Shown: piece after piece, positions 1 to 64,000 of the stretch | Layout: every line of letters begins with the position of its first letter | How positions within the stretch are numbered: position 1 is the first letter of the stretch | IMG/VR virus record: IMGVR_UViG_3300045988_160394 | Location: 96,001 to 160,000 of that record | Direction: 5' to 3' (one strand) | DNA from: a virus | Length of the DNA: 64,000 bases | Notes under the pieces: generated by a model | Seen by the model: the letters and a program-made list of their open reading frames with translations, nothing else | Database searches by the model: none | What the model was told of the DNA's origin: nothing | Position numbers and translations under genes: made by a program

Positions 1-36
1 ACGTTATTCTTTAATGAAGAAAACAGCCAATTATAT

Positions 37-693
37 ATGAAACTTATAACAGAATCTATGACTTTTCAAACCAAAATGGATCTAGATAAAACTATTGAAG
101 AACTAGTTAAATGTGTAGAAGAGAATAAGACTTTAAGCAATTGTATTTATATAAATGAAATTATAAATAAATTATATAATGATGCTTTTAAATTCTTTTT
201 TGAAGATAACATAGTTCTTTTGTCTAATCACATAGTTAAAGATATAGCATACGTATATAATTTAAATAATAAAAATATAGGTTGTGCATCTAGATTTATA
301 ATTACTCCTACCTGTTGTTATCTTTTAGAATACGAAGGTAGAGGAAAAGATGTAGAAGATATGAAATATATAGAAGTGATAATAGGAAAAAAGAGAATCC
401 AATTTTTAAAATCTAAGATAGAAGAATCTTTCTTTTCAATTATTGGATACTATGAAGTTACTGGTATATTGGGGCAAATATGTGACTTAGATGAAGTAAA
501 AAAAGAACGCATAAATATAGAAGAAGTAACTCCTTTAAAGGTAAAACCAAATTTAATATCTTTAATTGATATGAAAGATTATGTTGTTAGCTCTAACAAT
601 GTCGAAACCTTATTGAGTTATAAAAAGACTATGAAACCTTCAGTATCTATGATTAATATTAATAAGTATATATTAAAAGATTTTATGATTTAA
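37..693 (+). CDS. hypothetical protein (218 aa)
   Basis: Uninterrupted ORF ending TAA. The RBS AAGGAGGA of the next gene follows directly. No motif recognised. Confidence 0.5.
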   Translation: MKLITESMTFQTKMDLDKTIEELVKCVEENKTLSNCIYINEIINKLYNDAFKFFFEDNIVLLSNHIVKDIAYVYNLNNKNIGCASRFIITPTCCYLLEYEGRGKDVEDMKYIEVIIGKKRIQFLKSKIEESFFSIIGYYEVTGILGQICDLDEVKKERINIEEVTPLKVKPNLISLIDMKDYVVSSNNVETLLSYKKTMKPSVSMININKYILKDFMI

Positions 694-707
694 AGGAGGA
701 TATTGAT

Positions 708-2303
708 ATGTTATTTAAAGATGAACTAGTGTCTTTGTTAAAAGCTAGACAACCTGGTATTTGGATTAATACTACAGAAGAAAAAGAAGCAGTTATAGCT
801 ATTAGAAATGCAGTTGCAGAAGTAGCAGAATATGATGATATATATCTTTGGTCTATGAATGAAGGTATATATCAATTAGTAGAGGGTGAAGAAAAATTAA
901 CATATGATCAAGTTTCTGCTAATCCTGGATTTGCTGAATTAAGTAAATACTTAAAAGAAAGTAATGATAAAGATTTAAATTTATCAAGAGTATGGGTATT
1001 AAGAGATTATCATTTAACTTTTAATAATCCAGTTTCAATAAGAGTTATTAGAGATTTAAAGGAATCTCCTTTAAGTAAATATACTCCAATAATAATAATT
1101 TCACCTGATATAGATATACCATTTGAATTATCTCATTTGTTTACTGTATTAAATTATGATACTCCATCTATTGAAGATATTGAAGAATTAGTAAAAGCTT
1201 GGTGTAATGCAAAAGACCAAGAAGAATTATCTGAAGAAGATATAAAAACAGTTGGGAAAAGATTATATGGTTTTCATAGATGTGAAATTATTAAAATGTT
1301 AAACTTATCTTTAGTTAAGTATGGTAAAATAAGTTTAGACATAATTAATGAGAAGAAAATAGAAAGTATTTCTGAATCAGGAGTTTTAGATTATAAAGTT
1401 CCTAAAGCTAATTTAGATAATGTAGGAGGAAATGAAAAATTCAAAGAATGGGTTGAAGTAATAGAATCTTGCATGACTGAAGAAGCCAGAGAATACGGGA
1501 TACCAGCTCCAAAAGGATATTTATCTGTTGGTATACCAGGATCAAGTAAAACTTACAGTGCAGAAGCATTAGCTGGCAAATGGAATGTTCCGTTTATAAA
1601 ATTAAATATGTCTAAGATAAATAGTAGATATAGTGGTGAAACAGAAAGAAATATGGCTAAAGCCTTAAATCTTGTTAAATCTTGTGCACCATGCGTATTT
1701 TTAATAGATGAAATAGAAAAAGCTTTAGGTGGTTATGCTTCATCTAATAATTCAGATTCTGGAGCAATAGCTAGAGCATTTGGTTTAGTATTAGAATTCT
1801 TAAACGATAACGATAATGGTGTATTTGTAGTTATGACTTCTAATGATGTAAGTCAATTACCACCAGAGTTAACTAGAGCAGGTAGATTAGATGCTACTTG
1901 GTATTTCTCATTACCTACTTTATCTGAAAGAAAAGAAATATTTAAGATACATTTAAATAGAATAGGTAAAGAAGTAGACGAAGAAACTATTAATAAAATA
2001 GCAGAAGAAACAGTTGCTTATACTGGAGCAGAAATAGAATCAATAGTAAAAGCTGCTTTAAGAAGAGCATTTATGTTAAAAGTTAAAAAAGGTATAGACA
2101 ATGGAATAGATTATGATATATTATTAGAATCTAAAAACGAAGTTGTACCTGTAGCTTTATCTTCTAGAGAAAAAATAATAGCTTTAGAGAATTGGTCATA
2201 CGGTAGAGCTTTAAGAGCTAGTGATTCATCAGAAGATGAAGAAATAATTGAAAATGAAAAGAAAAGTTCAACACCTGTTTTTAAATTTAAAAAGAAAAAA
2301 TAG
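708..2303 (+). CDS. AAA+ ATPase (FtsH/CDC48-like ATPase module)
   Basis: Walker A GIPGSSKT, Walker B VFLIDEIEK, sensor-1 MTSN, Arg-finger region LTRAGRLD. RBS AAGGAGGA upstream. All 8 Trp codons are TGG. Confidence 0.85.
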   Translation: MLFKDELVSLLKARQPGIWINTTEEKEAVIAIRNAVAEVAEYDDIYLWSMNEGIYQLVEGEEKLTYDQVSANPGFAELSKYLKESNDKDLNLSRVWVLRDYHLTFNNPVSIRVIRDLKESPLSKYTPIIIISPDIDIPFELSHLFTVLNYDTPSIEDIEELVKAWCNAKDQEELSEEDIKTVGKRLYGFHRCEIIKMLNLSLVKYGKISLDIINEKKIESISESGVLDYKVPKANLDNVGGNEKFKEWVEVIESCMTEEAREYGIPAPKGYLSVGIPGSSKTYSAEALAGKWNVPFIKLNMSKINSRYSGETERNMAKALNLVKSCAPCVFLIDEIEKALGGYASSNNSDSGAIARAFGLVLEFLNDNDNGVFVVMTSNDVSQLPPELTRAGRLDATWYFSLPTLSERKEIFKIHLNRIGKEVDEETINKIAEETVAYTGAEIESIVKAALRRAFMLKVKKGIDNGIDYDILLESKNEVVPVALSSREKIIALENWSYGRALRASDSSEDEEIIENEKKSSTPVFKFKKKK

Positions 2304-2346
2304 ATGTTGCTTATATAAATATTAATTTTAATAGGAGATGATAATT

Positions 2347-2742
2347 ATGTCAGTATGGACAAGAGTACAAACTAAAGTATTAAATGAAAATGTAGATATG
2401 GGTATCTTAGAAGAAGCCTTAAATGATTTAGAATTATCACTAGATAAAACAGTAACTAGAGTAGAAAATAGCTATGGTCATTCTAGTGTAACAGCAGGAT
2501 TAAAATATAAAGGAAGAAATATAGATATGGGTATCGTTGTTAATAGTAAAAAAGGTATTACTTTAGCAGGAGATACTTATAGATCAGGTATAGTTGGAGA
2601 TAATCAAGCTGATAAATTAATCAATATGATATCTCAAGCATATCAAAAAGTTAAATTAACAAGAGATTTAGAATTAGAAGGTTGGACTATTACATCTAAG
2701 AATGTTGATGGTAAAATAGTTCTAGACTGTATCCATCTTTAA
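2347..2742 (+). CDS. small conserved phage protein, DUF1257-like (family recalled, not verified)
   Basis: ORF track gives 2338..2742, but the ATG at 2347 has better spacing from TAGGAG. It sits between the AAA+ ATPase and a DUF2997-like ORF. Confidence 0.45.
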   Translation: MSVWTRVQTKVLNENVDMGILEEALNDLELSLDKTVTRVENSYGHSSVTAGLKYKGRNIDMGIVVNSKKGITLAGDTYRSGIVGDNQADKLINMISQAYQKVKLTRDLELEGWTITSKNVDGKIVLDCIHL

Positions 2743-2766
2743 TCTATAAATAGGGAGGTCTAGAAT

Positions 2767-3246
2767 ATGGCTAACATGTGTTATTTTAACTTAAAAGTTA
2801 TAGGAGATCTTAAAAATCTTCAAAAGTTTGAAGAAATATTAACAGCAGATTATGATTATGACAATCCAATAGCTTGTGAATCTGAGCATCTTTTTAGAAT
2901 ATATGACCCTAAAAAGATTAAATTGGGTAATGATTATGATATATATGCTGGGGAATGTGCTTGGTCTGCTTTTTCTTGTATGTTAGACAAATCTTCTAGA
3001 TCTAACTATGCTTGTTTAAAGAGGAATTATCCTGAAAAGTTTAAAGGAACTACAATAGACGAAGTGTCAAAAAAATTAAATCTAAAAATAGAAGTTTTTT
3101 CAGAAGAAACAGATTTCACTGAGCACATTATTGTTGATAATGGTGATATAGTTTTAAACGAAGAAAAAGATTTTGAAGAAAGATATATCGAAGAAACTGA
3201 TTCTTATATAAAAATTGGTGGACACGAATGGGAATTTACGATATAA
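2767..3246 (+). CDS. hypothetical protein (159 aa)
   Basis: Intact ORF with RBS GGGAGG upstream, ends TAA. Confidence 0.5.
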   Translation: MANMCYFNLKVIGDLKNLQKFEEILTADYDYDNPIACESEHLFRIYDPKKIKLGNDYDIYAGECAWSAFSCMLDKSSRSNYACLKRNYPEKFKGTTIDEVSKKLNLKIEVFSEETDFTEHIIVDNGDIVLNEEKDFEERYIEETDSYIKIGGHEWEFTI

Positions 3247-3262
3247 AAAGGAGGAATTAATC

Positions 3263-3463
3263 ATGAAGAGAGTAGAAATAACTATAAATTCAGATGGTAG
3301 TACAGAATTAGATTTTAAAGAAGGATTCTCAGGAATGAGTTGTGTAGAAAAATCTAAGCAAATAGAATTAATGATAGGTGGTGGTTCTGTTGAAAGACAA
3401 GAAAAGCCAGAATACTATGAATCTGAAAGTAGCATAGATTTAGGTGTAGATATATTTAGATAA
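3263..3463 (+). CDS. small protein, DUF2997-like (family recalled, not verified)
   Basis: ATG at 3263 is preceded by AAGGAGGA. The ORF-track start at 3215 lies inside the previous gene. Sequence: MKRVEITINSDGSTELDFKEGFSGMSCVEKS... Confidence 0.45.
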   Translation: MKRVEITINSDGSTELDFKEGFSGMSCVEKSKQIELMIGGGSVERQEKPEYYESESSIDLGVDIFR

Positions 3464-3516
3464 GAGGCACATTCTGATGTGCCCTTTTAGTTCAAAATTA
3501 GAAGGAGGATATTAAC

Positions 3517-5418
3517 ATGACAAAAACAGAAGTATTGGCAACAGCTAATGATGAGCAACAAGAGGCTATTAAACATCAAGAAGGTGCGTGTATTATAATT
3601 GCTGGTCCAGGTAGTGGAAAGACAAAGACAGTAATATCAAGAACTCAATATATGATATTAAATGGAGTAGATCCATCTCAAATATGTCTTTTTACTTTTA
3701 CAAATAAAGCAGCCAATGAAATGAAAGAAAGAATTAGATCTGCTGTAGGAGATCTAGCTGATAATATAACTTGTGGAACTTATCATTCAGTTGCACATAG
3801 ACTATTAAGAAAATACGCAACTCATATTGGATTTAATAAAAATTTTACTATATTAAGTCCTGATGATTGTAAAAAAATCTTAAAGAAAATTGGTAAACAA
3901 AGAGGTGTAGAAGAAGATATCTTATCTCTTTATATATCAGCTAAAAAGGATAAAGTTATTTCACCTGAAAGAGCTTTAACTGATGCAAAGAATGAAGCCG
4001 AAAAGGTTATGGCTAATGCTTATATAGATTATCAAAACGATCTAAAACGTCAAATGGCTATGGACTTTGATGACTTAATAATAAATACAATAAAATTATT
4101 ACAAAACTGCCCTGAAGTAAAGAAAACTATTAATAATAAATGGAGATATATTACTGCTGATGAAGCACATGACTCTTCTCCTAGAGATTTAATGTTAATA
4201 AGATTGCTTGGCGGTGATTCTGAAAATGTTTGTTTTATTCTAGATGATCATCAAAGTATATATGGTTTTAGAGGAGCAGATATAGAAGCAGTTATGAATG
4301 TAAGAAATGTCTATAAAGATATAAGTATCTTTAATTTATCAAGAAATTATAGATGTTCTCAAACAATAGTTGAAGCTAGTAAATCTTTAATAGCTAAAAA
4401 TACTGCTTTGATAGAAAAGAGAATTGTAGCTGCTAGAGATTATAAAGGTAGTCCTATTATAGTTTCTAGAGTTAAAAATCCTCAACAAGAAGCTGCTAGA
4501 GTAATACAATATGTACAAGCATTAAGAAAAAAGGGTTTAAAATATAAAGATATTGCTGTATTATATAGAATGTCATCTGCTTCTAGAGTATTAGAACAAG
4601 CTTTCAATACAGCTAAGATACAATGTAAAATCGTAGGAGGAACTCCTTTCTTTAATAGAGCAGAAATACAAGATATATTATCTTATTTAAGATTGCTTGT
4701 TAATGAATATGATTTTACAGCTTTTAAAAGAGCAATCACTGTTCCCAAAAGAGGGATCGGTGAAAAAACTATAGAAAAGATAGATGAATTTGCAAGAAAT
4801 TATCCAGGTGGAGCTATTTCAATCAGAAAAGCTATAGAGGAAATAGATCTTTCAGGTAAAGCTCAAAAAACAATTAAAGATTTTGTTGATTACCTAAATG
4901 AATTAGAGATAGCTATGGTTAATATGTCTCCAAAAGATTTAATCTTAAAGATATGTAAAGATATAGATATTACAAATTATCTTCAAACAAATCCTGATTA
5001 TAAAAAGAATTGGGAAGATAGAATAGGTAATGTAAAAGAGCTATTAAATGTAGCAGCAGAATATGCAGATATTCAAGAGCTTATAAGTCAAGCATCTTTG
5101 TATGCTGATACAGATGGCGAAGAAGAAGAAAAACAAGATGCAGTTAATTTATTAACTATGCATAGTTCTAAAGGGTTAGAATATAAAGCAGTTATTATAG
5201 TTAACTGTAATGAAGGAACTTCTCCTCATTATAAATCTTTAGGTATAAAGAAACAATTAGAAGAAGAAAGAAGACTTTTCTATGTTGCTATGACTAGAGC
5301 AAAAGATTACTTATTTATGACTTTCCCTGATTGTGTTTTAGTTCAAGGACAATTACAATATGCAAAGCCATCTAGATTTTTAAATGAAATAGATAAAAAA
5401 TATATCTATAGAAACTAA
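3517..5418 (+). CDS. UvrD/Rep/PcrA-family SF1 DNA helicase
   Basis: Walker A AGPGSGKT, plus TFTNKAANEM, YRCSQTIVEAS, TMHSSKGLEY and FYVAMTRAK. RBS GAAGGAGGA. Confidence 0.9.
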   Translation: MTKTEVLATANDEQQEAIKHQEGACIIIAGPGSGKTKTVISRTQYMILNGVDPSQICLFTFTNKAANEMKERIRSAVGDLADNITCGTYHSVAHRLLRKYATHIGFNKNFTILSPDDCKKILKKIGKQRGVEEDILSLYISAKKDKVISPERALTDAKNEAEKVMANAYIDYQNDLKRQMAMDFDDLIINTIKLLQNCPEVKKTINNKWRYITADEAHDSSPRDLMLIRLLGGDSENVCFILDDHQSIYGFRGADIEAVMNVRNVYKDISIFNLSRNYRCSQTIVEASKSLIAKNTALIEKRIVAARDYKGSPIIVSRVKNPQQEAARVIQYVQALRKKGLKYKDIAVLYRMSSASRVLEQAFNTAKIQCKIVGGTPFFNRAEIQDILSYLRLLVNEYDFTAFKRAITVPKRGIGEKTIEKIDEFARNYPGGAISIRKAIEEIDLSGKAQKTIKDFVDYLNELEIAMVNMSPKDLILKICKDIDITNYLQTNPDYKKNWEDRIGNVKELLNVAAEYADIQELISQASLYADTDGEEEEKQDAVNLLTMHSSKGLEYKAVIIVNCNEGTSPHYKSLGIKKQLEEERRLFYVAMTRAKDYLFMTFPDCVLVQGQLQYAKPSRFLNEIDKKYIYRN

Positions 5419-5439
5419 TAAATTGGAGGAGGCAAATAT

Positions 5440-5715
5440 ATGACTTTTGAAAAATATTGTAATGGAGTAATTGAAGATTTTATTGAAGATGTTGAGTTAA
5501 AACTATGTCTAGAACTAACTCAAGATCAGAAAGATGATATTTATACAGCTATGGAAGAACATAAAGAATGTTTTGAAGAAGAATATGAATCTTTCTGTAA
5601 AGAAGACGCTGAAATGATTATTTCTGTTATATATTCTGAATCAGTTGCTATAGAATGTATGAATTGTAATGAAACAATTATAGATACTGATGTTTTGTTT
5701 TTAGGTAATGAATAA
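5440..5715 (+). CDS. small acidic hypothetical protein (91 aa)
   Basis: Intact ORF with RBS GGAGGAGG. Its TAA overlaps the next ATG (TAATG). Confidence 0.5.
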   Translation: MTFEKYCNGVIEDFIEDVELKLCLELTQDQKDDIYTAMEEHKECFEEEYESFCKEDAEMIISVIYSESVAIECMNCNETIIDTDVLFLGNE

Positions 5716-7382
5716 TGATAGAAGTAAAAGATTATGGACATTATTATAATGTATCATTCAATGGAGATAAGGATAATTATCATAAATTTTTTAACTTTAT
5801 GGTATCTAAAGATGATATTGTAAAATTAAAAAAGAAAACTGGATGAAAGATGCCTAAATGTTATTTACCTGAATTAGAAGAAACATTTAATAATGTTGTT
5901 GAATTAATAGCTAATCCTTGGGATTATATAGGGGAAGGTTTAAAACTTTCTCCATATTGTTATCAAAAAGAAACAATTAAATTTGGAGTAGATAATAAAA
6001 AAGGTCTATTAATTTTGCCTTGTGGTTCTGGTAAAACACCTATTCTTGTAGGTATATATCATGAACTTAGAAAGAATAATTTAACTACTAAACCAGGAGC
6101 AATTATTGTTAAAGCATCTTTAAAGTATCAATGAGTGAAAGAAGTAGAAAAATTTTCAGATTATATAGCAAAAGCCATAGAAACTCCTTCTAAAGTTAAA
6201 AAGAAATTTGATGAGCAATTTGAAAACGCTGATTTATTTATATTAAATTATGAAACATTAAAGAATAAACAAGTAGCTGCTAAGTTAAGAGAGAAGAATG
6301 TAGAAGTAATGCTATTAGACGAAATACATTACATAAACAATCATACCTCTGCTAGAAGTAAAGCTGCTTATGAATTTAATGATTTGAAGTATTTAATAGG
6401 GGCTACTGCTACGCCAATTACTAATAACCCAGAAAATTTATTTGGAATATTTAATCTTATAGAAAAAGATCTATTCCAGTCCCACAGTAAATTTGCTAGG
6501 TCATATATAAAATATGCTGGTTATGGAAGAGTAGCTGGTTGCAAAAATGAAGATCATTTAAAGAAGAAGATAGCTCCATATATATTTATTAAAAGCGAAG
6601 CAGATGTTGCTGATCAATTGCCATCTCTTGTTGTTAATCAAAAATATTGTTATATTACTAGTCCTATTATGCAAGAAACTAATGCTAAATTGTTTGAGGA
6701 ATTAGATGTAGTCAATAATCAAATTAAACAATTAGAGAAAAGATATCCTAATCCAAAAGATTTAGAATCTAATGAAGAGTTTTTAACAGCTAAAGGTAAG
6801 GTAATGGCATATCAAACTTTTCTACAAGAATTAGTAGACGATCCTAGATTATTAAATGAATCAGAAAGTAATTTAGCTAAACAATATCATTGTCAAGAAG
6901 AATCTCCTAAGTTAAAAATGCTATTTGAACTAGTAGAAGAAATAACTGAAGCTGGTAGTAAAGTATGCATATTTACTAAGTATGTTCGTATGCAAAACAT
7001 ATTACAAAGGGAATTGGAAAGATATTTCGATTTTAAATGTGTTATAATTAATGGCAGTATGACTCCAGAAGAAAGATACGAAGCTGCTTATACTAAATTT
7101 GGAGACAATGATGATTATAAAGTATTGATAGGTACTGATGCTATGGCAGAAGGAATATCTTTATCTAAGTGTAATTATCTTATAGAATATGATTTAGCAG
7201 ATTCATATGCCATTCAGACACAAAGACATGGTAGAATAAAAAGAGCTAATTCAGTTCATAAAACTGGATACGTATATCAATTGATATGCGTAGATAGTTG
7301 GGATGAAGTACAGCAAAAGATAATAGCTAAAAAAGAGAATTATGATAATAATTTAATACAGAATATAGGAGAGTGAAAATAA
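5715..7382 (+). CDS. SNF2-family (SF2) helicase, decoded with TGA=Trp
   Basis: 5715-5849, 5850..6134 and 6135..7376 are one frame joined by TGA at 5844 and 6132. A third TGA at 7374 is followed by AAA TAA. Motifs: LPCGSGKT, SLKYQ[TGA]VKEVEKF (conserved QW..E of motif Ia), LLDEIH, TATPITNNP, QTQRHGRIKR. Confidence 0.8.
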
Positions 7383-7425
7383 TGTCACAAATAAAAGAGT
7401 GTTTGATTATTTCTTATAAAGTAAG

Positions 7426-7968
7426 GTGTATAATATGTCTATAAAACCATTAGATAATAAGGAAGGCTTCATATTTAATGTAAATGAAGGATCTTTTAAT
7501 AAAAGTATAGAATCTTTAGTAAATTTTATAGAAGATTCTAAAGATAATGTTCTTCAAGATGATTATTATGGTTTCTTTCCTAGAGAAATTTTTGATGGTC
7601 ATGGAGACTCTTTTGATGGTTTAACTTATGAAGAAAGATCCCAAAGAAAATATGAAAAACATAGACAGCTTTTTTATTTAATGTCTTCAAGAGATGATTT
7701 AATGGAATGTATTCCTAAAGAATTAAGAGATAGGATAATTCAAAACAAAAAATGGCTTGATGAAAATTACAATTTTAATAATATGTTAGATATAATTAGA
7801 TATGAATGTTTAGAAGCTATGGAAAAAGGTTATCCTTTTAAGCTTGAAGAGAATACTGAAGGTATTATAAAGTTAATAGTTGAAGATATAATATCTAAAA
7901 ATCAACAATATGTAAAAGAAAATTATAGTGATAAAGGTATAGATGTAAATTCTATAGATTTTGATTAA
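7426..7968 (+). CDS. hypothetical protein (about 177-180 aa)
   Basis: Intact ORF. ATG at 7435 is an alternative start. Ends TAA. Confidence 0.5.
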   Translation: MYNMSIKPLDNKEGFIFNVNEGSFNKSIESLVNFIEDSKDNVLQDDYYGFFPREIFDGHGDSFDGLTYEERSQRKYEKHRQLFYLMSSRDDLMECIPKELRDRIIQNKKWLDENYNFNNMLDIIRYECLEAMEKGYPFKLEENTEGIIKLIVEDIISKNQQYVKENYSDKGIDVNSIDFD

Positions 7969-7970
7969 AT

Positions 7971-7993
7971 AGCTCCTTATTATAGGAGCTTTT
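7971..7993 (+). terminator. putative intrinsic terminator
   Basis: agctcct-tattat-aggagct followed by ttt. Confidence 0.5.
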
Positions 7994-8026
7994 ATATATA
8001 AATAATAAAATTAGGGGGAATAAACC

Positions 8027-8992
8027 ATGAGTAAAGTTACAGAAAAGAATACAAAAAAAGAAATATTAGAAGCGTTAAGAGCTACAGAAGCAGAATTAAA
8101 AGCTGCTAGAGAAGCTACTACAACTACTGCTGATACAGTAGAAAAGAAGAGAAAAGAAACTGTAAAAGAGGTTGCTAAAAAAGTAGCTGAAGAAGAAATC
8201 TTAAATCCTGTAGTTATTGAAAAATACAAATCTTTAAAGGAAGCTAATGAAATGCTTGAAAAAGAGTTAGAAGAAACTCATGAAATTAAGAAAACTGTTG
8301 ATACTTTAGAAGCTCTTTACGTTGTTCATGCTAAGAAAGAAGCTGAATTAAAAGAAGAATATGCTCAATTAAAAGCTAATTTAGAAAAAGAACATCAAGC
8401 TAAGAAAGTAGCTATGATAGAAGAATATAAAGAAGAAGAAATACTACGTAAAAAAGCTATAGCAGATTTAAAAGAAGAATTCGTTGAAGAAAAGAAATCA
8501 TTAGAACTTGCAAGAAAAAGAGAAGAAGAAATATATGAGTATAACTTAAAAAGAAAAAGAGCAAAAGAAAATGATAACTGGGAAGATGTAAAAGCAACAA
8601 GAGAAAAAGAATTAGCTGATAGAGAAGCTGCTGTTGCAAAAAGAGAAATCTCTATGAACGATTTAGAAGATAGAGTAATGAAAGCTGAAAGCGAAATTAG
8701 CAGAGTAGAAAAAGAAAAAGAAGAAGCTATCGCTCAAGCTTTTAAAGAAGGAGAAAATAAAGCAGAAAAAGTTTGTGCTATAAAAGAAGCAGCTGTTAAG
8801 AAAGATGCTGAATGGCAAAAGAAAATTGCTGACGAAAAGATTTCAAACCTTCAAATAGCAGTAGATCATAAAGATGAAGAAATAGATTCATTAAAAGCTA
8901 AATTAGATGAAGCTTATACAAGAATTCAAAATATGGCTATAGCTCAATCTAACGCTAATGGTAGAACAATCCCTCAAGAAACTACTAAATAA
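8027..8992 (+). CDS. Glu/Lys-rich coiled-coil protein (321 aa)
   Basis: Intact ORF with RBS TAGGGGGA. Its low-complexity E/K/A composition explains the spurious antisense ORFs. Confidence 0.55.
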   Translation: MSKVTEKNTKKEILEALRATEAELKAAREATTTTADTVEKKRKETVKEVAKKVAEEEILNPVVIEKYKSLKEANEMLEKELEETHEIKKTVDTLEALYVVHAKKEAELKEEYAQLKANLEKEHQAKKVAMIEEYKEEEILRKKAIADLKEEFVEEKKSLELARKREEEIYEYNLKRKRAKENDNWEDVKATREKELADREAAVAKREISMNDLEDRVMKAESEISRVEKEKEEAIAQAFKEGENKAEKVCAIKEAAVKKDAEWQKKIADEKISNLQIAVDHKDEEIDSLKAKLDEAYTRIQNMAIAQSNANGRTIPQETTK

Positions 8993-9008
8993 TTTTAAAA
9001 TATAAACA

Positions 9009-9038
9009 AGCCCTCTAGATAAGAGGGTTTGTTTTGTT
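9009..9038 (+). terminator. intrinsic terminator
   Basis: agccctct-agata-agagggtt followed by tgttttgtt. Confidence 0.7.
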
Positions 9039-9085
9039 ATATAATACTTTATACAACTTAGGAATGGAGGGGGATCATTTCAAGC

Positions 9086-9334
9086 ATGAAAAAAGTATTA
9101 GTAGAAGAAGAATTCTTATCTAATCAAGGATGTTCTGAAGAATATGAATGAGCCTCTTATGAATTATATGTAGATGGCGAAGAAGTATTAAATTTTAAAC
9201 ATAATACTGAAGTTCCAGAAGAAAATACATTATTTCATAATTTTAAAGACTGTCTTAATATTCTTCCTTTATTAGAAACATTCTATAATTTAGGAAAAAA
9301 CAATATAGATATAGAATTTAAATTGAAAGAATAA
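9086..9334 (+). CDS. small hypothetical protein (82 aa) with one in-frame TGA
   Basis: Runs from ATG 9086 to TAA 9332 and is open only if TGA at 9149 is sense. Missed by the ORF track because it is split into pieces under 60 aa. RBS GGAGGGGG lies rather far upstream (12 nt). Confidence 0.4.
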
Positions 9335-9352
9335 AAAAGGAAGGTGATTGAT

Positions 9353-9949
9353 ATGTCAATCAATAGAGATGAATTTACTAATTTTATTGATGAATTTTTA
9401 ATGCAAGAAGAAGCTAAAGAATTACAAATCAAAATAACAGGAGAAGAAGAAAAAGATGCTCCTATGATAGATTCTATGCAGAAAGCAAACTATTTCTTAA
9501 AGCTTGTTAAGAACATAGAAGCTGATATGAAAGTAATCAATGAATTATGTGATGAAGAAATCAAAAAAACAACTGATAGAGTTAATGCTTATAGAGAAGC
9601 ACAATTGCTACCTTTAGCAAGAACTATTAATTATTACAGTAAATTATTACAAAACTATGCAGAAAACCAATTAATAGATAGTAAAAAAAGAAGTGTTAAA
9701 CTACCAAACGGTACTTTATCTATTTCTAAACAAGCACCAACATATGATTATGAAGATGAAACTATTATGGATTGGTTATTACAAAATAAAATAGAAAAAT
9801 ATATAACTACAAAAATAGAAAATAAATTAGATAAAAGAGAATTTAAAAAAGCTATAGAACTTGATGATGAAGGAAATGCTATTATTGAAGGTAAAGTTAT
9901 CCCAGGACTAACTATTACTCCAAAAGAAGATAAATTCACAATCAGATAA
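9353..9949 (+). CDS. Mu Gam-like host-nuclease inhibitor (tentative)
   Basis: ATG 9353 follows AAGGAAGGTG. The size, N-terminal coiled coil and the KKRSVKLPNGTLSISK segment resemble the Gam family. Assigned by eye only. Confidence 0.45.
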   Translation: MSINRDEFTNFIDEFLMQEEAKELQIKITGEEEKDAPMIDSMQKANYFLKLVKNIEADMKVINELCDEEIKKTTDRVNAYREAQLLPLARTINYYSKLLQNYAENQLIDSKKRSVKLPNGTLSISKQAPTYDYEDETIMDWLLQNKIEKYITTKIENKLDKREFKKAIELDDEGNAIIEGKVIPGLTITPKEDKFTIR

Positions 9950-9966
9950 AAAAAGGAGCTGAGTTC

Positions 9967-11115
9967 ATGGCTAGAATTCCTGAAGGGTTTATAGAAGAAT
10001 TAAAAAATAAAACAGATTTAGTAAGGTATGTCAAGCAATACACTCAGCTTAAAAAAGTAGGTAGAGGTGTATGGCAAGGACAATGCCCTCACCCAAAACA
10101 TTCTGATAGCACTCCATCTTTTACTGTATGGGAAAAACAAAAAAGTTGGGCTTGTTTTGGATGCCATAAAGGCAAGAAAGGCCAAGATGGTAATGTTGGT
10201 TCAGATATTATAGCTTTTATTCAATGGATACAAAATGTTGATTTTAGAAAAGCTATTGAAATATTAGCTGAATGGAATAACGTAAGTATTCCTACAGATG
10301 AACATCAAAAGCTATATGATCAAAATTATAAGTTAGCAAGAAAATATCAACAAGACCTTTACAACAAATATGAATATGTTTTAGACTATTTATATGATAG
10401 AGGTCTAGATGATATTGATATTGAACATTGGATGATAGGTTATGATAATTTTACAAACAGGATTGTTTTTCCTTTGTTTGATAGATATAATAATATTATT
10501 GGTTTTAATAAAAGAGTTATCGATCCTGATTATAAAGGAGGAGATAAATACGTTAACTCTTCTAATTCTAAAATTTTTAATAAATCATATTTCTTATATG
10601 GCATGCAAGAAATTGATAATGATTTTGATGAGATTAGAATTACTGAAGGATCATTTGACGTTATATTAGGAAGAAAATATGGGATTAAAAATCTTGTTGC
10701 TTCTCTTGGAACATCTTTTACCGAACATCATGCTGAAATTATTGCTAAGACAGGAAAAACACCTGTTTTGATATTTGATGGCGATGAAGCAGGTAACAAG
10801 GCTTTAAAAAAGGCTTTATTTTATTTTGAACAATTAGGAGTTTATTGTAAAATAGTAAATTTACCTAAAGGAAAGGATTTAGCTAATATGACAGATGATA
10901 TAGGTTATAATGTTAATGCGTATATAAAAGAAAAATCTATGACGGCTGGATATTTTATAGTTAAAGATATTATACAACAATATCAATCATCTCTGTATGA
11001 ATTAAAATTAAAAACTATCCCTCAATTAGAAAAAGCTTTAGAAAATATACCTTTATCAGAAAAGAAACCAATAAAAAATTTCATTAAAGATGAAATTAAT
11101 CTTACAATAGAATAG
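9967..11115 (+). CDS. dnaG: DnaG-type DNA primase
   Basis: CHC2 zinc finger CPHPKHSDSTPSFTVW...ACFGCH. TOPRIM motifs ITEGSFDV and IFDGDEAG. Confidence 0.85.
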   Translation: MARIPEGFIEELKNKTDLVRYVKQYTQLKKVGRGVWQGQCPHPKHSDSTPSFTVWEKQKSWACFGCHKGKKGQDGNVGSDIIAFIQWIQNVDFRKAIEILAEWNNVSIPTDEHQKLYDQNYKLARKYQQDLYNKYEYVLDYLYDRGLDDIDIEHWMIGYDNFTNRIVFPLFDRYNNIIGFNKRVIDPDYKGGDKYVNSSNSKIFNKSYFLYGMQEIDNDFDEIRITEGSFDVILGRKYGIKNLVASLGTSFTEHHAEIIAKTGKTPVLIFDGDEAGNKALKKALFYFEQLGVYCKIVNLPKGKDLANMTDDIGYNVNAYIKEKSMTAGYFIVKDIIQQYQSSLYELKLKTIPQLEKALENIPLSEKKPIKNFIKDEINLTIE

Positions 11116-11131
11116 AGGAGAGAGTAATATA

Positions 11132-11668
11132 ATGTTATCTAAAGAATCATTATGTTTCACATGTGATAATAGAAAAATTTGTAGACATTTTTATAATGCA
11201 AATATGGAGTTTTCTTTATCTATAGAAATAAAACAATGTGATAATGTGAAATTAAAAGAGAATTTTCCTAAAATAAATTCAACATTAATAGCAAATGGAG
11301 AACCTAAAACTGCTTTATTAAATACTACTCCTTCTTTATCAGAAGGCTATGTAGATTTAAAACAATATGACACTATAGGTAAAGTATCTATAGAAAAATT
11401 AGAAGTTGAAAAAAGTCTTTGTGAAATATGTAAAAATAAAAAACCAATCACTGAATTACTTAAATGTAATAAATGTGGAAAAACAGTTTGTCAATCTTGT
11501 AGTAATACATTTAAAGATATAGATACTAAGGAATTAGAAACTATATGTTATGAATGTAAACCTGATGACAAATCTATTGATTGGGATATAAAAAGTTTTG
11601 TAGAAGAGGAAGATAAAAATGGAAGAAAGAACAATAAATCATCTAGTACAAAATCTAAAAAATCATAA
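11132..11668 (+). CDS. Cys-rich zinc-ribbon protein (178 aa)
   Basis: Several CxxC pairs (CEICKNK...CNKCGKTVCQSC...CYEC) and a basic tail. Confidence 0.5.
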   Translation: MLSKESLCFTCDNRKICRHFYNANMEFSLSIEIKQCDNVKLKENFPKINSTLIANGEPKTALLNTTPSLSEGYVDLKQYDTIGKVSIEKLEVEKSLCEICKNKKPITELLKCNKCGKTVCQSCSNTFKDIDTKELETICYECKPDDKSIDWDIKSFVEEEDKNGRKNNKSSSTKSKKS

Positions 11669-12401
11669 AGATGCTGTAATTATATATGGGAATAGAACAG
11701 ATTTTAACACTTTAAAAATCGATGAATCAACTAAAGATGATTATAGTAGAAAAAAAATGATAAAAGAACCTAATGAGTTCTGGAAATACTATAAAGAAAA
11801 GATTTATGACCAAGATAGTGTTAAAACTCCATCCTGTATAGATGAAGCAATTAATGCATTTATCGAAACAGGTACAGTTAAACTTCTAATTAATCTTAAT
11901 TATACAGATCATATCAATGGTGTTGATGTAATTAATTTAAAAGGTAGAGCAAAACATTTAAGATGTATGTCTTGTAATAAAGATTTTGAAATAACAGATA
12001 ATTTATTAGAAGAAGCTATTAATGGAGAATCTATTCTTAAATGTGATGAATGTGGAGGAAAAATATCTCCAACAGTCATGATGTTTAATGAAAAATATAA
12101 GGACGAGCATATACAAAAAATAAAAGATGCTATATTTAAAGAAGATGAAAAATTCAATATATTATTGAATACACATACTTTAATATTTATAGACGTTGAC
12201 TTTGGTGAAAATTATTTAGACGAAGTAATAGAAAGTTATTCAGCTATTAAGTCTAATGTAGAATCAGATGATGAACATTTTTATACTGTAATGATATGTA
12301 ATAAAGATGGTATATCTATAGACTATTATAAACCTGAATTTGCTACGTATGAAGATATAGCAGATTCTGTTACTAGACTAAATAATTTATTATTAGACTA
12401 A
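11619..12401 (+). CDS. Sir2-like (sirtuin-fold) protein, divergent
   Basis: CMSC-x25-CDECGG followed by ISPTVMMFNE (compare Sir2: CxxC...CxxCGG.hRP.VV.FGE). The N-terminal GAGxS NAD motif is not evident. Overlaps the previous ORF by 50 nt. Confidence 0.5.
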   Translation: MEERTINHLVQNLKNHKDAVIIYGNRTDFNTLKIDESTKDDYSRKKMIKEPNEFWKYYKEKIYDQDSVKTPSCIDEAINAFIETGTVKLLINLNYTDHINGVDVINLKGRAKHLRCMSCNKDFEITDNLLEEAINGESILKCDECGGKISPTVMMFNEKYKDEHIQKIKDAIFKEDEKFNILLNTHTLIFIDVDFGENYLDEVIESYSAIKSNVESDDEHFYTVMICNKDGISIDYYKPEFATYEDIADSVTRLNNLLLD

Positions 12402-12442
12402 GGTATTAAAATATTTAATATAATAAAAAAGGGGTTTTAGTT

Positions 12443-12781
12443 ATGACAGTAAATGAAATTGAAGTATTTGAATTCCTTAAGGCAAAGTCAAGAATAAAGA
12501 ATCTAGATATCAATGATCTTCAATCTTTACTGACTAACGCCTCAAAAGGTAAAACATTTAAAAATTATACAATAAAGATGTTGAACAAAGGTTCATCAAT
12601 TCTTATACATGACTCTTTAACAAATAATAATACGTTATTGTCATGTGTATGTGACATATGTAAAGACTATCCTAAGAATTGTTCACAAATAAGAAAACAA
12701 TTAGGATTAGATAGTATGTCAAATAATTGTGCTGAATGTTATGTAAAACATATAGAAAGAATTAATAAAGGTGAAATTTAA
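12443..12781 (+). CDS. small Cys-rich hypothetical protein (112 aa)
   Basis: Intact ORF with RBS AAGGGG, ends TAA. Confidence 0.45.
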   Translation: MTVNEIEVFEFLKAKSRIKNLDINDLQSLLTNASKGKTFKNYTIKMLNKGSSILIHDSLTNNNTLLSCVCDICKDYPKNCSQIRKQLGLDSMSNNCAECYVKHIERINKGEI

Positions 12782-12794
12782 GGAGGAATTTACA

Positions 12795-13070
12795 ATGAAT
12801 AAAATGGAATTAGTATCAAGAATGGCTGAGAAATCAGGATTAACTAAAAAGGACTCAGAAGCTGCATTAAAAGCTTTCATCGAATCTGTAGAAGAAACAT
12901 TAGTAGCTGGAGATAAAGTTCAATTAATAGGATTTGGTACTTTTGAAACAAGAGAAAGAGCTGCTAGAGAAGGTAGAAACCCTCAAACTAAAGAGGTAAT
13001 TCATATACCTGCTTCAATAGCTCCTGCATTCAAAGCTGCTAGCACTTTAAAAGAAAAATTAAACAAATAA
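12795..13070 (+). CDS. hup: HU/IHF-family DNA-binding protein
   Basis: MNKMELVSRMAEKSGLTKKDSEAALKAF...GFGTFETRERAAREGRNPQTKEVIHIPA is a full-length HU fold with the RNPQT arm. AAGGAGGA precedes ATG 12795. Confidence 0.9.
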   Translation: MNKMELVSRMAEKSGLTKKDSEAALKAFIESVEETLVAGDKVQLIGFGTFETRERAAREGRNPQTKEVIHIPASIAPAFKAASTLKEKLNK

Positions 13071-13098
13071 TGTTTGTTTAAATATAATTAATTAATAT

Positions 13099-13128
13099 AG
13101 GCTAAGGTAATACTTAGCCTTATTTTTT
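13099..13128 (+). terminator. intrinsic terminator
   Basis: aggctaag-gtaata-cttagcct followed by tatttttt. Confidence 0.75.
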
Positions 13129-13140
13129 GGAGGTATATTA

Positions 13141-13788
13141 ATGTTAATGGATAATGTAAAACAAGTATTTATTGTTCCGTATGATAAAACAACTGATATT
13201 AGTAATGGATTTACTAGACAAAAACATGACGCATCTATTTGAAAAAAATATAATGATATAGGAAAATTTATTGATATTGATGTTGCAAATGATAATATAG
13301 CTATGCAACAAATAACACCTTTTACAATAATAAAAAGAGGTAATAAATATTTAACAACTGTATTTAATCAAAATGGATTTGAAAAATTATCTATTGGAAT
13401 AGGCAATAATATAGAAACTCAAGATGGAGTTTCATCACCTTTGTTTAATGGGGCTGTTAGAACTTTATTAGAAAGTGTAAATATAGATTGTTTAGTTCCA
13501 TTAATCCATGTAGGTACAGTTAGAGATAAAAATAAACTTCCTAATTATATTGGATATGTTTTTGTATTTAATGATATAGCAGAATCTGTTGTATATAAAG
13601 ACAAAATTGCTTATAAAAGTGGTGGTTGTAATTATTATACAAACAATGTTGATAATCACGATAAAGATGATATATCATATGAAATAAAAGGTGAATGGTT
13701 AACAATTGATGAATTAATTAATAAATATGGTAAACTTGATACTTGGACTCGTCATATTGTCAGCTATTTAGTAGATTCTGACTTCTAA
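13141..13788 (+). CDS. hypothetical protein (215 aa) with one in-frame TGA; weak Nudix-like resemblance
   Basis: ATG 13141 follows GGAGG. It is in frame with ORF-track 13303..13788 through TGA at 13240. Confidence 0.55.
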
Positions 13789-13880
13789 TTATGGTATTAT
13801 ATTCAAACAACAATAATGATTAACGGATAATGATTATCCATATAATAATAAGTACCGAAAAAAATTAGGGGGAGGAAAAA

Positions 13881-16013
13881 ATGATGAATCATATTATATT
13901 AAAAAGAGATGGAAGCGAAACTGCTTTTGACTCAAAAAAAATTAAAAATGCTATATTAAAAGCCATGAAAAATGGTAGTGGAATAATAAAGAAAGGCATA
14001 GCTGAACAAATAGCTAATGAAGCAGAAAATGCATTATTCCAATCTGATAATTTACCTACAACTGTAGACCAAGTAGAAGATTATGTTTACTTTGCTTTAT
14101 TAGAATACGGTGAAGACTTAACAGCTAAGTTATATGAAGGATATAGAACCGTACAAGCTTTTAAAAGAAACATTAATACTACTGATGAATCTATATTAGA
14201 ATTAGTTAGTTATAATAATAAAGACGTAATGGAAGAGAACTCTAATAAAAATGCTAGACTAGCTTCTACTCAACGTGATTTAATAGCTGGAGAAGTTAGT
14301 AAAGATATTTCTAGAAGAGTTTTAATTCCAGCAGAATTTGTACAAGCTCATGATGAGGGTATAATACATTGGCATGATATGGACTATAGTTTACAGCCTA
14401 TATTTAACTGCTGTTTATTAAACTTAGAGGATATGCTAGATAACGGAACTGTTATAAATGAGAAACTAGTAGAGTCTCCTAACAGTTTTGCTACAGCATG
14501 TACTATAACTACTCAAATAATGGCTCAAGTATCTTCAGGCCAATATGGTGGTCAATCTATAACCATTAAGCATTTAGCTAAATATTTAAGAAGAAGTAGA
14601 GTTAGATACTATAAGTTATTAAAAGAAACAATAAAAGACGCTAAGGTGTTAAAAGATACACTTGATGTATTATGTAAACAAGAACTTAAAGACGGTATCC
14701 AAACTATTAGATATCAATTAAGTACTCTTCAAACAAGTAACGGGCAAAGTCCTTTCTGCACAATCTATTTAGAGGTAGAAGTGGGAGATCCTTATGAAGA
14801 AGAATGTGCGGCTATCATTGAAGAGATGTTACATCAAAGAATAACTGGAATGAAGAATGTTAATGGTCAAGAAATAGGAGAAGCTTTCCCTAAACTTGTT
14901 TACCTATTAGACGAAGATAATTGTTTAGAAGGAGGCAAATATGACTATTTAACTAAATTAGCTGCTGAATGTACAGCTAAAAGACTTGTTCCTGATTATC
15001 AATCTAAATTAATGATGATGAAGAACTATGAAGGAGAATATTTCCCTCCTATGGGTTGTCGTTCACATTTATCACCTTGGAAAGATGAAAATGGAAAATA
15101 CAAATGGTATGGTAGATTCAATCAAGGTGTTGTATCTATAAACTTACCTCAAATAGGTATTTTAGCTAAAGAAGATCCAGCTATATTCTGGGACTTATTA
15201 GATGAAAGATTAGATCTTTGTAAGAGAGCTTTATTAAAGAGACATGAGCTATTAAAAGGAACATTAAGTGATGTTTCTCCTATCCATTGGCAACATGGAG
15301 CTATTGCTAGACTTAAACCAGGCGAAAAGATAGACAAATATCTTATGGATGGATATTCTACATTATCTTTAGGTTATGTAGGAATTCACGAAATGGTTCA
15401 AGCATTAATAGGTGAATCACATACAACTAAAAAAGGTGAACAATTAGCTGTTGCTGTTATGGAACATTTAAATAACAAATGTAAAGAATGGAAAGCAGAA
15501 ACTGGTTTAGGATTTAGTTTATATGGTACTCCTGCTGAAAGTTTAGTATATAGATTCTGTAGATTAGACAAAGAAAGATTTGGAGAAATTCCTAATGTAA
15601 CAGATAAGTTATATTATACTAATAGCTATCATGTTAATGTACGTGAAGAAATAGATGCCTTTGATAAATTAAAATTTGAAAGTCAATTCCACGATATATC
15701 TTTAGGAGGATGTATTTCATATATAGAAACTCCTAACTTAGTAAACAATACAGAAGCGATAGAAGATGTAATAAGATATGGTTATAGACATATACAATAC
15801 TTTGAAATCAACTCTAGACCAGACGTTTGTTATAAATGTGGGTATAGAGGAGAAATGCAAATAAATGAAAATTTAGAATGGTATTGTCCTTGTTGTGGAA
15901 ATAACGATCAAAATCAAATGCAAGTAATGAGACGTACTTGCGGCTATATTGGCTCTAGTTTCTGGAACAAAGGAAAGACTCAAGAAATTAAAGAAAGAGT
16001 ATTCCATTTATAG
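13881..16013 (+). CDS. nrdD: anaerobic ribonucleoside-triphosphate reductase
   Basis: ATP-cone N-terminus, C-terminal Zn ribbon CYKCGY...CPCCG and glycyl-radical motif RRTCGYIG. All 8 Trp codons are TGG. Confidence 0.95.
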   Translation: MMNHIILKRDGSETAFDSKKIKNAILKAMKNGSGIIKKGIAEQIANEAENALFQSDNLPTTVDQVEDYVYFALLEYGEDLTAKLYEGYRTVQAFKRNINTTDESILELVSYNNKDVMEENSNKNARLASTQRDLIAGEVSKDISRRVLIPAEFVQAHDEGIIHWHDMDYSLQPIFNCCLLNLEDMLDNGTVINEKLVESPNSFATACTITTQIMAQVSSGQYGGQSITIKHLAKYLRRSRVRYYKLLKETIKDAKVLKDTLDVLCKQELKDGIQTIRYQLSTLQTSNGQSPFCTIYLEVEVGDPYEEECAAIIEEMLHQRITGMKNVNGQEIGEAFPKLVYLLDEDNCLEGGKYDYLTKLAAECTAKRLVPDYQSKLMMMKNYEGEYFPPMGCRSHLSPWKDENGKYKWYGRFNQGVVSINLPQIGILAKEDPAIFWDLLDERLDLCKRALLKRHELLKGTLSDVSPIHWQHGAIARLKPGEKIDKYLMDGYSTLSLGYVGIHEMVQALIGESHTTKKGEQLAVAVMEHLNNKCKEWKAETGLGFSLYGTPAESLVYRFCRLDKERFGEIPNVTDKLYYTNSYHVNVREEIDAFDKLKFESQFHDISLGGCISYIETPNLVNNTEAIEDVIRYGYRHIQYFEINSRPDVCYKCGYRGEMQINENLEWYCPCCGNNDQNQMQVMRRTCGYIGSSFWNKGKTQEIKERVFHL

Positions 16014-16028
16014 AAAGAAGTGTTTTAA

Positions 16029-16535
16029 ATGTATTATGCACAAATAAGGCGTAGTGATACAGCTAATGGCCCTGGCGTTAGAGTTTCTCTTTTTGTAAGT
16101 GGATGTACACATAATTGTAAAGGTTGTTTCAATAAAGAACAACAATCATTTACTTATGGTAATATTTTTACACAAGAAGAAGAAAATAAAATTATAGAGT
16201 TAGTTAAAAGAGAAGGAATAAGAGGTATTAACATTTTAGGAGGAGAGCCTATGCAACAAATCATGGACTCTACTCTAGTTAATCTCTTAAAAAGAATTAA
16301 ATCTGAAACAAATAAATCTATATGGCTATGGTCAGGATATCTTTATGAAGATATTATAGCTGATAAAAAAAGATTAGAAATCTTAAAGTACGTAGATGTA
16401 CTAGTGGATGGACAATTCAAAGAACAATTAAAAGACATAAGATTAAAACATAGAGGTTCTTCTAATCAAAGAATCATAGATGTACAACAATCTTTAAAAA
16501 ATAATGTTATAATAGAAAAGGAAGAGCTTTATTAG
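16029..16535 (+). CDS. nrdG: anaerobic RNR activating radical-SAM enzyme
   Basis: CxxxCxxC cluster GCTHNCKGCFN. Lies immediately downstream of nrdD. Confidence 0.9.
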   Translation: MYYAQIRRSDTANGPGVRVSLFVSGCTHNCKGCFNKEQQSFTYGNIFTQEEENKIIELVKREGIRGINILGGEPMQQIMDSTLVNLLKRIKSETNKSIWLWSGYLYEDIIADKKRLEILKYVDVLVDGQFKEQLKDIRLKHRGSSNQRIIDVQQSLKNNVIIEKEELY

Positions 16536-16572
16536 CTTCTTCCTTATTTTATTTCGCTTAGGAGGATTTTAT

Positions 16573-17070
16573 ATGTTAAACAAAATTAAATTACCAATCA
16601 AAGTATTAAGAGATGATGTTATAATACCAAACTATGCTCATGGTGTAGAAGATAGCGGTATGGATTTATATACTGCTGCAATAGCTGTTAAAGTAAATGG
16701 AGAATGGGTAGAATCAGATGAATACACATTATCTCCAAACGAAACAGTTTTAATTAAGACAGGAATAGCAGCTGCTGCTCCAATAGGAACAGAATTACAA
16801 GTTAGACCTACTTCAGGTAATAGCTTAAAAACAATGTTAAGAGTTGCTAATGCTCCTGGAACAATAGATGCAGGATATAGAAACGAAATTGGTGTCATAA
16901 TTACTAATACTGGTACAACTAATGTAACTATAAGTAAAAACGATAAAATAGCTCAAATGGTTTTAGTACCTATTTTACATGCAGATATACAAGTTGTAGA
17001 TGAACTTCCAACATCAGATAGAGGTTTAGATGGTTACGGATCTACTGGTACTATAAAAGACATTAAATAG
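16573..17070 (+). CDS. dut: dUTPase (trimeric dUTP diphosphatase)
   Basis: Motifs SGMDLY, RPTSGNS, GTIDAGYRNEIGVII, AQMVLVP and DRGLDGYGSTG. Confidence 0.8.
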   Translation: MLNKIKLPIKVLRDDVIIPNYAHGVEDSGMDLYTAAIAVKVNGEWVESDEYTLSPNETVLIKTGIAAAAPIGTELQVRPTSGNSLKTMLRVANAPGTIDAGYRNEIGVIITNTGTTNVTISKNDKIAQMVLVPILHADIQVVDELPTSDRGLDGYGSTGTIKDIK

Positions 17071-17078
17071 GTTTTATT

Positions 17079-17456
17079 ATGATATATACAACTTATTTGA
17101 GTAATATAAAATCTATACCAGATAATACTGTAAAAATACTCATAATGAGATATAAACCGAAATGGTTATATAAATATAATGATGACATTGCTTGGGAGCC
17201 ATTATTAGCTCCTAGAATGTTTGATGAGTATAAGTTTGATAACAATATATCAAAACAAGAATTGTTTGATGATTATTACGATTATTTAGAGAATAGCGAG
17301 ATTCCTAGTAAAGTTACATCTAAAATAATTGACTATATAAAAGAAGGCAAAAATGTTTGTTTTATATGTTGTGAAAAAGAATTATATGATTGCCATAGAA
17401 GAGTATTGGCAGAATGTATTTCTAAAAAAACAAACGTAGAATGGAAAGAATTATAA
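17079..17456 (+). CDS. DUF488-like protein
   Basis: C-terminal VCFICCEKELYDCHRRVLAECI matches the LLC.C....CHR signature of DUF488 (recalled). Confidence 0.55.
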   Translation: MIYTTYLSNIKSIPDNTVKILIMRYKPKWLYKYNDDIAWEPLLAPRMFDEYKFDNNISKQELFDDYYDYLENSEIPSKVTSKIIDYIKEGKNVCFICCEKELYDCHRRVLAECISKKTNVEWKEL

Positions 17457-17527
17457 AACGGATTTAAGATTTAATAAAGAAAGGTGGTGGACCTGTTGTA
17501 AAATATATAATAAAGCAACAGGAAACA

Positions 17528-17773
17528 ATGACAAAAGTAAAGTGTGACTTAACAGGATGTAAGTACAATAGTAGCTGCTGTTCATCTCCGCATGATTCAG
17601 TAGAAACATATTGCACTAAAGAGAGTATAGCGTTAGTAGTTGATGAGGATTTCTTATCTATGGATTGTCAAGAATACGTAGATGAATATGATAAAGAAAT
17701 AGAATGTAAATCTTGTCAAATGAAAAAATATGGAGGGATAAAATTCCCAAATAAAATAAATTTTAAATTATAG
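17528..17773 (+). CDS. small Cys-rich protein, DUF1540-like
   Basis: VKCDLTGCKYNSSCCSSP resembles the DUF1540 repeat (recalled). Confidence 0.4.
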   Translation: MTKVKCDLTGCKYNSSCCSSPHDSVETYCTKESIALVVDEDFLSMDCQEYVDEYDKEIECKSCQMKKYGGIKFPNKINFKL

Positions 17774-17834
17774 TATATAGCCTCATATGTGAAGTAATAT
17801 TCTATTGAATATATTTCACTGGAGGTAATGTGTT

Positions 17835-18080
17835 ATGAACGAAAAATTTAAAAATTATGGATTATGGGTTTCTTTATTCGCTTTACTAGGATTATTCTTA
17901 TCTGATATGAGTTGAATGCCTCATAACTATGATATGTATGTATCAATAATACTAAGTATCTTAGTCGGTTTAGGAATAGTTTCTAGCCCTGAAAAAGGAA
18001 AGTGGTATGGTGATAAACAAGATCAACTTCCACAAGAAAATGAAGAACCTAAAGACATATCTGAAAAAGACAAAAAGTAG
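17835..18080 (+). CDS. holin (phiLC3 / Phage_holin_1-like), one in-frame TGA
   Basis: 81 aa with two hydrophobic segments (LWVSLFALLGLFL; VSIILSILVGLGIV) and a charged tail, in the pattern IL.ILV.LGIV..P..G. TGA at 17913 is codon 27. RBS GGAGG. Missed by the ORF track. Confidence 0.6.
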
Positions 18081-18085
18081 TTAAA

Positions 18086-18112
18086 GGACAGGTTTTATAC
18101 CTGTCTTTTTTA
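18086..18112 (+). terminator. intrinsic terminator
   Basis: ggacagg-ttttata-cctgtct followed by a T run. Confidence 0.75.
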
Positions 18113-18142
18113 TTGCAACAAAACATGAGGAGGGAGTAAGAT

Positions 18143-21100
18143 ATGCAGAATAAATATATACCGTCTCATTTACATACTACTACAGGTAGTATAGGAGACT
18201 CAATAATAAAAATACCAGAACTAATTAAAAAAGCTAAACAACTAGATTTGCCTGCAATCGCCATCACTAATCATGGGTCTATGGCAGATATGTATGATTT
18301 TTATTTTGAATGCGTTTCTAACAATATAAAACCTATTATTGGATGTGAAGTATATACAACTGATGATATGGATTATAAAGAAAAAGATGCAAGACGAAAT
18401 GGACATCTAGTTATTTTAGCAAAGGATAACAATGGATTAAAGAATTTACTATCTATAACAGCCGCTGCACAATTACAAGGTTTTTATTATAAGCCTAGAA
18501 TTGATTATAACTTCTTAGAATCTACTGATACTTCTGGTTTAATAGCTACAACAGCTTGTGCAGGAAGTGATGTTAATCAATTGATATTACAAGATAAAAT
18601 AGAAGAAGCTAAAGAATTGATATTAAGGATTAATAATATATTTGAAACGTTCTTTTTAGAAATCCAACCAGGTGATTTCGATGAACAGAAAAAAATAAAT
18701 AAGCAATTGATAAAATTCAGCAATGAATTAAAGATACCATTAATAGCTTCTAATGATATACATTATTTAAATGCAGAAGATTTTATAGCACATGATGCTC
18801 ATGTTAAAAGCTATAGAAAACAGAAGTTGAATGATACGCTTTATTATCCTGATACTTGTTATTATTTAATGACAAGAGAAGAATTATTTGAAGCGTTATC
18901 TAAATATGTAAATGAAGATATTGCAAATACGGCTATTAATAATACTTTATTATTAAATGATATGTGTAACGTTGTTATAGATGTAAATGAATTAAATCTA
19001 CCTACTTTTCAGTGTCCACAAAAAATGACACCAAAAGCTTATCTAGAATATATCTGTTTACAAAAAATAGATAAAATAAAAGATAAGATTTGTGATGTAG
19101 TAGAGTATACAGATAGAATGTATATGGAGCTAGAAGTAATAGATAAATTAGGGTTCTGTTCTTATTATTTAATAGTAAGAGACTTTATGGAATATGCAAG
19201 AGAAAATAATATACCATATGGACCAGGCAGAGGTTCTGTATGTGGTTCATTAGTAGCTTATTTAGCAGGATTAATAAAGATAGATGCTATTAAATATAAT
19301 CTGTTATTTGATAGATTTTTATCTATTCATAGAACTGGTTCTATTCCTGATGTTGATTCAGATTTTGGATCATCAGGAAGACAAATGATGTTCGACTATG
19401 TTGTTAATAAGTATGGAGCAGATCATTGTGCAGCAGTTTCTACATTCCAAATGAGAAAAGCAAAATCAGCTATTAAAGATGCAGCTAGAATGTTAGACTT
19501 AGTTGAAGAAGGAGAGTGTATAGCTAAACTTATTCCTATGGTCTATTATGATGATGATGGAGATAAATTAACAGATTTATCTATAGAGGATTCTTTAAAA
19601 GCTGTTGAGGAATTAAGAGAATTTAAAGAAATATATCCTAAAATATTTGATATAGCCATGAAGATGGAAGGATTACCTAGATCTTCATCTATACATGCTG
19701 CTGGAACATTAATAGCTAAAACTCCATTGCATGATTTAATACCTATGATTAAGAAAAAAGATAGTGACTTATTAAATGCTACTAGTTTCGATTTATCTCA
19801 AGCAGAGAAAATGAAATTAGTTAAATATGATTTCTTAGGGTTATCTACTTTAGATGTATTAGAAGAAACTAAGAAAACAACAGGTTATTATTTTGATATA
19901 GAATTTGATAAATATGATGATGAAAATGTATGGAAGTTAATAGGTTCTAGAAATACTACAGCTTTATTCCAAATAGCTTCTTCTACTTATAAACAAAGAA
20001 TGTGGAGATTAAAACCACAAACAATAGAAGAATTAGCTGCTTGTTTAGCATTAGTTAGAGGACCTTGTATTTCAGCTAAAACAGATCAAACATATATAAG
20101 AATATTAGAAGGTAAAGAAGAAGTAAAAACAATTCATCCTTTTTATGATAATGCCGTTAAAGATACATTAGGTATTATGATATATCAAGAACAATTAATG
20201 GAATGTTGTCATAATTTTGGTTTACCTTTACATGTATGTTACGATATAATGAAAGCAGCGGCTAAAAAGAAGTTTGATAAACTTGAAAGTTATGAACAAG
20301 AATTGTGGGAATTGGCCGAACCACATATGAGTAAAGAAACTTTCGATATTATCTTTAAGATAATAGTTGATTCTGGATTATATTCATTTAACAAATCACA
20401 TGCAGTTGCTTATGCTACTTTATGTTATGAAACAGCATATTATAAATACTATTATCCTAAAGAATATTTAGCAGCTGAACTTACTAACATTTTTACATCT
20501 GTTGCAGCAGACAAAAGAAAAGAAAGAGTTGCTGAAACTGTTAAAGACTGTAGAAGATTAGGTATTAAATTTTTACCTATAACAGCACAAGATTCTGAAT
20601 GGAAATTTAAAGTCGAAGGTGATTCTATAAGAATAGGTATGTGTTCCATATCTTCTTTTGGTGAAAAAGCTTATAACGCCTTTTCTTTAGTTGAGGATAA
20701 AACAAGTATTGAATCCGTTTTTGAATCTGTTAATAAAACAACCTGTAATAAAAAAGCTTTTAATGCTTTAATATTTGCAGGTGCTTTTGGTGATAGAACT
20801 CAAGCATATTTAAAATATTGTGAATTAAGAGATGAATCACCAGTAGATGAAATAGTTTTTCATAAAACATTACGTGTTAATATATATGAAGATGATAGAG
20901 AAATAGAAGAAAAACTATTATCTTATAATTTTATATATAATCTAACAAACAATTTAAATGCTTTCGGATACAAGAATTTAAAGAAGAAAGCAGAGTTTTA
21001 TTGCGATGCTTTAATTACAAGAGTAAAAACAAAGAATGATAAGAATAAAAATAAAATGGCATGGATAACATTAGAGACAGGAGACGGCATTATAGAAGGT

Positions 21101-21217
21101 GTCGTCTTTGCTAATGTATATGCTAAATATAGAGCTCTTATTAAAAAAGATTCTTTTGTAAAAATTAAAGCAAGAAAAGAAGATGATGAAACTTGTTTTG
21201 TTAGTAGCATAGAATAG
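18143..21217 (+). CDS. dnaE: DNA polymerase III alpha-subunit homologue (DnaE type), copy 1
   Basis: PHP region PSHLHTTTGSIGDS (atypical), PGRGSVCGSLVAYLAGL, catalytic IPDVDSDF, FNKSHAVAYA. No TGA. Confidence 0.9.
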   Translation: MQNKYIPSHLHTTTGSIGDSIIKIPELIKKAKQLDLPAIAITNHGSMADMYDFYFECVSNNIKPIIGCEVYTTDDMDYKEKDARRNGHLVILAKDNNGLKNLLSITAAAQLQGFYYKPRIDYNFLESTDTSGLIATTACAGSDVNQLILQDKIEEAKELILRINNIFETFFLEIQPGDFDEQKKINKQLIKFSNELKIPLIASNDIHYLNAEDFIAHDAHVKSYRKQKLNDTLYYPDTCYYLMTREELFEALSKYVNEDIANTAINNTLLLNDMCNVVIDVNELNLPTFQCPQKMTPKAYLEYICLQKIDKIKDKICDVVEYTDRMYMELEVIDKLGFCSYYLIVRDFMEYARENNIPYGPGRGSVCGSLVAYLAGLIKIDAIKYNLLFDRFLSIHRTGSIPDVDSDFGSSGRQMMFDYVVNKYGADHCAAVSTFQMRKAKSAIKDAARMLDLVEEGECIAKLIPMVYYDDDGDKLTDLSIEDSLKAVEELREFKEIYPKIFDIAMKMEGLPRSSSIHAAGTLIAKTPLHDLIPMIKKKDSDLLNATSFDLSQAEKMKLVKYDFLGLSTLDVLEETKKTTGYYFDIEFDKYDDENVWKLIGSRNTTALFQIASSTYKQRMWRLKPQTIEELAACLALVRGPCISAKTDQTYIRILEGKEEVKTIHPFYDNAVKDTLGIMIYQEQLMECCHNFGLPLHVCYDIMKAAAKKKFDKLESYEQELWELAEPHMSKETFDIIFKIIVDSGLYSFNKSHAVAYATLCYETAYYKYYYPKEYLAAELTNIFTSVAADKRKERVAETVKDCRRLGIKFLPITAQDSEWKFKVEGDSIRIGMCSISSFGEKAYNAFSLVEDKTSIESVFESVNKTTCNKKAFNALIFAGAFGDRTQAYLKYCELRDESPVDEIVFHKTLRVNIYEDDREIEEKLLSYNFIYNLTNNLNAFGYKNLKKKAEFYCDALITRVKTKNDKNKNKMAWITLETGDGIIEGVVFANVYAKYRALIKKDSFVKIKARKEDDETCFVSSIE

Positions 21218-21269
21218 CTCTTTTATAGGGCTATTCAGTACATAACCAAATAAAGAAGGAGGATTAGAT

Positions 21270-22628
21270 ATGTTATATGCATTTACAAGTATAACTAAAA
21301 GTATAAATATTTTAATGAATTACAATAAAACTATTAATGAAAAAACTGATATAGAAAAAGCAAAAGTTAGGCTATTAAATGAACTATCTTTAATAAAGAA
21401 AATGTCAAAAGAATTAACATTAATTTTATATAGAGAACAAGATAAAAACATTTGTGATGAGCTTTATGATGGAGTTAATGCTTTAATATATATAGCTAAA
21501 AACATAACAACAATAGATCAAGTAAAAGATACAATAAATAAATTAACTGAATTTGATTGTTTAGAAGAATTTAATAATATGAATCTTTATAGAACTGATT
21601 TATGTTCTCCTAGCTATGAAATGTCAAACTATGATAGATATATGGGAGAAGAAGAATTAACAACTAAAGAATGTTCTCAAATTTTAACACACATCAATAA
21701 AACTAGAGCATTTAATATTATGAATACTAGAGCAGGAAAAGGTATAACATTTAGTAAATTAAAAAACCAAGAACATGATAAAATTATTACATATGGATTA
21801 GAACATAGAGATATTTATAACGATTTAAAAGAACGTTGTGATAAAACTATAAAAGGTAGATTAGTAGGTTCAAGAATCTCTAATGAAGTCTTTGATGTTA
21901 TGTATTTAAATCCTGAAGTATCATGGGTAGGTGAATTAACTAACGTAGGGAATTTAGCAGAAAAAAGAGAAAAAAGTTGTTTAAGATATCATACTAAGTT
22001 ATTAAGACCAAATGGAATAGTTATCTATAAAATACCTTTCTCTAGATTAACTAATGATATAGCATATAACATTGCAAAGATGTTTAATGATGTACAAGTA
22101 ATAAAAAGAGAAGATAATAGAATACAAGAGATTTTAATCTTTGGTATAAAAGATCAATCTCCTCAACCTAAAGAAGATATCTATGAATATTTAAAGAATT
22201 TAGAATATAATCAAATAGATGACGATTTAGAATTAACATATGAATTACCTCAAGGAGGAATTAAAACTCCTGATATATTTAGAGGTAGTGAATTAGATAA
22301 AGATGATATGTCTAATTTAATTCTTAATAGTGGTCTTATAGATAATTTCTGGAATGAAATAGATGCAAGTAAGCAACAAGAAGAAGCTAGACCATTAATG
22401 CCTTTTAATATGGGGCAAATAGGATTAGTCCTTACATCAGGATGTTTAGACGGCTTAGTTGAAGAATATGAAGGACAATATCATGCTATAAAAGGTATGG
22501 TTGTTAAAGTAAGAAGTAATAATGTTTCTAGTGAAAGAAGTAATGAAGAAATAGATATAGAAACAGTTTCAAATAAAGTACAAATAAATATAGTTACACC
22601 AGATGGTGAATTTGTTGAATTAGCATAA
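21270..22628 (+). CDS. SAM-methyltransferase-like protein (tentative)
   Basis: Motif-I-like NIMNTRAGKG and motif-IV-like DVMYLNPEVSW (an NPPY variant). Paired with the downstream helicase. Confidence 0.45.
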   Translation: MLYAFTSITKSINILMNYNKTINEKTDIEKAKVRLLNELSLIKKMSKELTLILYREQDKNICDELYDGVNALIYIAKNITTIDQVKDTINKLTEFDCLEEFNNMNLYRTDLCSPSYEMSNYDRYMGEEELTTKECSQILTHINKTRAFNIMNTRAGKGITFSKLKNQEHDKIITYGLEHRDIYNDLKERCDKTIKGRLVGSRISNEVFDVMYLNPEVSWVGELTNVGNLAEKREKSCLRYHTKLLRPNGIVIYKIPFSRLTNDIAYNIAKMFNDVQVIKREDNRIQEILIFGIKDQSPQPKEDIYEYLKNLEYNQIDDDLELTYELPQGGIKTPDIFRGSELDKDDMSNLILNSGLIDNFWNEIDASKQQEEARPLMPFNMGQIGLVLTSGCLDGLVEEYEGQYHAIKGMVVKVRSNNVSSERSNEEIDIETVSNKVQINIVTPDGEFVELA

Positions 22629-22645
22629 TAAAGGAGGAATGAAAA

Positions 22646-25600
22646 GTGGACTTATTTAGAATATCTGCAAATGGACTAGGCAGTATTTATTCTGATACTG
22701 TTATATTAGATAGTTATGAAAATGAAATAGTATTCTTTTCAGCTGTAGCTTACAATCCATTAATACAAGCTACAGTAAAACAAGTCTCAAAAGCAGGTTC
22801 ATTTGTATATGTTACTAATTCAGGTTCTTACAAATGTCCTAGACAAGGTTACAATACATCTATAAAAAGAGAATCAAATAGTGAATATTCTCATGTAGTA
22901 GCTTATGCAAAAGACAAGGTAGAATATAGAGAAGACGGATCAGAATTAATAAGAGTATATATATATTGTAAAGATGAATCTGAATTAGTAGAGAAGACTT
23001 ATGATAAATTAGTTAAGTATTCATCTATACCCGTACTTGATGAATGGAAAAGCTATGTTTGTGAAAAATTAATAGCTAATAGATTTTTAAAAAAATTAAG
23101 CGTAAAAACAAATAATAATTCTTTTTCATCAAATTGTTATAAATTAATATGTAATAAAGATTCTATAAAAACAATTATTCAAAGAGGCTTAAAAGAAAAA
23201 GCTATTAATATTAAAGGTAATAACAATCCTTCTGCATTAATGTCAGAAATAAAAGGATTAGATGCTTACTTATCTACATTTGGAGAAATATTGGCTCATA
23301 AAATACAAACAGCTTTTAGACCAAGATTTATTCCAGGAGAAGATAAGTATGATGACTTTACTAATTATTTAGATGATTATGTGTATGATGAAGCTAATAT
23401 TGAAGTATTTGAAGCTCAAAAATCAGTTATTCAAGCGATAACTAATAGTTTAAAAGTACATGACTCTGCTTTCTTAATAGCTGAAATGGGTGGAGGAAAA
23501 ACTTTAATGGGAGCTTCTATTCCATATGTTCATCATGCTAATAGAAATAAAGGTTATAATTCTATAGTAATGTGTCCTTCTCATTTAGTTAATGTTTGGG
23601 ATAGAGAAATTACTGAAAGAATACCTAATGCTAAAGCTTATATCATAAGAGATTATAAAGAACTTATAGACTTAGAACCTAAGCTAAGAAATAAGAATAA
23701 AGTTGAAAATTCTTATGTTATAATTTCTAAAGAAAGAGCTAAATTAGGTTATGATGTAAGACCTGCCGCTATCTGGAGCCGAAGTAAAAATACCTTTGTA
23801 TGTCCAGAATGTGGACAACCTTTATATACAAAAGAGTATGAAGGTAGTGGCAGACATAAAAGAGTAGTTCATGTTCCTTTTAATGAAACTAGTATGTTAA
23901 AACAATTAGCTTACAATAAAAGATGTATGAATGAAATAAAGAAATGGAATGCTAAAGAAGGTAAGTACGACGTTGTACATTGTAATGCTTCTTTATGGAC
24001 TCCATTAAATAAAGAAGACCAAGACCATAAATGGTTAAAGTTAGGTTCTGAAGGTTGGACTTATAAAGACCACGTAGTTACTCTAGTAAATAGATTAACT
24101 AGTTTAGAATCATTAACAAAAAAAGAATCTGCTTTATTAGCTAAACTTATGGAACAGTATGAGCTAATACAAGCAGGAGAAGAACCTTTTTCTAATTATA
24201 AAGGAATAAGAAAATATCCTATAGCAAAGTATATAAGAGAGAGAATGAACAATGTATTCGACTATTGTATAGTAGATGAATGTCATGAAATGAAAGGCTT
24301 AACTGAACAAGGTCAAGCCGCTGCTGATTTAATTTCATCTTCTAAAAAATCTATTTTATTAACTGGTACGCTATTAAATGGATATGCAGATGGTTTATAT
24401 TATTTATTATGGAGAACCGTTCCTAGATTAATGAGAAAAGAAGGTTTTAAATTCTCTGATGAAGGAGAGTTTGCTAGAATATACGGAGTTCATTCTAGAG
24501 AGTCTAGATTCTTAATGAGAAATGGATTAAGACAAAGACGTGTAGGATCTATCAAAGAAAAGAGATTACCAGGGGTATCCCCACTAGCATTTACAAAATT
24601 CTTATTAGAATACGCAGTGTTCTTATCTTTATCAGATATGTCAACAGGATTACCAGGATATGAAGAAATTCCTGTACCCGTTGCTATGGATTATGAATTA
24701 TTTAATGCTTACAGTCAATTTGAAGAAGCTTTTACTTCTTATGTTAGAGGAAGAGGAAGTAAGAAATGCATGGGGCCTTTCTTACAAAACTTATCAGCCT
24801 ATGCTGATTGCCCTCATATGGTTTCTCCTATTGTAGATCCTGATACTGGAGATATAGTATATACTCCTGTAGAATTGCCAAAACAACAAAGAAATAAAGA
24901 AGATGCTCTTTTAAGTTTAGTAGAAGAAAAAGTTAGAAATGGAGAAAAAGTTTTATTATACTATTCATGGGTTAATAAAACAGATGTTGGAGATTCATTA
25001 TTAAATCTATTAAAAGATAATGGTATAACAGCTTTTGAAATGAAATCGAATGTTACTTCTGATAAAAGAGAAGAATGGATAGAAAAGCATATAGCTAAGG
25101 GAATGCAAGTAATGATTTGTAACCCTAAATTGGTTGAAACAGGTTTAACACTGCTAGATTTTACATCCATTATATTTTATCAAATGGGATATAATTTATT
25201 TACTATGAGACAAGCTAGTAGAAGAAGCTGGAGGTTATCTCAAACAAAAGATGTTAAAGTATATTTTATGTATTATGAATCCTCTATTCAAGAACAAACT
25301 TTGAGTTTAATGGCTACTAAATTACAAGCTGCTATGGCACTTGAAGGTAAATTCTCAGAAGAAGGTTTAAGAGCAATGAGTAATAATGAAGATTTATTAA
25401 CTCAAATAGCTAATAATGTTGTAGAAGGAATAAAAGATACAGTTAATCAAGAAATCTTTAAAGCAACAGCTTTTATAAAATCAGATGAAGTAATTAATAG
25501 AGAACATTTGTTGCCTTCTTATATATTTAAAACTAATTTTAATGAATTAGGAGAACAATCAATATTCTCTAAGAAATCATTACAAGAAATACCTGATAGA

Positions 25601-25657
25601 AAAGTAGTTGATGTCAATGAAGATTTTTTAAAGAATCCTATATCTTTATTCCTATAA
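22646..25657 (+). CDS. SF2 (DEAD/DEAH-like) helicase with internal Zn ribbon
   Basis: AEMGGGKT (I), VDECHEMKG (II), LLTGTLLNG (III), QASRRSWRLSQ (VI), CPECG...C Zn ribbon. GTG start after AAGGAGGA. Confidence 0.75.
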   Translation: MDLFRISANGLGSIYSDTVILDSYENEIVFFSAVAYNPLIQATVKQVSKAGSFVYVTNSGSYKCPRQGYNTSIKRESNSEYSHVVAYAKDKVEYREDGSELIRVYIYCKDESELVEKTYDKLVKYSSIPVLDEWKSYVCEKLIANRFLKKLSVKTNNNSFSSNCYKLICNKDSIKTIIQRGLKEKAINIKGNNNPSALMSEIKGLDAYLSTFGEILAHKIQTAFRPRFIPGEDKYDDFTNYLDDYVYDEANIEVFEAQKSVIQAITNSLKVHDSAFLIAEMGGGKTLMGASIPYVHHANRNKGYNSIVMCPSHLVNVWDREITERIPNAKAYIIRDYKELIDLEPKLRNKNKVENSYVIISKERAKLGYDVRPAAIWSRSKNTFVCPECGQPLYTKEYEGSGRHKRVVHVPFNETSMLKQLAYNKRCMNEIKKWNAKEGKYDVVHCNASLWTPLNKEDQDHKWLKLGSEGWTYKDHVVTLVNRLTSLESLTKKESALLAKLMEQYELIQAGEEPFSNYKGIRKYPIAKYIRERMNNVFDYCIVDECHEMKGLTEQGQAAADLISSSKKSILLTGTLLNGYADGLYYLLWRTVPRLMRKEGFKFSDEGEFARIYGVHSRESRFLMRNGLRQRRVGSIKEKRLPGVSPLAFTKFLLEYAVFLSLSDMSTGLPGYEEIPVPVAMDYELFNAYSQFEEAFTSYVRGRGSKKCMGPFLQNLSAYADCPHMVSPIVDPDTGDIVYTPVELPKQQRNKEDALLSLVEEKVRNGEKVLLYYSWVNKTDVGDSLLNLLKDNGITAFEMKSNVTSDKREEWIEKHIAKGMQVMICNPKLVETGLTLLDFTSIIFYQMGYNLFTMRQASRRSWRLSQTKDVKVYFMYYESSIQEQTLSLMATKLQAAMALEGKFSEEGLRAMSNNEDLLTQIANNVVEGIKDTVNQEIFKATAFIKSDEVINREHLLPSYIFKTNFNELGEQSIFSKKSLQEIPDRKVVDVNEDFLKNPISLFL

Positions 25658-25781
25658 TTCCTGTTAATATAATAATAAGAAGATAGAATTTTATATCGAA
25701 TAATACTTTTTTGATTTTTAATACTTTATAATAGATATAAAAGATTCTATCTTTTTATTTTTATTTAAGGAGGAATTTAAA

Positions 25782-26090
25782 ATGGCTTTACATTTAAAAA
25801 GAATAACAGATCCGTATTTTTGTTGTCATTGTGACATAACTAGAAAAATGCTTGTTTATGGAGACTATTATTATGAGGATGATGAAGACGGATTTATTGT
25901 AGATTATAACTATTATTATGATAGAAAGATGGCTCAGAAAACTGCTGAAGCTTTACAAAATCCAGAGATTCAACATGCTTTAGATTCTATGTCTTATAAA
26001 ATGCAAATGAGAGAAGCAGAAAGAGCATTTTTTGATAAGAATTTATTTAAAAGAAAAATAGCTACAGATATGGTTCATAAGGAGGAATAA
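25782..26090 (+). CDS. hypothetical protein (102 aa)
   Basis: Intact ORF with RBS AAGGAGGA. Confidence 0.45.
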   Translation: MALHLKRITDPYFCCHCDITRKMLVYGDYYYEDDEDGFIVDYNYYYDRKMAQKTAEALQNPEIQHALDSMSYKMQMREAERAFFDKNLFKRKIATDMVHKEE

Positions 26091-26092
26091 TA

Positions 26093-29000
26093 ATGCCACC
26101 TATTAATAAGATACCATTTAAAGTGAAATTAATGTCAGAATCATTAGCTGGCAAAAGTTATGATAAATCTAATATATCAAAACAATTTATTGTAATACAC
26201 AATATGGTTGGAACATCTGAAAGTTCCCTAAAATATTGGAATAGTGGCTCAGGTGGTCAATACACTTCTGCACATTATTGTGTAGATGATAAAGAAATTT
26301 GGCAAACTTTAAAAGATCAATGAGCAGGTCGACATTGTGGGAAACCTAGTCCTTGGGCAACTTTAAAGGGATGTAATAATAATACCTCTATTGGTATAGA
26401 AATAGCAGATATGCTTTGTAACCAAAAACAAGCTGTAGATAATGCTATTGATGTCGCTAGACATTTAGCAAAAGTTCATGGGATTCCATATGAAAATATT
26501 GTTAGACATAAGGATGTGTCTAATACTGATTGCCCAAAATGGATAGAAAGTCATAATTTATGGGATTATTTTAAAAAAGAAGTAGAAAGAAGAGATCAAG
26601 AAAACGTAGAATTGTGTTATGATCCTTCTACCGCAATATCTGGAGATGTTACACCAGGAGACAACGGTACTGCGTCACCAGAGACAGGTGGAAGTCAAAC
26701 TCTTCCTAACTTTGATAATAGGGAAGATTGAACAAATCTAAAAGAAATAAAAGGTGTTGTATTAGTTTGCATGCCTCCTCAACATTTTACTACTTTAAAA
26801 GATAAAGATGAAAAATGGGCAAAAGAAAAGTATGCTAAGGAGTTCCATTTTCTATATGATACTGAATGGAAAGAAGGTAAAGAAAAAACCTTAATAGCTA
26901 GATCATTGTTAGATAATGATAGGCACACTTATATAGAAAGAGCTTTATATAATAATAAAGCAGAAAAATCAGTATTAAGTGTAGGTATGTTTTTACCTCC
27001 TATGTTAGATGATTATCCAGCCTATGAAAAAAAATTAATAGATAATTTAGGCAAAGTAATTTATGAGAATAAATTAAACACTAAAGATCTATGGAGAGAA
27101 TTTGATTTCAATAGGACACCATCACCATTTATGTATCTTGATAGAGAACAATGGAAAAAGTTTTTAAGAGAGATAGATAAGCAAGTTAAATGGAGATATG
27201 AGAAATTTGGAGAACCTCTTCAACCAGAGAAAGATCCAACTCAAGATAATACTGATTATTCAAATATAAAAGAGAATATAGGTAAAGAAACAGTTACTTC
27301 AAGATATTGCTTATTAAGAGCAAATCCTAGCATGACTAGCCCAATAATACTGGCTTTAGAAAAGGATGTGCCTTTAACAATTACAGATGCAGATACTAGA
27401 GGCTATTATAAAGTTAAATTAGCAACAAATCAAAAAGAAGGTTGGTTAGTCGCTAAGAGCGTTAAAATAGAAAAAGAAGAAGAAAAAGCTACTTTAAAAC
27501 CATTAGTATTAGCTGCTGTTAAAGAAAAAGATATTCCTCAGCCAGAGATAACTCCAACTATGACTCATGACCAATATTTAAAATGGAAAGAACTAACCGA
27601 TCCTAAATTAATAGATGAATTTGTTGGAGAGTGTGAACCTTACGATAAAGGACTAAAAGAAATCATAGATTCAGCTGTTAAAAATGATGATAGATTAACA
27701 TCTTTAACTAAGAATATGGAAACAGAGAATAACTCTACTATTAATTATTCAGTTACAGAAGCATCACCAGGAGATTCTGGTCATTGTGTTAAGCCTTCTG
27801 CTGAACTTAATGTATTAATAAAACCTAGAGAATCTATAAAAGTAGATCCTGTTTATCCTGATTTAATTGTTCCTCCAAATTACACTCCAACTGATTATAA
27901 TATAAGGTCTCAAAATTCTATTCCTATGGCTACATTAGAAGACGGATCTTTAATAAAAGACGCTAAAGATTTCGATAATGATCAATTAACGTTTGATTAT
28001 GAGCTATTAAATGATAAGAAAAAGATATCTAAAGGTAAACCTATTAACTATTTGGACCCTTATCCATATGATGATAAAATAATAGAACTAGAAAAACATC
28101 ATCCTAAAGTAAAGATAGATGAAATAGAAGCTAGACTATATGAAAGCAATCATCCAGGGGACCCTAGTTCACAACCAATGGCTAAAAATTTTGCATTGGT
28201 TTATGATGCTATGTTAAAACAATCTAGTAGTATAGAGAAAAGACTTGTGAAGATAGAAAATGTATTAGCTAATGTATTACGTAATCAAGGTAGAATTGGT
28301 TCAAGAATAAACGTAAATTGTGTTTATTATGGAGGTCAAGACTCCTTTGGAAAATATAAAACAATTAGATGTTTATGTGATGATAGAATACATGATGCAA
28401 GTTCTGTTACATTAGACCAATGTTTATCTTGTACTAGATACGAACCTATCTTAGGACAAGTATATGATATTCTAGATGATACAGGTATGAATGGAACTGT
28501 ATTCTTAGATAACATGCAAATGGGTTATATGAATTTAGATGATTTAAAAAATCTTAATAGAGTTGAAAAAAGATGTACTTCTAATGAATATGCAAATGTT
28601 AATAAAGAGATGGAAAAACCAGAATCTCAAATTAAGAGATGGGAAGAATCTGATAAGAAGATATATATAGAATCTCTTAAGAAAAAGATTACTGACGAAA
28701 AGGAATTAGATAAAAAGATAAAAGAGATAAAACAAGAAGATTATAGCTTCAAAATGAATTGGTATGAGCAAGATTTAGATGTTCAAGAACCAGATGTAAA
28801 ACCTTATCCATTAGAGGGAATTAAAGCTAGGTATAAAAAAATAAATCTAAGTAATCCAGGAGAAGAATCAGATAACTATCTAGAAAAAGAATCTGTATTA
28901 GATGATTCTACAGATCAAGATACTATAAAAGATATGACTGATTTAGAGAAATTAAATAATGGAGAATGGGTTGATACTAGAGAGGAAGCTGATACTACTG

Positions 29001-30247
29001 AAATAAATAAATATTCTTCTGAAGATTATTATTTTGAAGATTTTAATATAACTAGAGCAAGTAGTGGTGTAGGCTCATCACCTAGTGGAGTATTTGGAGC
29101 AGAAGCTCGTAAAAAAATTGTTGAGAAGGCTAAAGAAATTGTTCAATTACATGCAGAAGGCAAAGCAGGATATTCTCAAGGATCACCTCCTGGAAATAGA
29201 ACTGTTAATGACGAACACCGTATAATGGGTAGTAATTCTGTATTAAGTAATGTAGTAGTTTATGATTGTTCTTCATTTGTTTCTTGTTGCTATAAATATG
29301 CTGGATTAAATAGTATGTATAATAAAACTACTTACGATCAAGTAGCAGCAATGACAAGTAAAAAAATGCCTGAACAATTTTGGTTAGCAAATGCAGAAGG
29401 AGTAAAAAAAGCGTTACCAGGGGATTTAATGTTTAAAACCTCAGGTATATCAATGTCAGAAAGCAATATAGGTTCTTATGTTGATACAGAGCATGTAATG
29501 ATATATATAGGAGATAACAAAGTAGCACATGCTTCAAGTGGTAATAGACCAGTTCCAAAACAAATACCTATAGATAATGTTGATTATTATTTAAATTCAA
29601 GACATTTCTTTGCAAGACCTTGGGATTTAATAGAAGCTGATAAACAAGCTCAAGCTAATGGAGTTATAGGTGGAGGAGCTGAAGCAGTAGGAAACATAGT
29701 TACATCTAAAGGAGAAAACTTTGGCTATGTATACTCTTTCCCTAAAGCAGTTTGTTCTGTATATACCGATACTAATAAAGGTGCAAGTGGTGCTATGTGT
29801 ATACCAAGCGAAAGTAATATAGTAGCAGCTCATAATATGCCTTATGAAACAGTTATTTATATTAAAGAACTTGATGGAAAAGGCGGAGGAGGAACTGTTG
29901 CATTTAAAAACTGGTTAGGTATAACTACTCATACTAAAAATTTAGGTCAAGTCAATAACGGAGTCTTTATCGTTGGTGATACTGGTGGTCCATACTTTGA
30001 CTTTGATATATGTACAAATAAGTTTTCTAACAAAGGGAATATGGATGTTTTAGTGTTAGAATGGGGTAAATCAAAAATTCCTTTCTGGTCTTTCACAGAT
30101 GCAATTAACAATGAAGGTAGAGCTTTCCCTAAATATCCAGATGCTATTAGATCATATAAACGTATGAATGGAACAACAATTAACTTCTTTAAATTCAAAG
30201 ATAAAGATAAAGGATTAAGTCAAAGTTCAAAATGGACTTCTATTTAA
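26093..30247 (+). CDS. 1384-aa multidomain peptidoglycan hydrolase (Amidase_2 + SH3 + NlpC/P60 + 3D/DPBB-like), decoded with TGA=Trp
   Basis: ORF-track pieces 26093..26323, 26411..26731 and 26771..30247 share one frame and are joined by TGA at 26321 and 26729. Amidase_2: FIVIHNM...SAHYCVD...[TGA]AGRHCG...NNTSIGIEIAD...HKDVSNTDCPKW. SH3: RYCLLRANP...GYYKVKL..EGWLVAKSV. NlpC/P60: VVYDCSSFVSCCYKYAG...EHVMIYIG. C-terminal end: FIVGDTGGPYFDFDIC. Confidence 0.8.
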
Positions 30248-30266
30248 AAAAATTTTTTTAAAAAGT

Positions 30267-30351
30267 GAATAATCTTAGAGAGAAGTCATATAGTAAAATC
30301 ATGAGAGTAATCTTTACGACTCATAAACTCTCTCTCGATTATTCTTTTTTT
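30267..30351 (+). terminator. long irregular hairpin plus T run (terminator of the hydrolase gene)
   Basis: gaataatcttagagaga...tctctctcgattattc encloses nested helices (atgag...ctcat) and is followed by ttttttt. Confidence 0.6.
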
Positions 30352-30440
30352 GATCTTTTGATATTTTGAACACGATTATGCTTATTTTTGTCTGCATAAT
30401 TAAACCTCCTAACTAACTTTAATTTGATATATAAATTAGA

Positions 30441-30473
30441 AAGAACACCTGAACGGATGGGTGTTCTTTTTTT
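30441..30473 (+). terminator. intrinsic terminator
   Basis: aagaacacc-tgaacggatg-ggtgttctt (9 bp) followed by a T run. Confidence 0.8.
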
Positions 30474-30559
30474 ATATATGAATATACTAATATTAGACAA
30501 AGGTCAACTAGTTAAACTTAGCCGAAGGGCATTTGAATAATAAATAGGAGGAATAAGTT

Positions 30560-30688
30560 ATGGCTTTGTATCCAAATAAGTTTTCAAGTGATTCTTCATT
30601 AAAACCTAAAAAGGAGGCGAAGAAGATGGCTTGTAAAGGAAAAAAGAAAACTACTAAAAGCGGCAAATGTGGAAAAGGAGGTAAATAA
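30560..30688 (+). CDS. small Lys-rich peptide (42 aa; alternative 20-aa form from ATG 30626)
   Basis: The strong RBS TAGGAGGA is 8 nt upstream. A second AAGGAGG lies before the internal ATG. Ends TAA, and the next gene is coupled. Confidence 0.35.
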   Translation: MALYPNKFSSDSSLKPKKEAKKMACKGKKKTTKSGKCGKGGK

Positions 30689-30690
30689 TT

Positions 30691-31017
30691 ATGATAGGTA
30701 ACATAGTATATCTTCATTTATTTAAATTACCTGAAACATTAGCTGTTAAACAATCATTAGACAAACATAGATTTGTTAAAATCATAGAAGAAACTCCTGT
30801 TCAAGGTGGTAAACAAGGAGAACAATATATAAAATATAAAGGTGAATCTTTATATGATAGTAAAAAAGTTTATGAATTTAATAATTATTTAAGTCCTTTT
30901 AATTATTCAACATTAGAAGATTTAGATAGTATTGTTGAAAGTTTAAAAAACATTTTGCTTCCTAGTAATTATGATGATATAATCAATATGATAAATGAAG
31001 TAAAGGCTATTAAATAA
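30691..31017 (+). CDS. hypothetical protein (108 aa)
   Basis: Intact ORF with RBS AAGGAGG. No terminator lies between it and the downstream non-coding region. Confidence 0.5.
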   Translation: MIGNIVYLHLFKLPETLAVKQSLDKHRFVKIIEETPVQGGKQGEQYIKYKGESLYDSKKVYEFNNYLSPFNYSTLEDLDSIVESLKNILLPSNYDDIINMINEVKAIK

Positions 31018-31021
31018 TTTA

Positions 31022-32369
31022 TTATATGGGTGTCGAAAGACTCTTGTTGTTGGTGTACTACGGAGTGTCCCTTAAGCACTTTAAAACCATCAATGGGTAT
31101 GGACATTTAAAACCCATGCCACTGTTCCGTGAATGACGGGTATCGTAAGAGTAGAATATCATTCACTTGTATTGTATGCAATATTAGTCAAGGATAGAAA
31201 TGGCTTCTATCACGCTACTAAAAAGTAGTTGTCAGAGATGTAGGGTTGCCAAACTTACTAACTAATTAGCAAAACTAACTTCGGTATCAAATGATTCAAC
31301 TTTATAGCTAGTGTAATGTCCGTTAAGCATTTAAAAGCTATATGATCAATGAAACTTATGAAAGGCAGAATTATAAGTGGAGATCATCATTCAGGTTTAT
31401 AGTTAGATCCTGTTATGCTTACTTTATTGAATTATAAAATAATCTTTAAAAATAAAATTAATAATGGCGTTAATTGAAAATCTTTTATCACAATAAAACA
31501 ATAAAGGAAAAACATAAAAAAGCTATAATCATAACGATCATACTGATATTTCCTACGGGTTGTCAGTTAATAAATGGAGGCGAGTTGTCCGCAGAATTAA
31601 CCGTAATAGTGGGGATTAATACACTAGGCAATAAATCTACTCCTACATCTAATAGGGTTAGTAGTCTTAGAAAGACTATAATCTTAAAAGGGCAAGGTAA
31701 CAGCTAGAGCACAAATCCTAATCTGAGAAGTTAGGTCGCATTAAGTGGTAAGACACTATTTTTTAAATAAAATCAGTTACTAAAATCTTAATTGACGTGA
31801 GCATTCTTCTTCAGCTATTAATGAAGATGAAAATAAGTCTCTTCTCAGCAGTTGAGTATATGCTATGACTAGTAAAATAGTCTATCCAATATGAGGAGAA
31901 ATATCATATGCGTGGTGGATACAGGTGTATGACATATAGCAGGTCAGTTACCATCGCACTGGCTGTCAATTTAACCTGTAATTTTAATAGAGATCCCCCT
32001 AGGGCTATGTCATTAGGAATAATGTTAACCCCAACTGAGGGCCGTTTAAATCGTTACGAAGTACAAGTAACACTGTAATAGGGACATAAGCTGAGTTCAG
32101 TACGGCTACTACAAAAACATTAAAATCTCGCTACCGTCTAACATAATCCTCTATCATGTTTATTAGCTAAGTTAGACTAGATAATAATACTAAGATAGAT
32201 GCCTAGTTTTGCGAGGGGTCTAGGGTTAATTAGAATTAAAAGTACCTCTCTTTACGGAAATGGGTTACCAGGGTAATTCCCCCTGTAATGTATGTGCTTT
32301 ATGTTTTTTCAATTTTTAGGCTGAAAGAGCCGTCAAGGAGATCGGTTAAGGATACTGATCTCCTAATAT
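31022..32369 (+). ncRNA. candidate large structured non-coding RNA (about 1.35 kb; possibly two RNAs split by an AT-rich stretch at 31440-31545)
   Basis: No credible ORF in any frame even with TGA as sense. G/C visibly enriched compared with the flanks. Many short G/C-rich helices, some with GNRA-type loops: 31032-31041 gtc-GAAA-gac; 31093-31117; 31193-31211; 31997-32004; 32269-32285; 32319-32331; 32337-32363. Bounded by a tRNA-like element and a terminator. The + strand is inferred from these. Confidence 0.45.
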
Positions 32370-32444
32370 CGGAGTATAGTTTATGGAAAACACCAGAAAG
32401 CATTTATGTTGGTAATGTAAGTTCGATTCTTACTGCTCCGACCA
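32370..32444 (+). tRNA. tRNA-like element (acceptor stem + T arm + encoded ACCA) with a non-canonical anticodon arm; isotype not assignable
   Basis: Acceptor cggagta/tgctccg (7 bp, one G-U). T arm gtaag-TTCGATT-cttac. Discriminator A plus CCA. D-arm-like gttt-atgga-aaac. The middle region forms only accag/ttggt with a 12-nt loop. No TCA anticodon is present. Confidence 0.45.
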
Positions 32445-32479
32445 TTAACCACACAAATATATATGTTAAATCAACAAAA

Positions 32480-32510
32480 AGACTAGAAGGTTTTATCCCT
32501 CTAGTCTTTT
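32480..32510. terminator. bidirectional intrinsic terminator
   Basis: agactagaagg-ttttat-ccctctagtct has T runs on both strands. It lies between the + strand RNA region and the stop of the convergent dnaE copy 2. Confidence 0.75.
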
Positions 32511-32513
32511 ATA

Positions 32514-35500
32514 TTATTTAAGTTTAACGGAACTTATAATTAATTGTTTTCTAGAATCTTTTTTACCTTTTATTATAAGAGTTGGTTGAGGTCTATCTTC
32601 TCGAACTTCAAACTTGTCTGAATTAGCACAATATGTTCTAGCAAAAGCTACACAAGGTATTGTTACTCCTTCTGATTCTATCTTAGGGAATGACATCATA
32701 TTACCGTTTTTATCTATTAATTCTCTATTAGATACTACTGTTGCTTCTATTTCAATAGTTTGATTTGTTTCTACTTCATCCCACCATGGTTTATATGTTA
32801 TAGGTAATCCTAAAGTTTTAGTTTCATAATCCATACATACTTTTTCATCATAAGTATCAGCAGTAGGCATTATTTCTATTTTATCTTTTCTTAAAGTATA
32901 AAATTCATTTAATAAAGCATTTCTATTAGTATTAAACTTATCTAATGCTCCTGACTTTATTAATGCTTCTCCTACTCTTTTATTTAAGAACTTTTTAGGT
33001 ATTCTATCCATCATATCTTGTAAAGAAGTGAATTCTCCACTTTCTTTTCTTATTTTTAGTATTTCTTTAACAGCATTTTCTCCTACACCTTTTATAGAAC
33101 CTAATCCATATAATATCTTAAAGTTTTCAGGTAATGGTGTAAAGTCTTTATTAGAGATATTTATATCTGGTAATTCTACTTGTAATCCCATATCTTCTAC
33201 TACAGGTATATATTTAACTCTTTTCTTTTCGTCATCTTGTACTGATAATACAGATGCAAAGAAATCAACTGGATAATATCTTTTTAAGTAAGCTGTTAAT
33301 AATGTTATATATGAATAACAAGCTGCATGAGATTTATTAAATAAGTAAGAAGCATATCCTTCCATATCAGCCCAGAAAGCTTCTAAATCTTTTATATCAT
33401 ATCCATTATTAGATGCTCCTAATATTGGTGCACCATATTTTGCAGATGGATCATACATAGTACAATTTGGATTATTATTATCATATCCTTTTGGTGCTTC
33501 TTCATTTTTCTTACCATAGATTAACCATCTTTTACATAAGTCCATTATAGCTTGTTTCTTTTTAGCTAATGCTTTTCTAAGATATGAGTCTGCTTGGTTA
33601 TCGTCGAACCCAGCAATCTTTTTAGCAATAGCCATTACTTGCTCTTGATATACAATAGTACCGAATGTATCTCCTACGATATCTTCTGTATCATGAACTG
33701 GCATTACTATTTCTTCTAAGCCATTCTTTCTATTGTTATATTTAGTATGCATTCCTGCTTGTAGAGGACCAGGTCTTCCTATTGATGTAAGAACGACTAT
33801 GTCATCCATACTTGTTGGTTGCATATCAGAGATGATACCTTTAAACAAGTCAGATTCTATTTGGAAAACAGCTTCTGTTTCTTTATTACATATCATATCG
33901 AATACACCTTCATCATCTAATTCAACAGTTTTATATAAGTCTTCCCATTCAAGAGTTTCATCTATTGAATGCATAGCTTTATCAATTACACTTACTGTTT
34001 TTAATCCTAAAAAGTCATATTTAACTCCATTACATTCTTCAACTTGAGGACCAGTATATAAAGTAACTTTAACTCCAGTATCAGGATCTATTCTTATAGG
34101 GAATGTATCTGTTATAGGATTAGGAGTAGTAAGTATACCTGAAGCATGTACACCAAAGTTTCTCTTAGTACCTTCAAATCTTCTAGCTAATCTAAATAAC
34201 TCTGGATATTCATTTTCTATTTCTTTAAATTGTCTATATTTTTCAGGGTCAGTCTTTTCGTATTCATCTAAATCTTTAAAAGATATACTAGGAGCTTCAT
34301 CTGTTATTACAGTTATCTTTTTAGATATTTCATCTGTTATTGCATATGGCATATCTAATACTCTTCCTATATCTCTTACTCCTGATTTAACGCCTAATTC
34401 TGAATAAGTTCCTATATGAGCTACACATTCTTCTCCATATACTTCTTCCATATGTTCTATTACTCTATCTCTACCATAATAACAAAAATCTACGTCTACA
34501 TCTGGTAAAGCAGTTCTATCCATAGTTAAGAATCTTGAGAACAGTAATCCATTTTGTATAGGATCTATTACTTTAGTTATTCCTAATAAGAATAATACTA
34601 AACTACCTGCTGCTGATCCTCTCCCTGGACCTGTAGGTATTTTATTGCTATTAGACCAAAATATAAACTCATCTACTGTTAACATATAAGGAGCATATCC
34701 TTTTTTGTTTATTACATATAACTCCCAATTTAATCTAGCTTCATATTCTCTTCTATCATATTCAGGATGTTTAGCTAAATATTTATATAATTTCTTCCAA
34801 CACTTATATGTTAAGTATTTTTCACTTGTATATCCTTTAGGTAATTTAACTTCTGTAAATAAAGGTTTTTCACTTTTTAATCTTATATCTCCGTCTACCA
34901 TTTCAGCTATTAAGTTAGTATTTTCTAATCCTTTTATTACTTCTTCCATATATTCTTCGTTAGGAGCCAATCTTTTAAAAGCATTTACCATTTCATCATA
35001 ACTTCTCATCCAGAACTCTGGTTCATATCTCATTCTATCTATTTCGTCTTTCTTTTTGCCTAATCCTATACATAATAAAGTATCATGATCGTCTATATCA
35101 CTTTGTCTTGTATAATGAACATCATTAGTAGCTATTATTTTTAAGTCTAACTTTTTAGCCAATTTTATTAACTCTATATTTACTTCTTTTTGTACTTCCC
35201 AATCTAATCCTTGTATTTCTACAAATAGATTTTCTTTTCCGAAGATTTCTTTCCATTCAGTTAATATTTTTTCAGCAGTATCTATCTTACCATGTTTTAT
35301 AGAATTAGCTATTACAGAACCTATACATGCAGTTGTACATATTATTCCTTCTGAATACTTTTTAAGTAATTCGTTATCGCAATGAAATCTTGCATTAAAT
35401 AAACCTTTTTCAGATGCTTCACTTTGTATTTTAACAAGATTATGCCATCCTATTTGGTTTTTAGCTATTAATATAATATGATATCCTTTAGTATCGTACA

Positions 35501-35849
35501 TATAAGGTTTTATCAATTCGTTAATTTCTTTTTTAGTTGCTTTTCTAGGTATTTCTATTCCGTTTTTTATTGCTTCTTCTTGTGCTATTTTTGTTCTTTT
35601 ATCTAATGGTAAAGATATCATATCTCTATCCCATGTCCAATATAATTCAACTCCTAATAATGGTTTTATTCCATTCTCCTTACAAGCTGATTGAAACTCC
35701 AATACTCCACCTAAATGATTATGATCTGTTATAGCTAATGCCTTCATATTTAACTCTTTAGCTCTTAATACTCTTTCTAATGGACTTCCCATTCCATCTA
35801 GTAAACTGTAATGAGTATGACAATGTATATGCGTAAAGTTCTTTTCCAT
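32514..35849 (-). CDS. dnaE: DNA polymerase III alpha-subunit homologue (DnaE type), copy 2
   Basis: Canonical PHP HIHCHTHYSLLDG, PGRGSAAGSLVLFLLGI, catalytic LPDVDVDF, FNKSHAACYS. All 14 Trp codons are TGG. Confidence 0.9.
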   Translation of the reverse strand: MEKNFTHIHCHTHYSLLDGMGSPLERVLRAKELNMKALAITDHNHLGGVLEFQSACKENGIKPLLGVELYWTWDRDMISLPLDKRTKIAQEEAIKNGIEIPRKATKKEINELIKPYMYDTKGYHIILIAKNQIGWHNLVKIQSEASEKGLFNARFHCDNELLKKYSEGIICTTACIGSVIANSIKHGKIDTAEKILTEWKEIFGKENLFVEIQGLDWEVQKEVNIELIKLAKKLDLKIIATNDVHYTRQSDIDDHDTLLCIGLGKKKDEIDRMRYEPEFWMRSYDEMVNAFKRLAPNEEYMEEVIKGLENTNLIAEMVDGDIRLKSEKPLFTEVKLPKGYTSEKYLTYKCWKKLYKYLAKHPEYDRREYEARLNWELYVINKKGYAPYMLTVDEFIFWSNSNKIPTGPGRGSAAGSLVLFLLGITKVIDPIQNGLLFSRFLTMDRTALPDVDVDFCYYGRDRVIEHMEEVYGEECVAHIGTYSELGVKSGVRDIGRVLDMPYAITDEISKKITVITDEAPSISFKDLDEYEKTDPEKYRQFKEIENEYPELFRLARRFEGTKRNFGVHASGILTTPNPITDTFPIRIDPDTGVKVTLYTGPQVEECNGVKYDFLGLKTVSVIDKAMHSIDETLEWEDLYKTVELDDEGVFDMICNKETEAVFQIESDLFKGIISDMQPTSMDDIVVLTSIGRPGPLQAGMHTKYNNRKNGLEEIVMPVHDTEDIVGDTFGTIVYQEQVMAIAKKIAGFDDNQADSYLRKALAKKKQAIMDLCKRWLIYGKKNEEAPKGYDNNNPNCTMYDPSAKYGAPILGASNNGYDIKDLEAFWADMEGYASYLFNKSHAACYSYITLLTAYLKRYYPVDFFASVLSVQDDEKKRVKYIPVVEDMGLQVELPDINISNKDFTPLPENFKILYGLGSIKGVGENAVKEILKIRKESGEFTSLQDMMDRIPKKFLNKRVGEALIKSGALDKFNTNRNALLNEFYTLRKDKIEIMPTADTYDEKVCMDYETKTLGLPITYKPWWDEVETNQTIEIEATVVSNRELIDKNGNMMSFPKIESEGVTIPCVAFARTYCANSDKFEVREDRPQPTLIIKGKKDSRKQLIISSVKLK

Positions 35850-35883
35850 AAAATTTTCTCCCCCACTTCTAATCTATATTTAT

Positions 35884-35912
35884 ATTATACGTATTATACG
35901 TATAAAAGTCAA
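35884..35912 (-). promoter_or_regulatory. sigma-A-type promoter with palindromic operator in the spacer (copy 1)
   Basis: Minus strand: TTGACT-N17-TATAAT. The spacer contains TATACGTAT-A-ATACGTATA (35886-35904). Lies upstream of dnaE copy 2. Confidence 0.65.
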
Positions 35913-35914
35913 TA

Positions 35915-35956
35915 AGAAAAATAAAGACTCCGCTACTTTTTATTATAGCGAAGTCT
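35915..35956 (-). terminator. intrinsic terminator
   Basis: Minus strand: agacttcgc-N14-gcggagtct (9 bp) followed by ttattttt. Sits directly after the fibre gene stop. Confidence 0.7.
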
Positions 35957-35969
35957 ACATTATAAAATA

Positions 35970-36695
35970 TTATTCAGGATGATGTTGTGCAATTTTTTGT
36001 TCTAGTTGAGTATACTTACTTTGTAATTCTGTATACTTAGTTACTAGTTCGTTAATTGCTCCTACTATTGTTTTTGCTGTAGTAGTTAATGTTTCATCAT
36101 TTTTCTTTTGATAAGATTGTAAATCAGCAGCAGGACCAGTAGCACCTTGAGCTCCTGCATCTCCTTTAGGTCCTTTAAGTTCTGTAAGAGCTATTAATTG
36201 TTGCCAACTATCAGTTCCTGCATATTGCCATTCAATATGAGTATCACCTTTTTTAAGTTCTATTTGTTTTCCGTCTGCACCTTTTTGTCCTGCAACACCT
36301 TGCTCTCCCCTAGGGCCAGTTTCTCCTGTATCTCCTTTAGCTCCAGGAGCACCATTTTCACCTCTAGGTCCTTGAGGGCCTACAGCACCAGCTTGACCAG
36401 GATCACCTTTTAATTCAGTTAAAGCTATTAATTGATTTCATAGGTCAGTTCCTTTGTATCTTCATTCAATATGAGAACTACCTTTTTGTAATTCTATCTC
36501 TTTACCATCGACACCATTTTTACCAGCAGGTCCAACTGGTCCTTGAGCACCTGTTTCTCCTGGTTGTCCTTTAAGGTTTTTAGTTATTAAATCCATAGTA
36601 GTTGTCTTAGTGGAACCATCTTGTAATATAAGCACATTATCTGCCCCTTTAACAGATACAGCCTTTGGTAATTCACTCATTTTTATTCTTTCCAT
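35970..36695 (-). CDS. collagen-like (Gly-X-Y) tail-fibre protein, 241 aa, two in-frame TGAs
   Basis: 36462..36695 continues in frame through TGA at 36462 and 36438 to TAA at 35970. Contains G-X-Y runs (GQPGETGAQGPVGPAGKNGVDG; GDPGQAGAVGPQGPRGENGAPGAKGDTGETGPRGEQGVAGQKGADG) and a duplicated IEW.Y.GTD.W.QLIALTELKG module. Confidence 0.8.
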
Positions 36696-36714
36696 ATTTA
36701 TTTCCCCTTTACTG

Positions 36715-36927
36715 CTATACTAATACATCATTATTATCTTCTGTTACTATTAATTTTTCATCTTCAGTAATTAGAAGTCTATCTTGTGGAGTATTTATAA
36801 CTTCACCTTTTATAATTTTCATTACATCTCTTCCATCAGAAGTGACAAGACTTCCTTTTTTAAACATAACACTACCTTGTATTTTGGTACCTTGATCTAA
36901 GGTCATGTGTAATGGTGGTCATGCCAT
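36715..36927 (-). CDS. hypothetical protein (70 aa); TGA is codon 3
   Basis: ATG 36927 follows AGGGGTG. Reads M-A-[TGA]-PPLH and continues into ORF-track 36715..36906. Confidence 0.45.
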
Positions 36928-36982
36928 TATTAATCACCCCTTTATACATTAAATATAAAGGAGAAAATTAATTCTCCTTTAT

Positions 36983-37147
36983 TTATCTTGCTGGTCTATT
37001 TGGTAGCTCTGGTATATAAGTAGCATCTTTGTTTTGTGCTTTATATACTTTCTTTTGCCACTTAGCAATATCTAAAGTATATGGGTCCTTATAGTCTGAA
37101 CTAGATTTAGTCATAGTTCCATTTCCAAAGTATTTTCCTTTACTCAT
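36983..37147 (-). CDS. small hypothetical protein (54 aa)
   Basis: ATG follows AAGAGGTG and the ORF ends TAA. Below the ORF-track size cut-off. Confidence 0.4.
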   Translation of the reverse strand: MSKGKYFGNGTMTKSSSDYKDPYTLDIAKWQKKVYKAQNKDATYIPELPNRPAR

Positions 37148-37183
37148 TATTAAACACCTCTTTATTAGCTTTTAAAAGCTTAT

Positions 37184-38449
37184 TTATTTTTGTACATATT
37201 TAGCTGATACGTATCCTTCTTTTTTGCCTTTAGAAGTATCGTATTGGATATAATACCATCCATCTTCAGTCCATTTGATTAGAACTTTTTCTCCATTAAA
37301 AACCTTACCTATTACTGAACCATTAATATCGCTTCTTACATTTAAATAAGAATTAACTTTAACTGTTCCGTATACTGGCTTAGATTCTTGATAGAATTTA
37401 GTTCCTTGTTCTCCCTCATAACGAACGTATCCGTCAGAAGGAGTACCGTCCTCTCTATAGAATGTGATACGTAATCTTCCATCAGTTCTATACATTGGAC
37501 TGCATTTTTGATGAGGTTGTAAAATTTCATTATGTTCAGTTACGTTAACATCACCTGCTGACCACCAAACATAAGTTACTCCTCCATCATTAATATATTG
37601 CTTATGATAATCAAATTGCAATCTGTTGTATTGATCTATACTAATATAAGCATGATATTTCTTGCTTCCACCAGGATAAACTAATTCAACATATTTACGA
37701 GAAGGATAAATACCAACTACAAACACTTCGTCGAAAGGTGAAATATATCTTCCTTGTACTGGATTACAGTTTTGATCAAGTACTTGTATATTTCCTTGTC
37801 CTACGATTTTAGCATTAGTTCTCTTTTCATTAGATTCATAGAATCCAGGATTAGAAGAACTTGATACATTATTACTAGAATTAGATGAAGTTGTATTTCC
37901 TCCAGCTATTGCACTATTAGCTATACCTTCTGCTATTAAATTACCAATCTTCTCTGGTCCTGCTTGATGATATAGTCTAACATCTTCTGTAGCTTCACAG
38001 AAACATACTTCAACGATAACAGCTGGCATTGATGTTTTTCTTAATTCATATAACTTAGCATTAGTTTTTACACCTCTGTTTTTAAGTCCAGTTCCATTTG
38101 CCACACTGTTAACTATTCTCTTAGCAATAACTTCTGCTTGTCCACCTAGACCACACACCCATGTTCCAGTACCTAAAGCACCTTCATAATGGTTATAAGC
38201 TTTATCAAAGTGAATACTTATAAATAGATCAGCTCCTCATCCTTCTGCTTTATTAACGCCATAAGCAAGGTCTTCATTAACTCCGCAATTACCAGGAGTA
38301 ACGTCTAGGACTTGATAACCTGCTTTTCTTAAACTGTTAATAACAGCTACATAAACTTTTCTATCTTCTACTGTTTCATTGATTAATGCAGATGCTCCAG
38401 CAGCTTGAAAGTTATGTCCACCTCTTACAGCTATTTTTCTAATTGACAT
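37184..38449 (-). CDS. endolysin: N-acetylmuramoyl-L-alanine amidase (Amidase_3) with C-terminal SH3 domain, one in-frame TGA
   Basis: 38237..38485 and 37184..38158 share one frame, joined by TGA at 38237 (codon 71). Start ATG 38449 follows AAGGAGGA. Motifs: GGHN, [TGA]GADLFISIHF, MPAVIVEVCF. SH3 region: NVRSDINGSVIGKVFNGEKV...GWYYIQY...GYVSAKYV. Confidence 0.85.
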
Positions 38450-38480
38450 ATTAAATTCCTCCTTCATAATATGCAATAAG

Positions 38481-38512
38481 CACATTACAACTATATATTA
38501 CCTTGTAATGTG
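38481..38512 (-). terminator. 10-bp hairpin between recJ and the endolysin (possible attenuator or terminator)
   Basis: cacattacaa-N12-ttgtaatgtg. The downstream T run is weak. Confidence 0.4.
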
Positions 38513-38549
38513 CTTATAATTATATTATATTAAATTTATTAACAAATTT

Positions 38550-40337
38550 TTATGCTGGAATTATTTGCTCTACACTAAATGTATAATATTTAGGATTTCT
38601 AAAGTCAGGAACTAATTTGCCAATTAAATGAACTTTATTAGGCGAACCTAATCTTTTATATTCATTCATTTTATTCCATACCCATATTTCTTTACCTACC
38701 ATTTTGCCGTATCTATTCTTTTTAGCTTTACATGTATTATCTTCTAAGTTTAAACATAAGTGATCAGGATTATTACTTGAAGATCTAGCTTCTAATACAT
38801 CTAAGTTTTTAATAGCAAATATAGGTTCTTTTAATGTTCCGAAGAATAACATTTCATCATAATCTTTTACAGTAGCTTTCTTTATATCTTTTAATTCTAT
38901 AATGTCATCTACTTCTATAGTTATGTCTTGTTCTCTTTCTATTACTCCTGCTTCTGTTTTAGTTAATATTATAGCCATTAATAGCTCATTAAGTGATTGT
39001 CTTAAATCATCTATTTTATTTATATCAACTATTACACCTGCTGCTCCATGGTGTCCTCCAAAGTTTATCATATTGCCTTTTTCAACTTCATATTTAAATA
39101 ATTCATGTAAATTCAAACCTTCTACAGATCTAGCTGAACCATGTACTATTGTACCATTGCCTCCTAATAATATAACTGGCTTATTATAAGCTGATATCAT
39201 TTTAGAAGCTACTGTTCCACCTACTCCTCCTAGATTAGCAACATGTTCTACTATAAATAAATCTTTACTATAATCCTTTTTTATTAGCTCATCATATATA
39301 TTCTTTTCTAAAGCTTTTCTTTCATCATTAAGATTAACCATATGATTATATATATCTTCTAAATCATCTTCATCTTCTGCATTCATAAAGTCTAAAGCTA
39401 ATTGTATTTCTCCCATTCTACCACAAGCATTTATTTGTGGCCCTATGTCAAAACCTATATCAGTTATAGATATGTCTTTATTTATATAATTCCTATAATA
39501 CATAAGAGCTTCTTTTGCAAATCCTTGTTTCATTTGCCATAATCCTAATCCAACTATTCCTACGTTTTCTTGAGTAGTTGGCATTACATCTGTTATAGTT
39601 GCTATAGTTGCATTTGGTAAGTAATTAAATATAAAACTTTCATCTGCTTCAAATAATTCTAATACTCTACCGAATACTTTATAAGCTACACTTGCACCAC
39701 ATAAACCTAATGCATTTTCATTATCTGTATCATGTAACCATGGATCTACTACTAAGCAATCAGGAACTTCACCTTTTTTAGGAGCATGATGATCAGTTAT
39801 TATAACTGTAATTCCTTTTGATTGTAGATATTCTACTTCTTTATATTTAGTAATACCATTATCAACTGTCATAACCAAAGTTTCTTTTTTAACTTTCTTA
39901 GGAAAAGTCTTTTTACACCAGTCTAATGATAAACCGTATCCTTCAAATCTATTAGGTACTTTTATATTGATATTAACTTTAGATTCTAATGCTTCTTTAA
40001 TAGCTGTTAAAACTCCATTAGCTATACTAGTAGACATTATACCATCGCAATCATAATCTCCATATACATATATTTCTGCATCATCATTGCTTAATACTTT
40101 AGCTATTATTTCAGCTGCTTCTGTAGAATTAGTTATACTATCGTGACCACCTATAGCAAACTCATCTGTTTGTATATATTTATATAATTCTTCTTTTTCA
40201 TAGCCCCTATTTAATAATAAAGATACTACACTTTCTGTTGTCTTTAATTCTCGTGCTATCTTTTTTACTTCTTCTTTATTTAGATTCTTGTCTCTCTTTA
40301 TTATATTTATCATTAATTTCTCCCCATTTCTCTTCAA
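38550..40337 (-). CDS. recJ: RecJ-like single-stranded-DNA exonuclease (DHH/DHHA1)
   Basis: YGDYDCDGIMS, ITDHHAP and GGHHGAAG. The start may be the internal ATG at 40313. Confidence 0.85.
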   Translation of the reverse strand: MKRNGEKLMINIIKRDKNLNKEEVKKIARELKTTESVVSLLLNRGYEKEELYKYIQTDEFAIGGHDSITNSTEAAEIIAKVLSNDDAEIYVYGDYDCDGIMSTSIANGVLTAIKEALESKVNINIKVPNRFEGYGLSLDWCKKTFPKKVKKETLVMTVDNGITKYKEVEYLQSKGITVIITDHHAPKKGEVPDCLVVDPWLHDTDNENALGLCGASVAYKVFGRVLELFEADESFIFNYLPNATIATITDVMPTTQENVGIVGLGLWQMKQGFAKEALMYYRNYINKDISITDIGFDIGPQINACGRMGEIQLALDFMNAEDEDDLEDIYNHMVNLNDERKALEKNIYDELIKKDYSKDLFIVEHVANLGGVGGTVASKMISAYNKPVILLGGNGTIVHGSARSVEGLNLHELFKYEVEKGNMINFGGHHGAAGVIVDINKIDDLRQSLNELLMAIILTKTEAGVIEREQDITIEVDDIIELKDIKKATVKDYDEMLFFGTLKEPIFAIKNLDVLEARSSSNNPDHLCLNLEDNTCKAKKNRYGKMVGKEIWVWNKMNEYKRLGSPNKVHLIGKLVPDFRNPKYYTFSVEQIIPA

Positions 40338-40476
40338 CTATAATCTCTATAACTTCATTTAACCCTCTTATGTTTTTATTCTCTCTTTTTTTATATATTT
40401 TAATAAACTCTAATTGCTCTATTGTCGATGGTTTAAGAGTAGTAGTAAACTTTTGTCTATCTTCTTTCTTTTTCAT
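40276..40476 (-). CDS. small basic protein, possible ribbon-helix-helix DNA binder
   Basis: First ORF after promoter copy 2. Sequence: KFTTTLKPSTIEQLEFIK...GLNEVIEIIVEE. RBS AGGAGGAAA. Confidence 0.4.
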   Translation of the reverse strand: MKKKEDRQKFTTTLKPSTIEQLEFIKIYKKRENKNIRGLNEVIEIIVEEKWGEINDKYNKERQESK

Positions 40477-40514
40477 CTTATTTCCTCCTGCTCTTTGTAT
40501 CTTCCTTATTTATA

Positions 40515-40543
40515 ATTATATACGTATCATACGTATATGTCAA
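40515..40543 (-). promoter_or_regulatory. consensus sigma-A-type promoter with palindromic operator (copy 2)
   Basis: Minus strand: TTGACA-N17-TATAAT. The spacer holds TATACGTAT-G-ATACGTATA (40519-40537). Confidence 0.7.
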
Positions 40544-40549
40544 TAAAAA

Positions 40550-40579
40550 AATAAGATAAGGTAAAAAGCTTATCTTATT
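40550..40579 (-). terminator. intrinsic terminator
   Basis: 11-bp stem aataagataag/cttatcttatt followed by a T run on the minus strand. Sits directly after the sigma gene. Confidence 0.75.
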
Positions 40580-40585
40580 CTATAT

Positions 40586-41479
40586 TTATATTGTAGGAAG
40601 GCTAGCTTTTCTACCAGAGTTCCTACTTCTTTTTAATTGTTCTTTACTATAATTAGATTGATTACAAAGCTTATTAATAGCTTCACGTCTTCTTTGATTA
40701 ATGGTATTTATATGAGCTCCAAAATATTCTGCTATTTGTCTATCGTTTCAGTTTTCTAAATAATACTTAACAAGTATTTTTCTTTGAAAAGTAGATAAGC
40801 TTACAAATAGTTTTCCACATGTTTGACCATTTAATCAAGACAAATCAGGCAACCCTGTTATCATTTCATAATTATTATCTAAATTCTCTACAACTGATTT
40901 TTCAGTATCTATTGCTGTTGTTCAATCTTCAAATACATGATTCTTATAATTAATACTTAATGGATCTTTGATTCATTTTTTTATATGTCTGCCAACTTCA
41001 TGTTTGAAAACATTGTGTACATATGCACAAAAGTTTTTTCCTACGTTCTTATATCTTTTAGCTAATATTAAAAGACACATGCTTAAATCAGAAATTATAT
41101 CTTCTTCAGTATTTGCTCCGTATGTTTTTGTTACAAAATTGAATTTATTATAAGCACTAGCTCTATTTTCAGCATTTATCTTTTTTCTATATAATGCTTT
41201 TTTTAGTTCATAATCGTCAACAAATAAAGCTACGAATTCTTTTGTTTCTTTATCAGTTCAGTCTATGATTAAATGCTTTATAACTTGTATATATTTTCAG
41301 AAGAGAGGAGAAAACCTTGCTAATAGAATGTTACCGCATTCATCAGCATATTTCTTTTCAACCTCTGTACAGTCATTACTAAATTGTGCTTGAAAATGTA
41401 ACACTAAAGCTTCAATCTCATCTCACTCTTCTTTAAGTTCTTCTTCACTTTTAAAACCTAAATTAGTGAGTTTATTCAT
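40586..41479 (-). CDS. sigma-70-family RNA polymerase sigma factor (297 aa); all 7 Trp codons are TGA
   Basis: Checked codon by codon: open from ATG 41479 (RBS AAGGAG) to TAA 40586, with TGA at 40748, 40835, 40922, 40973, 41258, 41297 and 41423, and no TGG. Region 2-like EEDIISDLSMCLLILAKRYKNVGKNFCAYVHNVFKHEVGRHIKK. Region 4 HTH LSTFQRKILVKYYLEN[W]NDRQIAEYFGAHINTINQRRREAINKL. Confidence 0.8.
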
Positions 41480-41498
41480 TTTCATTCTCCTTTATTTA

Positions 41499-42095
41499 TT
41501 AATCATCACTTAATATATCTAATATTTGAACAAATATATTTATTATATCTAAATACATATCCATTACATGATTTAATATATTATCATCATCCATGGCTCT
41601 ATTCTTTTTAATTTCATTTTTAAACTTATTAAAATCATATGCTACATATCCGCAGAATAATAATACTATTACATATGCTAAGAATGGCATATTAACAAAC
41701 ATGCTTATTAAAGATAATATTAATACTACTATTAAACATGCAAAAAGAGTGCTACCTAGTCCAGATAAGTCTTTTGTTAACAGCCCTATTATCATGAATA
41801 TTACTACCATAGCTATTGTAATTCCTATAGCTGATAATATAATACTTATATTTATTGTTGTACTTTTTAATATTATTTGAGCTATTAACATACCTTCGGT
41901 AAAGTTAAATATAAAAAACAGTATCTTTTTAATTACTCCTTCACTAAATAAAAAAGCTAGCATTAATATTAAAGATGCTGCTATTAATATTACTACTTTA
42001 ACTGTACTTAAGAGAGGACTTAATAAAGCCCCTACAAAAGTTACAATTAAAGACAGTATTAAATACATAAAATATTTTATATAATAATTCTTCAT
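41499..42095 (-). CDS. BAX-inhibitor-1/YccA-family (TMBIM-like) integral membrane protein
   Basis: About 6-7 hydrophobic spans. The C-terminal MYLDIINIFVQILDIL matches the family signature LYLDIINLFL. Confidence 0.65.
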   Translation of the reverse strand: MKNYYIKYFMYLILSLIVTFVGALLSPLLSTVKVVILIAASLILMLAFLFSEGVIKKILFFIFNFTEGMLIAQIILKSTTINISIILSAIGITIAMVVIFMIIGLLTKDLSGLGSTLFACLIVVLILSLISMFVNMPFLAYVIVLLFCGYVAYDFNKFKNEIKKNRAMDDDNILNHVMDMYLDIINIFVQILDILSDD

Positions 42096-42107
42096 TACAG
42101 TCTCCTT

Positions 42108-42653
42108 TTATTTTTTCTTTTTTAATTTCTTCTTCTTTTCCCATTCAGAATACTCTAACCATTTCTTTTCAGAGTTATCCCAAATAACACACATAAAATC
42201 AATATCAGGGTATCTAAACTTAAGCATCTTTTCTTTTAGTTTGAAATCAGCAGTTTTAATACCTTTTGGATCGATTGTCTTTTTAGATCCATCTGCATAT
42301 GTTACTTCAAAGTCAGATATATATTTAATAGCTTGTACTATTTCAATCTTATCTTCTGGATTAGCTTTATTCCATGCTAATCTTTTTTTATTTAATTCTT
42401 TATATTTAGGATGTTCTTCTGTAACACAAAATCCATTCATAATAAAGAATTTAGGTTGTAATACATATACTGGTTGACACTTAATATCTTTAACTCTACC
42501 AGCTTTCTTTTCAGCTTTTAAATATAAATAGTATTCTGCTTCCATTTTAGAATCGAATGTTCTACCATCTATTGTAGTTTTAATATGCTTTATTTTACCT
42601 TCTGATTTCTTTTTTGTTCTTCTTCTTCTAAATGCCATTTTTAAATCCCCCAA
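42108..42653 (-). CDS. DUF1064-like endonuclease-fold protein
   Basis: DGRTFDSKMEAEYYLYL, ISDFEVTYADGSKKTIDPKG and FKLKEKM match the DUF1064 pattern (recalled). The likely start is ATG 42638. Confidence 0.6.
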   Translation of the reverse strand: MGDLKMAFRRRRTKKKSEGKIKHIKTTIDGRTFDSKMEAEYYLYLKAEKKAGRVKDIKCQPVYVLQPKFFIMNGFCVTEEHPKYKELNKKRLAWNKANPEDKIEIVQAIKYISDFEVTYADGSKKTIDPKGIKTADFKLKEKMLKFRYPDIDFMCVIWDNSEKKWLEYSEWEKKKKLKKKK

Positions 42654-42662
42654 TTAAAATTA

Positions 42663-42773
42663 TTATTTGCTTTTCTTTTTAGTATCTTTTTGTGTATTAG
42701 TCTTAGTTGTTTTTTTTGCTGTAGGTATTGGATTAAATCCTACTTCTTCTTTTAAGTAAATTCCTTTAGCCAT
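42663..42773 (-). CDS. small Lys-rich peptide (36 aa)
   Basis: ATG follows GGAGGTG and the ORF ends TAA. No other support. Confidence 0.3.
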   Translation of the reverse strand: MAKGIYLKEEVGFNPIPTAKKTTKTNTQKDTKKKSK

Positions 42774-42790
42774 TATATTCACCTCCATTA

Positions 42791-43504
42791 TTATTCATCT
42801 TCATTGCCTGTCCATGATTTGCATAAATCTCTAACTATACATGATGTACATAGAAAAGTTTCTCTTGGATATATTATATTATTTTCTAAACATATCCCTA
42901 TATTAGTTAGTATACTCTTAAGTCTTGTAAAATCTTTCACTGATCTTAAAGTTTGCATTGTTTTCCCTTGTGCAGGTACATAATATGTTATAACTACATC
43001 TTTGTTAAACATTTCTCTAATAGCATAAGCATCAATAGTATGTTTTAACATCATATCTATTGTAACTCTATCAGGTATAGCTTTATCAAATGATACTATA
43101 AATAATTCTATATAATTTTCTCTATCTATCATAGGTGGTAATTGTCCTGTTAGTTTTATTTTAGTACCTGGTATTTCTATAGAATAAGCTAAGTTAACTT
43201 CTGTAAAGTTTAATCTATTTAATGTTACATACTCATATGTTCTATATAATAAACCCCATCCTTCAAGAATCTTTTTAGGATTAAGTATATCTGTATTTTC
43301 TTGAGCAACTTTGTCCCATTTCTTTTTTAAAGTTATACTGTCAGCTTTCATACCATTACATTTAGAAGCTAACCATTGATTAATTGTCTTAGAAGCTAAT
43401 TTTTTATAACTTCTTTCACTACCAATATCTATTCCCTTTTTTATAAGCTCATATCTTAAAGGACATTTTAAATATTCAAATAATTCTTTTTCCTTTAATT
43501 CCAT
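42791..43504 (-). CDS. Cas4/RecB-like PD-(D/E)XK nuclease with Cys cluster
   Basis: N-terminal YLKCPLRY and C-terminal CTSCIVRDLC give a Cas4-type 4-Cys arrangement. ATG 43504 follows AAGAGGTGA. Confidence 0.6.
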   Translation of the reverse strand: MELKEKELFEYLKCPLRYELIKKGIDIGSERSYKKLASKTINQWLASKCNGMKADSITLKKKWDKVAQENTDILNPKKILEGWGLLYRTYEYVTLNRLNFTEVNLAYSIEIPGTKIKLTGQLPPMIDRENYIELFIVSFDKAIPDRVTIDMMLKHTIDAYAIREMFNKDVVITYYVPAQGKTMQTLRSVKDFTRLKSILTNIGICLENNIIYPRETFLCTSCIVRDLCKSWTGNEDE

Positions 43505-43525
43505 AATTATCACCTCTTGTTTTAT

Positions 43526-43554
43526 ATTATATACGTATGGTACGTATATGTCAA
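43526..43554 (-). promoter_or_regulatory. consensus sigma-A-type promoter with palindromic operator (copy 3)
   Basis: Minus strand: TTGACA-N17-TATAAT. The spacer holds TATACGTAC-C-ATACGTATA (43530-43548; one mismatch to the palindrome). Confidence 0.7.
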
Positions 43555-43580
43555 CAAAAAAAGAAAAGGCTATTAAGCCT
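43555..43580 (-). terminator. putative intrinsic terminator
   Basis: aggct-taat-agcct followed by a T run on the minus strand. The stop codon of the upstream gene lies in the loop. Confidence 0.5.
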
Positions 43581-44166
43581 CTTCATCTTCTTTAGTTACT
43601 GAGAATATTTGAAATAATTCATCACCAATTACTCTTGTTAACCATATAGCAGTAGCAAATAAATCTTGTGGAGAATTAGGAGATGGTTTAGTTTTAGCCA
43701 TTGGAGTACAATCTCCTAATTGACCTTCTATTGTATCCCAAATCATTTCTCTAAATTGTTCTGGAATTGGTCCGAATTCATAATCATCCATATCTGCTAT
43801 CTCATCAAATTCTTGTCTAGCTTTTAATAAAGATGAGATATTTGGGTCGAAGCCTATAGAATATTCATCAAAGCTTTCTTCTTTGCCATAATAAGCATTG
43901 TGTAAAAATGCTGCTACTAATAAAGAGTCTACATATGTTTGATGATTAGTTTTAGTTAATAATTCTTTTCTTATTAATAAATCTAATACTATTTCAGCTA
44001 CTTTGTTATTATAATCGTTTGGAGTTATATTAGCCTTTTGCATACATCTTTTACAAAATAATTTATAATCATCTACTTTTATAAATTCTACAAATCTATA
44101 TAAATCTTCTCTATTAGCTAATTCAGGAAACATTTCTCTAGCTCTTAACATTTTATCTTTATTCAT
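43573..44166 (-). CDS. hypothetical protein (197 aa)
   Basis: Intact ORF ending TAA. No motif assigned with confidence. Confidence 0.5.
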   Translation of the reverse strand: MNKDKMLRAREMFPELANREDLYRFVEFIKVDDYKLFCKRCMQKANITPNDYNNKVAEIVLDLLIRKELLTKTNHQTYVDSLLVAAFLHNAYYGKEESFDEYSIGFDPNISSLLKARQEFDEIADMDDYEFGPIPEQFREMIWDTIEGQLGDCTPMAKTKPSPNSPQDLFATAIWLTRVIGDELFQIFSVTKEDEEA

Positions 44167-44401
44167 TTATACTACCTCCACTAACAACTGGTTGATTTAT
44201 AGTCATATTTTCTGGATAAGCAACTGCTTCTTTTCTTTCAGCGTTCTTACGTCTCCAATCATATACTTCATTTCTTAATTGTTCTAATTCATCATTAGCA
44301 TCTTTTAATCTACTTAATAATATAGCTTCATTTATATTTGATTGAGCTATTCTATTACCTAATTCAGTTATAATTCTTTCGTAATTCAATTCTTGTCCCA
44401 T
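44159..44401 (-). CDS. hypothetical coiled-coil protein (80 aa)
   Basis: Intact ORF with RBS GGAGGA. Confidence 0.45.
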   Translation of the reverse strand: MGQELNYERIITELGNRIAQSNINEAILLSRLKDANDELEQLRNEVYDWRRKNAERKEAVAYPENMTINQPVVSGGSINE

Positions 44402-44403
44402 AA

Positions 44404-44658
44404 TTAAATATCCTCCATTAAATTATCTAAAATTATTTTATTCTTTGTAATTATTTTATTTATCTTTCAACCTTCATGTAATTCCTTATTACATATGTTA
44501 TAATTTTTACCTCTATTATCATCTTCTAATTTACATTCATAACATTCAGGATCTCTACTGTCATATGCTCTACACCCATAACATAAAGGGCATTGTTGAT
44601 AATTAATACAATGTATCTTATTGCCCCTTACGGATGATGGTTGTTTTATATTATTCAT
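44404..44658 (-). CDS. small Cys-rich protein (84 aa) with one in-frame TGA
   Basis: ORF-track 44467..44658 ends in TGA. The frame continues for 20 codons to TAA at 44404. Confidence 0.45.
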
Positions 44659-44968
44659 TTCTAGTAGCCTTTTTTATATAGTTTATAACTTCTTCTTCAG
44701 TACCATTTTTGATTAAGTCAGAAGGTATTTCTATATAATCTTTTCCTTCTATTAATGTATCTTTATGAACTAAAACATAATCTCCTAATAGTTCTTGAAA
44801 ATGGTCTAAGCATAAGCAGTATTGTAATCCATTTATATGAATTTTAAATATCTCTTCATTTTCTAATGTCTTGTCTATTTTTTCAAAAGGTTTTATACAT
44901 TTTAGGCAGAAATCATTCTTTTCTCCCATTTGTATACCGTCTCTTACTATCTTTTCAAACATTGCCAT
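44651..44968 (-). CDS. hypothetical protein (105 aa)
   Basis: Intact ORF with RBS GGAGGA. Confidence 0.45.
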   Translation of the reverse strand: MAMFEKIVRDGIQMGEKNDFCLKCIKPFEKIDKTLENEEIFKIHINGLQYCLCLDHFQELLGDYVLVHKDTLIEGKDYIEIPSDLIKNGTEEEVINYIKKATRNE

Positions 44969-45045
44969 TTTAAAATTCCTCCATTTAATTTTAATTTATT
45001 GTTTATATATATTAATTATATGCGTAATATTATTGGTTAATCTTA

Positions 45046-46161
45046 TTAAGCTTCAAATAATAATGCATTAAATCTTCTAGTAGAATCTGCATTACATTCT
45101 CTTGCTCTAGACATTTCAGGTGCAAAGTAACAGAATGATCTTCCTTTATAGCTAGATTTTTTGTTCTTAGCCCAATCGAACTCTATTATAGGAAGTTTTT
45201 CTTCTACTCCTTCTACTCTTTGGAATATCTTAGCTGCTTGTTTGTTTTTAGATACATCGTTAAATAATAACCATATAACAGATGCTTCGTAAACAAGTAC
45301 GTTAGAGTCTTTTAAGTCATCTAGTGTAGGTCTTCTATTTCCATTAAGCTTTCTTAAATGAACTGATGAGAATATAGGGCAATCATATTCTACTGTCCAA
45401 TGCTTTACTTCTCTAGCTATATAATCAGAAGCTTCATTAGTAGTTTTTATATTATAAACATCATCTAATACTATATCTTTTATAGAGTCTATTGCTATTG
45501 CTATATTCATTTCTGGATCTATTGCTTTTACATAATTATATACTTTATCTATATAAGCTTTCATTTGATTTAACGTTCTTACTTTAGTAGAATCAACTAT
45601 CATCATTTTATTACCATCAGCTTTTAAATTGTTTATACCTACTTCTCTTTTAGCTAATTCTTCTATTAATAAAGAAGCTTCTTCATGGTTATTATCTATC
45701 ATATTTTTAGCTCTTTGTGGTTTAGCTACTGTAGATATTCTTATTCCTTCTCTCATAGCTATAACTCTTGGTATTATTTCATGTTTACTATCATCTAATG
45801 AAAAGTATAATCCAAATAATTTGTTAGGTTCATGCATTACTAAATCTTCTAATATGTTCATCATCATAGCTGATTTACCTGCATTAGATTCAGCAGGTAA
45901 TAAATATAATCCACTATCTAATCCTTCTAATTTTGAAGATATCATAGGAAATCCTGGAGTAGAATAACCGTCTCCTTTGTTCCATGATTTTTCTTCAAAC
46001 TCTGCTAAGTCTTCTTCCATTACTGAAAAGAAGTCTTCTGCTTGTACTATTCCTTCATCTTCTTTTATTAACTCTATATCTTCTTTTCCTTCATTTAAAT
46101 ACTTTTCTATTTCTTCCATTGCTTTTTTCCCGTTTGCTATATTTTCTGGTACCATTGTCAC
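45046..46161 (-). CDS. DnaB-like / RecA-fold replicative helicase
   Basis: Walker A AESNAGKS, Walker B MMIVDS and a DnaB C-terminal-domain-like layout. Lies immediately downstream of the AEP primase. Confidence 0.65.
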   Translation of the reverse strand: MTMVPENIANGKKAMEEIEKYLNEGKEDIELIKEDEGIVQAEDFFSVMEEDLAEFEEKSWNKGDGYSTPGFPMISSKLEGLDSGLYLLPAESNAGKSAMMMNILEDLVMHEPNKLFGLYFSLDDSKHEIIPRVIAMREGIRISTVAKPQRAKNMIDNNHEEASLLIEELAKREVGINNLKADGNKMMIVDSTKVRTLNQMKAYIDKVYNYVKAIDPEMNIAIAIDSIKDIVLDDVYNIKTTNEASDYIAREVKHWTVEYDCPIFSSVHLRKLNGNRRPTLDDLKDSNVLVYEASVIWLLFNDVSKNKQAAKIFQRVEGVEEKLPIIEFDWAKNKKSSYKGRSFCYFAPEMSRARECNADSTRRFNALLFEA

Positions 46162-46177
46162 TATTACTTCCCCCTAA

Positions 46178-47188
46178 TTATATCTTTCTTACTGGACATC
46201 CTTTTACACATATATCTAATCCTATAAAAGCACTACATCCATATCTTTTACCACTCATCACATTTTTGTATGCACTCTTTACTGTATTTTCTAATTCTCT
46301 ATCAGATAAAGGCTCGTCTAACTTTGTTTCATTTCATTGTTTCATTATATCAAGTATTTTTTCCTCATTACTAGAATCTCTTTGATATAATGCACTAGCT
46401 AAAGCCATAGCCGTATTATTCCTTCCACCTTTAACAGCTCCATTTTGAAGTATATATTTTACACATGGTAATAACTCTTTATTAGCTAACATATTTCTAG
46501 CTACTCTATGGTTTATACTTCTTTTTTGTCTATTCTTTATATCTTCTACAAATATATCAAAAGCTTGTCTACTTTCAGGCTTATATTCTTTATTTATTTC
46601 TAATAAAGGTCTTTCTTCAGAAGCATATTCTGTTAAGTCTAAATAATTCATTACTCTTAAATCATTTAACTTTATTCCTACTTTATGTAAGCCTGTTTTA
46701 CTATTAATAGAATTTACTTCTCTAAATAATCTTTTATGCTCATATATTTTTGTATCTACTGATTTAGTTATTGTATAGCTTTTTAACTCTATGGCTATTA
46801 ATTTATAAATAGCATCTATACCTTTATCAAAGTCTAATCCAAATATTTGATAAGGAATTATAATATGAAAACCCTTTGAGCCACTAAAATATAATTCTAT
46901 ATTATTGTCATCTAATTTAAAGGTTGTCTTTATTTTTCTCATTATTAATAGAACATCTCTTTTTAGTTTTTCAAAATCTCTTTCTAAATTATCAGCATCT
47001 AAATCTATATATAAAGGAGCTCTATAATTAGCAGTATCTTGATTAACATCATCATACTCATATATAGTACTATAAGTATCTTTAAAATTGTATTTTTTAA
47101 TAGCTTTGTCTTTATCTTTTTTATCTATTATAATATTTCTTCTAAACATACCATTTATTTGTCCGCCTATCTCTATATAAGTATTCAT
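46178..47188 (-). CDS. archaeo-eukaryotic-type primase-polymerase (AEP) with PriCT-like C-terminus, one in-frame TGA
   Basis: YIDLDADN and SGSKGFHIIIP are AEP motifs. ORF-track 46334..47188 ends in TGA, and the frame continues for 51 codons (..SAYKNVMSGKRYGCSAFIGLDICVKGCPVRKI) to TAA 46178. Confidence 0.65.
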
Positions 47189-47189
47189 T

Positions 47190-47879
47190 TTATTTCCTCC
47201 AAACTATTTTATTAGCACCTTCATATTCTGCTTGTTCTATCATCTTATCAAACTTCTGTATTACTTCTTTAGCATACTCTTCTATTTCAAATACTTCTAG
47301 TATCATTTCTCTATCTATATCATTACTAGCTGCTTCTATTAATGATATCACATAATCTATACCTGGAGCTTTAAATTTATCATATTTGTTTATTAAAAAC
47401 ATTAATGCTCCTTTTACTTTTTTGTCGTCTTGTAGATTTAAAGGTATTCTACATTTTTCATAGTAGTAATTCATTAAATCATCTATAGTAAAGTTTATAA
47501 TCATTTCTAAATAAAACTCTTCACATGTTTCTTCAAATGTTATAGGATTCCATGTAGGAGGTTTACTTTTTAAATGTAATATTTCTGAATAATAAAATTT
47601 ATTTTTTTCTAATAAAGAAACATTCCATAATTCATTTGGCAATTCATCAAATGATATGTAATTCTTTGTATTCGGTTCTACAATCACTTCATTATTAAGA
47701 ACTATTTCTTTATTTTGTTTTCTTTGTTGTTCTATAGCACAAAATATTAAAAATATACCTTGGGCATTCTTATTATTATCCTTTAAATAATTAGCCACGG
47801 CTAAAGTTTTTTCAAACTCTTCTTTTGTAGGCTCTATTCCTACAAATGTAGAATAGTATTTATAAACCAATTCTTTCAT
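47190..47879 (-). CDS. hypothetical protein (229 aa)
   Basis: Intact ORF with RBS AAGGGGAGAG. First gene after operator copy 4. Confidence 0.5.
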   Translation of the reverse strand: MKELVYKYYSTFVGIEPTKEEFEKTLAVANYLKDNNKNAQGIFLIFCAIEQQRKQNKEIVLNNEVIVEPNTKNYISFDELPNELWNVSLLEKNKFYYSEILHLKSKPPTWNPITFEETCEEFYLEMIINFTIDDLMNYYYEKCRIPLNLQDDKKVKGALMFLINKYDKFKAPGIDYVISLIEAASNDIDREMILEVFEIEEYAKEVIQKFDKMIEQAEYEGANKIVWRK

Positions 47880-47896
47880 ATAACAACTCTCCCCTT

Positions 47897-47921
47897 CTTA
47901 TACGTATGATACGTATGTCAT
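47897..47921 (-). promoter_or_regulatory. palindromic operator copy 4 with degenerate -35/-10
   Basis: CATACGTAT-C-ATACGTATA on the minus strand (47899-47917; one mismatch to the palindrome). The flanks are ATGACA and TATAAG/TAAGAA with a shortened spacer. Confidence 0.45.
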
Positions 47922-47934
47922 GAATTTATTATAT

Positions 47935-47970
47935 AATAAAAAAAGAAAAAAGGCAATATAATAATTGCCA
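47935..47970 (-). terminator. intrinsic terminator ending the virion module
   Basis: Minus strand: ggcaat-tattat-attgcc followed by ttttttcttttttt. Confidence 0.75.
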
Positions 47971-47973
47971 ATT

Positions 47974-49071
47974 TTATAAAATAATTTCTTGATTTGTTGT
48001 AAAGTTTAATCCTACTCCATTTAAACATAAATAAGTTTTTTCTTTAGTTTTTATATTCTTTTGAAGTAAAGGTATTTTTATATAAATAGTTTTAGTGTTT
48101 TTAGGTATTCTATAAATAGAAGCTTCTGTACTTAAATTTACTTTACCCATTAAAGTATTGTTTTCATAATCAGTATATACTTCTATGCCATAATCCATAG
48201 CATCGATATCTAGTTTACCTTGTGTAGTATATAATGTCATGTTATTCATTACGTACTCTATAAATTTATCAGAAACAAATTGAGTTATTACAAATGAATC
48301 TTCTACATAGTCAGCTTCATAAAAATGTATATGTTTTAATCCAAAAGGAAATATATCAACAAAGTTTTTTTCTGTTTTATAATTAACTTTAAAATTGAAA
48401 ACGACTTTAGTAAACTTAACTTTTTCTTTTAATATTATTCTGGTTCTAGCTATATTATCAAATCCATTTAATACTATTGTAGGTTCAGCTGTTATATTGT
48501 TGGTACTATCTAAAGTATAAATATCTATAGATAATAAATCATAAGCACCATATATATATGGATCTATTTCTATAGTATTAAATCTCATAACTCCTAATAA
48601 TAACTCATTTGATAAACTAAATTCTAAAGATATATTCTCTGTATTATATTCATCAAAAGTTATACCTTTAGTTATATGATTATCAGCCATTAATATATTA
48701 GTATAACTTGGCATTTCTACACCATTAACTTTAGTTATAATTCCTTCTTTAAAATAATTACCTCCTTCAGGTAACTTTAAGTTCATTAAGTCTATCGGTG
48801 TCTTTTTGAATTTTGGATGTATCATATAGCCATATTCATTGAACATACCATAAGAGTTTTTATTAAAAGATACTAAACTATCATTAGCTATTAATCCAGT
48901 ATCTATTACATCTAATTTCTTATTTATAAAAGCATTTTCATATTTTATGATATTTATCTTTTTACCCATATCATCTTTAATAGCTTCTAGTTTCTTTTCA
49001 AATAATACATTATTTACTTGAGCGTCTTTAAATATTTTGTTTAACTCTTGCGAACTCATTTTAGGTATCAT
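47974..49071 (-). CDS. virion (baseplate/tail module) protein, hypothetical (365 aa)
   Basis: Intact ORF in tight operon packing with its neighbours. Contains no Trp. Confidence 0.5.
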   Translation of the reverse strand: MIPKMSSQELNKIFKDAQVNNVLFEKKLEAIKDDMGKKINIIKYENAFINKKLDVIDTGLIANDSLVSFNKNSYGMFNEYGYMIHPKFKKTPIDLMNLKLPEGGNYFKEGIITKVNGVEMPSYTNILMADNHITKGITFDEYNTENISLEFSLSNELLLGVMRFNTIEIDPYIYGAYDLLSIDIYTLDSTNNITAEPTIVLNGFDNIARTRIILKEKVKFTKVVFNFKVNYKTEKNFVDIFPFGLKHIHFYEADYVEDSFVITQFVSDKFIEYVMNNMTLYTTQGKLDIDAMDYGIEVYTDYENNTLMGKVNLSTEASIYRIPKNTKTIYIKIPLLQKNIKTKEKTYLCLNGVGLNFTTNQEIIL

Positions 49072-49310
49072 TATTTTGCCTCCTTAAACATAATTAGTTT
49101 TTTATAACATTTCTCACTAGAACCATATGGCCCTGTAGATTTTATATATAAATCATTTACTATACTTTCTAATTCTTTTATTGTCTTATAAGATTGTATA
49201 TTATCAAAGTCATCTAAGAAATCATTAGCATCGTTAGAATATTGTAGAATATTTAATATGAATTTATCATACTCATAAGGACCTCTATATCTCATATTAT
49301 AATGTATCAT
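49071..49310 (-). CDS. hypothetical protein (79 aa)
   Basis: Intact ORF. Start and stop overlap the neighbouring genes. Confidence 0.45.
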   Translation of the reverse strand: MIHYNMRYRGPYEYDKFILNILQYSNDANDFLDDFDNIQSYKTIKELESIVNDLYIKSTGPYGSSEKCYKKLIMFKEAK

Positions 49311-50494
49311 TATTCTACCTCCTTAATATATACACAATCTAACACTTCATCATTATCAGTTTCATTTATTTTTAGTTTAATTTTGTACAATGTAGATTTA
49401 TCTCTAATATATTCTTTTACTTTAAAGTCTCTTACTAATATCATACCATCATAGATAAGATAATTATCATAAGGTAAAGCATATTCAACAGTAGACCATC
49501 CTTGAGTTTTTTCGTCGCTAAAATTAAAATAACAAACGAAACCTTCATCTACATCTAAGAATATCTTCTGTATTTCTTTCTCTATTTTTACTAGCCCATC
49601 TTGAATAGAAAAATTAGAATGAAGAGGTTTTTTATTAAATGTATATTCTATATCACCTTTACCTTCTACATAAAAAGTAATAAAACAACTTTTATTCGCT
49701 ATAAATGGTTTTTCACTAGTAGGTATATCTGTTACTCTTACAGAATTAGTTTCTTTATCTGTAATAACCATTTTATTCTTTCCTCCTAAAATAGTATATT
49801 TGTTTTTAGGATTAGTTGGGAATGGTATTTTAATTTCACTATTAATATTAAAGTTTTTTTCTAAAGTAAGCTCTTGTTCTTTAACAGCTAATTTACCAGG
49901 AACAATATAAGTATCATTATTATAATTATAAGGTAAAGCCAAAAAGTCATATTTAGAATCTAAAGCGTTAAACTCAAATACTATATTCTTTTTATCAGTA
50001 TTATTTATATTTGCAAAACAAGATATTTCAGATCCTTGCACTAACTCTAGCTCTCCTATATTTACCGATACGCTATCGTCGCTAAATTCCATTTCTCATT
50101 CATTACTTTTAAACAATAAAGTTTTCCCTAAAGCTGTCCCATTAATTTCTTCATTCGCTCTCTTTTTAAAGTTATCAGCTATAGCTTCTAAGTTAATCAT
50201 ATGTGTTTCTATATTTAATACCATTCTATTAAACTCTTCTTTTTGTATCTCTTCTAAGATCTTGTATAAAAAAACTATATCAGTATATATCATTTTTAAC
50301 ATATGATTTATCTCTTTAGTATTAAATACTTCACCAGGGACGAAAACTTCTTTTTTAAATAATGCTAATCTTGTATTTATTTGTTCTAACTTATTATCTA
50401 TCTCCTCTTTATTAGGAAAGTATCCTCTTTTTATGAAAGAATTGATTATATGTTTTTTATGATAATCTAGTTTTAATAAAATATCTTTATACAT
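49310..50494 (-). CDS. virion-module protein (394 aa), fusion of two ORF-track fragments via TGA
   Basis: 50096..50494 and 49310..50092 share one frame and are joined by TGA at 50096 (..SNE-[TGA]-E-MEFSDD..). There is no RBS before the internal ATG. Confidence 0.55.
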
Positions 50495-51817
50495 CTATAC
50501 TTCACCACCTAACAACACTTTTAAATTATTTATATATGGAGTTAACTTATTTTTAGTTTTAATGTGTATTTTTAATTTAGCACTAGTTATCTTTTCTCCT
50601 ATATATTTTGTATATTCTGTCGGCATTTTACCTTGAGAGAATCTTATTATTTTAATTCCATTTTCATAGCTATTAACAGGTTTAATAGCATAATCTTTAC
50701 CGTTAACAGTTAAAATGAATTTAACATTATCTGAAGATATATTATTAGGAAGATATATGTTTGCAAAAACAGAAATAGCATATATATCTTTATTAGAATT
50801 AATTAGCTCATCTGTATACATTACGCTTTCTTGAATATATTTTTTAGAAGAAGGTTTGATGTCATTAATCCTTACTACATGTCTTTTAGCAGTGGGTACT
50901 ATAGTAGTTATAACTTCGTTTTTGTTTGAGTCAGGTATTATTCTTTCAAATGCTAAAGTTTCATCTAAATAACCAGTTGATTCAAAAGTTACTTTTAAGT
51001 AATAGCTATCTGGAAAAGAGATAATGTTGCTACCATAAATATAACCTTGGTTCTTATAACTATCTTCTTTAGAATTTATTTTAAAAGGCATCATTGGCAA
51101 ATCTGTATAAGAAGTATTATCTAAAGAATATCTTATCGATAATATCTTTATATTTTCTAAAGATGATTTTATTAAAAGCTGATTAGTCTTTTCATTAAAC
51201 TTTATTGTTAATGTACAAGTAGCTTCTGATGAATCAGTATTAAAATCAGATATTAAATATGGTTCTGTATTAGAAGCAGTTACTCTTGAATATTCTCAAT
51301 ATGTTGAAATATTATTATCTACTATATTCTTTTTAACTGTAGTATTTAAAGTATGTTCTAAGTAGTCTTTATTGTTTATAACATACTTGTTCCCTTCATA
51401 TCCATTACCTGTTACTTCTATAACTTGTGCTTTATTAGTTGTTGATTGAGTTTCTTTACCTGTAAAAACGCCATCGTTAAATGAATAATCACCTTTAAAA
51501 TGATAATCCGTTAATGGTATAGCATTATCATAATCTGTTTTACTATTACATAACATTGCTATATCTTGTAATCTTTCTTTTTCTGAAGTTATAATATCTT
51601 TAACTACGTCTAATCTTTTAGTTGTTCTATTCATTAAATCTTCAACTTTACTACCTAAGTTTTTTATATTAGAATCTATTTTTTTTATATCTTCTAGATT
51701 TTCTCTAGTAGCTGTATTAATCTTTCTATTTCCGTACTCTTCTGGATGTAATACAGTCTTTTCAGATATAGTATAATTATCTAATGTTTTATTTATCATA
51801 TCTACATATCTGTCCAT
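50495..51817 (-). CDS. virion-module protein (440 aa), fusion via TGA
   Basis: 51296..51817 and 50495..51100 share one frame. The 65 bridging codons were checked and are free of TAA/TAG. TGA at 51296. Confidence 0.55.
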
Positions 51818-53259
51818 GGAACATCGCCTCCATATTTACGTATTTTAATAGCTTTTAAATAAGACTTATCTATACTATCTTTGTTATAAGTTCTTATAGT
51901 TGCTTTTATTTTTATAGATGAATTTATAGGATTGTAATTGTATTTATGTTGAGGGAAATAATCTACTGAAAACCTAGACAACATTTGTAGCTTAGCATCA
52001 TCTAATGTTATATCTGTAATAACTCCATCTTTTTTAATAATAGTTTCAGTACTGTAATCTTGATTAAATCTTAATGGTAAAGCTGAAAACAGCTTTTCAT
52101 TCTTTATTATTTTTCTTCCATAAGGTAATATAGGAATATCAACATTACCATCTAAAATACTGTATTCTATTGTAGCTGTATCATCTAGTACTTCTTCAAC
52201 ATGTAATTGTATAAATTCTTTTTCAGATAATTCTCCTATATTAATAGCTTCTGATATGAAACAACTATCTTTTTCTTGTTCAATATTTTTCATAACTATT
52301 GAGTCTAGTCCAAACATATAAGTATACATAGATTTTTCAACTATATTATTTTTATTAGGAATATTATTATTGTATATATCTGTTTTATCTCCACTCACTC
52401 TAGCAATTATCTCTTCCATCTCTATTTTTGAATCAATATTAAAAGCATAATTATATTCATATTCTTTTATCCTATTTCATACATCTTCTGTTAACTTATC
52501 TTTTTGTACGTAATAAGTTGACTTGTTGTAATTCTTACAAACCAAATCGAATTTAATTTGAGTAATAATAGCAGAAGGCATTATTCCAGTTTTATAATCT
52601 CTTTTCTCTTCTATTCCGTTAAGATAAACCACTCTAAAATTCTCTATATTACAATTTACTTTTTTTAAATCTATATAGTTAATTGTTTGAGGTTTATCCA
52701 ATGTAATAGTTATTGTTTCAACTACACCTTTACTAGCTATTCTTTCTTCAATAAAATAACTTCTATAATATTCATTTTTTATATTATTAATATTATTGTA
52801 ATAAGGAACGAATACGCTCTTTTTTGAAACATTGGCATATGTTATAGGAGTTTCTCTTTTAATTCCTAAAGTTAAAGCTCCTTCTTTATATAAAGCGTTA
52901 GAAATTACTTCATTATTTCTATCTTTTTTAACAGATAAATCATCTTTAAAATTACATAAGTATTCTATATAAGCATTGTTTCTGTTTATATCTCTGATAT
53001 CTTCTATAGCTTTTAAAGTTTGAGTAATGTCTTGCTCATATTCATTTATTTTTAAATTTAGAAAAGCATCACAATAAGATATTGCATCTTCTAAATATCT
53101 TGTATTTTCATATAATGTATTTAATGAATTTTCTATATTTGAAAAGACTTCATTCATATCATTGCTATTTAAATAAATATCTTGTGGTTTATATTCAGTA
53201 TTGATTTCTCTTTTAATTTGTTCTAAGCAATAATTAAAATCAATCTTTGTTTTATCCAT
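51802..53259 (-). CDS. virion-module protein (485 aa), fusion via TGA
   Basis: 52477..53259 and 51802..52419 share one frame. The bridge was checked. TGA at 52477. Confidence 0.55.
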
Positions 53260-53326
53260 GTTATCACCTCTTAATTATTATATTATACAAAAAGAGGCGA
53301 ATATAGATTCACCTCTTCCTTATTGT

Positions 53327-54718
53327 CTATCTAGGATATATTAAACATAATACTTTTTTAGTTTCAACTGAATCATTTGATTCTAATGCTTTTCCTATTA
53401 TATTATCTTTTATAAGATTATTAGAACTACAAGATGCACCTAATCCATCTTTAGCTAATGCTATCTTATCTCCATTTTTAACTGGTCCAACGACATTAAC
53501 ATGGACTTTACCTATTAATCCTACTGGTATCTTTATACCTTTTTCAAGTTCTTCTTCTGTAGCTCCTAAACAGTTAGCATATTCATTAGATACTGTTCCC
53601 ACTATTGGGAAGTGTGAATTAGGATCACCTTTTACCAATAATCCTTTGTCATTAACTTGAACTATGTCTCCTGGTATAAATACAACATCTTTATCTGGTT
53701 CATATGCTTCTGCTATATCCATGAATGTTGAATTATAAATTCTAGTAGCATTAATAGTACCTTTAGCTTCTATATTACCATTTACATTTAAGTCTTTTCT
53801 TAAATTTACATTGTTATCATTATCATACATAACAGGATCGCCTATTAAATCTACAACATCTTTAGCTAGTTTTTCTCTAGTTACAGAATTGTTTTCATAA
53901 GCTGATGTTGGTATAGATAAGTCAGAATAATGCTTTTTCTTAATAGCTCTTGGAGCTATATTATTACTATCAACACATTCATTATCTAAATGCTTATTTT
54001 TTATATTTCTATCAGCTATTTTAGGTTCAGTAACACATCCATTCATTAAATGTTCAGTATTAACTGCATTTATAGCTAAATGTATGTTTTCTACACCAGC
54101 TCTTTTAATTACATCTCCTCACACACTTTGATGTTTAAAAGCTGTATGAGGAACACATTCTTCTGAGAAATGTCTTTCTAGTAAACATTTGTTTTTTAAA
54201 ATTCTACCATCTATAGTATTATCGTTTAAGTTTATACCTTCTAAAGTTCTGTCAGCTATTTTTGAACCAGTAATAGTTTTATCTTTGAATTTGATTCCTT
54301 CTAGTTCATTATTCTTAACATGCCTATTAAGTATATTACTATCTTTTACTTTAGAACTAGTAACTGATTGGTTATCTAATTTAGGTTCAGTAACAGATAG
54401 ATTTGCAAGTTTAGGCTCGGTAACAGATAAGTTTTCTAAAGTTCTCTCATTAATAGCTCTATCAGCTACTTTTATATTAGTAACACTTTTATCAGCTAAT
54501 AATTTAGTAGGTATAGATCCTTCTAATAATACTTGAGCAGCATCTAAAAAAGATAAAGTGTTTTTACCTGTTTTTATTTTAATTCCTTTTTTATTACTAT
54601 CAGTTCATAAAGCTCCTATTGATATAGCATCATTATCAGGAACTAATGGATCTGTTATTAAAAATGCTCTTTTTTCAATAACGACGTTTTCGCTAATTTT
54701 TTTAATACCTTCAGCCAT
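53327..54718 (-). CDS. tail-fibre protein with N-terminal tandem repeats and a chaperone-like C-terminus (463 aa), two in-frame TGAs
   Basis: ATG 54718 follows GAAGGGAGA. The frame was checked through TGA at 54605 and 54119 into ORF-track 53327..54046. Contains repeats of the type SVTNIKVADRAI / SVTEPKLANL / SVTEPKLDNQ / ITGSKIADRTL / VTEPKIADRNI. Confidence 0.65.
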
Positions 54719-54773
54719 TTATTTGTCTCCCTTCATTAATATAAATATTCGACCCTATTAAGGGCCGAATTAA

Positions 54774-56720
54774 TTATTCTTTTATAGTATTATAAGTATT
54801 ATCTGTTGAAACAGTTATATCAAATATTTTACCTGCTAATTCAGGAGAGTTATTTAAGTCTACTGTAGTAGTACCTTTATTCTCCCAATATACTTGTACT
54901 TCTATTTCATCAAATTCTTCTAATTTATAACCAGATAACTCTTCTACTTTTAATTCTCCTTCAAAGATTAATCTATCAGAAGATAAAGATTCTTTACCAG
55001 CTTCTTTTCCTTCTATAATAGCTTTTAAAGGAAGTTCTGTTATAACAGCTTCTTTTACTTTTATAGGGTTATTGACATCCATTTTATCAAAATGTTTTTT
55101 TAAACCCTTTGCTATAACTTTATAGCCTATTCTATATACAGGAGCTTCAGCAGGTGCATAGGTATCAGCTTTTAAATTAAAAGATGTATTATCAGTTCTA
55201 GAATCTCCTACTGTAGCTATTTGATTACCTATAGCTATTAAATCTCCAGTATTGAATAAAGATGCACTATAAGACTTATTATCTTCGTTATAAGTATTTA
55301 GAGGTCTAGCATTATTAGGAACTAAAGTGTTAGGGTTATTTATAACCTTAAACTTACCTTCTCTATTAACTTTCAATTCTGCTCTTACTCTTGTAGATTT
55401 GCTCAAACTTGATAATTTAGTAGAGCAAGAATATAAACCTTGTTTTGAATATTCAAGATTATTTAAAAGCACTTCTGAAGTTACTACTACTAGATACAAA
55501 TCTCCATCTTCTGTTCTTAATCCAGCTCCGTTATCGAATGAGAATAATTTACTATTTGTTTGTAAATCAATACTATCTTTACCTCTTAGCCCTTTAAGTT
55601 CCCAATAGTTATTTGTATCAGCGTCTATTTGTACAAATAAGAACATATAGTTAGGTTTATCTAACACAATAGTATTTGAGAAGTTGAAAAATAATTCGTT
55701 AAATGCTTGGTTAGCTTGAGCAGGATATAATAAATCTGACTCACCAATTATTTTCCCATCTTCTTTTAATTGTTCTATTGTAGCTAATGTGAAGATATCA
55801 GTACCTGTATTTGTTGGATCTACCACATAACATTTTAATGCTCCTGGGAAACCTGTTCTTCTTGCTTGTACACCTATTCTTCTAATAGCTCCTCTTGCTG
55901 TAGAAGGTATATTGATTTGTGCACAATATCCTGAATTAGGAGTATATTTCTTTGTTAGTAATATAGGTTGAGCATCGTCATTTAATATTATATATTTTTC
56001 TTGAGAAGAAACAGATACGTCTTTTTTCTTACCGAATACAAAGGAACCGTCGCTATAACTTCCATATGACTTGAATATTTGTGTACCTGAAGGAATTGGA
56101 CCTGTTATTGTTGAAGTTAAGTTTATTCTATTAGCACTAACAACATCTTGTACTTTTGTTATTTGAGGTTCATTAGTACCAATAACGATATATTCTCCAG
56201 TCATAAAATCTGAAGAATCTTCAACTGTTATAAAACTAGTTTGATTAGTACTCATATCTGAATTAGTAACAGTTATAACTTCATGAATATATTTTTCATT
56301 GCCTTCTTTAAAAGCATCAATATATCCATTGTAACATTCAGTATTTTTTATCATACCTGATTTGGCTAATTCAGCTTTCATTTGATATAGTTCATCTCTT
56401 AGGTTTTTAATTTCGTTACCTGAGTTTATTGATACAGCATAAGTATCACTTAGTATTCCAGAAGCCCCTTCTGTTGTTAAGTATTTAGAAGCTTCTATTC
56501 CTCCCAATCTTAAAGCATTATTAACAGTATCTCTATCAGAGATTAATTCACCTGATTCTGGATCAGTTGCTGCTTTAGCTATAAGATCTGATTTTATTCC
56601 AGCTACATTTATAGTATCGTTAGAAGCATCGGTTAATTTTCTAAAACCATATACTTTTTCTAAATACTGACCTATTTGGTCTAATGGTAACATAGCTGGA
56701 CTCATTATAGTTCTTGACAT
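54774..56720 (-). CDS. tail-fibre-like structural protein (648 aa)
   Basis: Intact ORF. NALRLGGIEASKYLT resembles the L.G..AS.Y motif common in phage fibre N-termini. Confidence 0.5.
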   Translation of the reverse strand: MSRTIMSPAMLPLDQIGQYLEKVYGFRKLTDASNDTINVAGIKSDLIAKAATDPESGELISDRDTVNNALRLGGIEASKYLTTEGASGILSDTYAVSINSGNEIKNLRDELYQMKAELAKSGMIKNTECYNGYIDAFKEGNEKYIHEVITVTNSDMSTNQTSFITVEDSSDFMTGEYIVIGTNEPQITKVQDVVSANRINLTSTITGPIPSGTQIFKSYGSYSDGSFVFGKKKDVSVSSQEKYIILNDDAQPILLTKKYTPNSGYCAQINIPSTARGAIRRIGVQARRTGFPGALKCYVVDPTNTGTDIFTLATIEQLKEDGKIIGESDLLYPAQANQAFNELFFNFSNTIVLDKPNYMFLFVQIDADTNNYWELKGLRGKDSIDLQTNSKLFSFDNGAGLRTEDGDLYLVVVTSEVLLNNLEYSKQGLYSCSTKLSSLSKSTRVRAELKVNREGKFKVINNPNTLVPNNARPLNTYNEDNKSYSASLFNTGDLIAIGNQIATVGDSRTDNTSFNLKADTYAPAEAPVYRIGYKVIAKGLKKHFDKMDVNNPIKVKEAVITELPLKAIIEGKEAGKESLSSDRLIFEGELKVEELSGYKLEEFDEIEVQVYWENKGTTTVDLNNSPELAGKIFDITVSTDNTYNTIKE

Positions 56721-56726
56721 GTATTA

Positions 56727-59558
56727 TTACCTCCACTCAAAAGTTATTTCACTAATAACAGGGTTAGCTACATATGGCTTACCATGTTCTAGTATATATT
56801 TTTCATGTTCTAATGGGTTTAATTCAAAGTATCTAGCTATTGGATCTATATTTAAAACATTATCCAACTCTTTATCTAATAAAGTTATAGATTTATTTTC
56901 TCTATTTATAATATATTCCCCAGTATATATTACTCCATCTATATATATTTTTATTAAATCTTGTGTAGAAAATAAGCTTCTAGGGATTGAATCGTCTTCC
57001 ATATAGAAAATTCTTTGTCCAGGATATCTAACATTAATTGCTTGTGATTTTATATTAAAGTCTTGTCTTACTTCAACTAATATATAATCATCTCTTTCAC
57101 AATCAATTTCTACTTTTCCTTTTTTATTGTATATAACATATTTGCTCCAAGTTTCTCTATTCTCAGGATCATAGTTGTTTTGATTACCAACTATTTGTTT
57201 ATGGATAACTATTGTATTTTCATTAACTATAGTAAAATCCTTTCTATTTAATCTTACTCCATTAACATATACAGTTACTACACCTGGAGTCATTGAAATG
57301 TTAGTAGTATATCCTCCACTAAAATCCATTGTTCTATTAGCAGCTGTTAATACTTCTTTTTGACAAGATACCGTTTCAGTTTTTTCAGGACGTTCTACAT
57401 AATACATTAACTCTCCATCTTCATATGGATCTAATCCCTCAACAGATTCCATAGTAGGAATGATAAACTTACCTGTATTAGAACTCTCTTCTGAAACATC
57501 ATAGTTCAATAAATTATTAGTAAATACAGTTAATGCTCCTTCATTGTTACTAAACATATGCTCTACATTTACAGAATAAACAGTCTTATCTTTTATTAAA
57601 GATTGTTTACCTTTTAATAAAGGTTCTTCTACTCCATTAGAATATGTGTATGCATAAAATGTACCTTTCTTGCCTTTTAAATCTTTACTATCTAACATAA
57701 TAGAACCAGCTGAATAGTTACCTTTTATCATACTAGTAATAGCATTTATAGATTCAAAGTCTCTTATTTCTATCCATTTTTTTGTACTATCATTTCATTC
57801 ATAGTATTTATATACTTCTGAACTAGACATAGTATTTTTAACTTTAACTATTTGACCTGAAGCACCTTTTATAGGTAAAGCTTCTCTAAGGATAGAATCT
57901 TCCATAGGAATCATTTTACCATCAGCGAATATAAGAGCGTTATTACATTCATTGTACATAGTACCGTCTTCATTATTAATAGCTACGGTAAAATTCATAA
58001 CTTTAGTATCGAATGATAAAGCAGTATTGCTATCGTCTTTTATTTTTAATAATACGTATTGTTGCCCTTCTTTAGCATTAGATATTCTTATTTCTCCTTC
58101 AGAAACATCTAATTCTCTTGATGACATTAATAATCCATCTATAAATAATAAATATTCATCTTTTGGATTGTTAGTAATCTCACTATTTCTAATAGCTATT
58201 TTAGAATCTATTTTACCATGACAAACATACATATTATCTGCTTCAACTATCATTACTTTTACTGGAGCTTCTATAGTGTCTAATCCTCAGTTTTTAATTA
58301 ATAAGCTATCACCTTGGAAAGTAATTTCTTCTGGAGATACTATATTAGTACCCATAACCCCAGAAACAAAAGCTAATGGCTTTTTAAAATTAACTGCATT
58401 AGTAAAAGTACCTACTAAAGTATCAGTTCCTGAACTAGTAATATTATTAATTTCTTTTTCTCCAGTTGATTCTTGATCTTGGAATACTACAGCCATCATA
58501 TCCATTGGATTTATTATTGTGTCGTTTATTTGTATTTTTCCACTAGCTGAATCATAATTATATTTAGTTTGTTCTAAATATAAACCATCTAAGAAAATCA
58601 TTGGTCTTTTGGTTAATTGACCTATTTGTACTTCAGATTGGCTTCCAATAGTAAAATCATTTCTAATAAGCTTTCCTGGTTTTTGTGTATCTTGAAAAAC
58701 ATAAGATACAGAATAAATATAGTTAGCTGCTTTAGCTTTTTCACTTATGATTTCTATACCTTTATCAAACGTTTTGTAATCGTAAGTTAAAGTTTTACCT
58801 GTATAAGGTATCATAGCTATACCATTGTTACTAACTGGATCTAGATAATAAAATTCTGTATTATGATCGAATAATCCATATATCTTATAATCATCTTCAG
58901 CTTTATTTATTTTTAATAGCTTCTTTTCTATTTTGAATGTTTTATTAGCATTAACATGTATCCATGATTCTTTTTCATCTATAGAAGTTGTATCATATTT
59001 AACACTAACATCTGATAAAGTATGATATTTTTCATCAGTTGGATGAATAAAGATTCCATTATCAAATAGCTTACCATATTCAGAATAAGGAACTAGGAAT
59101 GTCTTTCTTCCTTCTACATCATCCATATCTTTTATTGGCACAATGTTTATAAAGTTATTATGCATATCTACTAATACATTTTCAGCAGTAGTATTTACAG
59201 ATTTTACAGCAATCCAACTATTAGTATTCTGATCATATCTTTTTAAAATATCATCTTCATCTAACCATAGTTGACCATTAACAGGGTTTAAAGGTTTATC
59301 TTTCATGTTGACAGGATGATAAAAATCATTAAAAGCTGGCACTCATTTATTGTCAGTATTTTTAACTTTTAGAACATTAAGTCCTCTGCTATTATCATTC
59401 CAAATAGCACCAACAGGAATATCTGTTTGTTTATCTTTTATTGGCTGAGTAGGTCCATTATTGATATATCTTAATGCCATAAGTAAATCATAAAGTTCTT
59501 GATTTAATGTCAAATCACTTTGACGACCTATAGAAAATTTTCTAGCCACTATCTTCAC
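56727..59558 (-). CDS. large baseplate/tail structural protein (943 aa), fusion of four ORF-track fragments via three TGAs
   Basis: 59343..59558, 58287..59342, 57795..58253 and 56727..57731 are all in one frame. The bridges were checked. TGA at 59343, 58287 and 57795. The true stop is TAA at 56727. Confidence 0.6.
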
Positions 59559-59594
59559 TCCTTTTTAATAAGAACGGCTATTAAAAACCGTTCT

Positions 59595-61517
59595 TTAAAT
59601 AATATTAATATCTGCTATTATAGCATCTCAATATTTTTCTTCATTTTTAGTATTAGGTGTTAACATCTTTGAATTCAGCTTTCTATTAAAAGCATCATTA
59701 TTTAGTATACTATTTATACCATTATTAATGATTCTTAAAGAGTCAACTAATTCATTATATATATCACAAGTTATAAAAGTTTCTCTAGGAACTATTCTAG
59801 TAAAGTTAAAGAATCTATTATAAGCTTTTGCTTTATCATTTATATAATCTTGTAGTTCTTTTATCAAATAGCCTTCTGTTATTTCTAATGCCCTTATCTT
59901 ATCTAAAGCTTCTCTTCTTTTAAAATTATATGTTTCTGAAATAGGAGATTCTCCATAAACATTTCTCATATAAGCTTTAATAGCTATAGTCTCTTTACTT
60001 GTAAGATTGTTATCATCTGGAGCTACAAACATAACTTTATCTCCACTTATAGAAAAACATTCTGAATATTTTTTATTGTCATAATCTATTCCATTTAAAT
60101 TAACGATAAAAGTGCTTGCTCCATCATATCCAGAAAATATAAATCTAGGAGATATGCTATAAATTCCAGTGTTAGGCACTGATGGAGAAACTAATTTAGG
60201 AGTACCTTTCGGTTTAGAACCTTTTTTAAAATCTATCTTATAAGACCAATCGCTATATAATAATCCATCAGTAGATCTTACTCATACTTCATAATCACAT
60301 CCATCAGGATCTGAACCTATATCAAAGTTATATGATGTATCTTTTATTCTACTTTCAATAATCTTATCTCTTATTTTATAGCCATCAGCATCTATAGTTT
60401 TTATTCATACTTCATAAGAAACGCTATCTTCATCTGGATCACTAGAAGCATCTCAAGTAAATGTTAAATCATTATAAATAATATTTCTTTTACCTGAAAC
60501 AGATAAGTTTTGAGGGGTAGTCGGTCTACCATTATATCTATGTCCACCAACTAAACCTGTTCCTGTAGACTCTTTTCCATAAGCATTTTTAGCTCATGCT
60601 TGATAATATACATCATGGCCTTCATGCTCTCTGCCGAAATAAGCATCGAAATCTATATCATAATCTCATGATTGACCAGCATAAAAAGTTCCACTTGTAT
60701 CGTATGTTCTTATTTCTTTTTGGATTCCATTACAATATGCTCTTAATCATATTTCACCAGAAGCGTTATTATTATCTACATACTTTAATGTTAACTTTCC
60801 ACTACTTCCTTTAGCAGGATGAATATTTAATTCAGGATTAACAGCATCTTTTACTATGCCAGATGTTACAACACTATCATAATAATATTTTCTAAAATAA
60901 AAAGCACAACTCTTTCTACTTATTTGTTTATATCCAGAGTCAGAAATTCATCCATTAGAGCTGTTTGCACTACCATTAAGTTGTTCGAATCTACCATTAT
61001 CATGAGCCCAGTTATTAGTATCTTGACCATGTTTATAAGCCCAATCTGACCATGCACATGTATGATAGTCTCAGTCTTTAGGAACTATTGCATATATACC
61101 ATAAAGGTTGTTTTTAGGTTTTGCTGGAGTGCTATCTGTAAAATTACCATAAGAATATCTACTTAAATTGTTACCATAGTTACCATAATAGAAAAAAGGA
61201 ATAGAACCATCTGTACATTGGAAGTGATACCCCATTGTTTTCAATGAGTACAATCCTTCAGCTTGAACTGTTACATCATTCTCATCTATGTCTATAGAAA
61301 TTGTTTCAGTAGTATCGTAACTTACCCATGGTTTGTTTCCTACTTTTATTCTTGCCTCAACTAGTTCTATACCTTCTCATATTCCTTTCCTAGCAGTAGT
61401 CCCTCCACCAACATGTGTTGCTGTATAATTTGATCTAGAACAAGTTATGCTTTTAGGACTTAAATCAAAAGTAACACGACATTTATTATTAACAATACTC
61501 GTACTATGATTTATCAC
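59595..61517 (-). CDS. FN3-domain-containing virion protein (640 aa), ten in-frame TGAs
   Basis: The frame was checked triplet by triplet from GTG 61517 to TAA 59595. TGA at 61377, 61071, 60948, 60747, 60666, 60594, 60453, 60405, 60282 and 59628. FN3-like region: PTTPQNLSVSG..LTFT[W]DASSDPDEDSVSYEV[W]IK...DYEV[W]VRSTDGLLYSDWS. Confidence 0.65.
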
Positions 61518-64000
61518 TATTTTTCACCGCCTTATTTTTTAATAAAGTTATTTCATCTTTTAATTTAATTATTTCTTTATGAGCTTCTTTTAATCCTTGC
61601 CATAATACAGCTGTTACAGCAACAGGATCTATTGTTTTTAAATCATGTAGATCATTACCGTTTTTATCTTTAGGGAATATTATATCTCCACTTTCTATTT
61701 CTTTATCAGTAAATTTCATAGTATTAACTGTTAAAGGGAATTGTGCTTCTAAGTCTTGAGCAAAGAAACCAAATATAGGAGTTTGTGAAGTATCTTGTGC
61801 ATAGCAGTATATCTTTGGTTTAATAGTATCTATTTTTTCTAATATTGTTCTTTCATCTGGATCGTCACTTAATTTAGAAAATTGAGTTAATTCAATTTTA
61901 GTTCTTTCGTCAGATTGTTGACGATATACTTTAGCATAAATATCTACATATTGTCCTTCTATATTTGCAAAATGTCATCCATAGTTACCTGAACGTCCTT
62001 CACAATATAAATCGGGCTGAGAACTACATCATGATACTAATTTTGCATCTAATTTTACATCTCCTGTAGCATGCATAGCACCTGTTTGGAATGTATTTAC
62101 GTTTTCTAATATTAATTGCTTACCATCTTGTTTGTAATACATTCTTCCATTTTCTCCACCACCATATCAGTCATGGATTCTAAGATATTTTCATGCAATT
62201 AAATCTCCTCATGCTTCTATATTATTTTGTGCAATAAAGTGTCCAGAAGCTTTTAATTTAGTATCTTCAAATACATCTAATCTATAATGGAAGTCTTTTG
62301 CCGAATCCTCATTATAATGGAAGTCTATAAATCTACCTATTTCCATTACACCATCATTACCTATTATAGGAATAGTGTTTCTATTTTTTCCATTAGAAGC
62401 TCCTACTCAGTTACCATTTATATTTTTAGTATAAGTTGAATTAAATGGTCATTCTGAAGTTCCTAAAGAACTAGCCCCTCCACCAGAGAATGGTATTAAC
62501 CCTAGTTTAGTAGTTCTAATTCATTCATTGTTAGAATTATTTCTACCTCTCATACCATAGTAATCACCTTCATCTGTTCCATAATAACAACCCATTGCAC
62601 CTATATCTCCTATAGATATGTTATTTATTTTAGAACAAGACACTTGTCTTCCTCCTGGAGGATTCTGCTGTAACTTTTGATTACTAAACATTGTTACATC
62701 ACCAGAACTCATTATTAAGCTAAAAGATATAAAAGTGTAACTTTGATCACATTTTACTCATAACTCATAATCTGTTAATTTATTAGTTTTTGTTATTTCT
62801 ATTAATTTAAAGTTGTTTTCGTTTATAGTTAAATAATCAGATAAAAATAAACTACAAGCTGTTTCTTGCCCCATAGCTGCTTGTTGTTTTACTCTAGCAG
62901 TTATTTCTCCTTTGATTGGAGTAGTTCTACCAGAACCATGATCAAGCACTTTTATAATAGCTTGAGCATCATCATATTGATAATGTATTTTAAAACTAGC
63001 TACTCTACTTCACCATCCAACTTTATCTCCGTTTGTTCCTTCTGTTTCGTATCCTCTATTTGAAAAGCTATTAGCACGAGCAGTTCCATTAACTAATAAA
63101 GGATATTTTTCTTCAGCTTTTGCTCCACCTACTCCTAATCCATACTTATTAATAAATGCTACAGAGTTTACAGCTGGAATACTTGTAGAATAAGAATGTG
63201 TTCCTGATAATCCTAAACCATCTAAAAAGCTTACATGGAAACCATGTGCATACTCACCAAATAAAGATATGTTTAATGTTTGTATATCTTGTGTGTTTTT
63301 TAATTCTCCTCTAATCTCTTGACCTTTTTCGCCAACACAATTCCATTGTCCTTGAATCTCAACTCCAGGTATAGATGTATTAGCTTTTACTGATAACTGT
63401 ATTTTTGCATCAGCTGATGTTCTTGTCATAGAGTTTATTGATAATGTTGGAGGATTATAATAATGTATATCTACTGCTCCTGAATCTAAAAAGTTATCTG
63501 TACCATAATCAGAAACTACATGAACTCCAAAAGCTAATGTGTGTTTACTATTTTGTTTTGGTAATGTTACAGAATAATTTTTTGTTGAGCTATTAACTTC
63601 AGTTATATAAGAAGCATGTCCATCAATTATTTGATGTAATGTATATTTAAATCCTCCTCCTAATGGATCTCCTCCACCTTCCCATGAGAAAGTAATAGTA
63701 TCACTACCATTAGGAACATAATATTTTTGCCCATTGTGACAAGTTTTTAAAGCTGTTCCTCCTGATATCCATACTCTGCTTGGAGGATTTGGAGTTGCTC
63801 TAATATCTACTCATACTGTTCTACTACTAAATTTAGAACTTCCATTATTATTTTTAGTAGCTAATCCAATATGGAGATTACCTTTATAAGAATTTCCTGA
63901 AAAAGCTTTCTTCAAATCATCAAATTTTATATAAGGACCAGAAGGTGTACTTCCTCCTTTTCATATTGTTATAGTATCTGAAGTTCCAGTAACGTCTCTT
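61504..64000 (-). CDS. large tail-fibre protein, 5' end outside the window, at least 12 in-frame TGAs, C-terminal intramolecular-chaperone-like tail
   Basis: ORF-track fragments 63010.., 62758.., 62521.. and 61504.. are all in one frame. Every line from 61681 to 64000 was checked and is free of in-frame TAA/TAG. The C-terminus DPVAVTAVLWQGLKEAHKEIIKLKDEITLLKNK resembles the end of S74-type chaperone domains. Confidence 0.65.

What the first reader, a model, noticed from the sequence alone, without database searches (positions are those of the whole stretch)
31022..32369. About 1.35 kb with no credible ORF, G+C-enriched and hairpin-dense: candidate large structured ncRNA next to a tRNA-like element
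This is the only long stretch of the window without a credible ORF in any frame, even with TGA as sense. Its composition differs visibly from the AT-rich flanks. It is packed with short G/C-rich helices, several closed by GNRA-like loops: gtc-GAAA-gac at 31032-31041; atgggt/acccat at 31093-31117; gatagaa/ttctatc at 31193-31211; ccctaggg at 31997-32004; caggg/ccctg at 32269-32285; ggc-tgaaaga-gcc at 32319-32331; ggagatc/gatctcc at 32337-32363. It follows a small + strand gene with no intervening terminator, abuts a tRNA-like element and ends at a strong bidirectional terminator. An AT-rich stretch (31440-31545) could divide it into parts of about 0.4 kb and 0.83 kb. The large ornate RNAs GOLLD and ROOL (Weinberg et al.) are typically found in phages or prophages and adjacent to tRNAs. 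This may belong to one of those classes or be a new class. I cannot recognise their consensus by eye.
Basis: partly seen in the sequence, partly recalled or inferred. Interest (0 to 1): 0.85.

Follow-up and report, generated by a model that had tools for sequence, protein, structure and literature searches.

The report
Mosaic structured-RNA island in a jumbo phage
The ORF-free 1.5 kb is a real, conserved noncoding RNA island in a roughly 260 kb gut phage, holding one known small RNA (skipping-rope), an odd tRNA-like gene and several unclassified hairpin-rich modules, and it behaves as a string of swappable modules, not as a GOLLD or ROOL RNA.

Summary
Window 31018-32513 is the only long ORF-free stretch, even with TGA read as sense, which this phage does in some genes. 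It sits between a 108-codon gene and a convergent DnaE-like polymerase gene.

Rfam finds two things there. One is a skipping-rope RNA at 31183-31266 (57.6 bits). The other is a tRNA-like gene at 32370-32441 with a 12-nt anticodon loop. GOLLD, ROOL, introns, tmRNA and RNase P do not match, even at E<=10.

Four phage lineages carry an island at this same site. Lineages with 65-71% DnaE identity have only 18-56 nt there, or a nuclease-like ORF. Island length runs from 563 to 2278 nt because modules of 40-930 nt come and go, even among near-identical phages.

Shared modules are as conserved as, or more conserved than, the flanking genes: 88-96% against 71-78% in the most distant lineage. Local hairpins keep pairing through compensatory changes: 12 pairs changed on both sides, against 0-2 in slid controls. 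A short hairpin with loop CCNUYAA recurs one to three times per island.

Folding energies are ordinary. No long-range helix is supported.

Best reading: a plus-strand cluster of structured RNA modules, probably co-transcribed with the tRNA-like gene. A single giant RNA is not excluded.

The parts
30560..31017 (+). Two small genes directly upstream: a 42-codon Lys-rich ORF (30560-30688) and a 108-codon ORF (30691-31017). No terminator separates them from the island. They are probably the 5' part of the same transcription unit.
   Evidence: ORF list. Both are called as genes in all sister contigs and in lineages without the island. No Pfam or PHROG match. The nearest upstream terminator is at 30438-30471.
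31030..31176 (+). Module A. It holds a GUC-GAAA-GAC hairpin (31032-31041), copy A of the recurrent hairpin motif (stem 31062-31068/31076-31082, loop CCCUUAA 31069-31075) and an 8-bp hairpin GUGAAUGA/UCAUUCAC (31129-31136/31159-31166).
   Evidence: Sequence. Repeat families D1 and D2 link A to B. Motif covariation. CM hit of 32.4 bits. 89% identical in L025.
31183..31266 (+). Skipping-rope RNA (Rfam RF02924), full length: a three-hairpin junction closed by P1.
   Evidence: 57.6 bits against a gathering score of 36.7, E=3.6e-11, model positions 1-80 of 80. Homologues in sister and distant lineages score 61-71 bits. Deleted together with its flanks in L004 and L010.
31290..31420 (+). Module B, a paralogue of A. 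It holds hairpin-motif copy B (outer stem 31303-31309/31336-31342, inner stem 31315-31319/31327-31331, loop CCGUUAA 31320-31326) and a second hairpin (31348-31352/31387-31391).
   Evidence: In L024 and L025 the inner stem AUG/CAU becomes ACG/CGU, and both halves of the outer stem are deleted together. The inner helix CUUAU/AUAAG becomes UUUAU/GUAAA in L025. CM hit of 35.1 bits.
31421..31534 (+). AT-rich spacer with a promoter-like site: TTGAAA (31474-31479), 17 nt, AACAAT (31497-31502). TTGAAAATCTTT is conserved in all four lineages. It may be an internal promoter.
   Evidence: L025 has TTGAAA-16-AATAAT, 10 of 12 matches. The number of promoter-like sites in the region does not exceed shuffles, so this is only a lead. 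The 12-mer is not recurrent in the window.
31535..31680 (+). Module C1. It holds hairpin ACUGAUA/UUGUCAGU (31542-31548/31560-31567) and the small stem GCG/CGC (31580-31582/31590-31592). The loop of that stem, GUUGUC (31584-31589), can pair with GGCAAU (31627-31632), giving a pseudoknot-like arrangement. It also holds helix AUUAACC/GGUUAGU (31595-31601/31656-31662) and hairpin AGUC-UUAGAAA-GACU (31663-31677).
   Evidence: 88% identical in L015 while flanking genes are 71-78%. GCG/CGC becomes GUG/CGC in L024 and GUG/CAC in L015 and L025. GUUGUC/GGCAAC becomes GUUAUC/GAUAAU in L025.
31681..31860 (+). Module C2. It holds helix GGUAAC/GUUACU (31696-31701/31777-31782), hairpin CCUAAU/GUUAGG (31717-31722/31730-31735) and hairpin UUCUUCUUCA/UGAAGAUGAA (31805-31833).
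   Evidence: 89-92% identical in L015 and L025. CCUAAU/GUUAGG becomes CCUAGU/GCUAGG in L015 and L025. The module is absent from L024.
31861..31989 (+). Module X, closed by helix AAAAU/AUUUU (31874-31878/31981-31985) and holding hairpin GGUCAGU/ACUGGCU (31942-31948/31958-31964). An SD-like GAGGAG plus ATG (31908) opens an ORF of 56 aa in the window and 62 aa in sister phages.
   Evidence: Closing-helix pair is U:A in the window and L012, C:G in five sister contigs and U:G in L025. The adjacent pair is G:U in L006 and A:C in L025. The hairpin becomes GGUCAAU/AUUGACU in L025. The ORF shows 9 nonsynonymous against 3 synonymous changes, distributed 6/2/5 over codon positions. It is absent from L015 and L024, and its C-terminus is replaced in the window and in L012.
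31989..31990 (+). Deletion junction. The window, L005 and the related contig L021 belong to the same allele group, and this allele lacks module D, which is about 330-370 nt long. D is present in all other island-bearing contigs that reach this point. In those contigs D ends in a terminator-like hairpin followed by a U-run.
   Evidence: The D closing helix GAUUGC.../...GUAAUC becomes AAUUGC.../...GUAAUU in L015. The D hairpin CCCUAUAG/CUAUAGGG becomes CCCUAUGA/UCAUGGGG in L025. A deletion in L012 leaves the closing helix intact. The terminator-like site is at L008 7641-7659.
31990..32112 (+). Module E, the most conserved piece. It holds hairpin CAUUA-GGAA-UAAUG with a GNRA loop (32011-32024), hairpin GUUAC/GUAAC (32053-32057/32067-32071) and helix UGUAAUAG/CUACUACA (32074-32081/32106-32113).
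   Evidence: 93-96% identical in L015, L024 and L025. The GNRA loop is GGAA or GAAA. In L025 the hairpin is replaced by a 30-nt longer branch with a re-paired base (GAUAG/CUAUU).
32113..32230 (+). Module M8. It holds hairpins GUCUAAC/GUUAGAC (32137-32143/32171-32177) and CCUAG/CUAGG (32202-32206/32220-32224).
   Evidence: 92-95% identical in L022 and L024. Its 3' part is retained in the minimal island of L011.
32231..32369 (+). Module M9. It holds hairpins CAGGG/CCCUG (32269-32285), GGC-UGAAAGA-GCC (32319-32331) and GGAGAUC/GAUCUCC (32337-32363, loop GGUUAAGGAUACU). It ends 6 nt before the tRNA-like gene.
   Evidence: Sequence. In L004, L006, L024 and L015 it is replaced by an unrelated 281-nt (or shorter) module that also ends in a long hairpin with a CUUAAGG loop just before the tRNA.
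32370..32444 (+). tRNA-like gene with an encoded CCA. Acceptor, D and T arms are normal. The anticodon arm has a 5-bp stem (ACCAG/UUGGU) and a 12-nt loop.
   Evidence: Rfam tRNA 45.2 bits. ARAGORN gives no call. Fold. Alleles at the same site: an 8-nt loop UUUCUAUA (ARAGORN 'tcta') in L003, L008, L009 and L011; a normal tRNA-Trp(CCA) in L015; no tRNA in L022.
32477..32510 (.). Bidirectional intrinsic terminator shared with the convergent DnaE-like gene (32514-35849, - strand).
   Evidence: 14-bp stem with an A-run before it and a T-run after it. Conserved in all lineages.

Best explanation
The region is an accessory noncoding-RNA island. It is inserted between the stop codons of two convergent genes of a roughly 260 kb gut jumbo phage that reads TGA as sense in part of its genes.

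The island is a string of independently foldable, + strand structured RNA modules: A, skipping-rope, B, C1, C2, X, (D), E, M8 and M9. It ends with a tRNA-like gene and the shared terminator.

Shown:
- No protein is encoded.
- The modules are conserved at the nucleotide level at least as well as the neighbouring genes.
- Many local helices are kept by compensatory and G-U-compatible changes.
- One module is a member of the known skipping-rope family.
- A short hairpin with the loop CCNUYAA (closed by U-G and G-C pairs) recurs one to three times per island.
- Whole modules are gained, lost or exchanged between otherwise near-identical phages.

Inferred:
- The island is transcribed rightwards. 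Transcription comes either by read-through from the two small upstream genes or from a promoter in the AT-rich spacer, and ends at the terminator at 32477-32510.
- The precursor is cut by host RNase P and RNase Z at the tRNA-like element, and elsewhere by other RNases. The recurrent hairpins and the long hairpin just before the tRNA are candidate cut sites.
- The resulting stable small RNAs act in trans during infection. The most likely mode is binding proteins through the conserved loops.
- The presence/absence pattern suggests a dispensable function, dependent on host or defence systems, comparable to phage tRNA arrays and anti-defence loci.
For: Noncoding:
- Searches show only short ORFs under both genetic codes.
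- Searches show no protein-family match.
- One search shows the only ORF that stays open has 9 nonsynonymous against 3 synonymous changes.
- Searches show indels between lineages that are not multiples of three.

Known RNAs on the + strand: skipping-rope at 57.6-71.3 bits and tRNA at 42-58 bits.

Conservation against L015: flanking genes 71-78% nt identity, C1 88%, C2 89%, E 96%.

Covariation, using a structure derived from one sequence only:
- 12 pairs changed on both sides, against 0-2 in six slid controls and 3.7 +/- 1.5 in shuffles (0 of 500 reached 12).
- 95% of cells are paired, against 40-45% in controls.
- About 30 conserved G-U pairs fit only the + strand.

Recurrent hairpin: 10 distinct versions, 94% of cells paired, 3 of 5 pairs changed on both sides. 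Copies occur only inside islands.

Modularity:
- Island length is 563-1995 nt among contigs that share an identical 108-aa protein.
- L024 lacks C2 and X. L015 lacks A, skipping-rope, B and X. The window lacks D. L011 keeps only A, skipping-rope, the end of M8, M9 and the tRNA.
- The L012 deletion leaves the D closing helix intact.

Insertion site: relatives with 65-71% DnaE identity have 18-56 nt there, or a PD-(D/E)XK-like ORF.

Transcription signals: there is no terminator inside the window's island. A terminator-like hairpin ends module D in sister phages, which argues for more than one RNA.
Against: - There are no expression data, so transcription, strand, ends and processing are all inferred.
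- Diversity is low: four lineages at 73-99% identity. Most helices therefore never vary, and the covariation test rests on about a dozen pairs.
- The tested structure came from one of the aligned sequences, which inflates the percentage of paired cells.
- Folding energies are no better than shuffled sequence.
- C1 and E are present in every island that has any core module, so they could be parts of one RNA.
- Promoter-like sites do not exceed chance.
- The skipping-rope copy lacks the 3' terminator typical of its family.
Confidence: 0.6

Rival explanations
1. One large multi-domain RNA. The conserved core (C1-C2-X-(D)-E) spans about 600 nt in the window and 750-1100 nt elsewhere. On this reading it is a single ornate RNA of a new class, functionally analogous to GOLLD or ROOL. 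X, D and the 86-nt insert would be dispensable peripheral domains, and the tRNA-like gene would define its 3' end.
For: - Size, phage origin and tRNA adjacency match the GOLLD/ROOL context described in PMC5737381 and bioRxiv 10.1101/2024.12.08.627333.
- C1 and E co-occur in every island that has core modules, always in the same order.
- Domain-sized deletions leave closing helices intact, as in large RNAs with peripheral extensions.
- There is a pseudoknot-like pairing in C1, with one compensatory and three one-sided changes.
- RNAalifold proposes C1-E and C2-E helices. One is a 9-bp C2-E helix compatible in all sequences.
- Several loops carry the self-complementary UUAA or CUUAAG, which could form kissing contacts.
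Against: - The proposed long-range helices fail in other lineages. L025 deletes GGAG of the C-closing helix. A G-to-A change breaks UGUCC:GGACA.
- By my estimate, the remaining long-range candidates are no more numerous than chance allows for this many column pairs.
- L024 lacks the highly conserved C2 altogether.
- A terminator-like hairpin sits between D and E in sister phages.
- Folding energy is ordinary.
- There is no similarity to any large Rfam RNA.
Confidence: 0.25
2. The island is a cis-acting untranslated tail or regulatory buffer. It would be a long 3' UTR and terminator zone between convergent operons, for example to prevent transcriptional collision or to control mRNA decay. It would produce no trans-acting RNA, and its hairpins would serve only as RNase barriers.
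For: It lies exactly between convergent transcription units and has no terminator before it. Relatives manage with 18-56 nt at this site, so it is dispensable.
Against: - Specific loop sequences are conserved at 93-96% across lineages in which the flanking genes are 71-78% identical.
- A known free-standing sRNA family and a tRNA-like gene are embedded in it.
- The same modules are kept in the same order across lineages.
Confidence: 0.08
3. The island acts at the DNA level, as a replication terminus or origin, a packaging site or a recombination hotspot. On this reading its inverted repeats act as DNA hairpins or protein-binding sites.
For: The cumulative GC skew peaks at 32200-32500, where gene orientation switches. 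The site is a hotspot for indels and for insertion of a nuclease-like gene in L014. Paralogous units A and B recombine, giving the L004 deletion.
Against: - Helices tolerate G-U but not A-C, and about 30 conserved G-U pairs fit one strand only.
- The RNA genes inside are all on the + strand.
- Relatives lacking the island have the same gene convergence, so the skew switch does not need it.
- No iterons or direct-repeat arrays were found.
Confidence: 0.04
4. The island hides one or more small protein genes, in particular the 56/62-codon ORF starting at 31908 behind GAGGAG. On this reading its conservation reflects coding.
For: A strong SD-like sequence lies 8 nt before the ATG. The ORF is 62 codons long with the same stop in the L008-type and L025 lineages, and it includes a TGA codon that this phage reads as sense. 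A gene caller called it in L005 and L025.
Against: - There are 9 nonsynonymous against 3 synonymous codon changes. Changes fall 6/2/5 on codon positions, and the other two frames score alike.
- The ORF's start is absent from L015 and L024, although the downstream sequence is conserved there with frame-breaking indels.
- Its C-terminal half is replaced in the window and in L012.
- Several of its changes are the two sides of RNA helices.
- It has no family match.
- It covers only 12% of the island.
Confidence: 0.03

Closest known systems
Skipping-rope RNA (Rfam RF02924; Weinberg et al. 2017, PMC5737381)
   Same: Window 31183-31266 matches the full model well above the gathering score. It shows the three-hairpin junction with conserved purine-rich joining strands. 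The family is known from phages and prophages, and its function is unknown.
   Different: The family is described as followed by a Rho-independent terminator and as associated with a particular nearby protein gene. Here there is no terminator after it. It is embedded in a longer noncoding array and is absent from some sister phages.
GOLLD and ROOL large ornate RNAs
   Same: All are phage-borne, ORF-free stretches of hundreds of nucleotides lying near tRNA genes. GOLLD has a variable part and a conserved part, and tRNAs can sit in its linker. These RNAs have no known protein partner.
   Different: There is no covariance-model match at any threshold tried. No conserved pseudoknotted long-range architecture could be shown. 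Modules are independently dispensable. The island occurs in very few lineages. Multimer formation is untested.
Phage tRNA clusters that carry extra small stable RNAs. One example is the T4 tRNA region with RNA species 1 and 2 (from my own knowledge). Another is the abundant long ncRNAs next to the tRNA genes of Staphylococcus phage K (PMC9241854).
   Same: These are noncoding RNAs of unknown function placed beside tRNA genes, likely co-transcribed and processed. Their content varies between related phages.
   Different: There is no sequence similarity (no blastn match in 50,697 phage records). Here there is only one tRNA-like gene, with an aberrant anticodon loop, and a much larger non-tRNA part.
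Accessory insertion hotspots (morons, anti-defence islands) of phage genomes
   Same: The content between two conserved genes is variable. It is present in some lineages and absent in close relatives, and another lineage has a nuclease-like gene at the same spot.
   Different: The cargo here is RNA, not protein genes.

Membership tests
Skipping-rope RNA (RF02924) | Covariance-model score at or above the curated gathering score over the full model | tested here: met
   57.6 bits against 36.7, model positions 1-80 of 80, E=3.6e-11. Homologues in sister and distant lineages score 61.5-71.3 bits.
Skipping-rope RNA (RF02924) | Three hairpins in a junction closed by an outer helix, with conserved purine-rich joining strands | tested here: met
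   The alignment to the consensus shows P1 (AUUAGU/ACUAAU), three hairpins, and the AAGG, GAAA and AGAGAUG strands. Hairpin stems differ between lineages while staying paired.
Skipping-rope RNA (RF02924) | Rho-independent terminator directly downstream (PMC5737381) | tested here: not met
   No terminator-like site lies between 31266 and 32476.
Skipping-rope RNA (RF02924) | Association with a particular protein gene nearby | not testable with these tools
   The paper's supplementary text that names the protein is not held. The neighbouring genes here have no family assignment.
GOLLD RNA | Match to the Rfam covariance model | tested here: not met
   No match at gathering score or at E<=10 with lax filters, either on the window's island or on the longest island variant of the window clade (L006).
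GOLLD RNA | Location in a phage or prophage next to tRNA genes | tested here: met
   The window is jumbo-phage DNA, and a tRNA-like gene lies 6 nt downstream.
ROOL RNA | Match to the Rfam covariance model | tested here: not met
   No match.
ROOL / GOLLD (functional class) | Conserved long-range and pseudoknot interactions supported by covariation; homo-oligomeric cage | tested here: inconclusive
   Only one short pseudoknot-like pairing in C1 has support. The proposed inter-module helices are broken in L025. Oligomerisation cannot be tested here.
tRNA | Cloverleaf recognised by tRNA models | tested here: inconclusive
   Rfam RF00005 gives 45.2 bits against 29, but ARAGORN finds no tRNA in the window.
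tRNA | Seven-nucleotide anticodon loop with a readable anticodon | tested here: not met
   The window has a 12-nt loop between ACCAG and UUGGU. Sister alleles have an 8-nt loop. Only L015 has a canonical Trp(CCA) loop.
Protein-coding gene | Open frame conserved between lineages, with an excess of synonymous change | tested here: not met
   The longest shared ORF has 9 nonsynonymous against 3 synonymous changes. It is missing in two lineages. There are frame-breaking indels elsewhere.

The most novel reading that the evidence does not exclude
The conserved core (C1-C2-E, with X and D as optional domains) is a new class of large phage RNA, comparable in size and genomic setting to GOLLD and ROOL. 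Its loops carrying the self-complementary UUAA/CUUAAG sequence would mediate RNA-RNA contacts or bind a phage or host protein.

A more speculative variant concerns the recurrent 7-nt loops CCGUUAA, CCCUUAA and CCGUCAA. These equal the anticodon loops of tRNA-Asn, tRNA-Lys and tRNA-Asp except for C in place of U33. Together with the tRNA-like gene and its deformed anticodon loops, they would be decoys for host anticodon nucleases.
Probability: 0.2. Interest if true: 0.8.

Novelty: new variant of a known kind. Interest (0 to 1): 0.55.

Why it matters
Phage noncoding RNAs beside tRNA genes (GOLLD, ROOL, the phage K long RNAs) are abundant, yet none has a known function. This locus adds a set of unclassified, conserved structured modules plus an orphan skipping-rope RNA.

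Unusually, nature has already made the deletion series. Near-identical phages differ by single modules. Comparing these variants in the metagenomes where they occur, or in culture if a host is found, could therefore link individual modules to host range or defence systems.

The locus also shows a skipping-rope RNA embedded in a longer array, not standing as a free gene with its own terminator. Finally, it lies in a phage with gene-specific TGA recoding whose only nearby tRNA-like gene has non-canonical anticodon loops.

Tried and rejected
1. Rfam membership in GOLLD, ROOL, raiA, OLE, introns, tmRNA or RNase P: no match at gathering score or at E<=10.

2. Similar DNA in cultured phages: none for the window's island or the L006 island. 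For L015 only the tRNA-Trp matched.

3. Exact 20-22-mers from C1 and E:
- None in IMG/VR.
- None in GTDB genomes.
- In the metagenome collection, only one contig, from the same phage.
The wider distribution therefore could not be established.

4. Relatives via DnaE in IMG/VR (51% identity): no island and no Rfam match.

5. C-module closing helix GGAGGC/GUCUCU and C1-E helices: rejected. L025 lacks GGAG, and a G-to-A change breaks UGUCC:GGACA.

6. Other long-range helices. One links the 86-nt insert to C2 with two compensatory changes. Another is a 9-bp C2-E helix. By my estimate these are within what chance allows, so I did not adopt them.

7. Thermodynamic support: z-scores of -0.34, -1.03 and +0.18, so none.

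8. Dispersed repeat or mobile mini-element: no copy of any module elsewhere in the window or in nine related loci. The hairpin-motif model finds no credible copy outside islands. The two weak hits at 40756 and 40946 lie inside a TGA-recoded sigma-like gene.

9. Decayed tRNA genes as the origin of units A and B: no tRNA-model hit at E<=10, and the outer stems enclose only the hairpin.

10. Small proteins: rejected as the cause of conservation.

11. A shorter AUGG/CCAU alternative is kept there.
Full report
**The observation**

Window 31018-32513 lies between the stop of a 108-codon + strand ORF (30691-31017) and the stop of a 1111-codon - strand gene (32514-35849). Under the standard bacterial code the longest ORFs inside are 77, 77 and 56 aa.

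While checking a weak model hit elsewhere, I saw that a sigma-factor-like gene at 40586-41485 has seven in-frame TGA codons and no TGG. I therefore repeated the ORF scan with TGA as Trp. Coverage of the window by ORFs of 90 aa or more rises from 80% to 91%. The ORF-free gaps of 500 nt or more shrink from six to two: this region (1496 nt) and 17457-18142 (686 nt). The latter visibly holds two small genes.

G+C is 0.33-0.37 against 0.22-0.30 in the flanks. The listed hairpins are present. The terminator at 32477-32510 is real, and no terminator separates the upstream gene from the region.

What is not confirmed is that the hairpins exceed chance. Minimum free energies have z-scores of -0.34, -1.03 and +0.18 against dinucleotide shuffles.

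**Setting**

The flanking genes are phage genes. They include two DnaE-like polymerase III alpha genes, SNF2-type helicases, a RecJ-like exonuclease, an amidase endolysin and a tail protein with an NlpC/P60 domain. The identical 108-aa protein is found on at least 23 metagenome contigs, the longest being 262-263 kb. One related contig is titled gut metagenome. The closest cultured relatives of the polymerase are only 31-35% identical. This is therefore a jumbo phage known only from metagenomes, with gene-specific TGA recoding.

**Known RNA families**

Rfam 15 gives two matches in the window, both inside or at the edge of the finding and both on the + strand:
- a full-length skipping-rope RNA at 31183-31266 (57.6 bits, gathering score 36.7);
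- a tRNA at 32370-32441 (45.2 bits).

With permissive filters and E<=10 on the region alone, nothing else appears beyond chance-level miRNA-like hits on the upstream terminator. The same holds for the longest variant of the window clade (L006). GOLLD, ROOL, raiA, OLE, group I/II introns, tmRNA and RNase P are therefore excluded as far as covariance models can tell.

ARAGORN does not call the tRNA. Its acceptor, D and T arms are normal, but its anticodon stem ACCAG/UUGGU encloses a 12-nt loop.

**Sister contigs show a mosaic**

In ten contigs carrying the identical 108-aa protein, the intergenic distance ranges from 563 to 1995 nt. Pairwise and multiple alignments show sharp module-sized differences against an otherwise 94-100% identical background:
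- L004 and L010 lack 31118-31327, which includes the skipping-rope. The deletion runs between two paralogous sequences.
- Five contigs (L003, L004, L007, L008, L009) carry an 86-nt insert at about 31663-31679.
- Every complete contig except the window's own allele (L005) and the minimal island L011 carries roughly 330-370 nt more at 31989 (module D).
- L004 and L006 replace 32231-32366 with an unrelated 281-nt module.
- L012 has a 41-nt insert after the skipping-rope and a deletion inside D.
- L011 keeps only 31018-31270 plus 32201-32513.
- The tRNA is allelic. Four contigs have a different sequence with an 8-nt anticodon loop UUUCUAUA, read by ARAGORN as a four-base anticodon.

**More distant lineages**

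I used the polymerase and the 108-aa protein as anchors.

Three further lineages have an island at the same site:
- L015 (polymerase 73% identical): 1234 nt, with a normal tRNA-Trp(CCA).
- L024 (108-aa protein 85% identical): 1445 nt.
- L025 joined to L022, from one sample with a 26-nt overlap: 2278 nt, with no tRNA.

Five lineages with 65-71% polymerase identity have only 18-56 nt between the two stop codons. One of them has a 176-aa ORF with a weak PD-(D/E)XK nuclease match instead. The island is therefore an accessory insertion.

Module content differs again between the island-bearing lineages:
- L015 lacks A, skipping-rope, B and X.
- L024 lacks the end of C1, all of C2 and X.
- L025 has everything, plus extra sequence.

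No module has a copy elsewhere in the window or in nine related loci.

**Conservation**

Against L015, the tail gene, the two small ORFs and the polymerase gene are 71-78% identical at the nucleotide level. C1 is 88%, C2 89% and E 96%. Against L024 and L025 the modules are 82-96% identical, similar to the neighbouring small ORFs. Indels between lineages are often 1, 2 or 4 nt. This is conservation of the nucleotide sequence itself.

**Structure**

I folded one sequence (L008) with a 140-nt span limit. I projected that structure onto an eight-sequence alignment and counted pairs. The results:
- 12 pairs have changes on both sides, against 0-2 in six slid controls and 3.7 +/- 1.5 in shuffles (0 of 500 reached 12).
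- 95% of cells are paired, against 40-45% in controls. This second figure is inflated because the structure came from one of the sequences.

Concrete cases:
- CCUAAU/GUUAGG becomes CCUAGU/GCUAGG.
- GCG/CGC becomes GUG/CGC and then GUG/CAC.
- GUUGUC/GGCAAC becomes GUUAUC/GAUAAU.
- The helix that closes X has U:A in the window and L012, C:G in five sister contigs and U:G in L025, among sequences that otherwise hardly differ.
- GGUCAGU/ACUGGCU becomes GGUCAAU/AUUGACU.
- CCCUAUAG/CUAUAGGG becomes CCCUAUGA/UCAUGGGG.
- GGG/CCC becomes GGA/UCC.
- The closing helix of D changes G:C to A:U.
- In E, a GNRA-capped hairpin (GGAA or GAAA) is replaced in L025 by a longer branch on a re-paired stem.

About 30 conserved G-U pairs, and many G-C to G-U or A-U to G-U changes, fit the + strand only. 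That agrees with the strand of the skipping-rope and the tRNA.

**A recurrent hairpin**

A short hairpin recurs one to three times per island, about 250 nt apart where repeated, and only on the + strand inside islands.
- It has a stem of 3-7 bp ending in G-C then U-G.
- Its 7-nt loop is CCNUYAA (CCCUUAA, CCGUUAA, CCGUCAA or UCGUUAA).
- In ten distinct versions, 94% of cells pair and three of five pairs change on both sides.
- Outer stems differ completely between copies: UGGU/ACCA, UAUAGCU/AGCUAUA, ACAGUU/AACUGU and AUGGU/ACCAU.
- A covariance model of it finds no credible copy outside islands.
- The long hairpins just before the tRNA also carry UUAAGG in their loops.

The loops equal the anticodon loops of tRNA-Asn, tRNA-Lys and tRNA-Asp apart from position 33. 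I note this as an untested resemblance.

**Coding potential**

No island ORF matches Pfam or PHROGs. One ORF deserves mention: ATG at 31908 behind GAGGAG. It is 62 codons long in the L008 type and in L025, where it includes one TGA, and a gene caller called it in L005 and L025.

Between those two lineages it has 9 nonsynonymous and 3 synonymous codon changes. The changes fall 6/2/5 over codon positions, and the other frames look the same. Its start is absent from L015 and L024, while the downstream sequence is conserved there with frame-breaking indels. Its C-terminal half is replaced in the window and in L012. Protein coding does not explain the conservation.

**One RNA or several**

RNAalifold proposed two kinds of long-range helix: one closing C (GGAGGC/GUCUCU) and helices between C1 or C2 and E. 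L025 lacks GGAG, and it has a G-to-A change that breaks UGUCC:GGACA.

I made an exhaustive search for helices compatible in all sequences. It gives local helices with the best support, plus one pseudoknot-like pairing inside C1. A few long-range candidates also appear: the 86-nt insert with C2, and C2 with E. By my estimate these are no more numerous than chance allows.

Other evidence points to a string of separately folding units:
- modules are lost independently;
- the strongly conserved C2 is absent from L024;
- a terminator-like hairpin lies at the end of D in sister phages;
- skipping-rope exists elsewhere as a free-standing RNA.

A single multi-domain RNA is not excluded. C1 and E always co-occur, in order, and domain deletions leave closing helices intact.

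**Likely mechanism**

The following is inferred, not shown. Transcription runs rightwards from the promoter of the two small genes, possibly also from the conserved TTGAAA-17-AACAAT site in the AT-rich spacer, and ends at the shared terminator. RNase P and RNase Z cut at the tRNA-like element, and other nucleases separate the modules. The resulting stable RNAs act in trans, probably through protein binding at the conserved loops. The patchy distribution points to a dispensable, host-dependent role.

**Comparison and novelty**

One module is a member of the skipping-rope family, although it lacks the family's usual 3' terminator. The tRNA-like gene fails the anticodon-loop criterion. The rest resembles GOLLD, ROOL and the phage K long RNAs in setting only; membership was tested and not met. 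I file the locus as a new variant of a known kind: phage noncoding RNA next to tRNA genes.

The main limits are the absence of expression data and the shallow alignment of four lineages.

Noticed in passing
window 40586-41485 (-), 59595-61517 (-), 61504-63915 (-), 12707-13066 (-), 5715-7382 (+): TGA is read as sense in a subset of genes. The sigma-70 region-4-like gene has 7 in-frame TGA and no TGG, and two large genes have 10 and 11. With table 4, ORF coverage rises from 80% to 91%. The two polymerase genes and the 22646-25657 helicase have none. This looks like gene-specific stop-codon recoding. No tRNA(UCA) is present in the window.
   Followed up: partly
window 32370-32444; L003 8060-8134; L015 8401-8475 (-); L022: The tRNA position is allelic. 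The window, L004, L006, L007 and L024 have a 12-nt anticodon loop. L003, L008, L009 and L011 have an 8-nt loop UUUCUAUA with a fully re-paired anticodon stem. L015 has a normal tRNA-Trp(CCA). The L022/L025 lineage has no tRNA. All tRNA versions encode CCA. Whether any of the odd versions decodes is unknown.
   Followed up: partly
window 18143-21217 (+) and 32514-35849 (-); L007 8207-12327, L009, L024 4698-8535: The phage carries two full-length DnaE-like polymerase III alpha genes. In some sister contigs the second one is split into 762-aa and 343-aa parts. In L007 and L009 a 292-aa LAGLIDADG-type ORF lies between them, suggesting an intein or a homing-endonuclease insertion.
   Followed up: no
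L014 8372-8902 (-): A relative without the island has a 176-aa ORF with a weak PD-(D/E)XK endonuclease match at the same position. The site is therefore a general insertion hotspot.
   Followed up: partly
window 30560-30688 (+): A 42-codon ORF encodes a very lysine-rich peptide (MALYPNKFSSDSSLKPKKEAKKMACKGKKKTTKSGKCGKGGK). It is conserved in all relatives, directly upstream of the 108-codon gene and the island. It has no family match and could be a nucleic-acid-binding peptide.
   Followed up: no
L008 6973-7058 (86-nt insert) with L008 about 7190; L025 equivalent: A 6-bp pairing between the optional 86-nt insert and the 5' strand of the C2 hairpin shows two adjacent compensatory changes: GAGAAG/CUUCUU against GAGAGA/UCUCUU. 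It is borderline against chance. The insert is not present in the window.
   Followed up: partly
window 26093-30247 (+): With TGA as sense, the tail/lysin gene extends upstream to 1384 codons with 2 in-frame TGA. This matches the 1384-aa product with an amidase domain called in L008. Its 3' end is much more variable between sister contigs (about 85%) than the rest (98-100%).
   Followed up: no
window 17457-18142: This is the second-longest stretch without an ORF of 90 aa. It holds two small genes: a Cys-rich ORF from 17529, and a hydrophobic ORF from 17836 with an in-frame TGA. A terminator hairpin lies at 18083-18106. There is no Rfam match.
   Followed up: partly

What the first reader, a model, noticed from the sequence alone, without database searches (positions are those of the whole stretch)
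35884..47921. Four leftward transcription units share a terminator followed by a promoter whose spacer is a conserved 19-bp palindrome
On the minus strand, copy 2 (40515-40543) reads TTGACA-TATACGTATGATACGTA-TATAAT. That is a perfect -35, a 17-nt spacer and a perfect -10, with TATACGTAT-N-ATACGTATA filling the spacer. Copy 1 (35884-35912) has TTGACT as its -35. Copy 3 (43526-43554) has one palindrome mismatch. Copy 4 (47897-47921) keeps the palindrome with one mismatch but has degenerate -35 and -10 boxes. Each copy sits directly after an intrinsic terminator. The units begin with dnaE copy 2, a small RHH-like ORF plus recJ, a Cas4-like nuclease (the unit that also contains the sigma factor), and ORF 47879. 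A dyad between -35 and -10 is the classic position for a dimeric repressor. The small RHH-like protein at 40276..40476, first gene of unit 2, is a candidate autoregulator.
Basis: seen in the sequence. Interest (0 to 1): 0.7.

Follow-up and report, generated by a model that had tools for sequence, protein, structure and literature searches.

The report
Phage early-promoter operator for RHH repressor
Four strong host-type promoters that drive the DNA-replication genes of an uncultivated large phage each carry the same 19-bp operator, most likely the binding site of a small self-regulating phage repressor; this is a well-known kind of switch, found here in an undescribed protein family and phage group.

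Summary
TATACGTAT-N-ATACGTATA occurs four times (0, 0, 1 and 1 mismatches; 0.05 expected). All four copies lie on the minus strand, each after a terminator hairpin. Copies 1-3 fill the 17-nt spacer of the only near-consensus sigma-70 promoters in the window. Copy 4 lies about +5 to +23 downstream of a weaker promoter, TTGCCT-17-TATAAT.

The conserved core is TATACGTA-YNR-TACGTATA: two self-palindromic ACGT boxes 5 bp apart. This is the geometry of the CopG and Arc ribbon-helix-helix (RHH) operators.

The 66-aa protein at 40276..40476 has no Pfam or PHROG match. It founds a family of about 190 members with an invariant K-F-T-T-T-L strand, and its only PDB match is CopG (weak).

In all 16 related phage loci checked (37-97% protein identity), the gene sits just upstream of recJ, behind a dyad promoter. 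The dnaE, Cas4-like and ORF-229 promoters keep the dyad while their flanks have diverged. A sister clade lacks both the protein and the dyad.

Best reading: an autoregulated RHH repressor, bound as a dimer of dimers, that shuts off the early replication operons. This is a new member of a known kind.

Seen in passing: the phage reads TGA as Trp, and the sigma gene has 7 TGA and no TGG.

The parts
35886..35904 (.). Operator O1 (TATACGTATTATACGTATA), in the spacer of the dnaE promoter
   Evidence: The orthologous dnaE promoters in L002, L012-L014, L017 and L237-L240 keep it.
35884..35912 (-). Promoter P1, TTGACT-17-TATAAT. The dyad starts 2 nt after the -35, and its last 4 nt form the first 4 nt of the -10.
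   Evidence: 11 of 12 matches
35925..35956 (-). Terminator hairpin plus T-run that closes unit 2, immediately upstream of P1
   Evidence: (-18.6 kcal/mol, z -6.7)
32514..35849 (-). Unit 1: DNA polymerase III alpha (second dnaE of the window), followed by a terminator at 32477-32510
   Evidence: PHP, DNA_pol3_alpha, finger, HHH_6
40519..40537 (.). Operator O2 (perfect dyad), in the spacer of the RHH-recJ promoter
   Evidence: Conserved upstream of the RHH gene in all 16 related loci checked.
40515..40543 (-). Promoter P2, TTGACA-TATACGTATGATACGTA-TATAAT
   Evidence: 12 of 12 matches
40549..40580 (-). AT-rich terminator hairpin plus T-run that closes unit 3
   Evidence: -10.4 kcal/mol, z -4.4. 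The scan misses it because the stem has fewer than 3 GC pairs.
40276..40476 (-). 66-aa RHH-like protein, the candidate repressor and first gene of unit 2. It has a good RBS, and its 3' end overlaps the recJ start by 38 nt.
   Evidence: invariant KFTTTL strand and N-E-V-I-E helix; only PDB hit is CopG, E 0.12; hhalign against CopG, P 1.8e-4; two helices predicted
38550..40313 (-). recJ (DHH/DHHA1/RecJ_OB). The start is taken as the ATG at 40313, by comparison with L005.
43530..43548 (.). Operator O3 (TATACGTACCATACGTATA on the minus strand), in the spacer of the Cas4-like promoter
   Evidence: The orthologous promoters in L015, L013/14, L016, L019, L020 and L238-L240 keep it.
43526..43554 (-). 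Promoter P3, TTGACA-17-TATAAT
   Evidence: 12 of 12 matches
43563..43584 (-). Terminator that closes unit 4
40586..43504 (-). Unit 3: Cas4-like nuclease (42791-43504), DUF1064 (42108-42653), Bax1-I membrane protein (41499-42095) and sigma-70-type factor (40586-41479, with 7 in-frame TGA read as Trp)
47899..47917 (.). Operator O4 (CATACGTATCATACGTATA on the minus strand), between a promoter-like site and the RBS of ORF 47190..47879
   Evidence: The same position is conserved in L015, L016 and L237.
47928..47956 (-). Candidate promoter P4, TTGCCT-17-TATAAT. Its -35 lies in the 3' arm of the terminator at 47952-47969, and the dyad sits at about +5 to +23.
   Evidence: 10 of 12 matches; for the hairpin
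43573..47879 (-). Unit 4: ORF 229 aa (47190-47879), primase with PriCT_1 (46178-47188, one TGA read as Trp), DnaB-like helicase (45046-46161), three small ORFs and a 197-aa ORF

Best explanation
The 19-bp element is a transcriptional operator. Its conserved form is TATACGTA-YNR-TACGTATA: two self-palindromic ACGT boxes 5 bp apart (9 bp centre to centre), forming a 13-bp symmetric core.

The most likely binder is the 66-aa ribbon-helix-helix-like protein encoded at 40276..40476. One dimer would insert its K-x-T-x-T beta-ribbon into each box, so two dimers would sit side by side as a tetramer.

At P1-P3 the operator spans about -29 to -9, between the -35 and -10. A bound protein there would exclude host RNA polymerase or block open-complex formation. 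At P4 it would sit just downstream of the start site.

The repressor gene is the first gene behind P2, so the circuit is a negative autoregulatory loop. Host sigma-A polymerase fires four terminator-insulated early units: ORF229-primase-DnaB, Cas4-like-DUF1064-sigma, RHH-RecJ and DnaE. The repressor accumulates and then turns all four down together. Later genes would depend on other promoters, and possibly on the phage sigma factor made from unit 3.

**Shown by computation:** the sites, their promoter and terminator context, their evolutionary conservation, and their linkage to the gene.

**Inferred:** the fold, the binding, the stoichiometry, repression and timing.
For: **Non-random and placed at promoters.** 4 sites against 0.05 expected, inside or next to the only near-consensus sigma-70 promoters in 64 kb, each after a terminator.

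**Phylogenetic footprint.** When the 110 nt upstream of the RHH start are aligned across 13 loci, only the -35, the two (T)ACGT(A) boxes and the -10 are invariant. The central YNR and all flanks vary. The same operator sits at the orthologous dnaE, Cas4-like and ORF229 promoters in relatives with 37-97% RHH identity.

**Linkage to the gene.**
- All 11 loci where an HMM search finds the family have a dyad, or a variant with 1-4 mismatches, within about 70 nt upstream of the gene.
- The same holds for L004 and for L237-L240, which were fetched through family members. That makes 16 of 16 related loci.
- The sister clade L010/L011 is syntenic (dnaE 51%, sigma 48% identity) but lacks both the gene and the dyad.

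**Protein.**
- The strand K-F-T-T-T-L and the helix start N-(E/D)-V-I-E are invariant or nearly so across about 190 members.
- The only PDB sequence hits are the RHH repressor CopG (1B01, 2CPG; E 0.12). They align KFTTTL...L..L with RLTITL...L..L.
- hhalign against CopG gives P 1.8e-4. Cro, Arc and ParD give nothing.
- AlphaFold2 predicts helices at 16-31 and 39-51.
- The top Foldseek hits are RHH-type folds, but are not significant.

**Operator geometry.** It equals that described for CopG and Arc: 4-bp boxes 5 bp apart, a 13-bp symmetric element overlapping the promoter, and one dimer per half (PMC2724298).

**Independent association.** The same promoter-operator cassette drives hicAB operons (L003, L021, L022, L054, L078, L093, L117, L119). 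Their HicB C-terminus is a solved RHH domain with a [K/R]-x-[T/N]-x-[T/S] strand.
Against: - There is no experimental binding or transcription data.
- The RHH fold is not established. There is no Pfam or PHROG hit. The CopG match covers only 24 residues at E 0.12. The AlphaFold2 monomer model has pLDDT 72 and no strand. The Foldseek E-values are about 7.
- Profile comparison with the HicB RHH domain, Arc and ParD finds nothing.
- The dyad is not specific to RHH proteins. It also lies beside Phd/YefM-, MarR- and Xre-type genes in bacteria, so a different binder is possible.
- The co-loss of gene and dyad rests on one sister clade, which is effectively a single evolutionary event.
- P4 is a weak promoter call.
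- The host, and therefore its polymerase specificity, is unknown.
Confidence: 0.65

Rival explanations
1. The dyad is an operator, but it is read by a host-encoded regulator. Candidates include a HicB-type RHH antitoxin or a Phd-, MarR- or Xre-type protein that recognises the same palindrome. Under this reading the phage RHH-like protein does something else.
For: The identical cassette TTGACA-TATACGTA(N3)TACGTA-TATAAT drives hicAB operons in Lachnospiraceae, Faecalibacterium and lactobacilli. The dyad also lies beside Phd-, MarR- and Xre-type genes, so bacterial proteins with this specificity probably exist.
Against: The dyad and the phage gene are present together in all 16 related loci and absent together in the sister clade. 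The first gene behind one of the operators is a small protein with an invariant DNA-reading-type strand, which is the classic autoregulator layout. The host is unknown, and no host regulon with multiple sites appeared in 185,579 genomes: nearly all hits are one per contig.
Confidence: 0.12
2. The dyad is an operator for a different phage-encoded protein that has not been identified. This could be a small ORF of unit 4 or a gene outside the window. The RHH-like protein would then merely be one of the regulated genes.
For: Several small ORFs in the regulated units have no annotation. The window is only part of a genome that is probably 150-260 kb long.
Against: None of those ORFs shows a DNA-binding signature. 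The tight physical coupling of the operator to the RHH gene, and the match of the operator geometry to RHH operators, are not explained by this reading.
Confidence: 0.12
3. No repressor is involved. The alternating pyrimidine-purine spacer would tune promoter strength or DNA flexibility, or the TACGTA/ACGT boxes would be restriction-modification or methylation targets.
For: Each half is a perfect alternating Y-R run. TACGTA is over-represented in the window as a whole, at 21 occurrences against 4.9 expected.
Against: Sequence-specific invariance of both boxes across 37-97% diverged relatives, while the centre and flanks drift, is typical of a protein site. At P4 the dyad is not in a spacer at all. 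The register relative to the -35 varies by 0-2 nt while the dyad itself is kept.
Confidence: 0.06

Closest known systems
CopG (RepA) repressor and Pcr promoter of plasmid pMV158
   Same: - A minimal RHH protein of 45 aa, encoded as the first gene of the operon it represses.
- Its operator overlaps the promoter and consists of two copies of a self-palindromic 4-bp box (TGCA) 5 bp apart, forming a 13-bp symmetric element with one dimer per box (PMC2724298).
- It is the only PDB sequence match of the phage family, and it aligns the R/K-x-T-x-T strand.
   Different: - The box sequence is ACGT here, not TGCA.
- There are four promoters in a phage replication module rather than one plasmid copy-control promoter.
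- The phage protein is 20 residues longer, with a conserved basic C-terminal tail.
- Homology is weak (E 0.12).
Arc repressor and Pant of Salmonella phage P22
   Same: A phage-encoded RHH that is the first gene of the operon it shuts off. Its operator overlaps the promoter and is bound by two dimers on 4-bp boxes 5 bp apart. It acts by blocking open-complex formation (PMC2724298).
   Different: Arc controls one locus, the divergent Pant/Pmnt pair in the immI region of a temperate phage. Its boxes (TAGA) are not self-palindromic. No sequence similarity was detected.
MetJ and tandem metboxes (AGACGTCT) of E. coli (from general knowledge)
   Same: Tandem self-palindromic boxes with a central ACGT, one RHH dimer per box, with cooperativity between neighbouring dimers.
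   Different: The spacing is 8 bp and there are 2-5 boxes. MetJ needs the co-repressor S-adenosylmethionine and controls a chromosomal regulon. No homology was tested beyond the PDB search, which did not return MetJ.
HicB antitoxins with a C-terminal RHH domain (e.g. S. pneumoniae HicB, PDB 5YRZ)
   Same: Their hicAB operons in 8 loci carry the same TTGAC-dyad-TATAAT cassette. Their RHH strand has the same [K/R]-x-[T/N]-x-[T/S] pattern.
   Different: The phage protein has no HicB N-terminal domain and no adjacent toxin, since recJ follows it. No profile similarity was found. The one HicB operator studied experimentally (PMC6159526) is not a TACGTA dyad.
Omega repressor of inc18 plasmids such as pSM19035 (from general knowledge)
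   Same: A small RHH that coordinates several promoters through repeated short boxes.
   Different: Omega uses 7-bp heptads in variable number and orientation, and it is a plasmid system. It was not compared here.

Membership tests
Ribbon-helix-helix (MetJ/Arc/CopG) transcriptional repressors | Detectable sequence or profile similarity to a solved RHH protein | tested here: inconclusive
   An HMM of the family against the PDB returns only CopG (1B01, 2CPG), at E 0.12 over 24 residues. hhalign against CopG gives P 1.8e-4 and probability 49%. There are no hits to Arc, ParD or the HicB RHH domain, and no Pfam or PHROG family matches.
Ribbon-helix-helix (MetJ/Arc/CopG) transcriptional repressors | Beta-alpha-alpha topology: an N-terminal strand with alternating polar and hydrophobic residues that pairs across the dimer | tested here: inconclusive
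   The AlphaFold2 monomer model (pLDDT 72) gives helices at 16-31 and 39-51 after an extended stretch at 9-14, K-F-T-T-T-L. The intersubunit sheet cannot form in a monomer model. The top Foldseek hits are a VapB RHH and a TCP domain, at E about 7.
Ribbon-helix-helix (MetJ/Arc/CopG) transcriptional repressors | Operator made of short repeated boxes about one helical turn or less apart, one dimer per box, overlapping the promoter | tested here: met
   There are two self-palindromic ACGT boxes 5 bp apart, forming a 13-bp symmetric core. This is the geometry reported for CopG and Arc. The element lies between the -35 and -10 at P1-P3.
Ribbon-helix-helix (MetJ/Arc/CopG) transcriptional repressors | Cooperative binding of the protein to the operator as a dimer of dimers | not testable with these tools
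   This needs EMSA, footprinting or ITC, or a multimer-plus-DNA structure prediction.
Autoregulated repressor | The repressor gene is transcribed from a promoter that carries its own operator | tested here: met
   The RHH start codon lies 38-70 nt downstream of a dyad promoter in the window and in all 16 related loci.
Sigma-70 (sigma-A) type promoter | TTGACA and TATAAT hexamers separated by 16-18 nt, intergenic and correctly oriented | tested here: met
   P2 and P3 match 12 of 12, and P1 matches 11 of 12, all with 17-nt spacers. For copy 4 the feature is met only by an upstream site with 10 of 12 matches. Activity was not tested.
Intrinsic terminator | A stable hairpin followed by a T-run directly upstream of each promoter | tested here: met
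   Three are found by the scan. All four fold with z-scores from -3.1 to -6.7.
Type II toxin-antitoxin module with an RHH antitoxin | A small RHH gene paired with an adjacent toxin gene | tested here: not met
   The downstream gene is recJ (DHH/DHHA1, about 587 aa) in every locus. No toxin family was detected.

The most novel reading that the evidence does not exclude
The phage early promoters and bacterial hicAB toxin-antitoxin operons share one promoter-operator cassette, TTGACA-TATACGTA-N3-TACGTA-TATAAT, and RHH reading heads of the same K-x-T-x-T type. This could mean regulatory cross-talk during infection.

Two directions are possible. The phage repressor could keep a host hicAB defence operon silent. 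Alternatively, a host HicB could silence the phage's replication operons, so that an antitoxin would act as an anti-phage transcriptional repressor.

A second layer may also exist. The sigma-factor gene inside one regulated unit uses only TGA for Trp, so its translation might be gated separately from its transcription.
Probability: 0.07. Interest if true: 0.75.

Novelty: new member of a known kind. Interest (0 to 1): 0.42.

Why it matters
**Testable regulatory model.** The result gives a concrete model for early-gene control in a widespread but uncultivated group of large phages. Their contigs reach 266 kb, and one family member alone is seen on more than 200 contigs. The model comprises four insulated host-type promoters, one operator and one candidate repressor of 66 residues.

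**An unannotated protein family with a predicted target.** The family has about 190 members and no Pfam or PHROG model. It now has a predicted DNA target, which makes it easy to test and to annotate.

**Possible use as a genetic part.** The compact promoter-operator pair (29 bp) and tiny repressor could also serve as an orthogonal genetic part in Firmicutes-type hosts.

**Limits on novelty.** The mechanism itself would not surprise a specialist. It repeats the Arc/CopG design.

Tried and rejected
- **Cultured relatives.** Megablast of 35000-48500 against GenBank phages found no match. A protein search with DnaE finds only hits at 35% identity or less, and the RHH protein finds none. There is therefore no cultured relative or host.
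- **Annotation of the RHH protein.** Pfam and PHROGs return nothing for it or for 25 family members.
- **Homology to other RHH proteins.** Profile comparisons with the HicB RHH domain, Arc and ParD were negative, as was the Cro control. Homology to those proteins is therefore not claimed.
- **Structure search.** Foldseek with the monomer model gave no significant hit.
- **Literature.** A full-text search for ATACGTAT returned nothing relevant. The S. pneumoniae HicB paper uses a different DNA and gives no support for TACGTA recognition.
- **Genome-wide scan.** The relaxed dyad gave 105 hits in 596 Gb. About 140 are expected for 16 fixed bases at uniform composition, so overall enrichment in bacteria cannot be claimed. 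Only the contexts are informative. Relaxing the centre also pulled in a different palindrome class, TATACGTAA-N-TTACGTATA, beside RelE/HigB-like genes.
- **Fur-family box idea.** A 7-1-7 or 9-1-9 Fur-type box was considered from memory. It was dropped because the sequence does not match the Fur, PerR or Zur consensus and each half is itself palindromic.
- **RNA hairpin reading.** This was rejected because copies 1-3 lie upstream of their own start sites.
- **Larger duplicated cassette.** This was rejected because the terminators and leaders of the four copies are unrelated.
- **Suppressor tRNA.** None was found. ARAGORN finds no tRNA in the window, and the tRNA-like element has a disrupted anticodon arm.
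- **Non-coding region.** Folding of 31020-31320 shows no excess stability.

Full report
**1. The observation**

The pattern TATACGTAT-N-ATACGTATA, allowing up to 3 mismatches, occurs exactly four times in the 64-kb window:
- 35886-35904 (0 mismatches)
- 40519-40537 (0)
- 43530-43548 (1)
- 47899-47917 (1)

Shuffles give 0.05 expected, and none of 100 reaches four.

Read on the minus strand, copies 2 and 3 are TTGACA-(17)-TATAAT and copy 1 is TTGACT-(17)-TATAAT. The consensus scan ranks these three as the best correctly oriented sigma-70-type matches in the entire window, at 12, 12 and 11 of 12.

The register is not identical. In copies 2 and 3 the dyad starts right after the -35, and its last two bases open the -10. 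In copy 1, and in all orthologous dnaE promoters, it starts 2 nt later, so four of its bases belong to the -10.

Copy 4 has no usable hexamers around the dyad. A promoter-like TTGCCT-17-TATAAT lies upstream at 47956..47928, with its -35 inside the 3' arm of the preceding terminator. This places the dyad at about +5 to +23. The same layout recurs in L015, L016 and L237.

Each copy is preceded by a hairpin plus T-run. Three are found by the scan. The fourth is an AT-rich stem. All four fold better than shuffles, with z-scores from -3.1 to -6.7. The terminators and leaders of the four copies are unrelated in sequence, so only the promoter-operator core is shared.

**2. Anatomy of the site**

ATACGTAT is its own reverse complement. 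The '19-bp palindrome' is therefore equally two copies of a self-palindromic box, 9 bp apart.

Across 24 non-redundant sites from the window and its relatives, positions 9-11 vary (T/C, any base, A/G). TATACGTA and TACGTATA are essentially invariant. This set was selected with the motif, so the invariance is partly circular.

The non-circular test is an alignment of the 110 nt upstream of the RHH start codon from 13 loci. There the only invariant or near-invariant columns are TTGAC, TACGTA, ACGT(A/G)T and A(T/C)AAT. Terminator stems, leaders and RBS spacing have all diverged.

The core is therefore two ACGT boxes 5 bp apart, forming a 13-bp symmetric element with the dyad axis on a central base pair.

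**3. Gene context**

With TGA read as a sense codon (see section 7), the minus strand from 47.9 to 32.5 kb is a compact replication module. It is cut into four terminator-insulated units:
- **P4/O4:** ORF 229 aa, primase (PriCT_1), DnaB-like helicase, small ORFs.
- **P3/O3:** a protein with the Cas4-type cysteine pattern C...CxxCx5C, DUF1064, a Bax1-I membrane protein, and a sigma-70-type factor.
- **P2/O2:** the 66-aa protein, RecJ, and further downstream an amidase endolysin.
- **P1/O1:** a DnaE, the second in the window.

Upstream of the terminator before P4, the same strand carries long tail-fibre-like genes.

Other intergenic regions lack a -35 and show TATAAT(A)TAAT-like -10 motifs only. 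The dyad promoters are therefore a distinct class.

**4. The candidate binder**

The 66-aa product of 40276..40476 has no Pfam or PHROG match. Homologue searches give 18, then 192 proteins, all from metagenomes and many on contigs of 150-266 kb. An exhaustive HMM search of 1.84 billion cluster representatives finds only 20. The family is thus small and restricted to this phage group.

K-F-T-T-T-L and the start of the second helix, N-(E/D)-V-I-E, are invariant or nearly so.

Evidence on the fold:
- Against all PDB sequences, the family profile matches only the RHH repressor CopG, weakly (E 0.12). Residues 7-30 align with CopG 2-25.
- hhalign gives P 1.8e-4 for CopG. It gives nothing for Arc, ParD, the HicB RHH domain or the Cro control.
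- AlphaFold2 (pLDDT 72) predicts helices at 16-31 and 39-51 after an extended N-terminus. This is what an RHH monomer should look like without its partner strand.
- The two Foldseek hits are RHH-type folds (VapB and a TCP domain) but are not significant.

The RHH assignment is therefore plausible but not proven.

**5. Linkage of protein and operator**

The gene always precedes recJ and overlaps its start.
- An HMM search over all 236 fetched loci finds the family in 11 of them. Each has a dyad, or a variant with 1-4 mismatches, within about 70 nt upstream of the start codon.
- L004 shows the same arrangement.
- Four more distant members (37-51% identity; L237-L240) show the same arrangement. 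They also carry dyads at the orthologous Cas4-like, dnaE and ORF229 promoters.
- Together these make 16 of 16 related loci.
- A syntenic sister clade (L010/L011; DnaE 51%, sigma 48%, RecJ 31% identity) has neither the gene nor any dyad within +/-10 kb. Its genes are packed without these terminator-promoter junctions.

**6. Comparison with known systems**

As summarised in PMC2724298, the CopG and Arc operators overlap their promoters. Each consists of two 4-bp boxes 5 bp apart (TGCA, itself palindromic, for CopG; TAGA for Arc), giving a 13-bp symmetric element. One RHH dimer binds each half. copG is co-transcribed with its target from the repressed promoter, and Arc blocks open-complex formation at Pant.

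The phage element has exactly this geometry, with ACGT boxes. The aligned reading-head positions are K9, T11 and T13, against R4, T6 and T8 in CopG. The role of those CopG residues is from general knowledge.

An independent hint comes from scans of public viral and bacterial contigs. The very same cassette (TTGAC-dyad-TATAAT) drives hicA-hicB operons in at least eight loci. The C-terminus of those HicB proteins matches the solved RHH domains of HicB (5YRZ, 9SVK) and carries a [K/R]-x-[T/N]-x-[T/S] strand.

The dyad is not exclusive to RHH proteins, however. It also lies next to Phd/YefM-, MarR- and Xre-type genes. The total number of bacterial hits (105) is about what 16 fixed bases give by chance in 596 Gb. 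The one experimentally studied HicB operator is a different sequence.

**7. Side finding that affects the annotation: TGA is read as Trp**

The sigma gene (40586..41479) has 7 in-frame TGA and no TGG. At two of those positions the TGA-free orthologue in L011 has Trp. At three it has Tyr or Phe, and at none Gly.

With TGA read as Trp:
- The endolysin matches Amidase_3 end to end.
- The primase gains its PriCT_1 domain across the TGA.
- Several pairs of abutting ORFs fuse.
- The gene map becomes gap-free, with 40 TAA, 12 TAG and no TGA stops.

Usage is very uneven. TGA against TGG counts are:

| Gene set | TGA | TGG |
|---|---|---|
| + strand genes | 8 | 85 |
| DnaE | 0 | 14 |
| Sigma factor | 7 | 0 |
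| Two tail-fibre-like genes | 10 and 11 | 5 each |

**8. Verdict**

There are three refinements:
- Two self-palindromic boxes probably bind two dimers.
- At copy 4 the operator lies downstream of the promoter.
- The fold has only weak direct evidence.

The most likely mechanism is an Arc/CopG-like autoregulated RHH repressor. It would coordinate the shut-off or homeostasis of four early replication operons transcribed by host polymerase.

My confidence is about 0.85 that this is a protein operator repressing these promoters. It is about 0.65 that the binder is the 66-aa protein.

This is a new member of a known kind, in an unannotated family and an uncultivated phage clade. It is useful and readily testable, but not surprising in mechanism.

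Noticed in passing
whole window; clearest at 40586-41479 (sigma), 37184-38485 (endolysin), 46178-47188 (primase), 49310-63915 (tail-fibre-like genes): TGA is a sense codon, most likely Trp (genetic code 4).
- No gene needs TGA as a stop: there are 40 TAA and 12 TAG stops.
- Every TGA 'stop' under code 11 is followed by a continuing frame.
- Pfam domains span the TGA codons.
- L011, which lacks TGA, has W, Y or F at the aligned positions.

Usage is very uneven. The sigma gene has 7 TGA and 0 TGG. Two fibre genes have 10-11 TGA each. dnaE has 0 TGA and 14 TGG.

Whether the host itself uses code 4, or the phage recodes, is open.
   Followed up: partly
32370-32441 (+): A tRNA-like element scores 45 bits against the Rfam tRNA model, but ARAGORN rejects it. 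Its anticodon arm has 14 nt where 11 are expected, and no UCA or CCA anticodon is in register.

It is orthologous, with conserved flanks, to a normal tRNA-Trp(CCA) next to dnaE in relative L017 at 9427-9500.

It may be a decayed or unusual tRNA-Trp, in a phage that reads TGA as Trp.
   Followed up: partly
31020-32460 (+), with 31183-31266: About 1.4 kb between the two convergent gene blocks has no convincing ORF and a somewhat higher G+C content (0.33-0.37 against 0.28). It contains a full-length match to the skipping-rope RNA motif (RF02924, 57.6 bits). No other Rfam family matches, and 31020-31320 shows no excess folding stability.
   Followed up: partly
L003 4577; L021 6469; L022 6712; L054 3708; L078 5186; L093 1325; L117 2703; L119 2630: The same promoter-operator cassette (TTGAC-TATACGTA-N3-TACGTATA-TAAT) drives hicA-hicB toxin-antitoxin operons. 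These are found in Lachnospiraceae, Faecalibacterium, lactobacilli and a 53% G+C viral contig. The HicB proteins have a C-terminal RHH domain.
   Followed up: partly
L030, L040, L042, L046, L059, L067, L076, L089, L097 (proteobacterial contigs): A related but distinct palindrome, TATACGTAA-N-TTACGTATA, lies 2-27 nt upstream of a conserved 114-aa RelE/HigB-like gene (MKA(I/V)F(V/I)ELPAFERHR...). It is presumably the operator of another toxin-antitoxin family.
   Followed up: no
18143-21217 (+) and 32514-35849 (-): The window holds two full-length DnaE (Pol III alpha) genes on opposite strands. Only the minus-strand one is behind a dyad promoter. The + strand block also carries nrdD, a UvrD helicase, an SNF2 helicase and an AAA ATPase, and has no consensus sigma-70 promoter.
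   Followed up: no
L012 3877-7476; L013 7032-9325: In relatives the orthologous dnaE is called as two or more pieces (690 + 401 aa, and 453 + 160 aa) with gaps of 300-450 nt. This could reflect an intervening element or in-frame TGA codons.
   Followed up: no
38505-38535 (-), 53270-53295 (-), 12410-12425 (+), 13845-13860 (+), 25665-25680 (+): Many other intergenic regions show a TATAAT(A)TAAT-like -10 motif without a -35. This may be the promoter class used later in infection, perhaps with the phage sigma factor.
   Followed up: no
41499-42095 (-); L015 8630-8884: A Bax1-I (BI-1-like) integral membrane protein gene sits in the early unit with the sigma factor. It is truncated in the close relative L015.
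   Followed up: no
L007 8980-9175: In an unrelated viral contig (42% G+C), three tandem units (ATACGTAT-A-ATACGTAT-A-ATACGGTA) lie immediately upstream of a 50-aa gene. That gene has a weak ParD (RHH antitoxin) match, E 7e-4.
   Followed up: no

What the first reader, a model, noticed from the sequence alone, without database searches (positions are those of the whole stretch)
40586..41479. Phage sigma factor whose seven Trp codons are all TGA: a possible translational gate on late transcription
The gene is invisible to the ORF track because it is split into 8 pieces. Read with TGA = Trp it is a clean 297-aa sigma-70-family protein with region 2 and a region-4 HTH. It has 7 TGA and 0 TGG. It lies in a unit driven by a host-type TTGACA/TATAAT promoter (copy 3), so its mRNA could be made early. 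Full-length sigma can appear only once TGA is decoded as Trp. Linking code switching to late-gene transcription would be a regulatory layer beyond the published idea that recoding gates lytic genes.
Basis: partly seen in the sequence, partly recalled or inferred. Interest (0 to 1): 0.85.

Follow-up and report, generated by a model that had tools for sequence, protein, structure and literature searches.

The report
Opal-recoded sigma factor in jumbo phage
A 263-kb phage writes every tryptophan of its own sigma-like transcription factor with the stop codon TGA while the other genes on the same predicted transcript use normal TGG, so the factor can only be made once the phage makes cells read TGA as tryptophan.

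Summary
A 297-codon ORF on the minus strand (40586-41479) has 7 in-frame TGA and no TGG, and ends in TAA.

- **TGA means Trp.** The three conserved Trp columns are TGG in 16 standard-code relatives and TGA in the recoded ones.
- **The protein is a divergent sigma-70-family factor.** TIGR02937 matches at 8.7e-9 across regions 2 and 4, and fold hits are mostly sigma factors. Every curated cut-off is narrowly missed.
- **The recoding is specific to this gene.** Across 8 recoded lineages the sigma gene has 48 TGA and 1 TGG. The adjacent upstream cistron (DUF1064) has 0 and 24. RecJ, in the next downstream unit, has 1 and 23.
- **The sister clade is unrecoded.** It has the same synteny and promoter/operator but uses TGG throughout.
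- **The gene is under selection.** dN/dS is 0.10.
- **It looks early-transcribed.** It is the last cistron of a unit behind a perfect TTGACA-17-TATAAT promoter.

The translational dependence on TGA decoding is therefore well supported. Two links are missing. No late promoter motif was found, and no UCA suppressor tRNA is in this window, which covers 24% of the genome. The "late transcription" step is inference. The finding is a new variant of known phage stop-codon recoding and is not mentioned in the Borges et al. preprint.

The parts
40586..41479 (-). Sigma-70-family gene: 297 codons plus TAA, with all 7 Trp codons TGA
   Evidence: Translation and codon positions. HMM matches: TIGR02937 8.7e-9 over residues 115-271; Sigma70_r4 7.2e-5; PHROG 351 sigma factor 2e-7. 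AF2 model pLDDT 80. Foldseek top hits are sigma factors.
41423..41425 (-). TGA codon 19 (Trp invariant in the family)
   Evidence: TGG in all standard-code relatives aligned at this column (14 of 16; two have a gap) and TGA in all recoded ones. W19 is invariant in 25 homologues.
41297..41299 (-). TGA codon 61 (newly gained; relatives have Lys AAA/AAG)
41258..41260 (-). TGA codon 74 (relatives have TTT/TTC/TTA/TAC or TGG)
40973..40975 (-). TGA codon 169 (relatives have Phe/Tyr/Gln)
40922..40924 (-). TGA codon 186 (nearest standard-code relatives have Cys TGT; TGA in the five recoded lineages aligned)
40835..40837 (-). TGA codon 215 (Trp invariant in the family)
40748..40750 (-). TGA codon 244, inside the region-4 HTH domain (Trp in most of the family)
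41487..41491 (-). Ribosome-binding site AGGAG, 7 nt upstream of the ATG at 41479
   Evidence: Read directly from the sequence.
43526..43554 (-). Perfect sigma-A-type promoter TTGACA-17-TATAAT heading the unit. The spacer holds twin palindromic ATACGTAT/ATACGTAC octamers (operator-like, 43531-43547).
   Evidence: The same arrangement sits upstream of the orthologous 237-aa gene in relatives.
42791..43504 (-). First cistron of the unit: 237 aa, unknown function, 0 TGA and 4 TGG
42108..42638 (-). DUF1064 / Holliday-junction-resolvase-like cistron: 0 TGA and 4 TGG
   Evidence: The Pfam DUF1064 assignment is for the orthologues.
41499..42095 (-). Membrane protein cistron directly upstream of the sigma gene, with no Trp codons. 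The L054 orthologue matches Bax1-I.
40548..40581 (-). 13-bp hairpin followed by a U-run, directly after the sigma stop codon (terminator-like)
   Evidence: -12.1 kcal/mol, z = -5.0.
40515..40543 (-). Second perfect TTGACA-17-TATAAT promoter with the same operator. It starts the next unit (small ORF, then RecJ).

Best explanation
The window comes from a 263-kb jumbo phage of a low-GC, anaerobic Firmicutes-type host. The phage uses TGA as a Trp codon in some of its genes.

SHOWN
- The gene at 40586-41479(-) encodes a divergent sigma-70-family protein. It has a sigma-2-like helical domain with an insertion and an N-terminal extension, followed by a sigma-4 HTH.
- All 7 of its Trp codons are TGA.
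- It is the last cistron of a conserved unit headed by a perfect host-type promoter, and the other cistrons of that unit use only TGG.
- The all-TGA state arose once, in a clade whose sister clade keeps TGG at the same positions with the same synteny and promoter.
- That state has been held through deep divergence under purifying selection.
- The Trp count rose from about 3 to 5-7.

FOLLOWS LOGICALLY, if the host terminates at TGA
- Ribosomes stop at codon 19, so no sigma is made from this mRNA until TGA is decoded efficiently as Trp.
- Yield scales roughly as (read-through efficiency)^7. That gives near-zero leak and a steep threshold.

INFERRED
- The factor redirects host RNA polymerase core to late (virion/lysis) promoters.
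- Late transcription is thereby wired to the code switch. Because the tail-fibre and lysis genes themselves carry TGA, late gene expression would need the switch twice, once for the factor and once for the late proteins.
For: **TGA count and frame.**

**TGA means Trp.** W19, W215 and W244 are TGG in standard-code relatives and TGA in recoded ones. Across genes, TGA aligns with W at 33 of 61 sites, and otherwise mostly with F, C or Y.

**Sigma family.** TIGR02937 matches all 25 homologues scanned. The window protein scores 8.7e-9 over residues 115-271, aligned to profile positions 17-161 of 165. Sigma70_r4_2 matches 25 of 25 and Sigma70_r4 matches 23 of 25. PHROG sigma families match. A profile search of PDB gives co-linear FliA matches to region 2.1 and region 4. 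The AF2 model has pLDDT 80, and nearly all of the top 50 Foldseek hits are sigma factors (WhiG prob 0.97, SigB 0.95).

**Gene-specific recoding.** TGA/TGG counts for the sigma gene are 7/0 (window), 7/0, 5/0, 6/0 and 6/0 (L001, L003, L043, L044), 7/0 (L054), 5/0 (L055) and 5/1 (L056). That totals 48/1. The adjacent DUF1064 cistron totals 0/24 and RecJ 1/23.

**Comparison with the nearest standard-code relative.** In the sigma gene, 3 of 3 conserved Trp codons are converted and 3 TGA are new. Converted fractions elsewhere are DnaE 0/14, RecJ 0/4, the 237-aa gene 0/3, one tail fibre 5/9 and the 917-aa gene 2/9.

**Single origin.** The recoded sigma genes form one split in 272 of 300 NJ bootstraps.

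**Sister clade.** It is fully standard-code, including its tail fibres.

**Selection.** dN/dS is 0.10 at dS 0.49, with all 7 TGA kept.

**Promoter and operator.** Present here and conserved in relatives. A hairpin with a U-run follows the gene.

**Statistics.**
Against: - No sigma HMM reaches its curated cut-off for this protein: TIGR02937 35.2 against 42.9 bits, and Sigma70_r4 22.7 against 24.1.
- Pfam Sigma70_r2 matches only 2 of 25 homologues.
- Foldseek E-values are weak (0.02-0.8) and global TM-scores are low.
- No candidate late promoter motif exceeded chance, so the regulon is unknown.
- No UCA suppressor tRNA, RF1 or TrpRS is in the 64-kb window or in about 12 kb of flanks. The only tRNA-like gene has an aberrant anticodon arm with no UCA.
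- Some replication-type genes also carry TGA: SNF2 helicase at codons 44 and 140, and primase at codon 285. TGA decoding may therefore start earlier than 'late'.
- One recoded lineage (L056) has one TGG.
- Between the window and L054, keeping all 7 TGA is not in itself significant, because about 0.8 changes would be expected.
Confidence: 0.6

Rival explanations
1. Passive tolerance rather than an evolved gate. The factor is only needed late. Once the clade acquired TGA decoding, AT-biased mutation converted its few TGG codons and created new TGA from TGT, TTT and AAA codons. Selection only forbids TGA in genes that are needed early. The delay in sigma synthesis is real but is a by-product.
For: The genome is 28% GC. 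The new TGA codons mostly sit where relatives have single-step neighbours such as TGT, and C is 7 of 61 aligned residues. Structural genes in L003 are already about 79% TGA (22 TGA, 6 TGG), so 100% of only 5-7 codons is not far from mutational equilibrium. Keeping 7 of 7 between the window and L054 is not significant. L056 has one TGG.
Against: The sigma gene is more fully converted than any structural gene in the window (7/0 against 32/46, p = 0.003). Its Trp content has doubled to 2.4 per 100 codons, against 1.1 for virion genes. It is the only heavily recoded cistron in a standard-code unit, across 8 lineages (48/1).
Confidence: 0.25
2. The protein is not a true sigma factor. It is a sigma-4-like HTH transcription activator of late genes (ArpU/RinA-type) or some other DNA-binding regulator. 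The TGA dependence still applies, but the protein would act alongside host sigma-A rather than replace it.
For: Only the region-4 part is clearly detected by Pfam. ArpU family TIGR01637 matches 13 of 25 homologues, best E-value 2.9e-7. Curated sigma cut-offs are not reached.
Against: The TIGR02937 alignment covers region 2 as well as region 4 (residues 115-271). The PDB profile search gives a co-linear match to FliA region 2.1. Full-length fold hits are to sigma factors of 190-340 residues. At 297 aa with a conserved helical N-terminal domain (pLDDT above 90 over residues 20-170), the protein is much larger than ArpU-type proteins.
Confidence: 0.12
3. There is no gate, because TGA is read as Trp all the time. 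Either the host uses genetic code 4, or the phage delivers or expresses a suppressor immediately on infection.
For: No gene in the window clearly terminates with TGA; the one possible case is SNF2 codon 554. A few early-type genes contain TGA.
Against: Replication-type genes have 100 TGG and 8 TGA at 28% GC, whereas genomes that read TGA as Trp throughout strongly prefer TGA (established knowledge). Operon mates have 0 TGA in 8 lineages. The sister clade is standard-code. The only contigs carrying relatives in genome collections are binned with Clostridia and Bacilli MAGs. The mosaic pattern matches phages inferred to infect standard-code hosts (10.1101/2021.08.26.457843).
Confidence: 0.05
4. 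The TGA codons act as a dosage attenuator rather than a timer. Suppression is never complete, so seven TGA codons keep the sigma factor at a low steady level throughout infection.
For: Yield scales as efficiency^7, which is inference. Regulators are typically needed in small amounts.
Against: Tail-fibre genes, which are needed in quantity, carry 9-10 or more TGA each. Suppression must therefore become efficient.
Confidence: 0.08

Closest known systems
Stop-codon recoding as a translational regulator of late and lytic genes in gut phages (Borges et al., preprint 10.1101/2021.08.26.457843; TGA-recoded Jade, Sapphire and Agate clades)
   Same: The genome is large and low-GC, with a mosaic of standard-code replication genes and TGA-containing structural and lysis genes. 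TGA means Trp. TGA is absent as a terminator. The close standard-code relatives are also depleted of TGA. At 263 kb, with about 31% of genes carrying TGA, the genome fits the size and recoding ranges given for those clades.
   Different: That work reports preferential recoding of lysis proteins, tail proteins and an intron endonuclease. The word 'sigma' does not occur in its text. Here the most completely recoded gene is a transcription factor embedded in a standard-code unit. Membership of a named clade was not tested.
Jade-phage 'code-change module': suppressor tRNA, TrpRS and RF1 encoded in standard code upstream of a recoded lysis cassette (same preprint)
   Same: A standard-code element controls when the TGA-containing genes can be expressed.
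   Different: No such module is in the window. Here the logic adds a further layer, in which a regulator of transcription is itself a client of the code change.
Phage-encoded sigma cascades: Bacillus phage SPO1 gp28 then gp33/34, and T4 gp55 (established knowledge)
   Same: A phage sigma-like factor is encoded among early/middle genes and is transcribed by host RNAP. It presumably redirects the polymerase to later promoters.
   Different: In those systems timing is set by transcription and by co-activators, not by the genetic code. No sequence relationship to those proteins was tested here. The nearest annotated phage homologues are in Moorella phage MTATph1 and in Bacillus phages vB_BceM_WH1 and 0305phi8-36, at 22-27% identity, and none is characterised.
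bldA (tRNA-Leu-UAA) control of TTA-containing regulators such as adpA in Streptomyces (established knowledge)
   Same: Translation of a transcription regulator is made conditional on one tRNA activity, which couples a developmental switch to decoding capacity.
   Different: TTA is a rare sense codon and usually occurs once per gene. Here a stop codon is reassigned and used 7 times, in a virus.
ArpU/RinA/LtrC late-gene activators of Gram-positive phages
   Same: They are sigma-region-4-like. Weak TIGR01637 matches occur in 13 of 25 homologues. A role in switching on packaging and lysis genes would fit.
   Different: The window protein itself gives no ArpU match at E <= 0.1. It is about twice as long and has an additional sigma-2-like domain.

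Membership tests
Sigma-70 family RNA polymerase sigma factor | C-terminal sigma-4 domain (region 4.2 HTH) | tested here: met
   Sigma70_r4 7.2e-5 and Sigma70_r4_2 8.7e-5 over residues 227-271. 25 of 25 homologues match Sigma70_r4_2, best 1.2e-8.
Sigma-70 family RNA polymerase sigma factor | Sigma-2 domain (regions 2.1-2.4: core binding and -10 recognition) | tested here: inconclusive
   The TIGR02937 alignment runs from residue 115 and profile position 17, so it covers region 2. There is a co-linear match to FliA region 2.1, and sigma factors dominate the fold hits. Pfam Sigma70_r2, however, matches only 2 of 25 homologues at 0.0017.
Sigma-70 family RNA polymerase sigma factor | Score above the curated family cut-off | tested here: not met
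   TIGR02937 35.2 bits against 42.9; Sigma70_r4 22.7 against 24.1; Sigma70_r4_2 22.5 against 25.7. The protein is a divergent member at best.
Sigma-70 family RNA polymerase sigma factor | Binds RNAP core and confers promoter-specific initiation | not testable with these tools
   Needs biochemistry.
TGA-to-Trp recoded phage infecting a standard-code host | In-frame TGA at positions that are conserved Trp (TGG) in standard-code relatives | tested here: met
   Sigma columns 19, 215 and 244. 14 TGG-to-TGA columns across 8 window genes. W at 33 of 61 aligned sites. This rules out code 25 (Gly), which aligns at only 1 of 61.
TGA-to-Trp recoded phage infecting a standard-code host | Mosaic use: replication genes standard, structural and lysis genes recoded | tested here: met
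   Replication-type genes 8 TGA and 100 TGG; virion/lysis genes 32 and 46 (p = 4.7e-8). There are exceptions in the SNF2 helicase and the primase.
TGA-to-Trp recoded phage infecting a standard-code host | TGA not used as a terminator | tested here: met
   All 54 listed genes end in TAA or TAG. The only possible TGA stop is SNF2 codon 554.
TGA-to-Trp recoded phage infecting a standard-code host | Phage-encoded code-change machinery (tRNA-UCA suppressor, RF1, TrpRS) | tested here: inconclusive
   None is in the window or about 12 kb of flanks. Only 24% of the 263-kb genome could be read. The tRNA-like gene at 32370-32441 has no UCA.
TGA-to-Trp recoded phage infecting a standard-code host | Host terminates at TGA | not testable with these tools
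   The host is unknown. It is inferred from the TGG-only early genes and from binning with Clostridia and Bacilli MAGs.
Phage late-transcription factor | Cognate non-sigma-A promoter motif upstream of virion and lysis operons | tested here: inconclusive
   AT-rich candidate words (ATATAATAATAAG, TAATATAATAWTA) are not enriched over shuffles. One -10-like element after a terminator is shared with the standard-code relative upstream of the 485-aa gene, but that is only two sequences.

The most novel reading that the evidence does not exclude
Recoding of the phage's own sigma factor was selected as an ultrasensitive timer, with output scaling roughly as suppression efficiency to the 7th power. 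It hard-wires the late transcription programme to the genetic-code switch. Because four standard-code cistrons on the same predicted mRNA act as an internal control, this locus would be the cleanest evidence so far that phage stop-codon recoding is adaptive regulation rather than mutational drift. It would extend that regulation from individual lysis proteins to the transcriptional hierarchy.
Probability: 0.35. Interest if true: 0.8.

Novelty: new variant of a known kind. Interest (0 to 1): 0.66.

Why it matters
Whether stop-codon recoding in phages is a regulatory device or a by-product of low GC content is unresolved. Here one cistron is fully recoded while its neighbours in the same predicted transcription unit are untouched. 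This holds across eight diverged lineages, and there is an unrecoded sister clade to compare with. That makes a natural experiment that can be tested directly: swap TGA for TGG in a single gene and measure the timing of late transcription. If the factor does drive late genes, the genetic-code switch sits above transcription in the phage programme.

There is also a practical point. Standard gene callers split or miss this regulator. The ENA code-11 calls on the source contig split the TGA-containing SNF2 gene and fragment the tail-fibre region in the same way.

Tried and rejected
- **Code 25 (TGA = Gly).** Rejected. TGA aligns with W at 33 of 61 sites and with G at 1.
- **Pseudogene.** Rejected. 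dN/dS is 0.10 over the full code-4 frame, and 40 invariant columns include residues downstream of every TGA.
- **Recent transfer of the gene from a code-4 donor.** Rejected. The gene is orthologous and syntenic with TGG-coded copies (DUF1064, sigma, small ORF, RecJ), has the same promoter/operator, and groups as sister to them.
- **Code-4 host.** Rejected as unlikely, as set out in the rival explanations.
- **Late-promoter motif hunt in intergenic regions.** Nothing above chance.
- **Suppressor tRNA hunt.** ARAGORN found nothing in the window or in 46 related loci apart from one tRNA-Leu. Rfam found one tRNA-like gene. Relaxed ARAGORN reads it as Cys-GCA with a mismatched stem, or as UUA with a 5-nt 'intron'. 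Neither is a credible UGA decoder. Its 3' half has no exact match in IMG/VR.
- **Near-identical DNA in GenBank phages.** None.
- **First attempts that failed.** A Biopython bootstrap timed out and was redone with my own NJ code. One DNA query was too long.

Full report
**1. The observation**

The feature is a minus-strand gene. Its ATG is at 41479 and an AGGAG site lies 7 nt upstream. Its TAA stop is at 40588-40586. In that frame there are 297 sense codons. TGA falls at codons 19, 61, 74, 169, 186, 215 and 244. There is no TGG and no other in-frame stop. Standard decoding therefore gives eight pieces, the first only 18 codons long. The window has 28% GC.

**2. The code of the genome**

I built a code-4 ORF map and tabulated TGA positions. 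Use of TGA is mosaic.

| Gene class | Genes | TGA | TGG |
|---|---|---|---|
| Replication / nucleotide metabolism | 39 | 8 | 100 |
| Virion / lysis | 13 | 32 | 46 |
| Sigma-like gene | 1 | 7 | 0 |

- The replication class includes AAA ATPase, UvrD and SNF2 helicases, DnaG, NrdD/NrdG, dUTPase, two DnaE genes, RecJ, DnaB and a primase.
- The virion/lysis class includes tail fibres, a collagen-like fibre, an endolysin and a 1384-aa Amidase_2/NlpC protein.
- Fisher tests give p = 1.5e-7 for sigma against the replication class and p = 0.003 against the virion class.
- No listed gene ends in TGA.
- The tail-fibre ORFs stay open upstream of their first ATG and contain further TGA codons.
- The source is ENA ERZ1756024 NODE_19, 263,172 bp. 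Its code-11 gene calls split the SNF2 gene and fragment the tail-fibre region.

**3. TGA means Trp**

- I aligned the sigma genes of 20 related loci codon by codon. Columns 19, 215 and 244 are TGG in the standard-code relatives and TGA in all recoded ones.
- Column 186 is TGT (Cys) in the nearest standard relatives and TGA in the recoded ones. The remaining TGA codons replace Lys, Phe or Tyr.
- Across all genes of five recoded phages, TGA aligns with W at 33 of 61 sites. The rest are F 8, C 7, K 4, Q 3, Y 3 and G 1.

**4. What the protein is**

- Pfam gives Sigma70_r4 and Sigma70_r4_2 just under their gathering scores. PHROGs gives sigma-factor families, the best at 2e-7.
- NCBIfam TIGR02937, the sigma-70 superfamily model, matches at 8.7e-9 from residue 115 to 271. 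This spans regions 2 and 4. It is below the curated cut-off but matches all 25 homologues scanned.
- Sigma70_r4_2 matches 25 of 25 homologues. Sigma70_r2 matches only 2 of 25.
- A profile search of PDB sequences finds FliA with co-linear matches to region 2.1 and region 4, at E = 0.03.
- An AlphaFold model built from 25 sequences has mean pLDDT 80 and is all-helical.
- Nearly all of the top 50 Foldseek PDB hits are sigma factors, including WhiG, SigB, SigD, SigH, sigma-A, sigma-32, sigma-S, FliA and ECF factors. Their E-values are weak.
- GenBank phage homologues at 22-27% identity are in large Firmicutes phages, and one is annotated as sigma-70 family.

I conclude that this is a divergent sigma-70-family protein. 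Region 4 is secure. Region 2 is probable.

**5. Comparative evidence**

The large protein database holds 158 homologues, many of them on contigs of 210-270 kb. The DNA of relatives shows two states.

*Recoded state.* The table gives TGA/TGG for the sigma gene in each lineage.

| Lineage | Sigma TGA/TGG |
|---|---|
| Window | 7/0 |
| L001 | 7/0 |
| L003 | 5/0 |
| L043 | 6/0 |
| L044 | 6/0 |
| L054 | 7/0 |
| L055 | 5/0 |
| L056 | 5/1 |
| Total | 48/1 |

In the same lineages the DUF1064 cistron just upstream totals 0/24. RecJ, in the next downstream unit, totals 1/23.

*Standard state.* All 39 IMG/VR loci, plus L045 and L046, have only TGG and 2-4 Trp codons.

- The recoded sigma genes form one split in 272 of 300 bootstraps. 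Their sister is a standard-code clade at 62-74% identity.
- That sister clade has the same gene order. It has no TGA in 20 kb around the sigma gene or in 22 kb of tail genes, either as a sense codon or as a stop.
- Orthologue-by-orthologue comparison with the sister clade gives these converted fractions of conserved Trp codons: sigma 3/3 plus 3 new TGA; DnaE 0/14; RecJ 0/4; DUF1064 0/2; the 237-aa gene 0/3; one tail fibre 5/9 plus 4 new; the 917-aa protein 2/9.
- Between the window and L054, dS is 0.49 and dN/dS is 0.10, and all seven TGA codons are retained.
- By Trp count, about 28 of the 90%-identity clusters appear to belong to the recoded group.

**6. Transcriptional context**

- Two perfect TTGACA-17-TATAAT sites lie on the minus strand at 43554-43526 and 40543-40515. 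The expectation is 0.18 per window.
- Both carry twin palindromic ATACGTAT octamers in the spacer. Two further operator copies lie at 35887 and 47900.
- The first promoter follows a terminator. It heads the unit made up of the 237-aa gene, a small ORF, DUF1064, a membrane protein and the sigma gene. No terminator-like site lies inside the unit.
- A 13-bp hairpin with a U-run follows the sigma stop codon. The second promoter comes next.
- The promoter/operator arrangement is conserved in both recoded and standard-code relatives.

The sigma mRNA is therefore most likely made by host sigma-A polymerase together with replication and recombination genes.

**7. Mechanism**

If the host terminates at TGA, translation of this cistron stops at codon 19. 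It stays blocked until TGA is decoded as Trp. Full-length protein needs seven read-through events, and the last is inside the HTH domain. Leak is therefore negligible and the response to rising suppression is steep. That the factor then activates late promoters is inference, resting on analogy with phage sigma cascades and on weak ArpU-family matches in homologues. I could not define a late promoter.

The decoding machinery is not in the window. ARAGORN finds nothing. Rfam finds one tRNA-like gene at 32370-32441 with an abnormal anticodon arm and no UCA.

**8. Comparison with the literature**

The Borges et al. preprint proposes that recoding regulates late and lytic genes. It reports preferential recoding of lysis and tail proteins and of an intron endonuclease, and it describes a standard-code 'code-change module' in Jade phages. 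It never mentions sigma factors. Three further full-text searches found no paper that links a recoded sigma factor to the code switch.

**9. Verdict**

- The dependence of translation on TGA decoding is strongly supported and is specific to this gene.
- The adaptive-gate reading and the late-transcription reading are plausible but unproven.
- The main rival is passive tolerance of TGA in a gene that is only needed late.

Noticed in passing
window 35887-35903, 40520-40536, 43531-43547, 47900-47916: There are four copies of an operator-like element made of two palindromic ATACGTAT octamers one base apart. Two of them fill the spacer of perfect sigma-A promoters. All four sit in front of replication-gene units on the minus strand, and the arrangement is conserved in recoded and standard-code relatives. 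The regulator that binds them is unknown.
   Followed up: partly
window 32370-32441 (+): A tRNA-like gene scores 45.2 bits against Rfam (gathering score 29) but default ARAGORN misses it. The acceptor, D and T arms are normal. The anticodon arm is 20 nt instead of 17 and has no UCA. Relaxed ARAGORN calls it Cys-GCA or UUA with a 5-nt insert.
   Followed up: partly
window 31018-32513: A 1.5-kb stretch with no convincing ORF lies between the plus-strand and minus-strand gene blocks. It holds a skipping-rope RNA (RF02924, 31183-31266, 57.6 bits) and the tRNA-like gene.
   Followed up: no
window 5715-7382 (+): The SNF2-type helicase in the otherwise standard-code replication block has in-frame TGA at codons 44 and 140, and another at the penultimate codon 554. 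The ENA code-11 calls split it into 43, 94 and 413 aa. The code boundary is therefore not strictly early against late.
   Followed up: partly
window 18143-21217 (+) and 32514-35849 (-): There are two DnaE-type DNA polymerase III alpha genes in one phage, only about 32% identical. Neither carries TGA.
   Followed up: no
L049/L051 (IMG/VR 3300045988 contigs), whole loci: The standard-code sister clade has no TGA at all in 22 kb of structural genes, either as a sense codon or as a stop. This fits the 'stop-codon loss precedes reassignment' stage proposed in the literature.
   Followed up: partly
window 5236-5333 (+): There is a sub-threshold Rfam hit (61.8 bits against 65.2) to a Clostridioides difficile sRNA that lies inside a helicase gene. 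It falls inside the UvrD-like helicase here. It probably reflects coding-sequence similarity and may be a weak hint about the host.
   Followed up: no
window 59595-61503 and 61504-64000 (-): The tail-fibre ORFs remain open upstream of their first ATG and contain additional in-frame TGA. The last one runs off the window. The true proteins are therefore longer and more heavily recoded than the ATG-trimmed map shows.
   Followed up: partly
window 36696-37183 (-): A small ORF between the endolysin and the collagen-like fibre gene has TGA as its third codon (ATG GCA TGA CCA ...).
   Followed up: no
window 41499-42095 (-): A multi-pass membrane protein with no Trp codons sits between DUF1064 and the sigma gene. 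It is seen at this position only in the window, L044 and L054, and the L054 orthologue matches Bax1-I.
   Followed up: no
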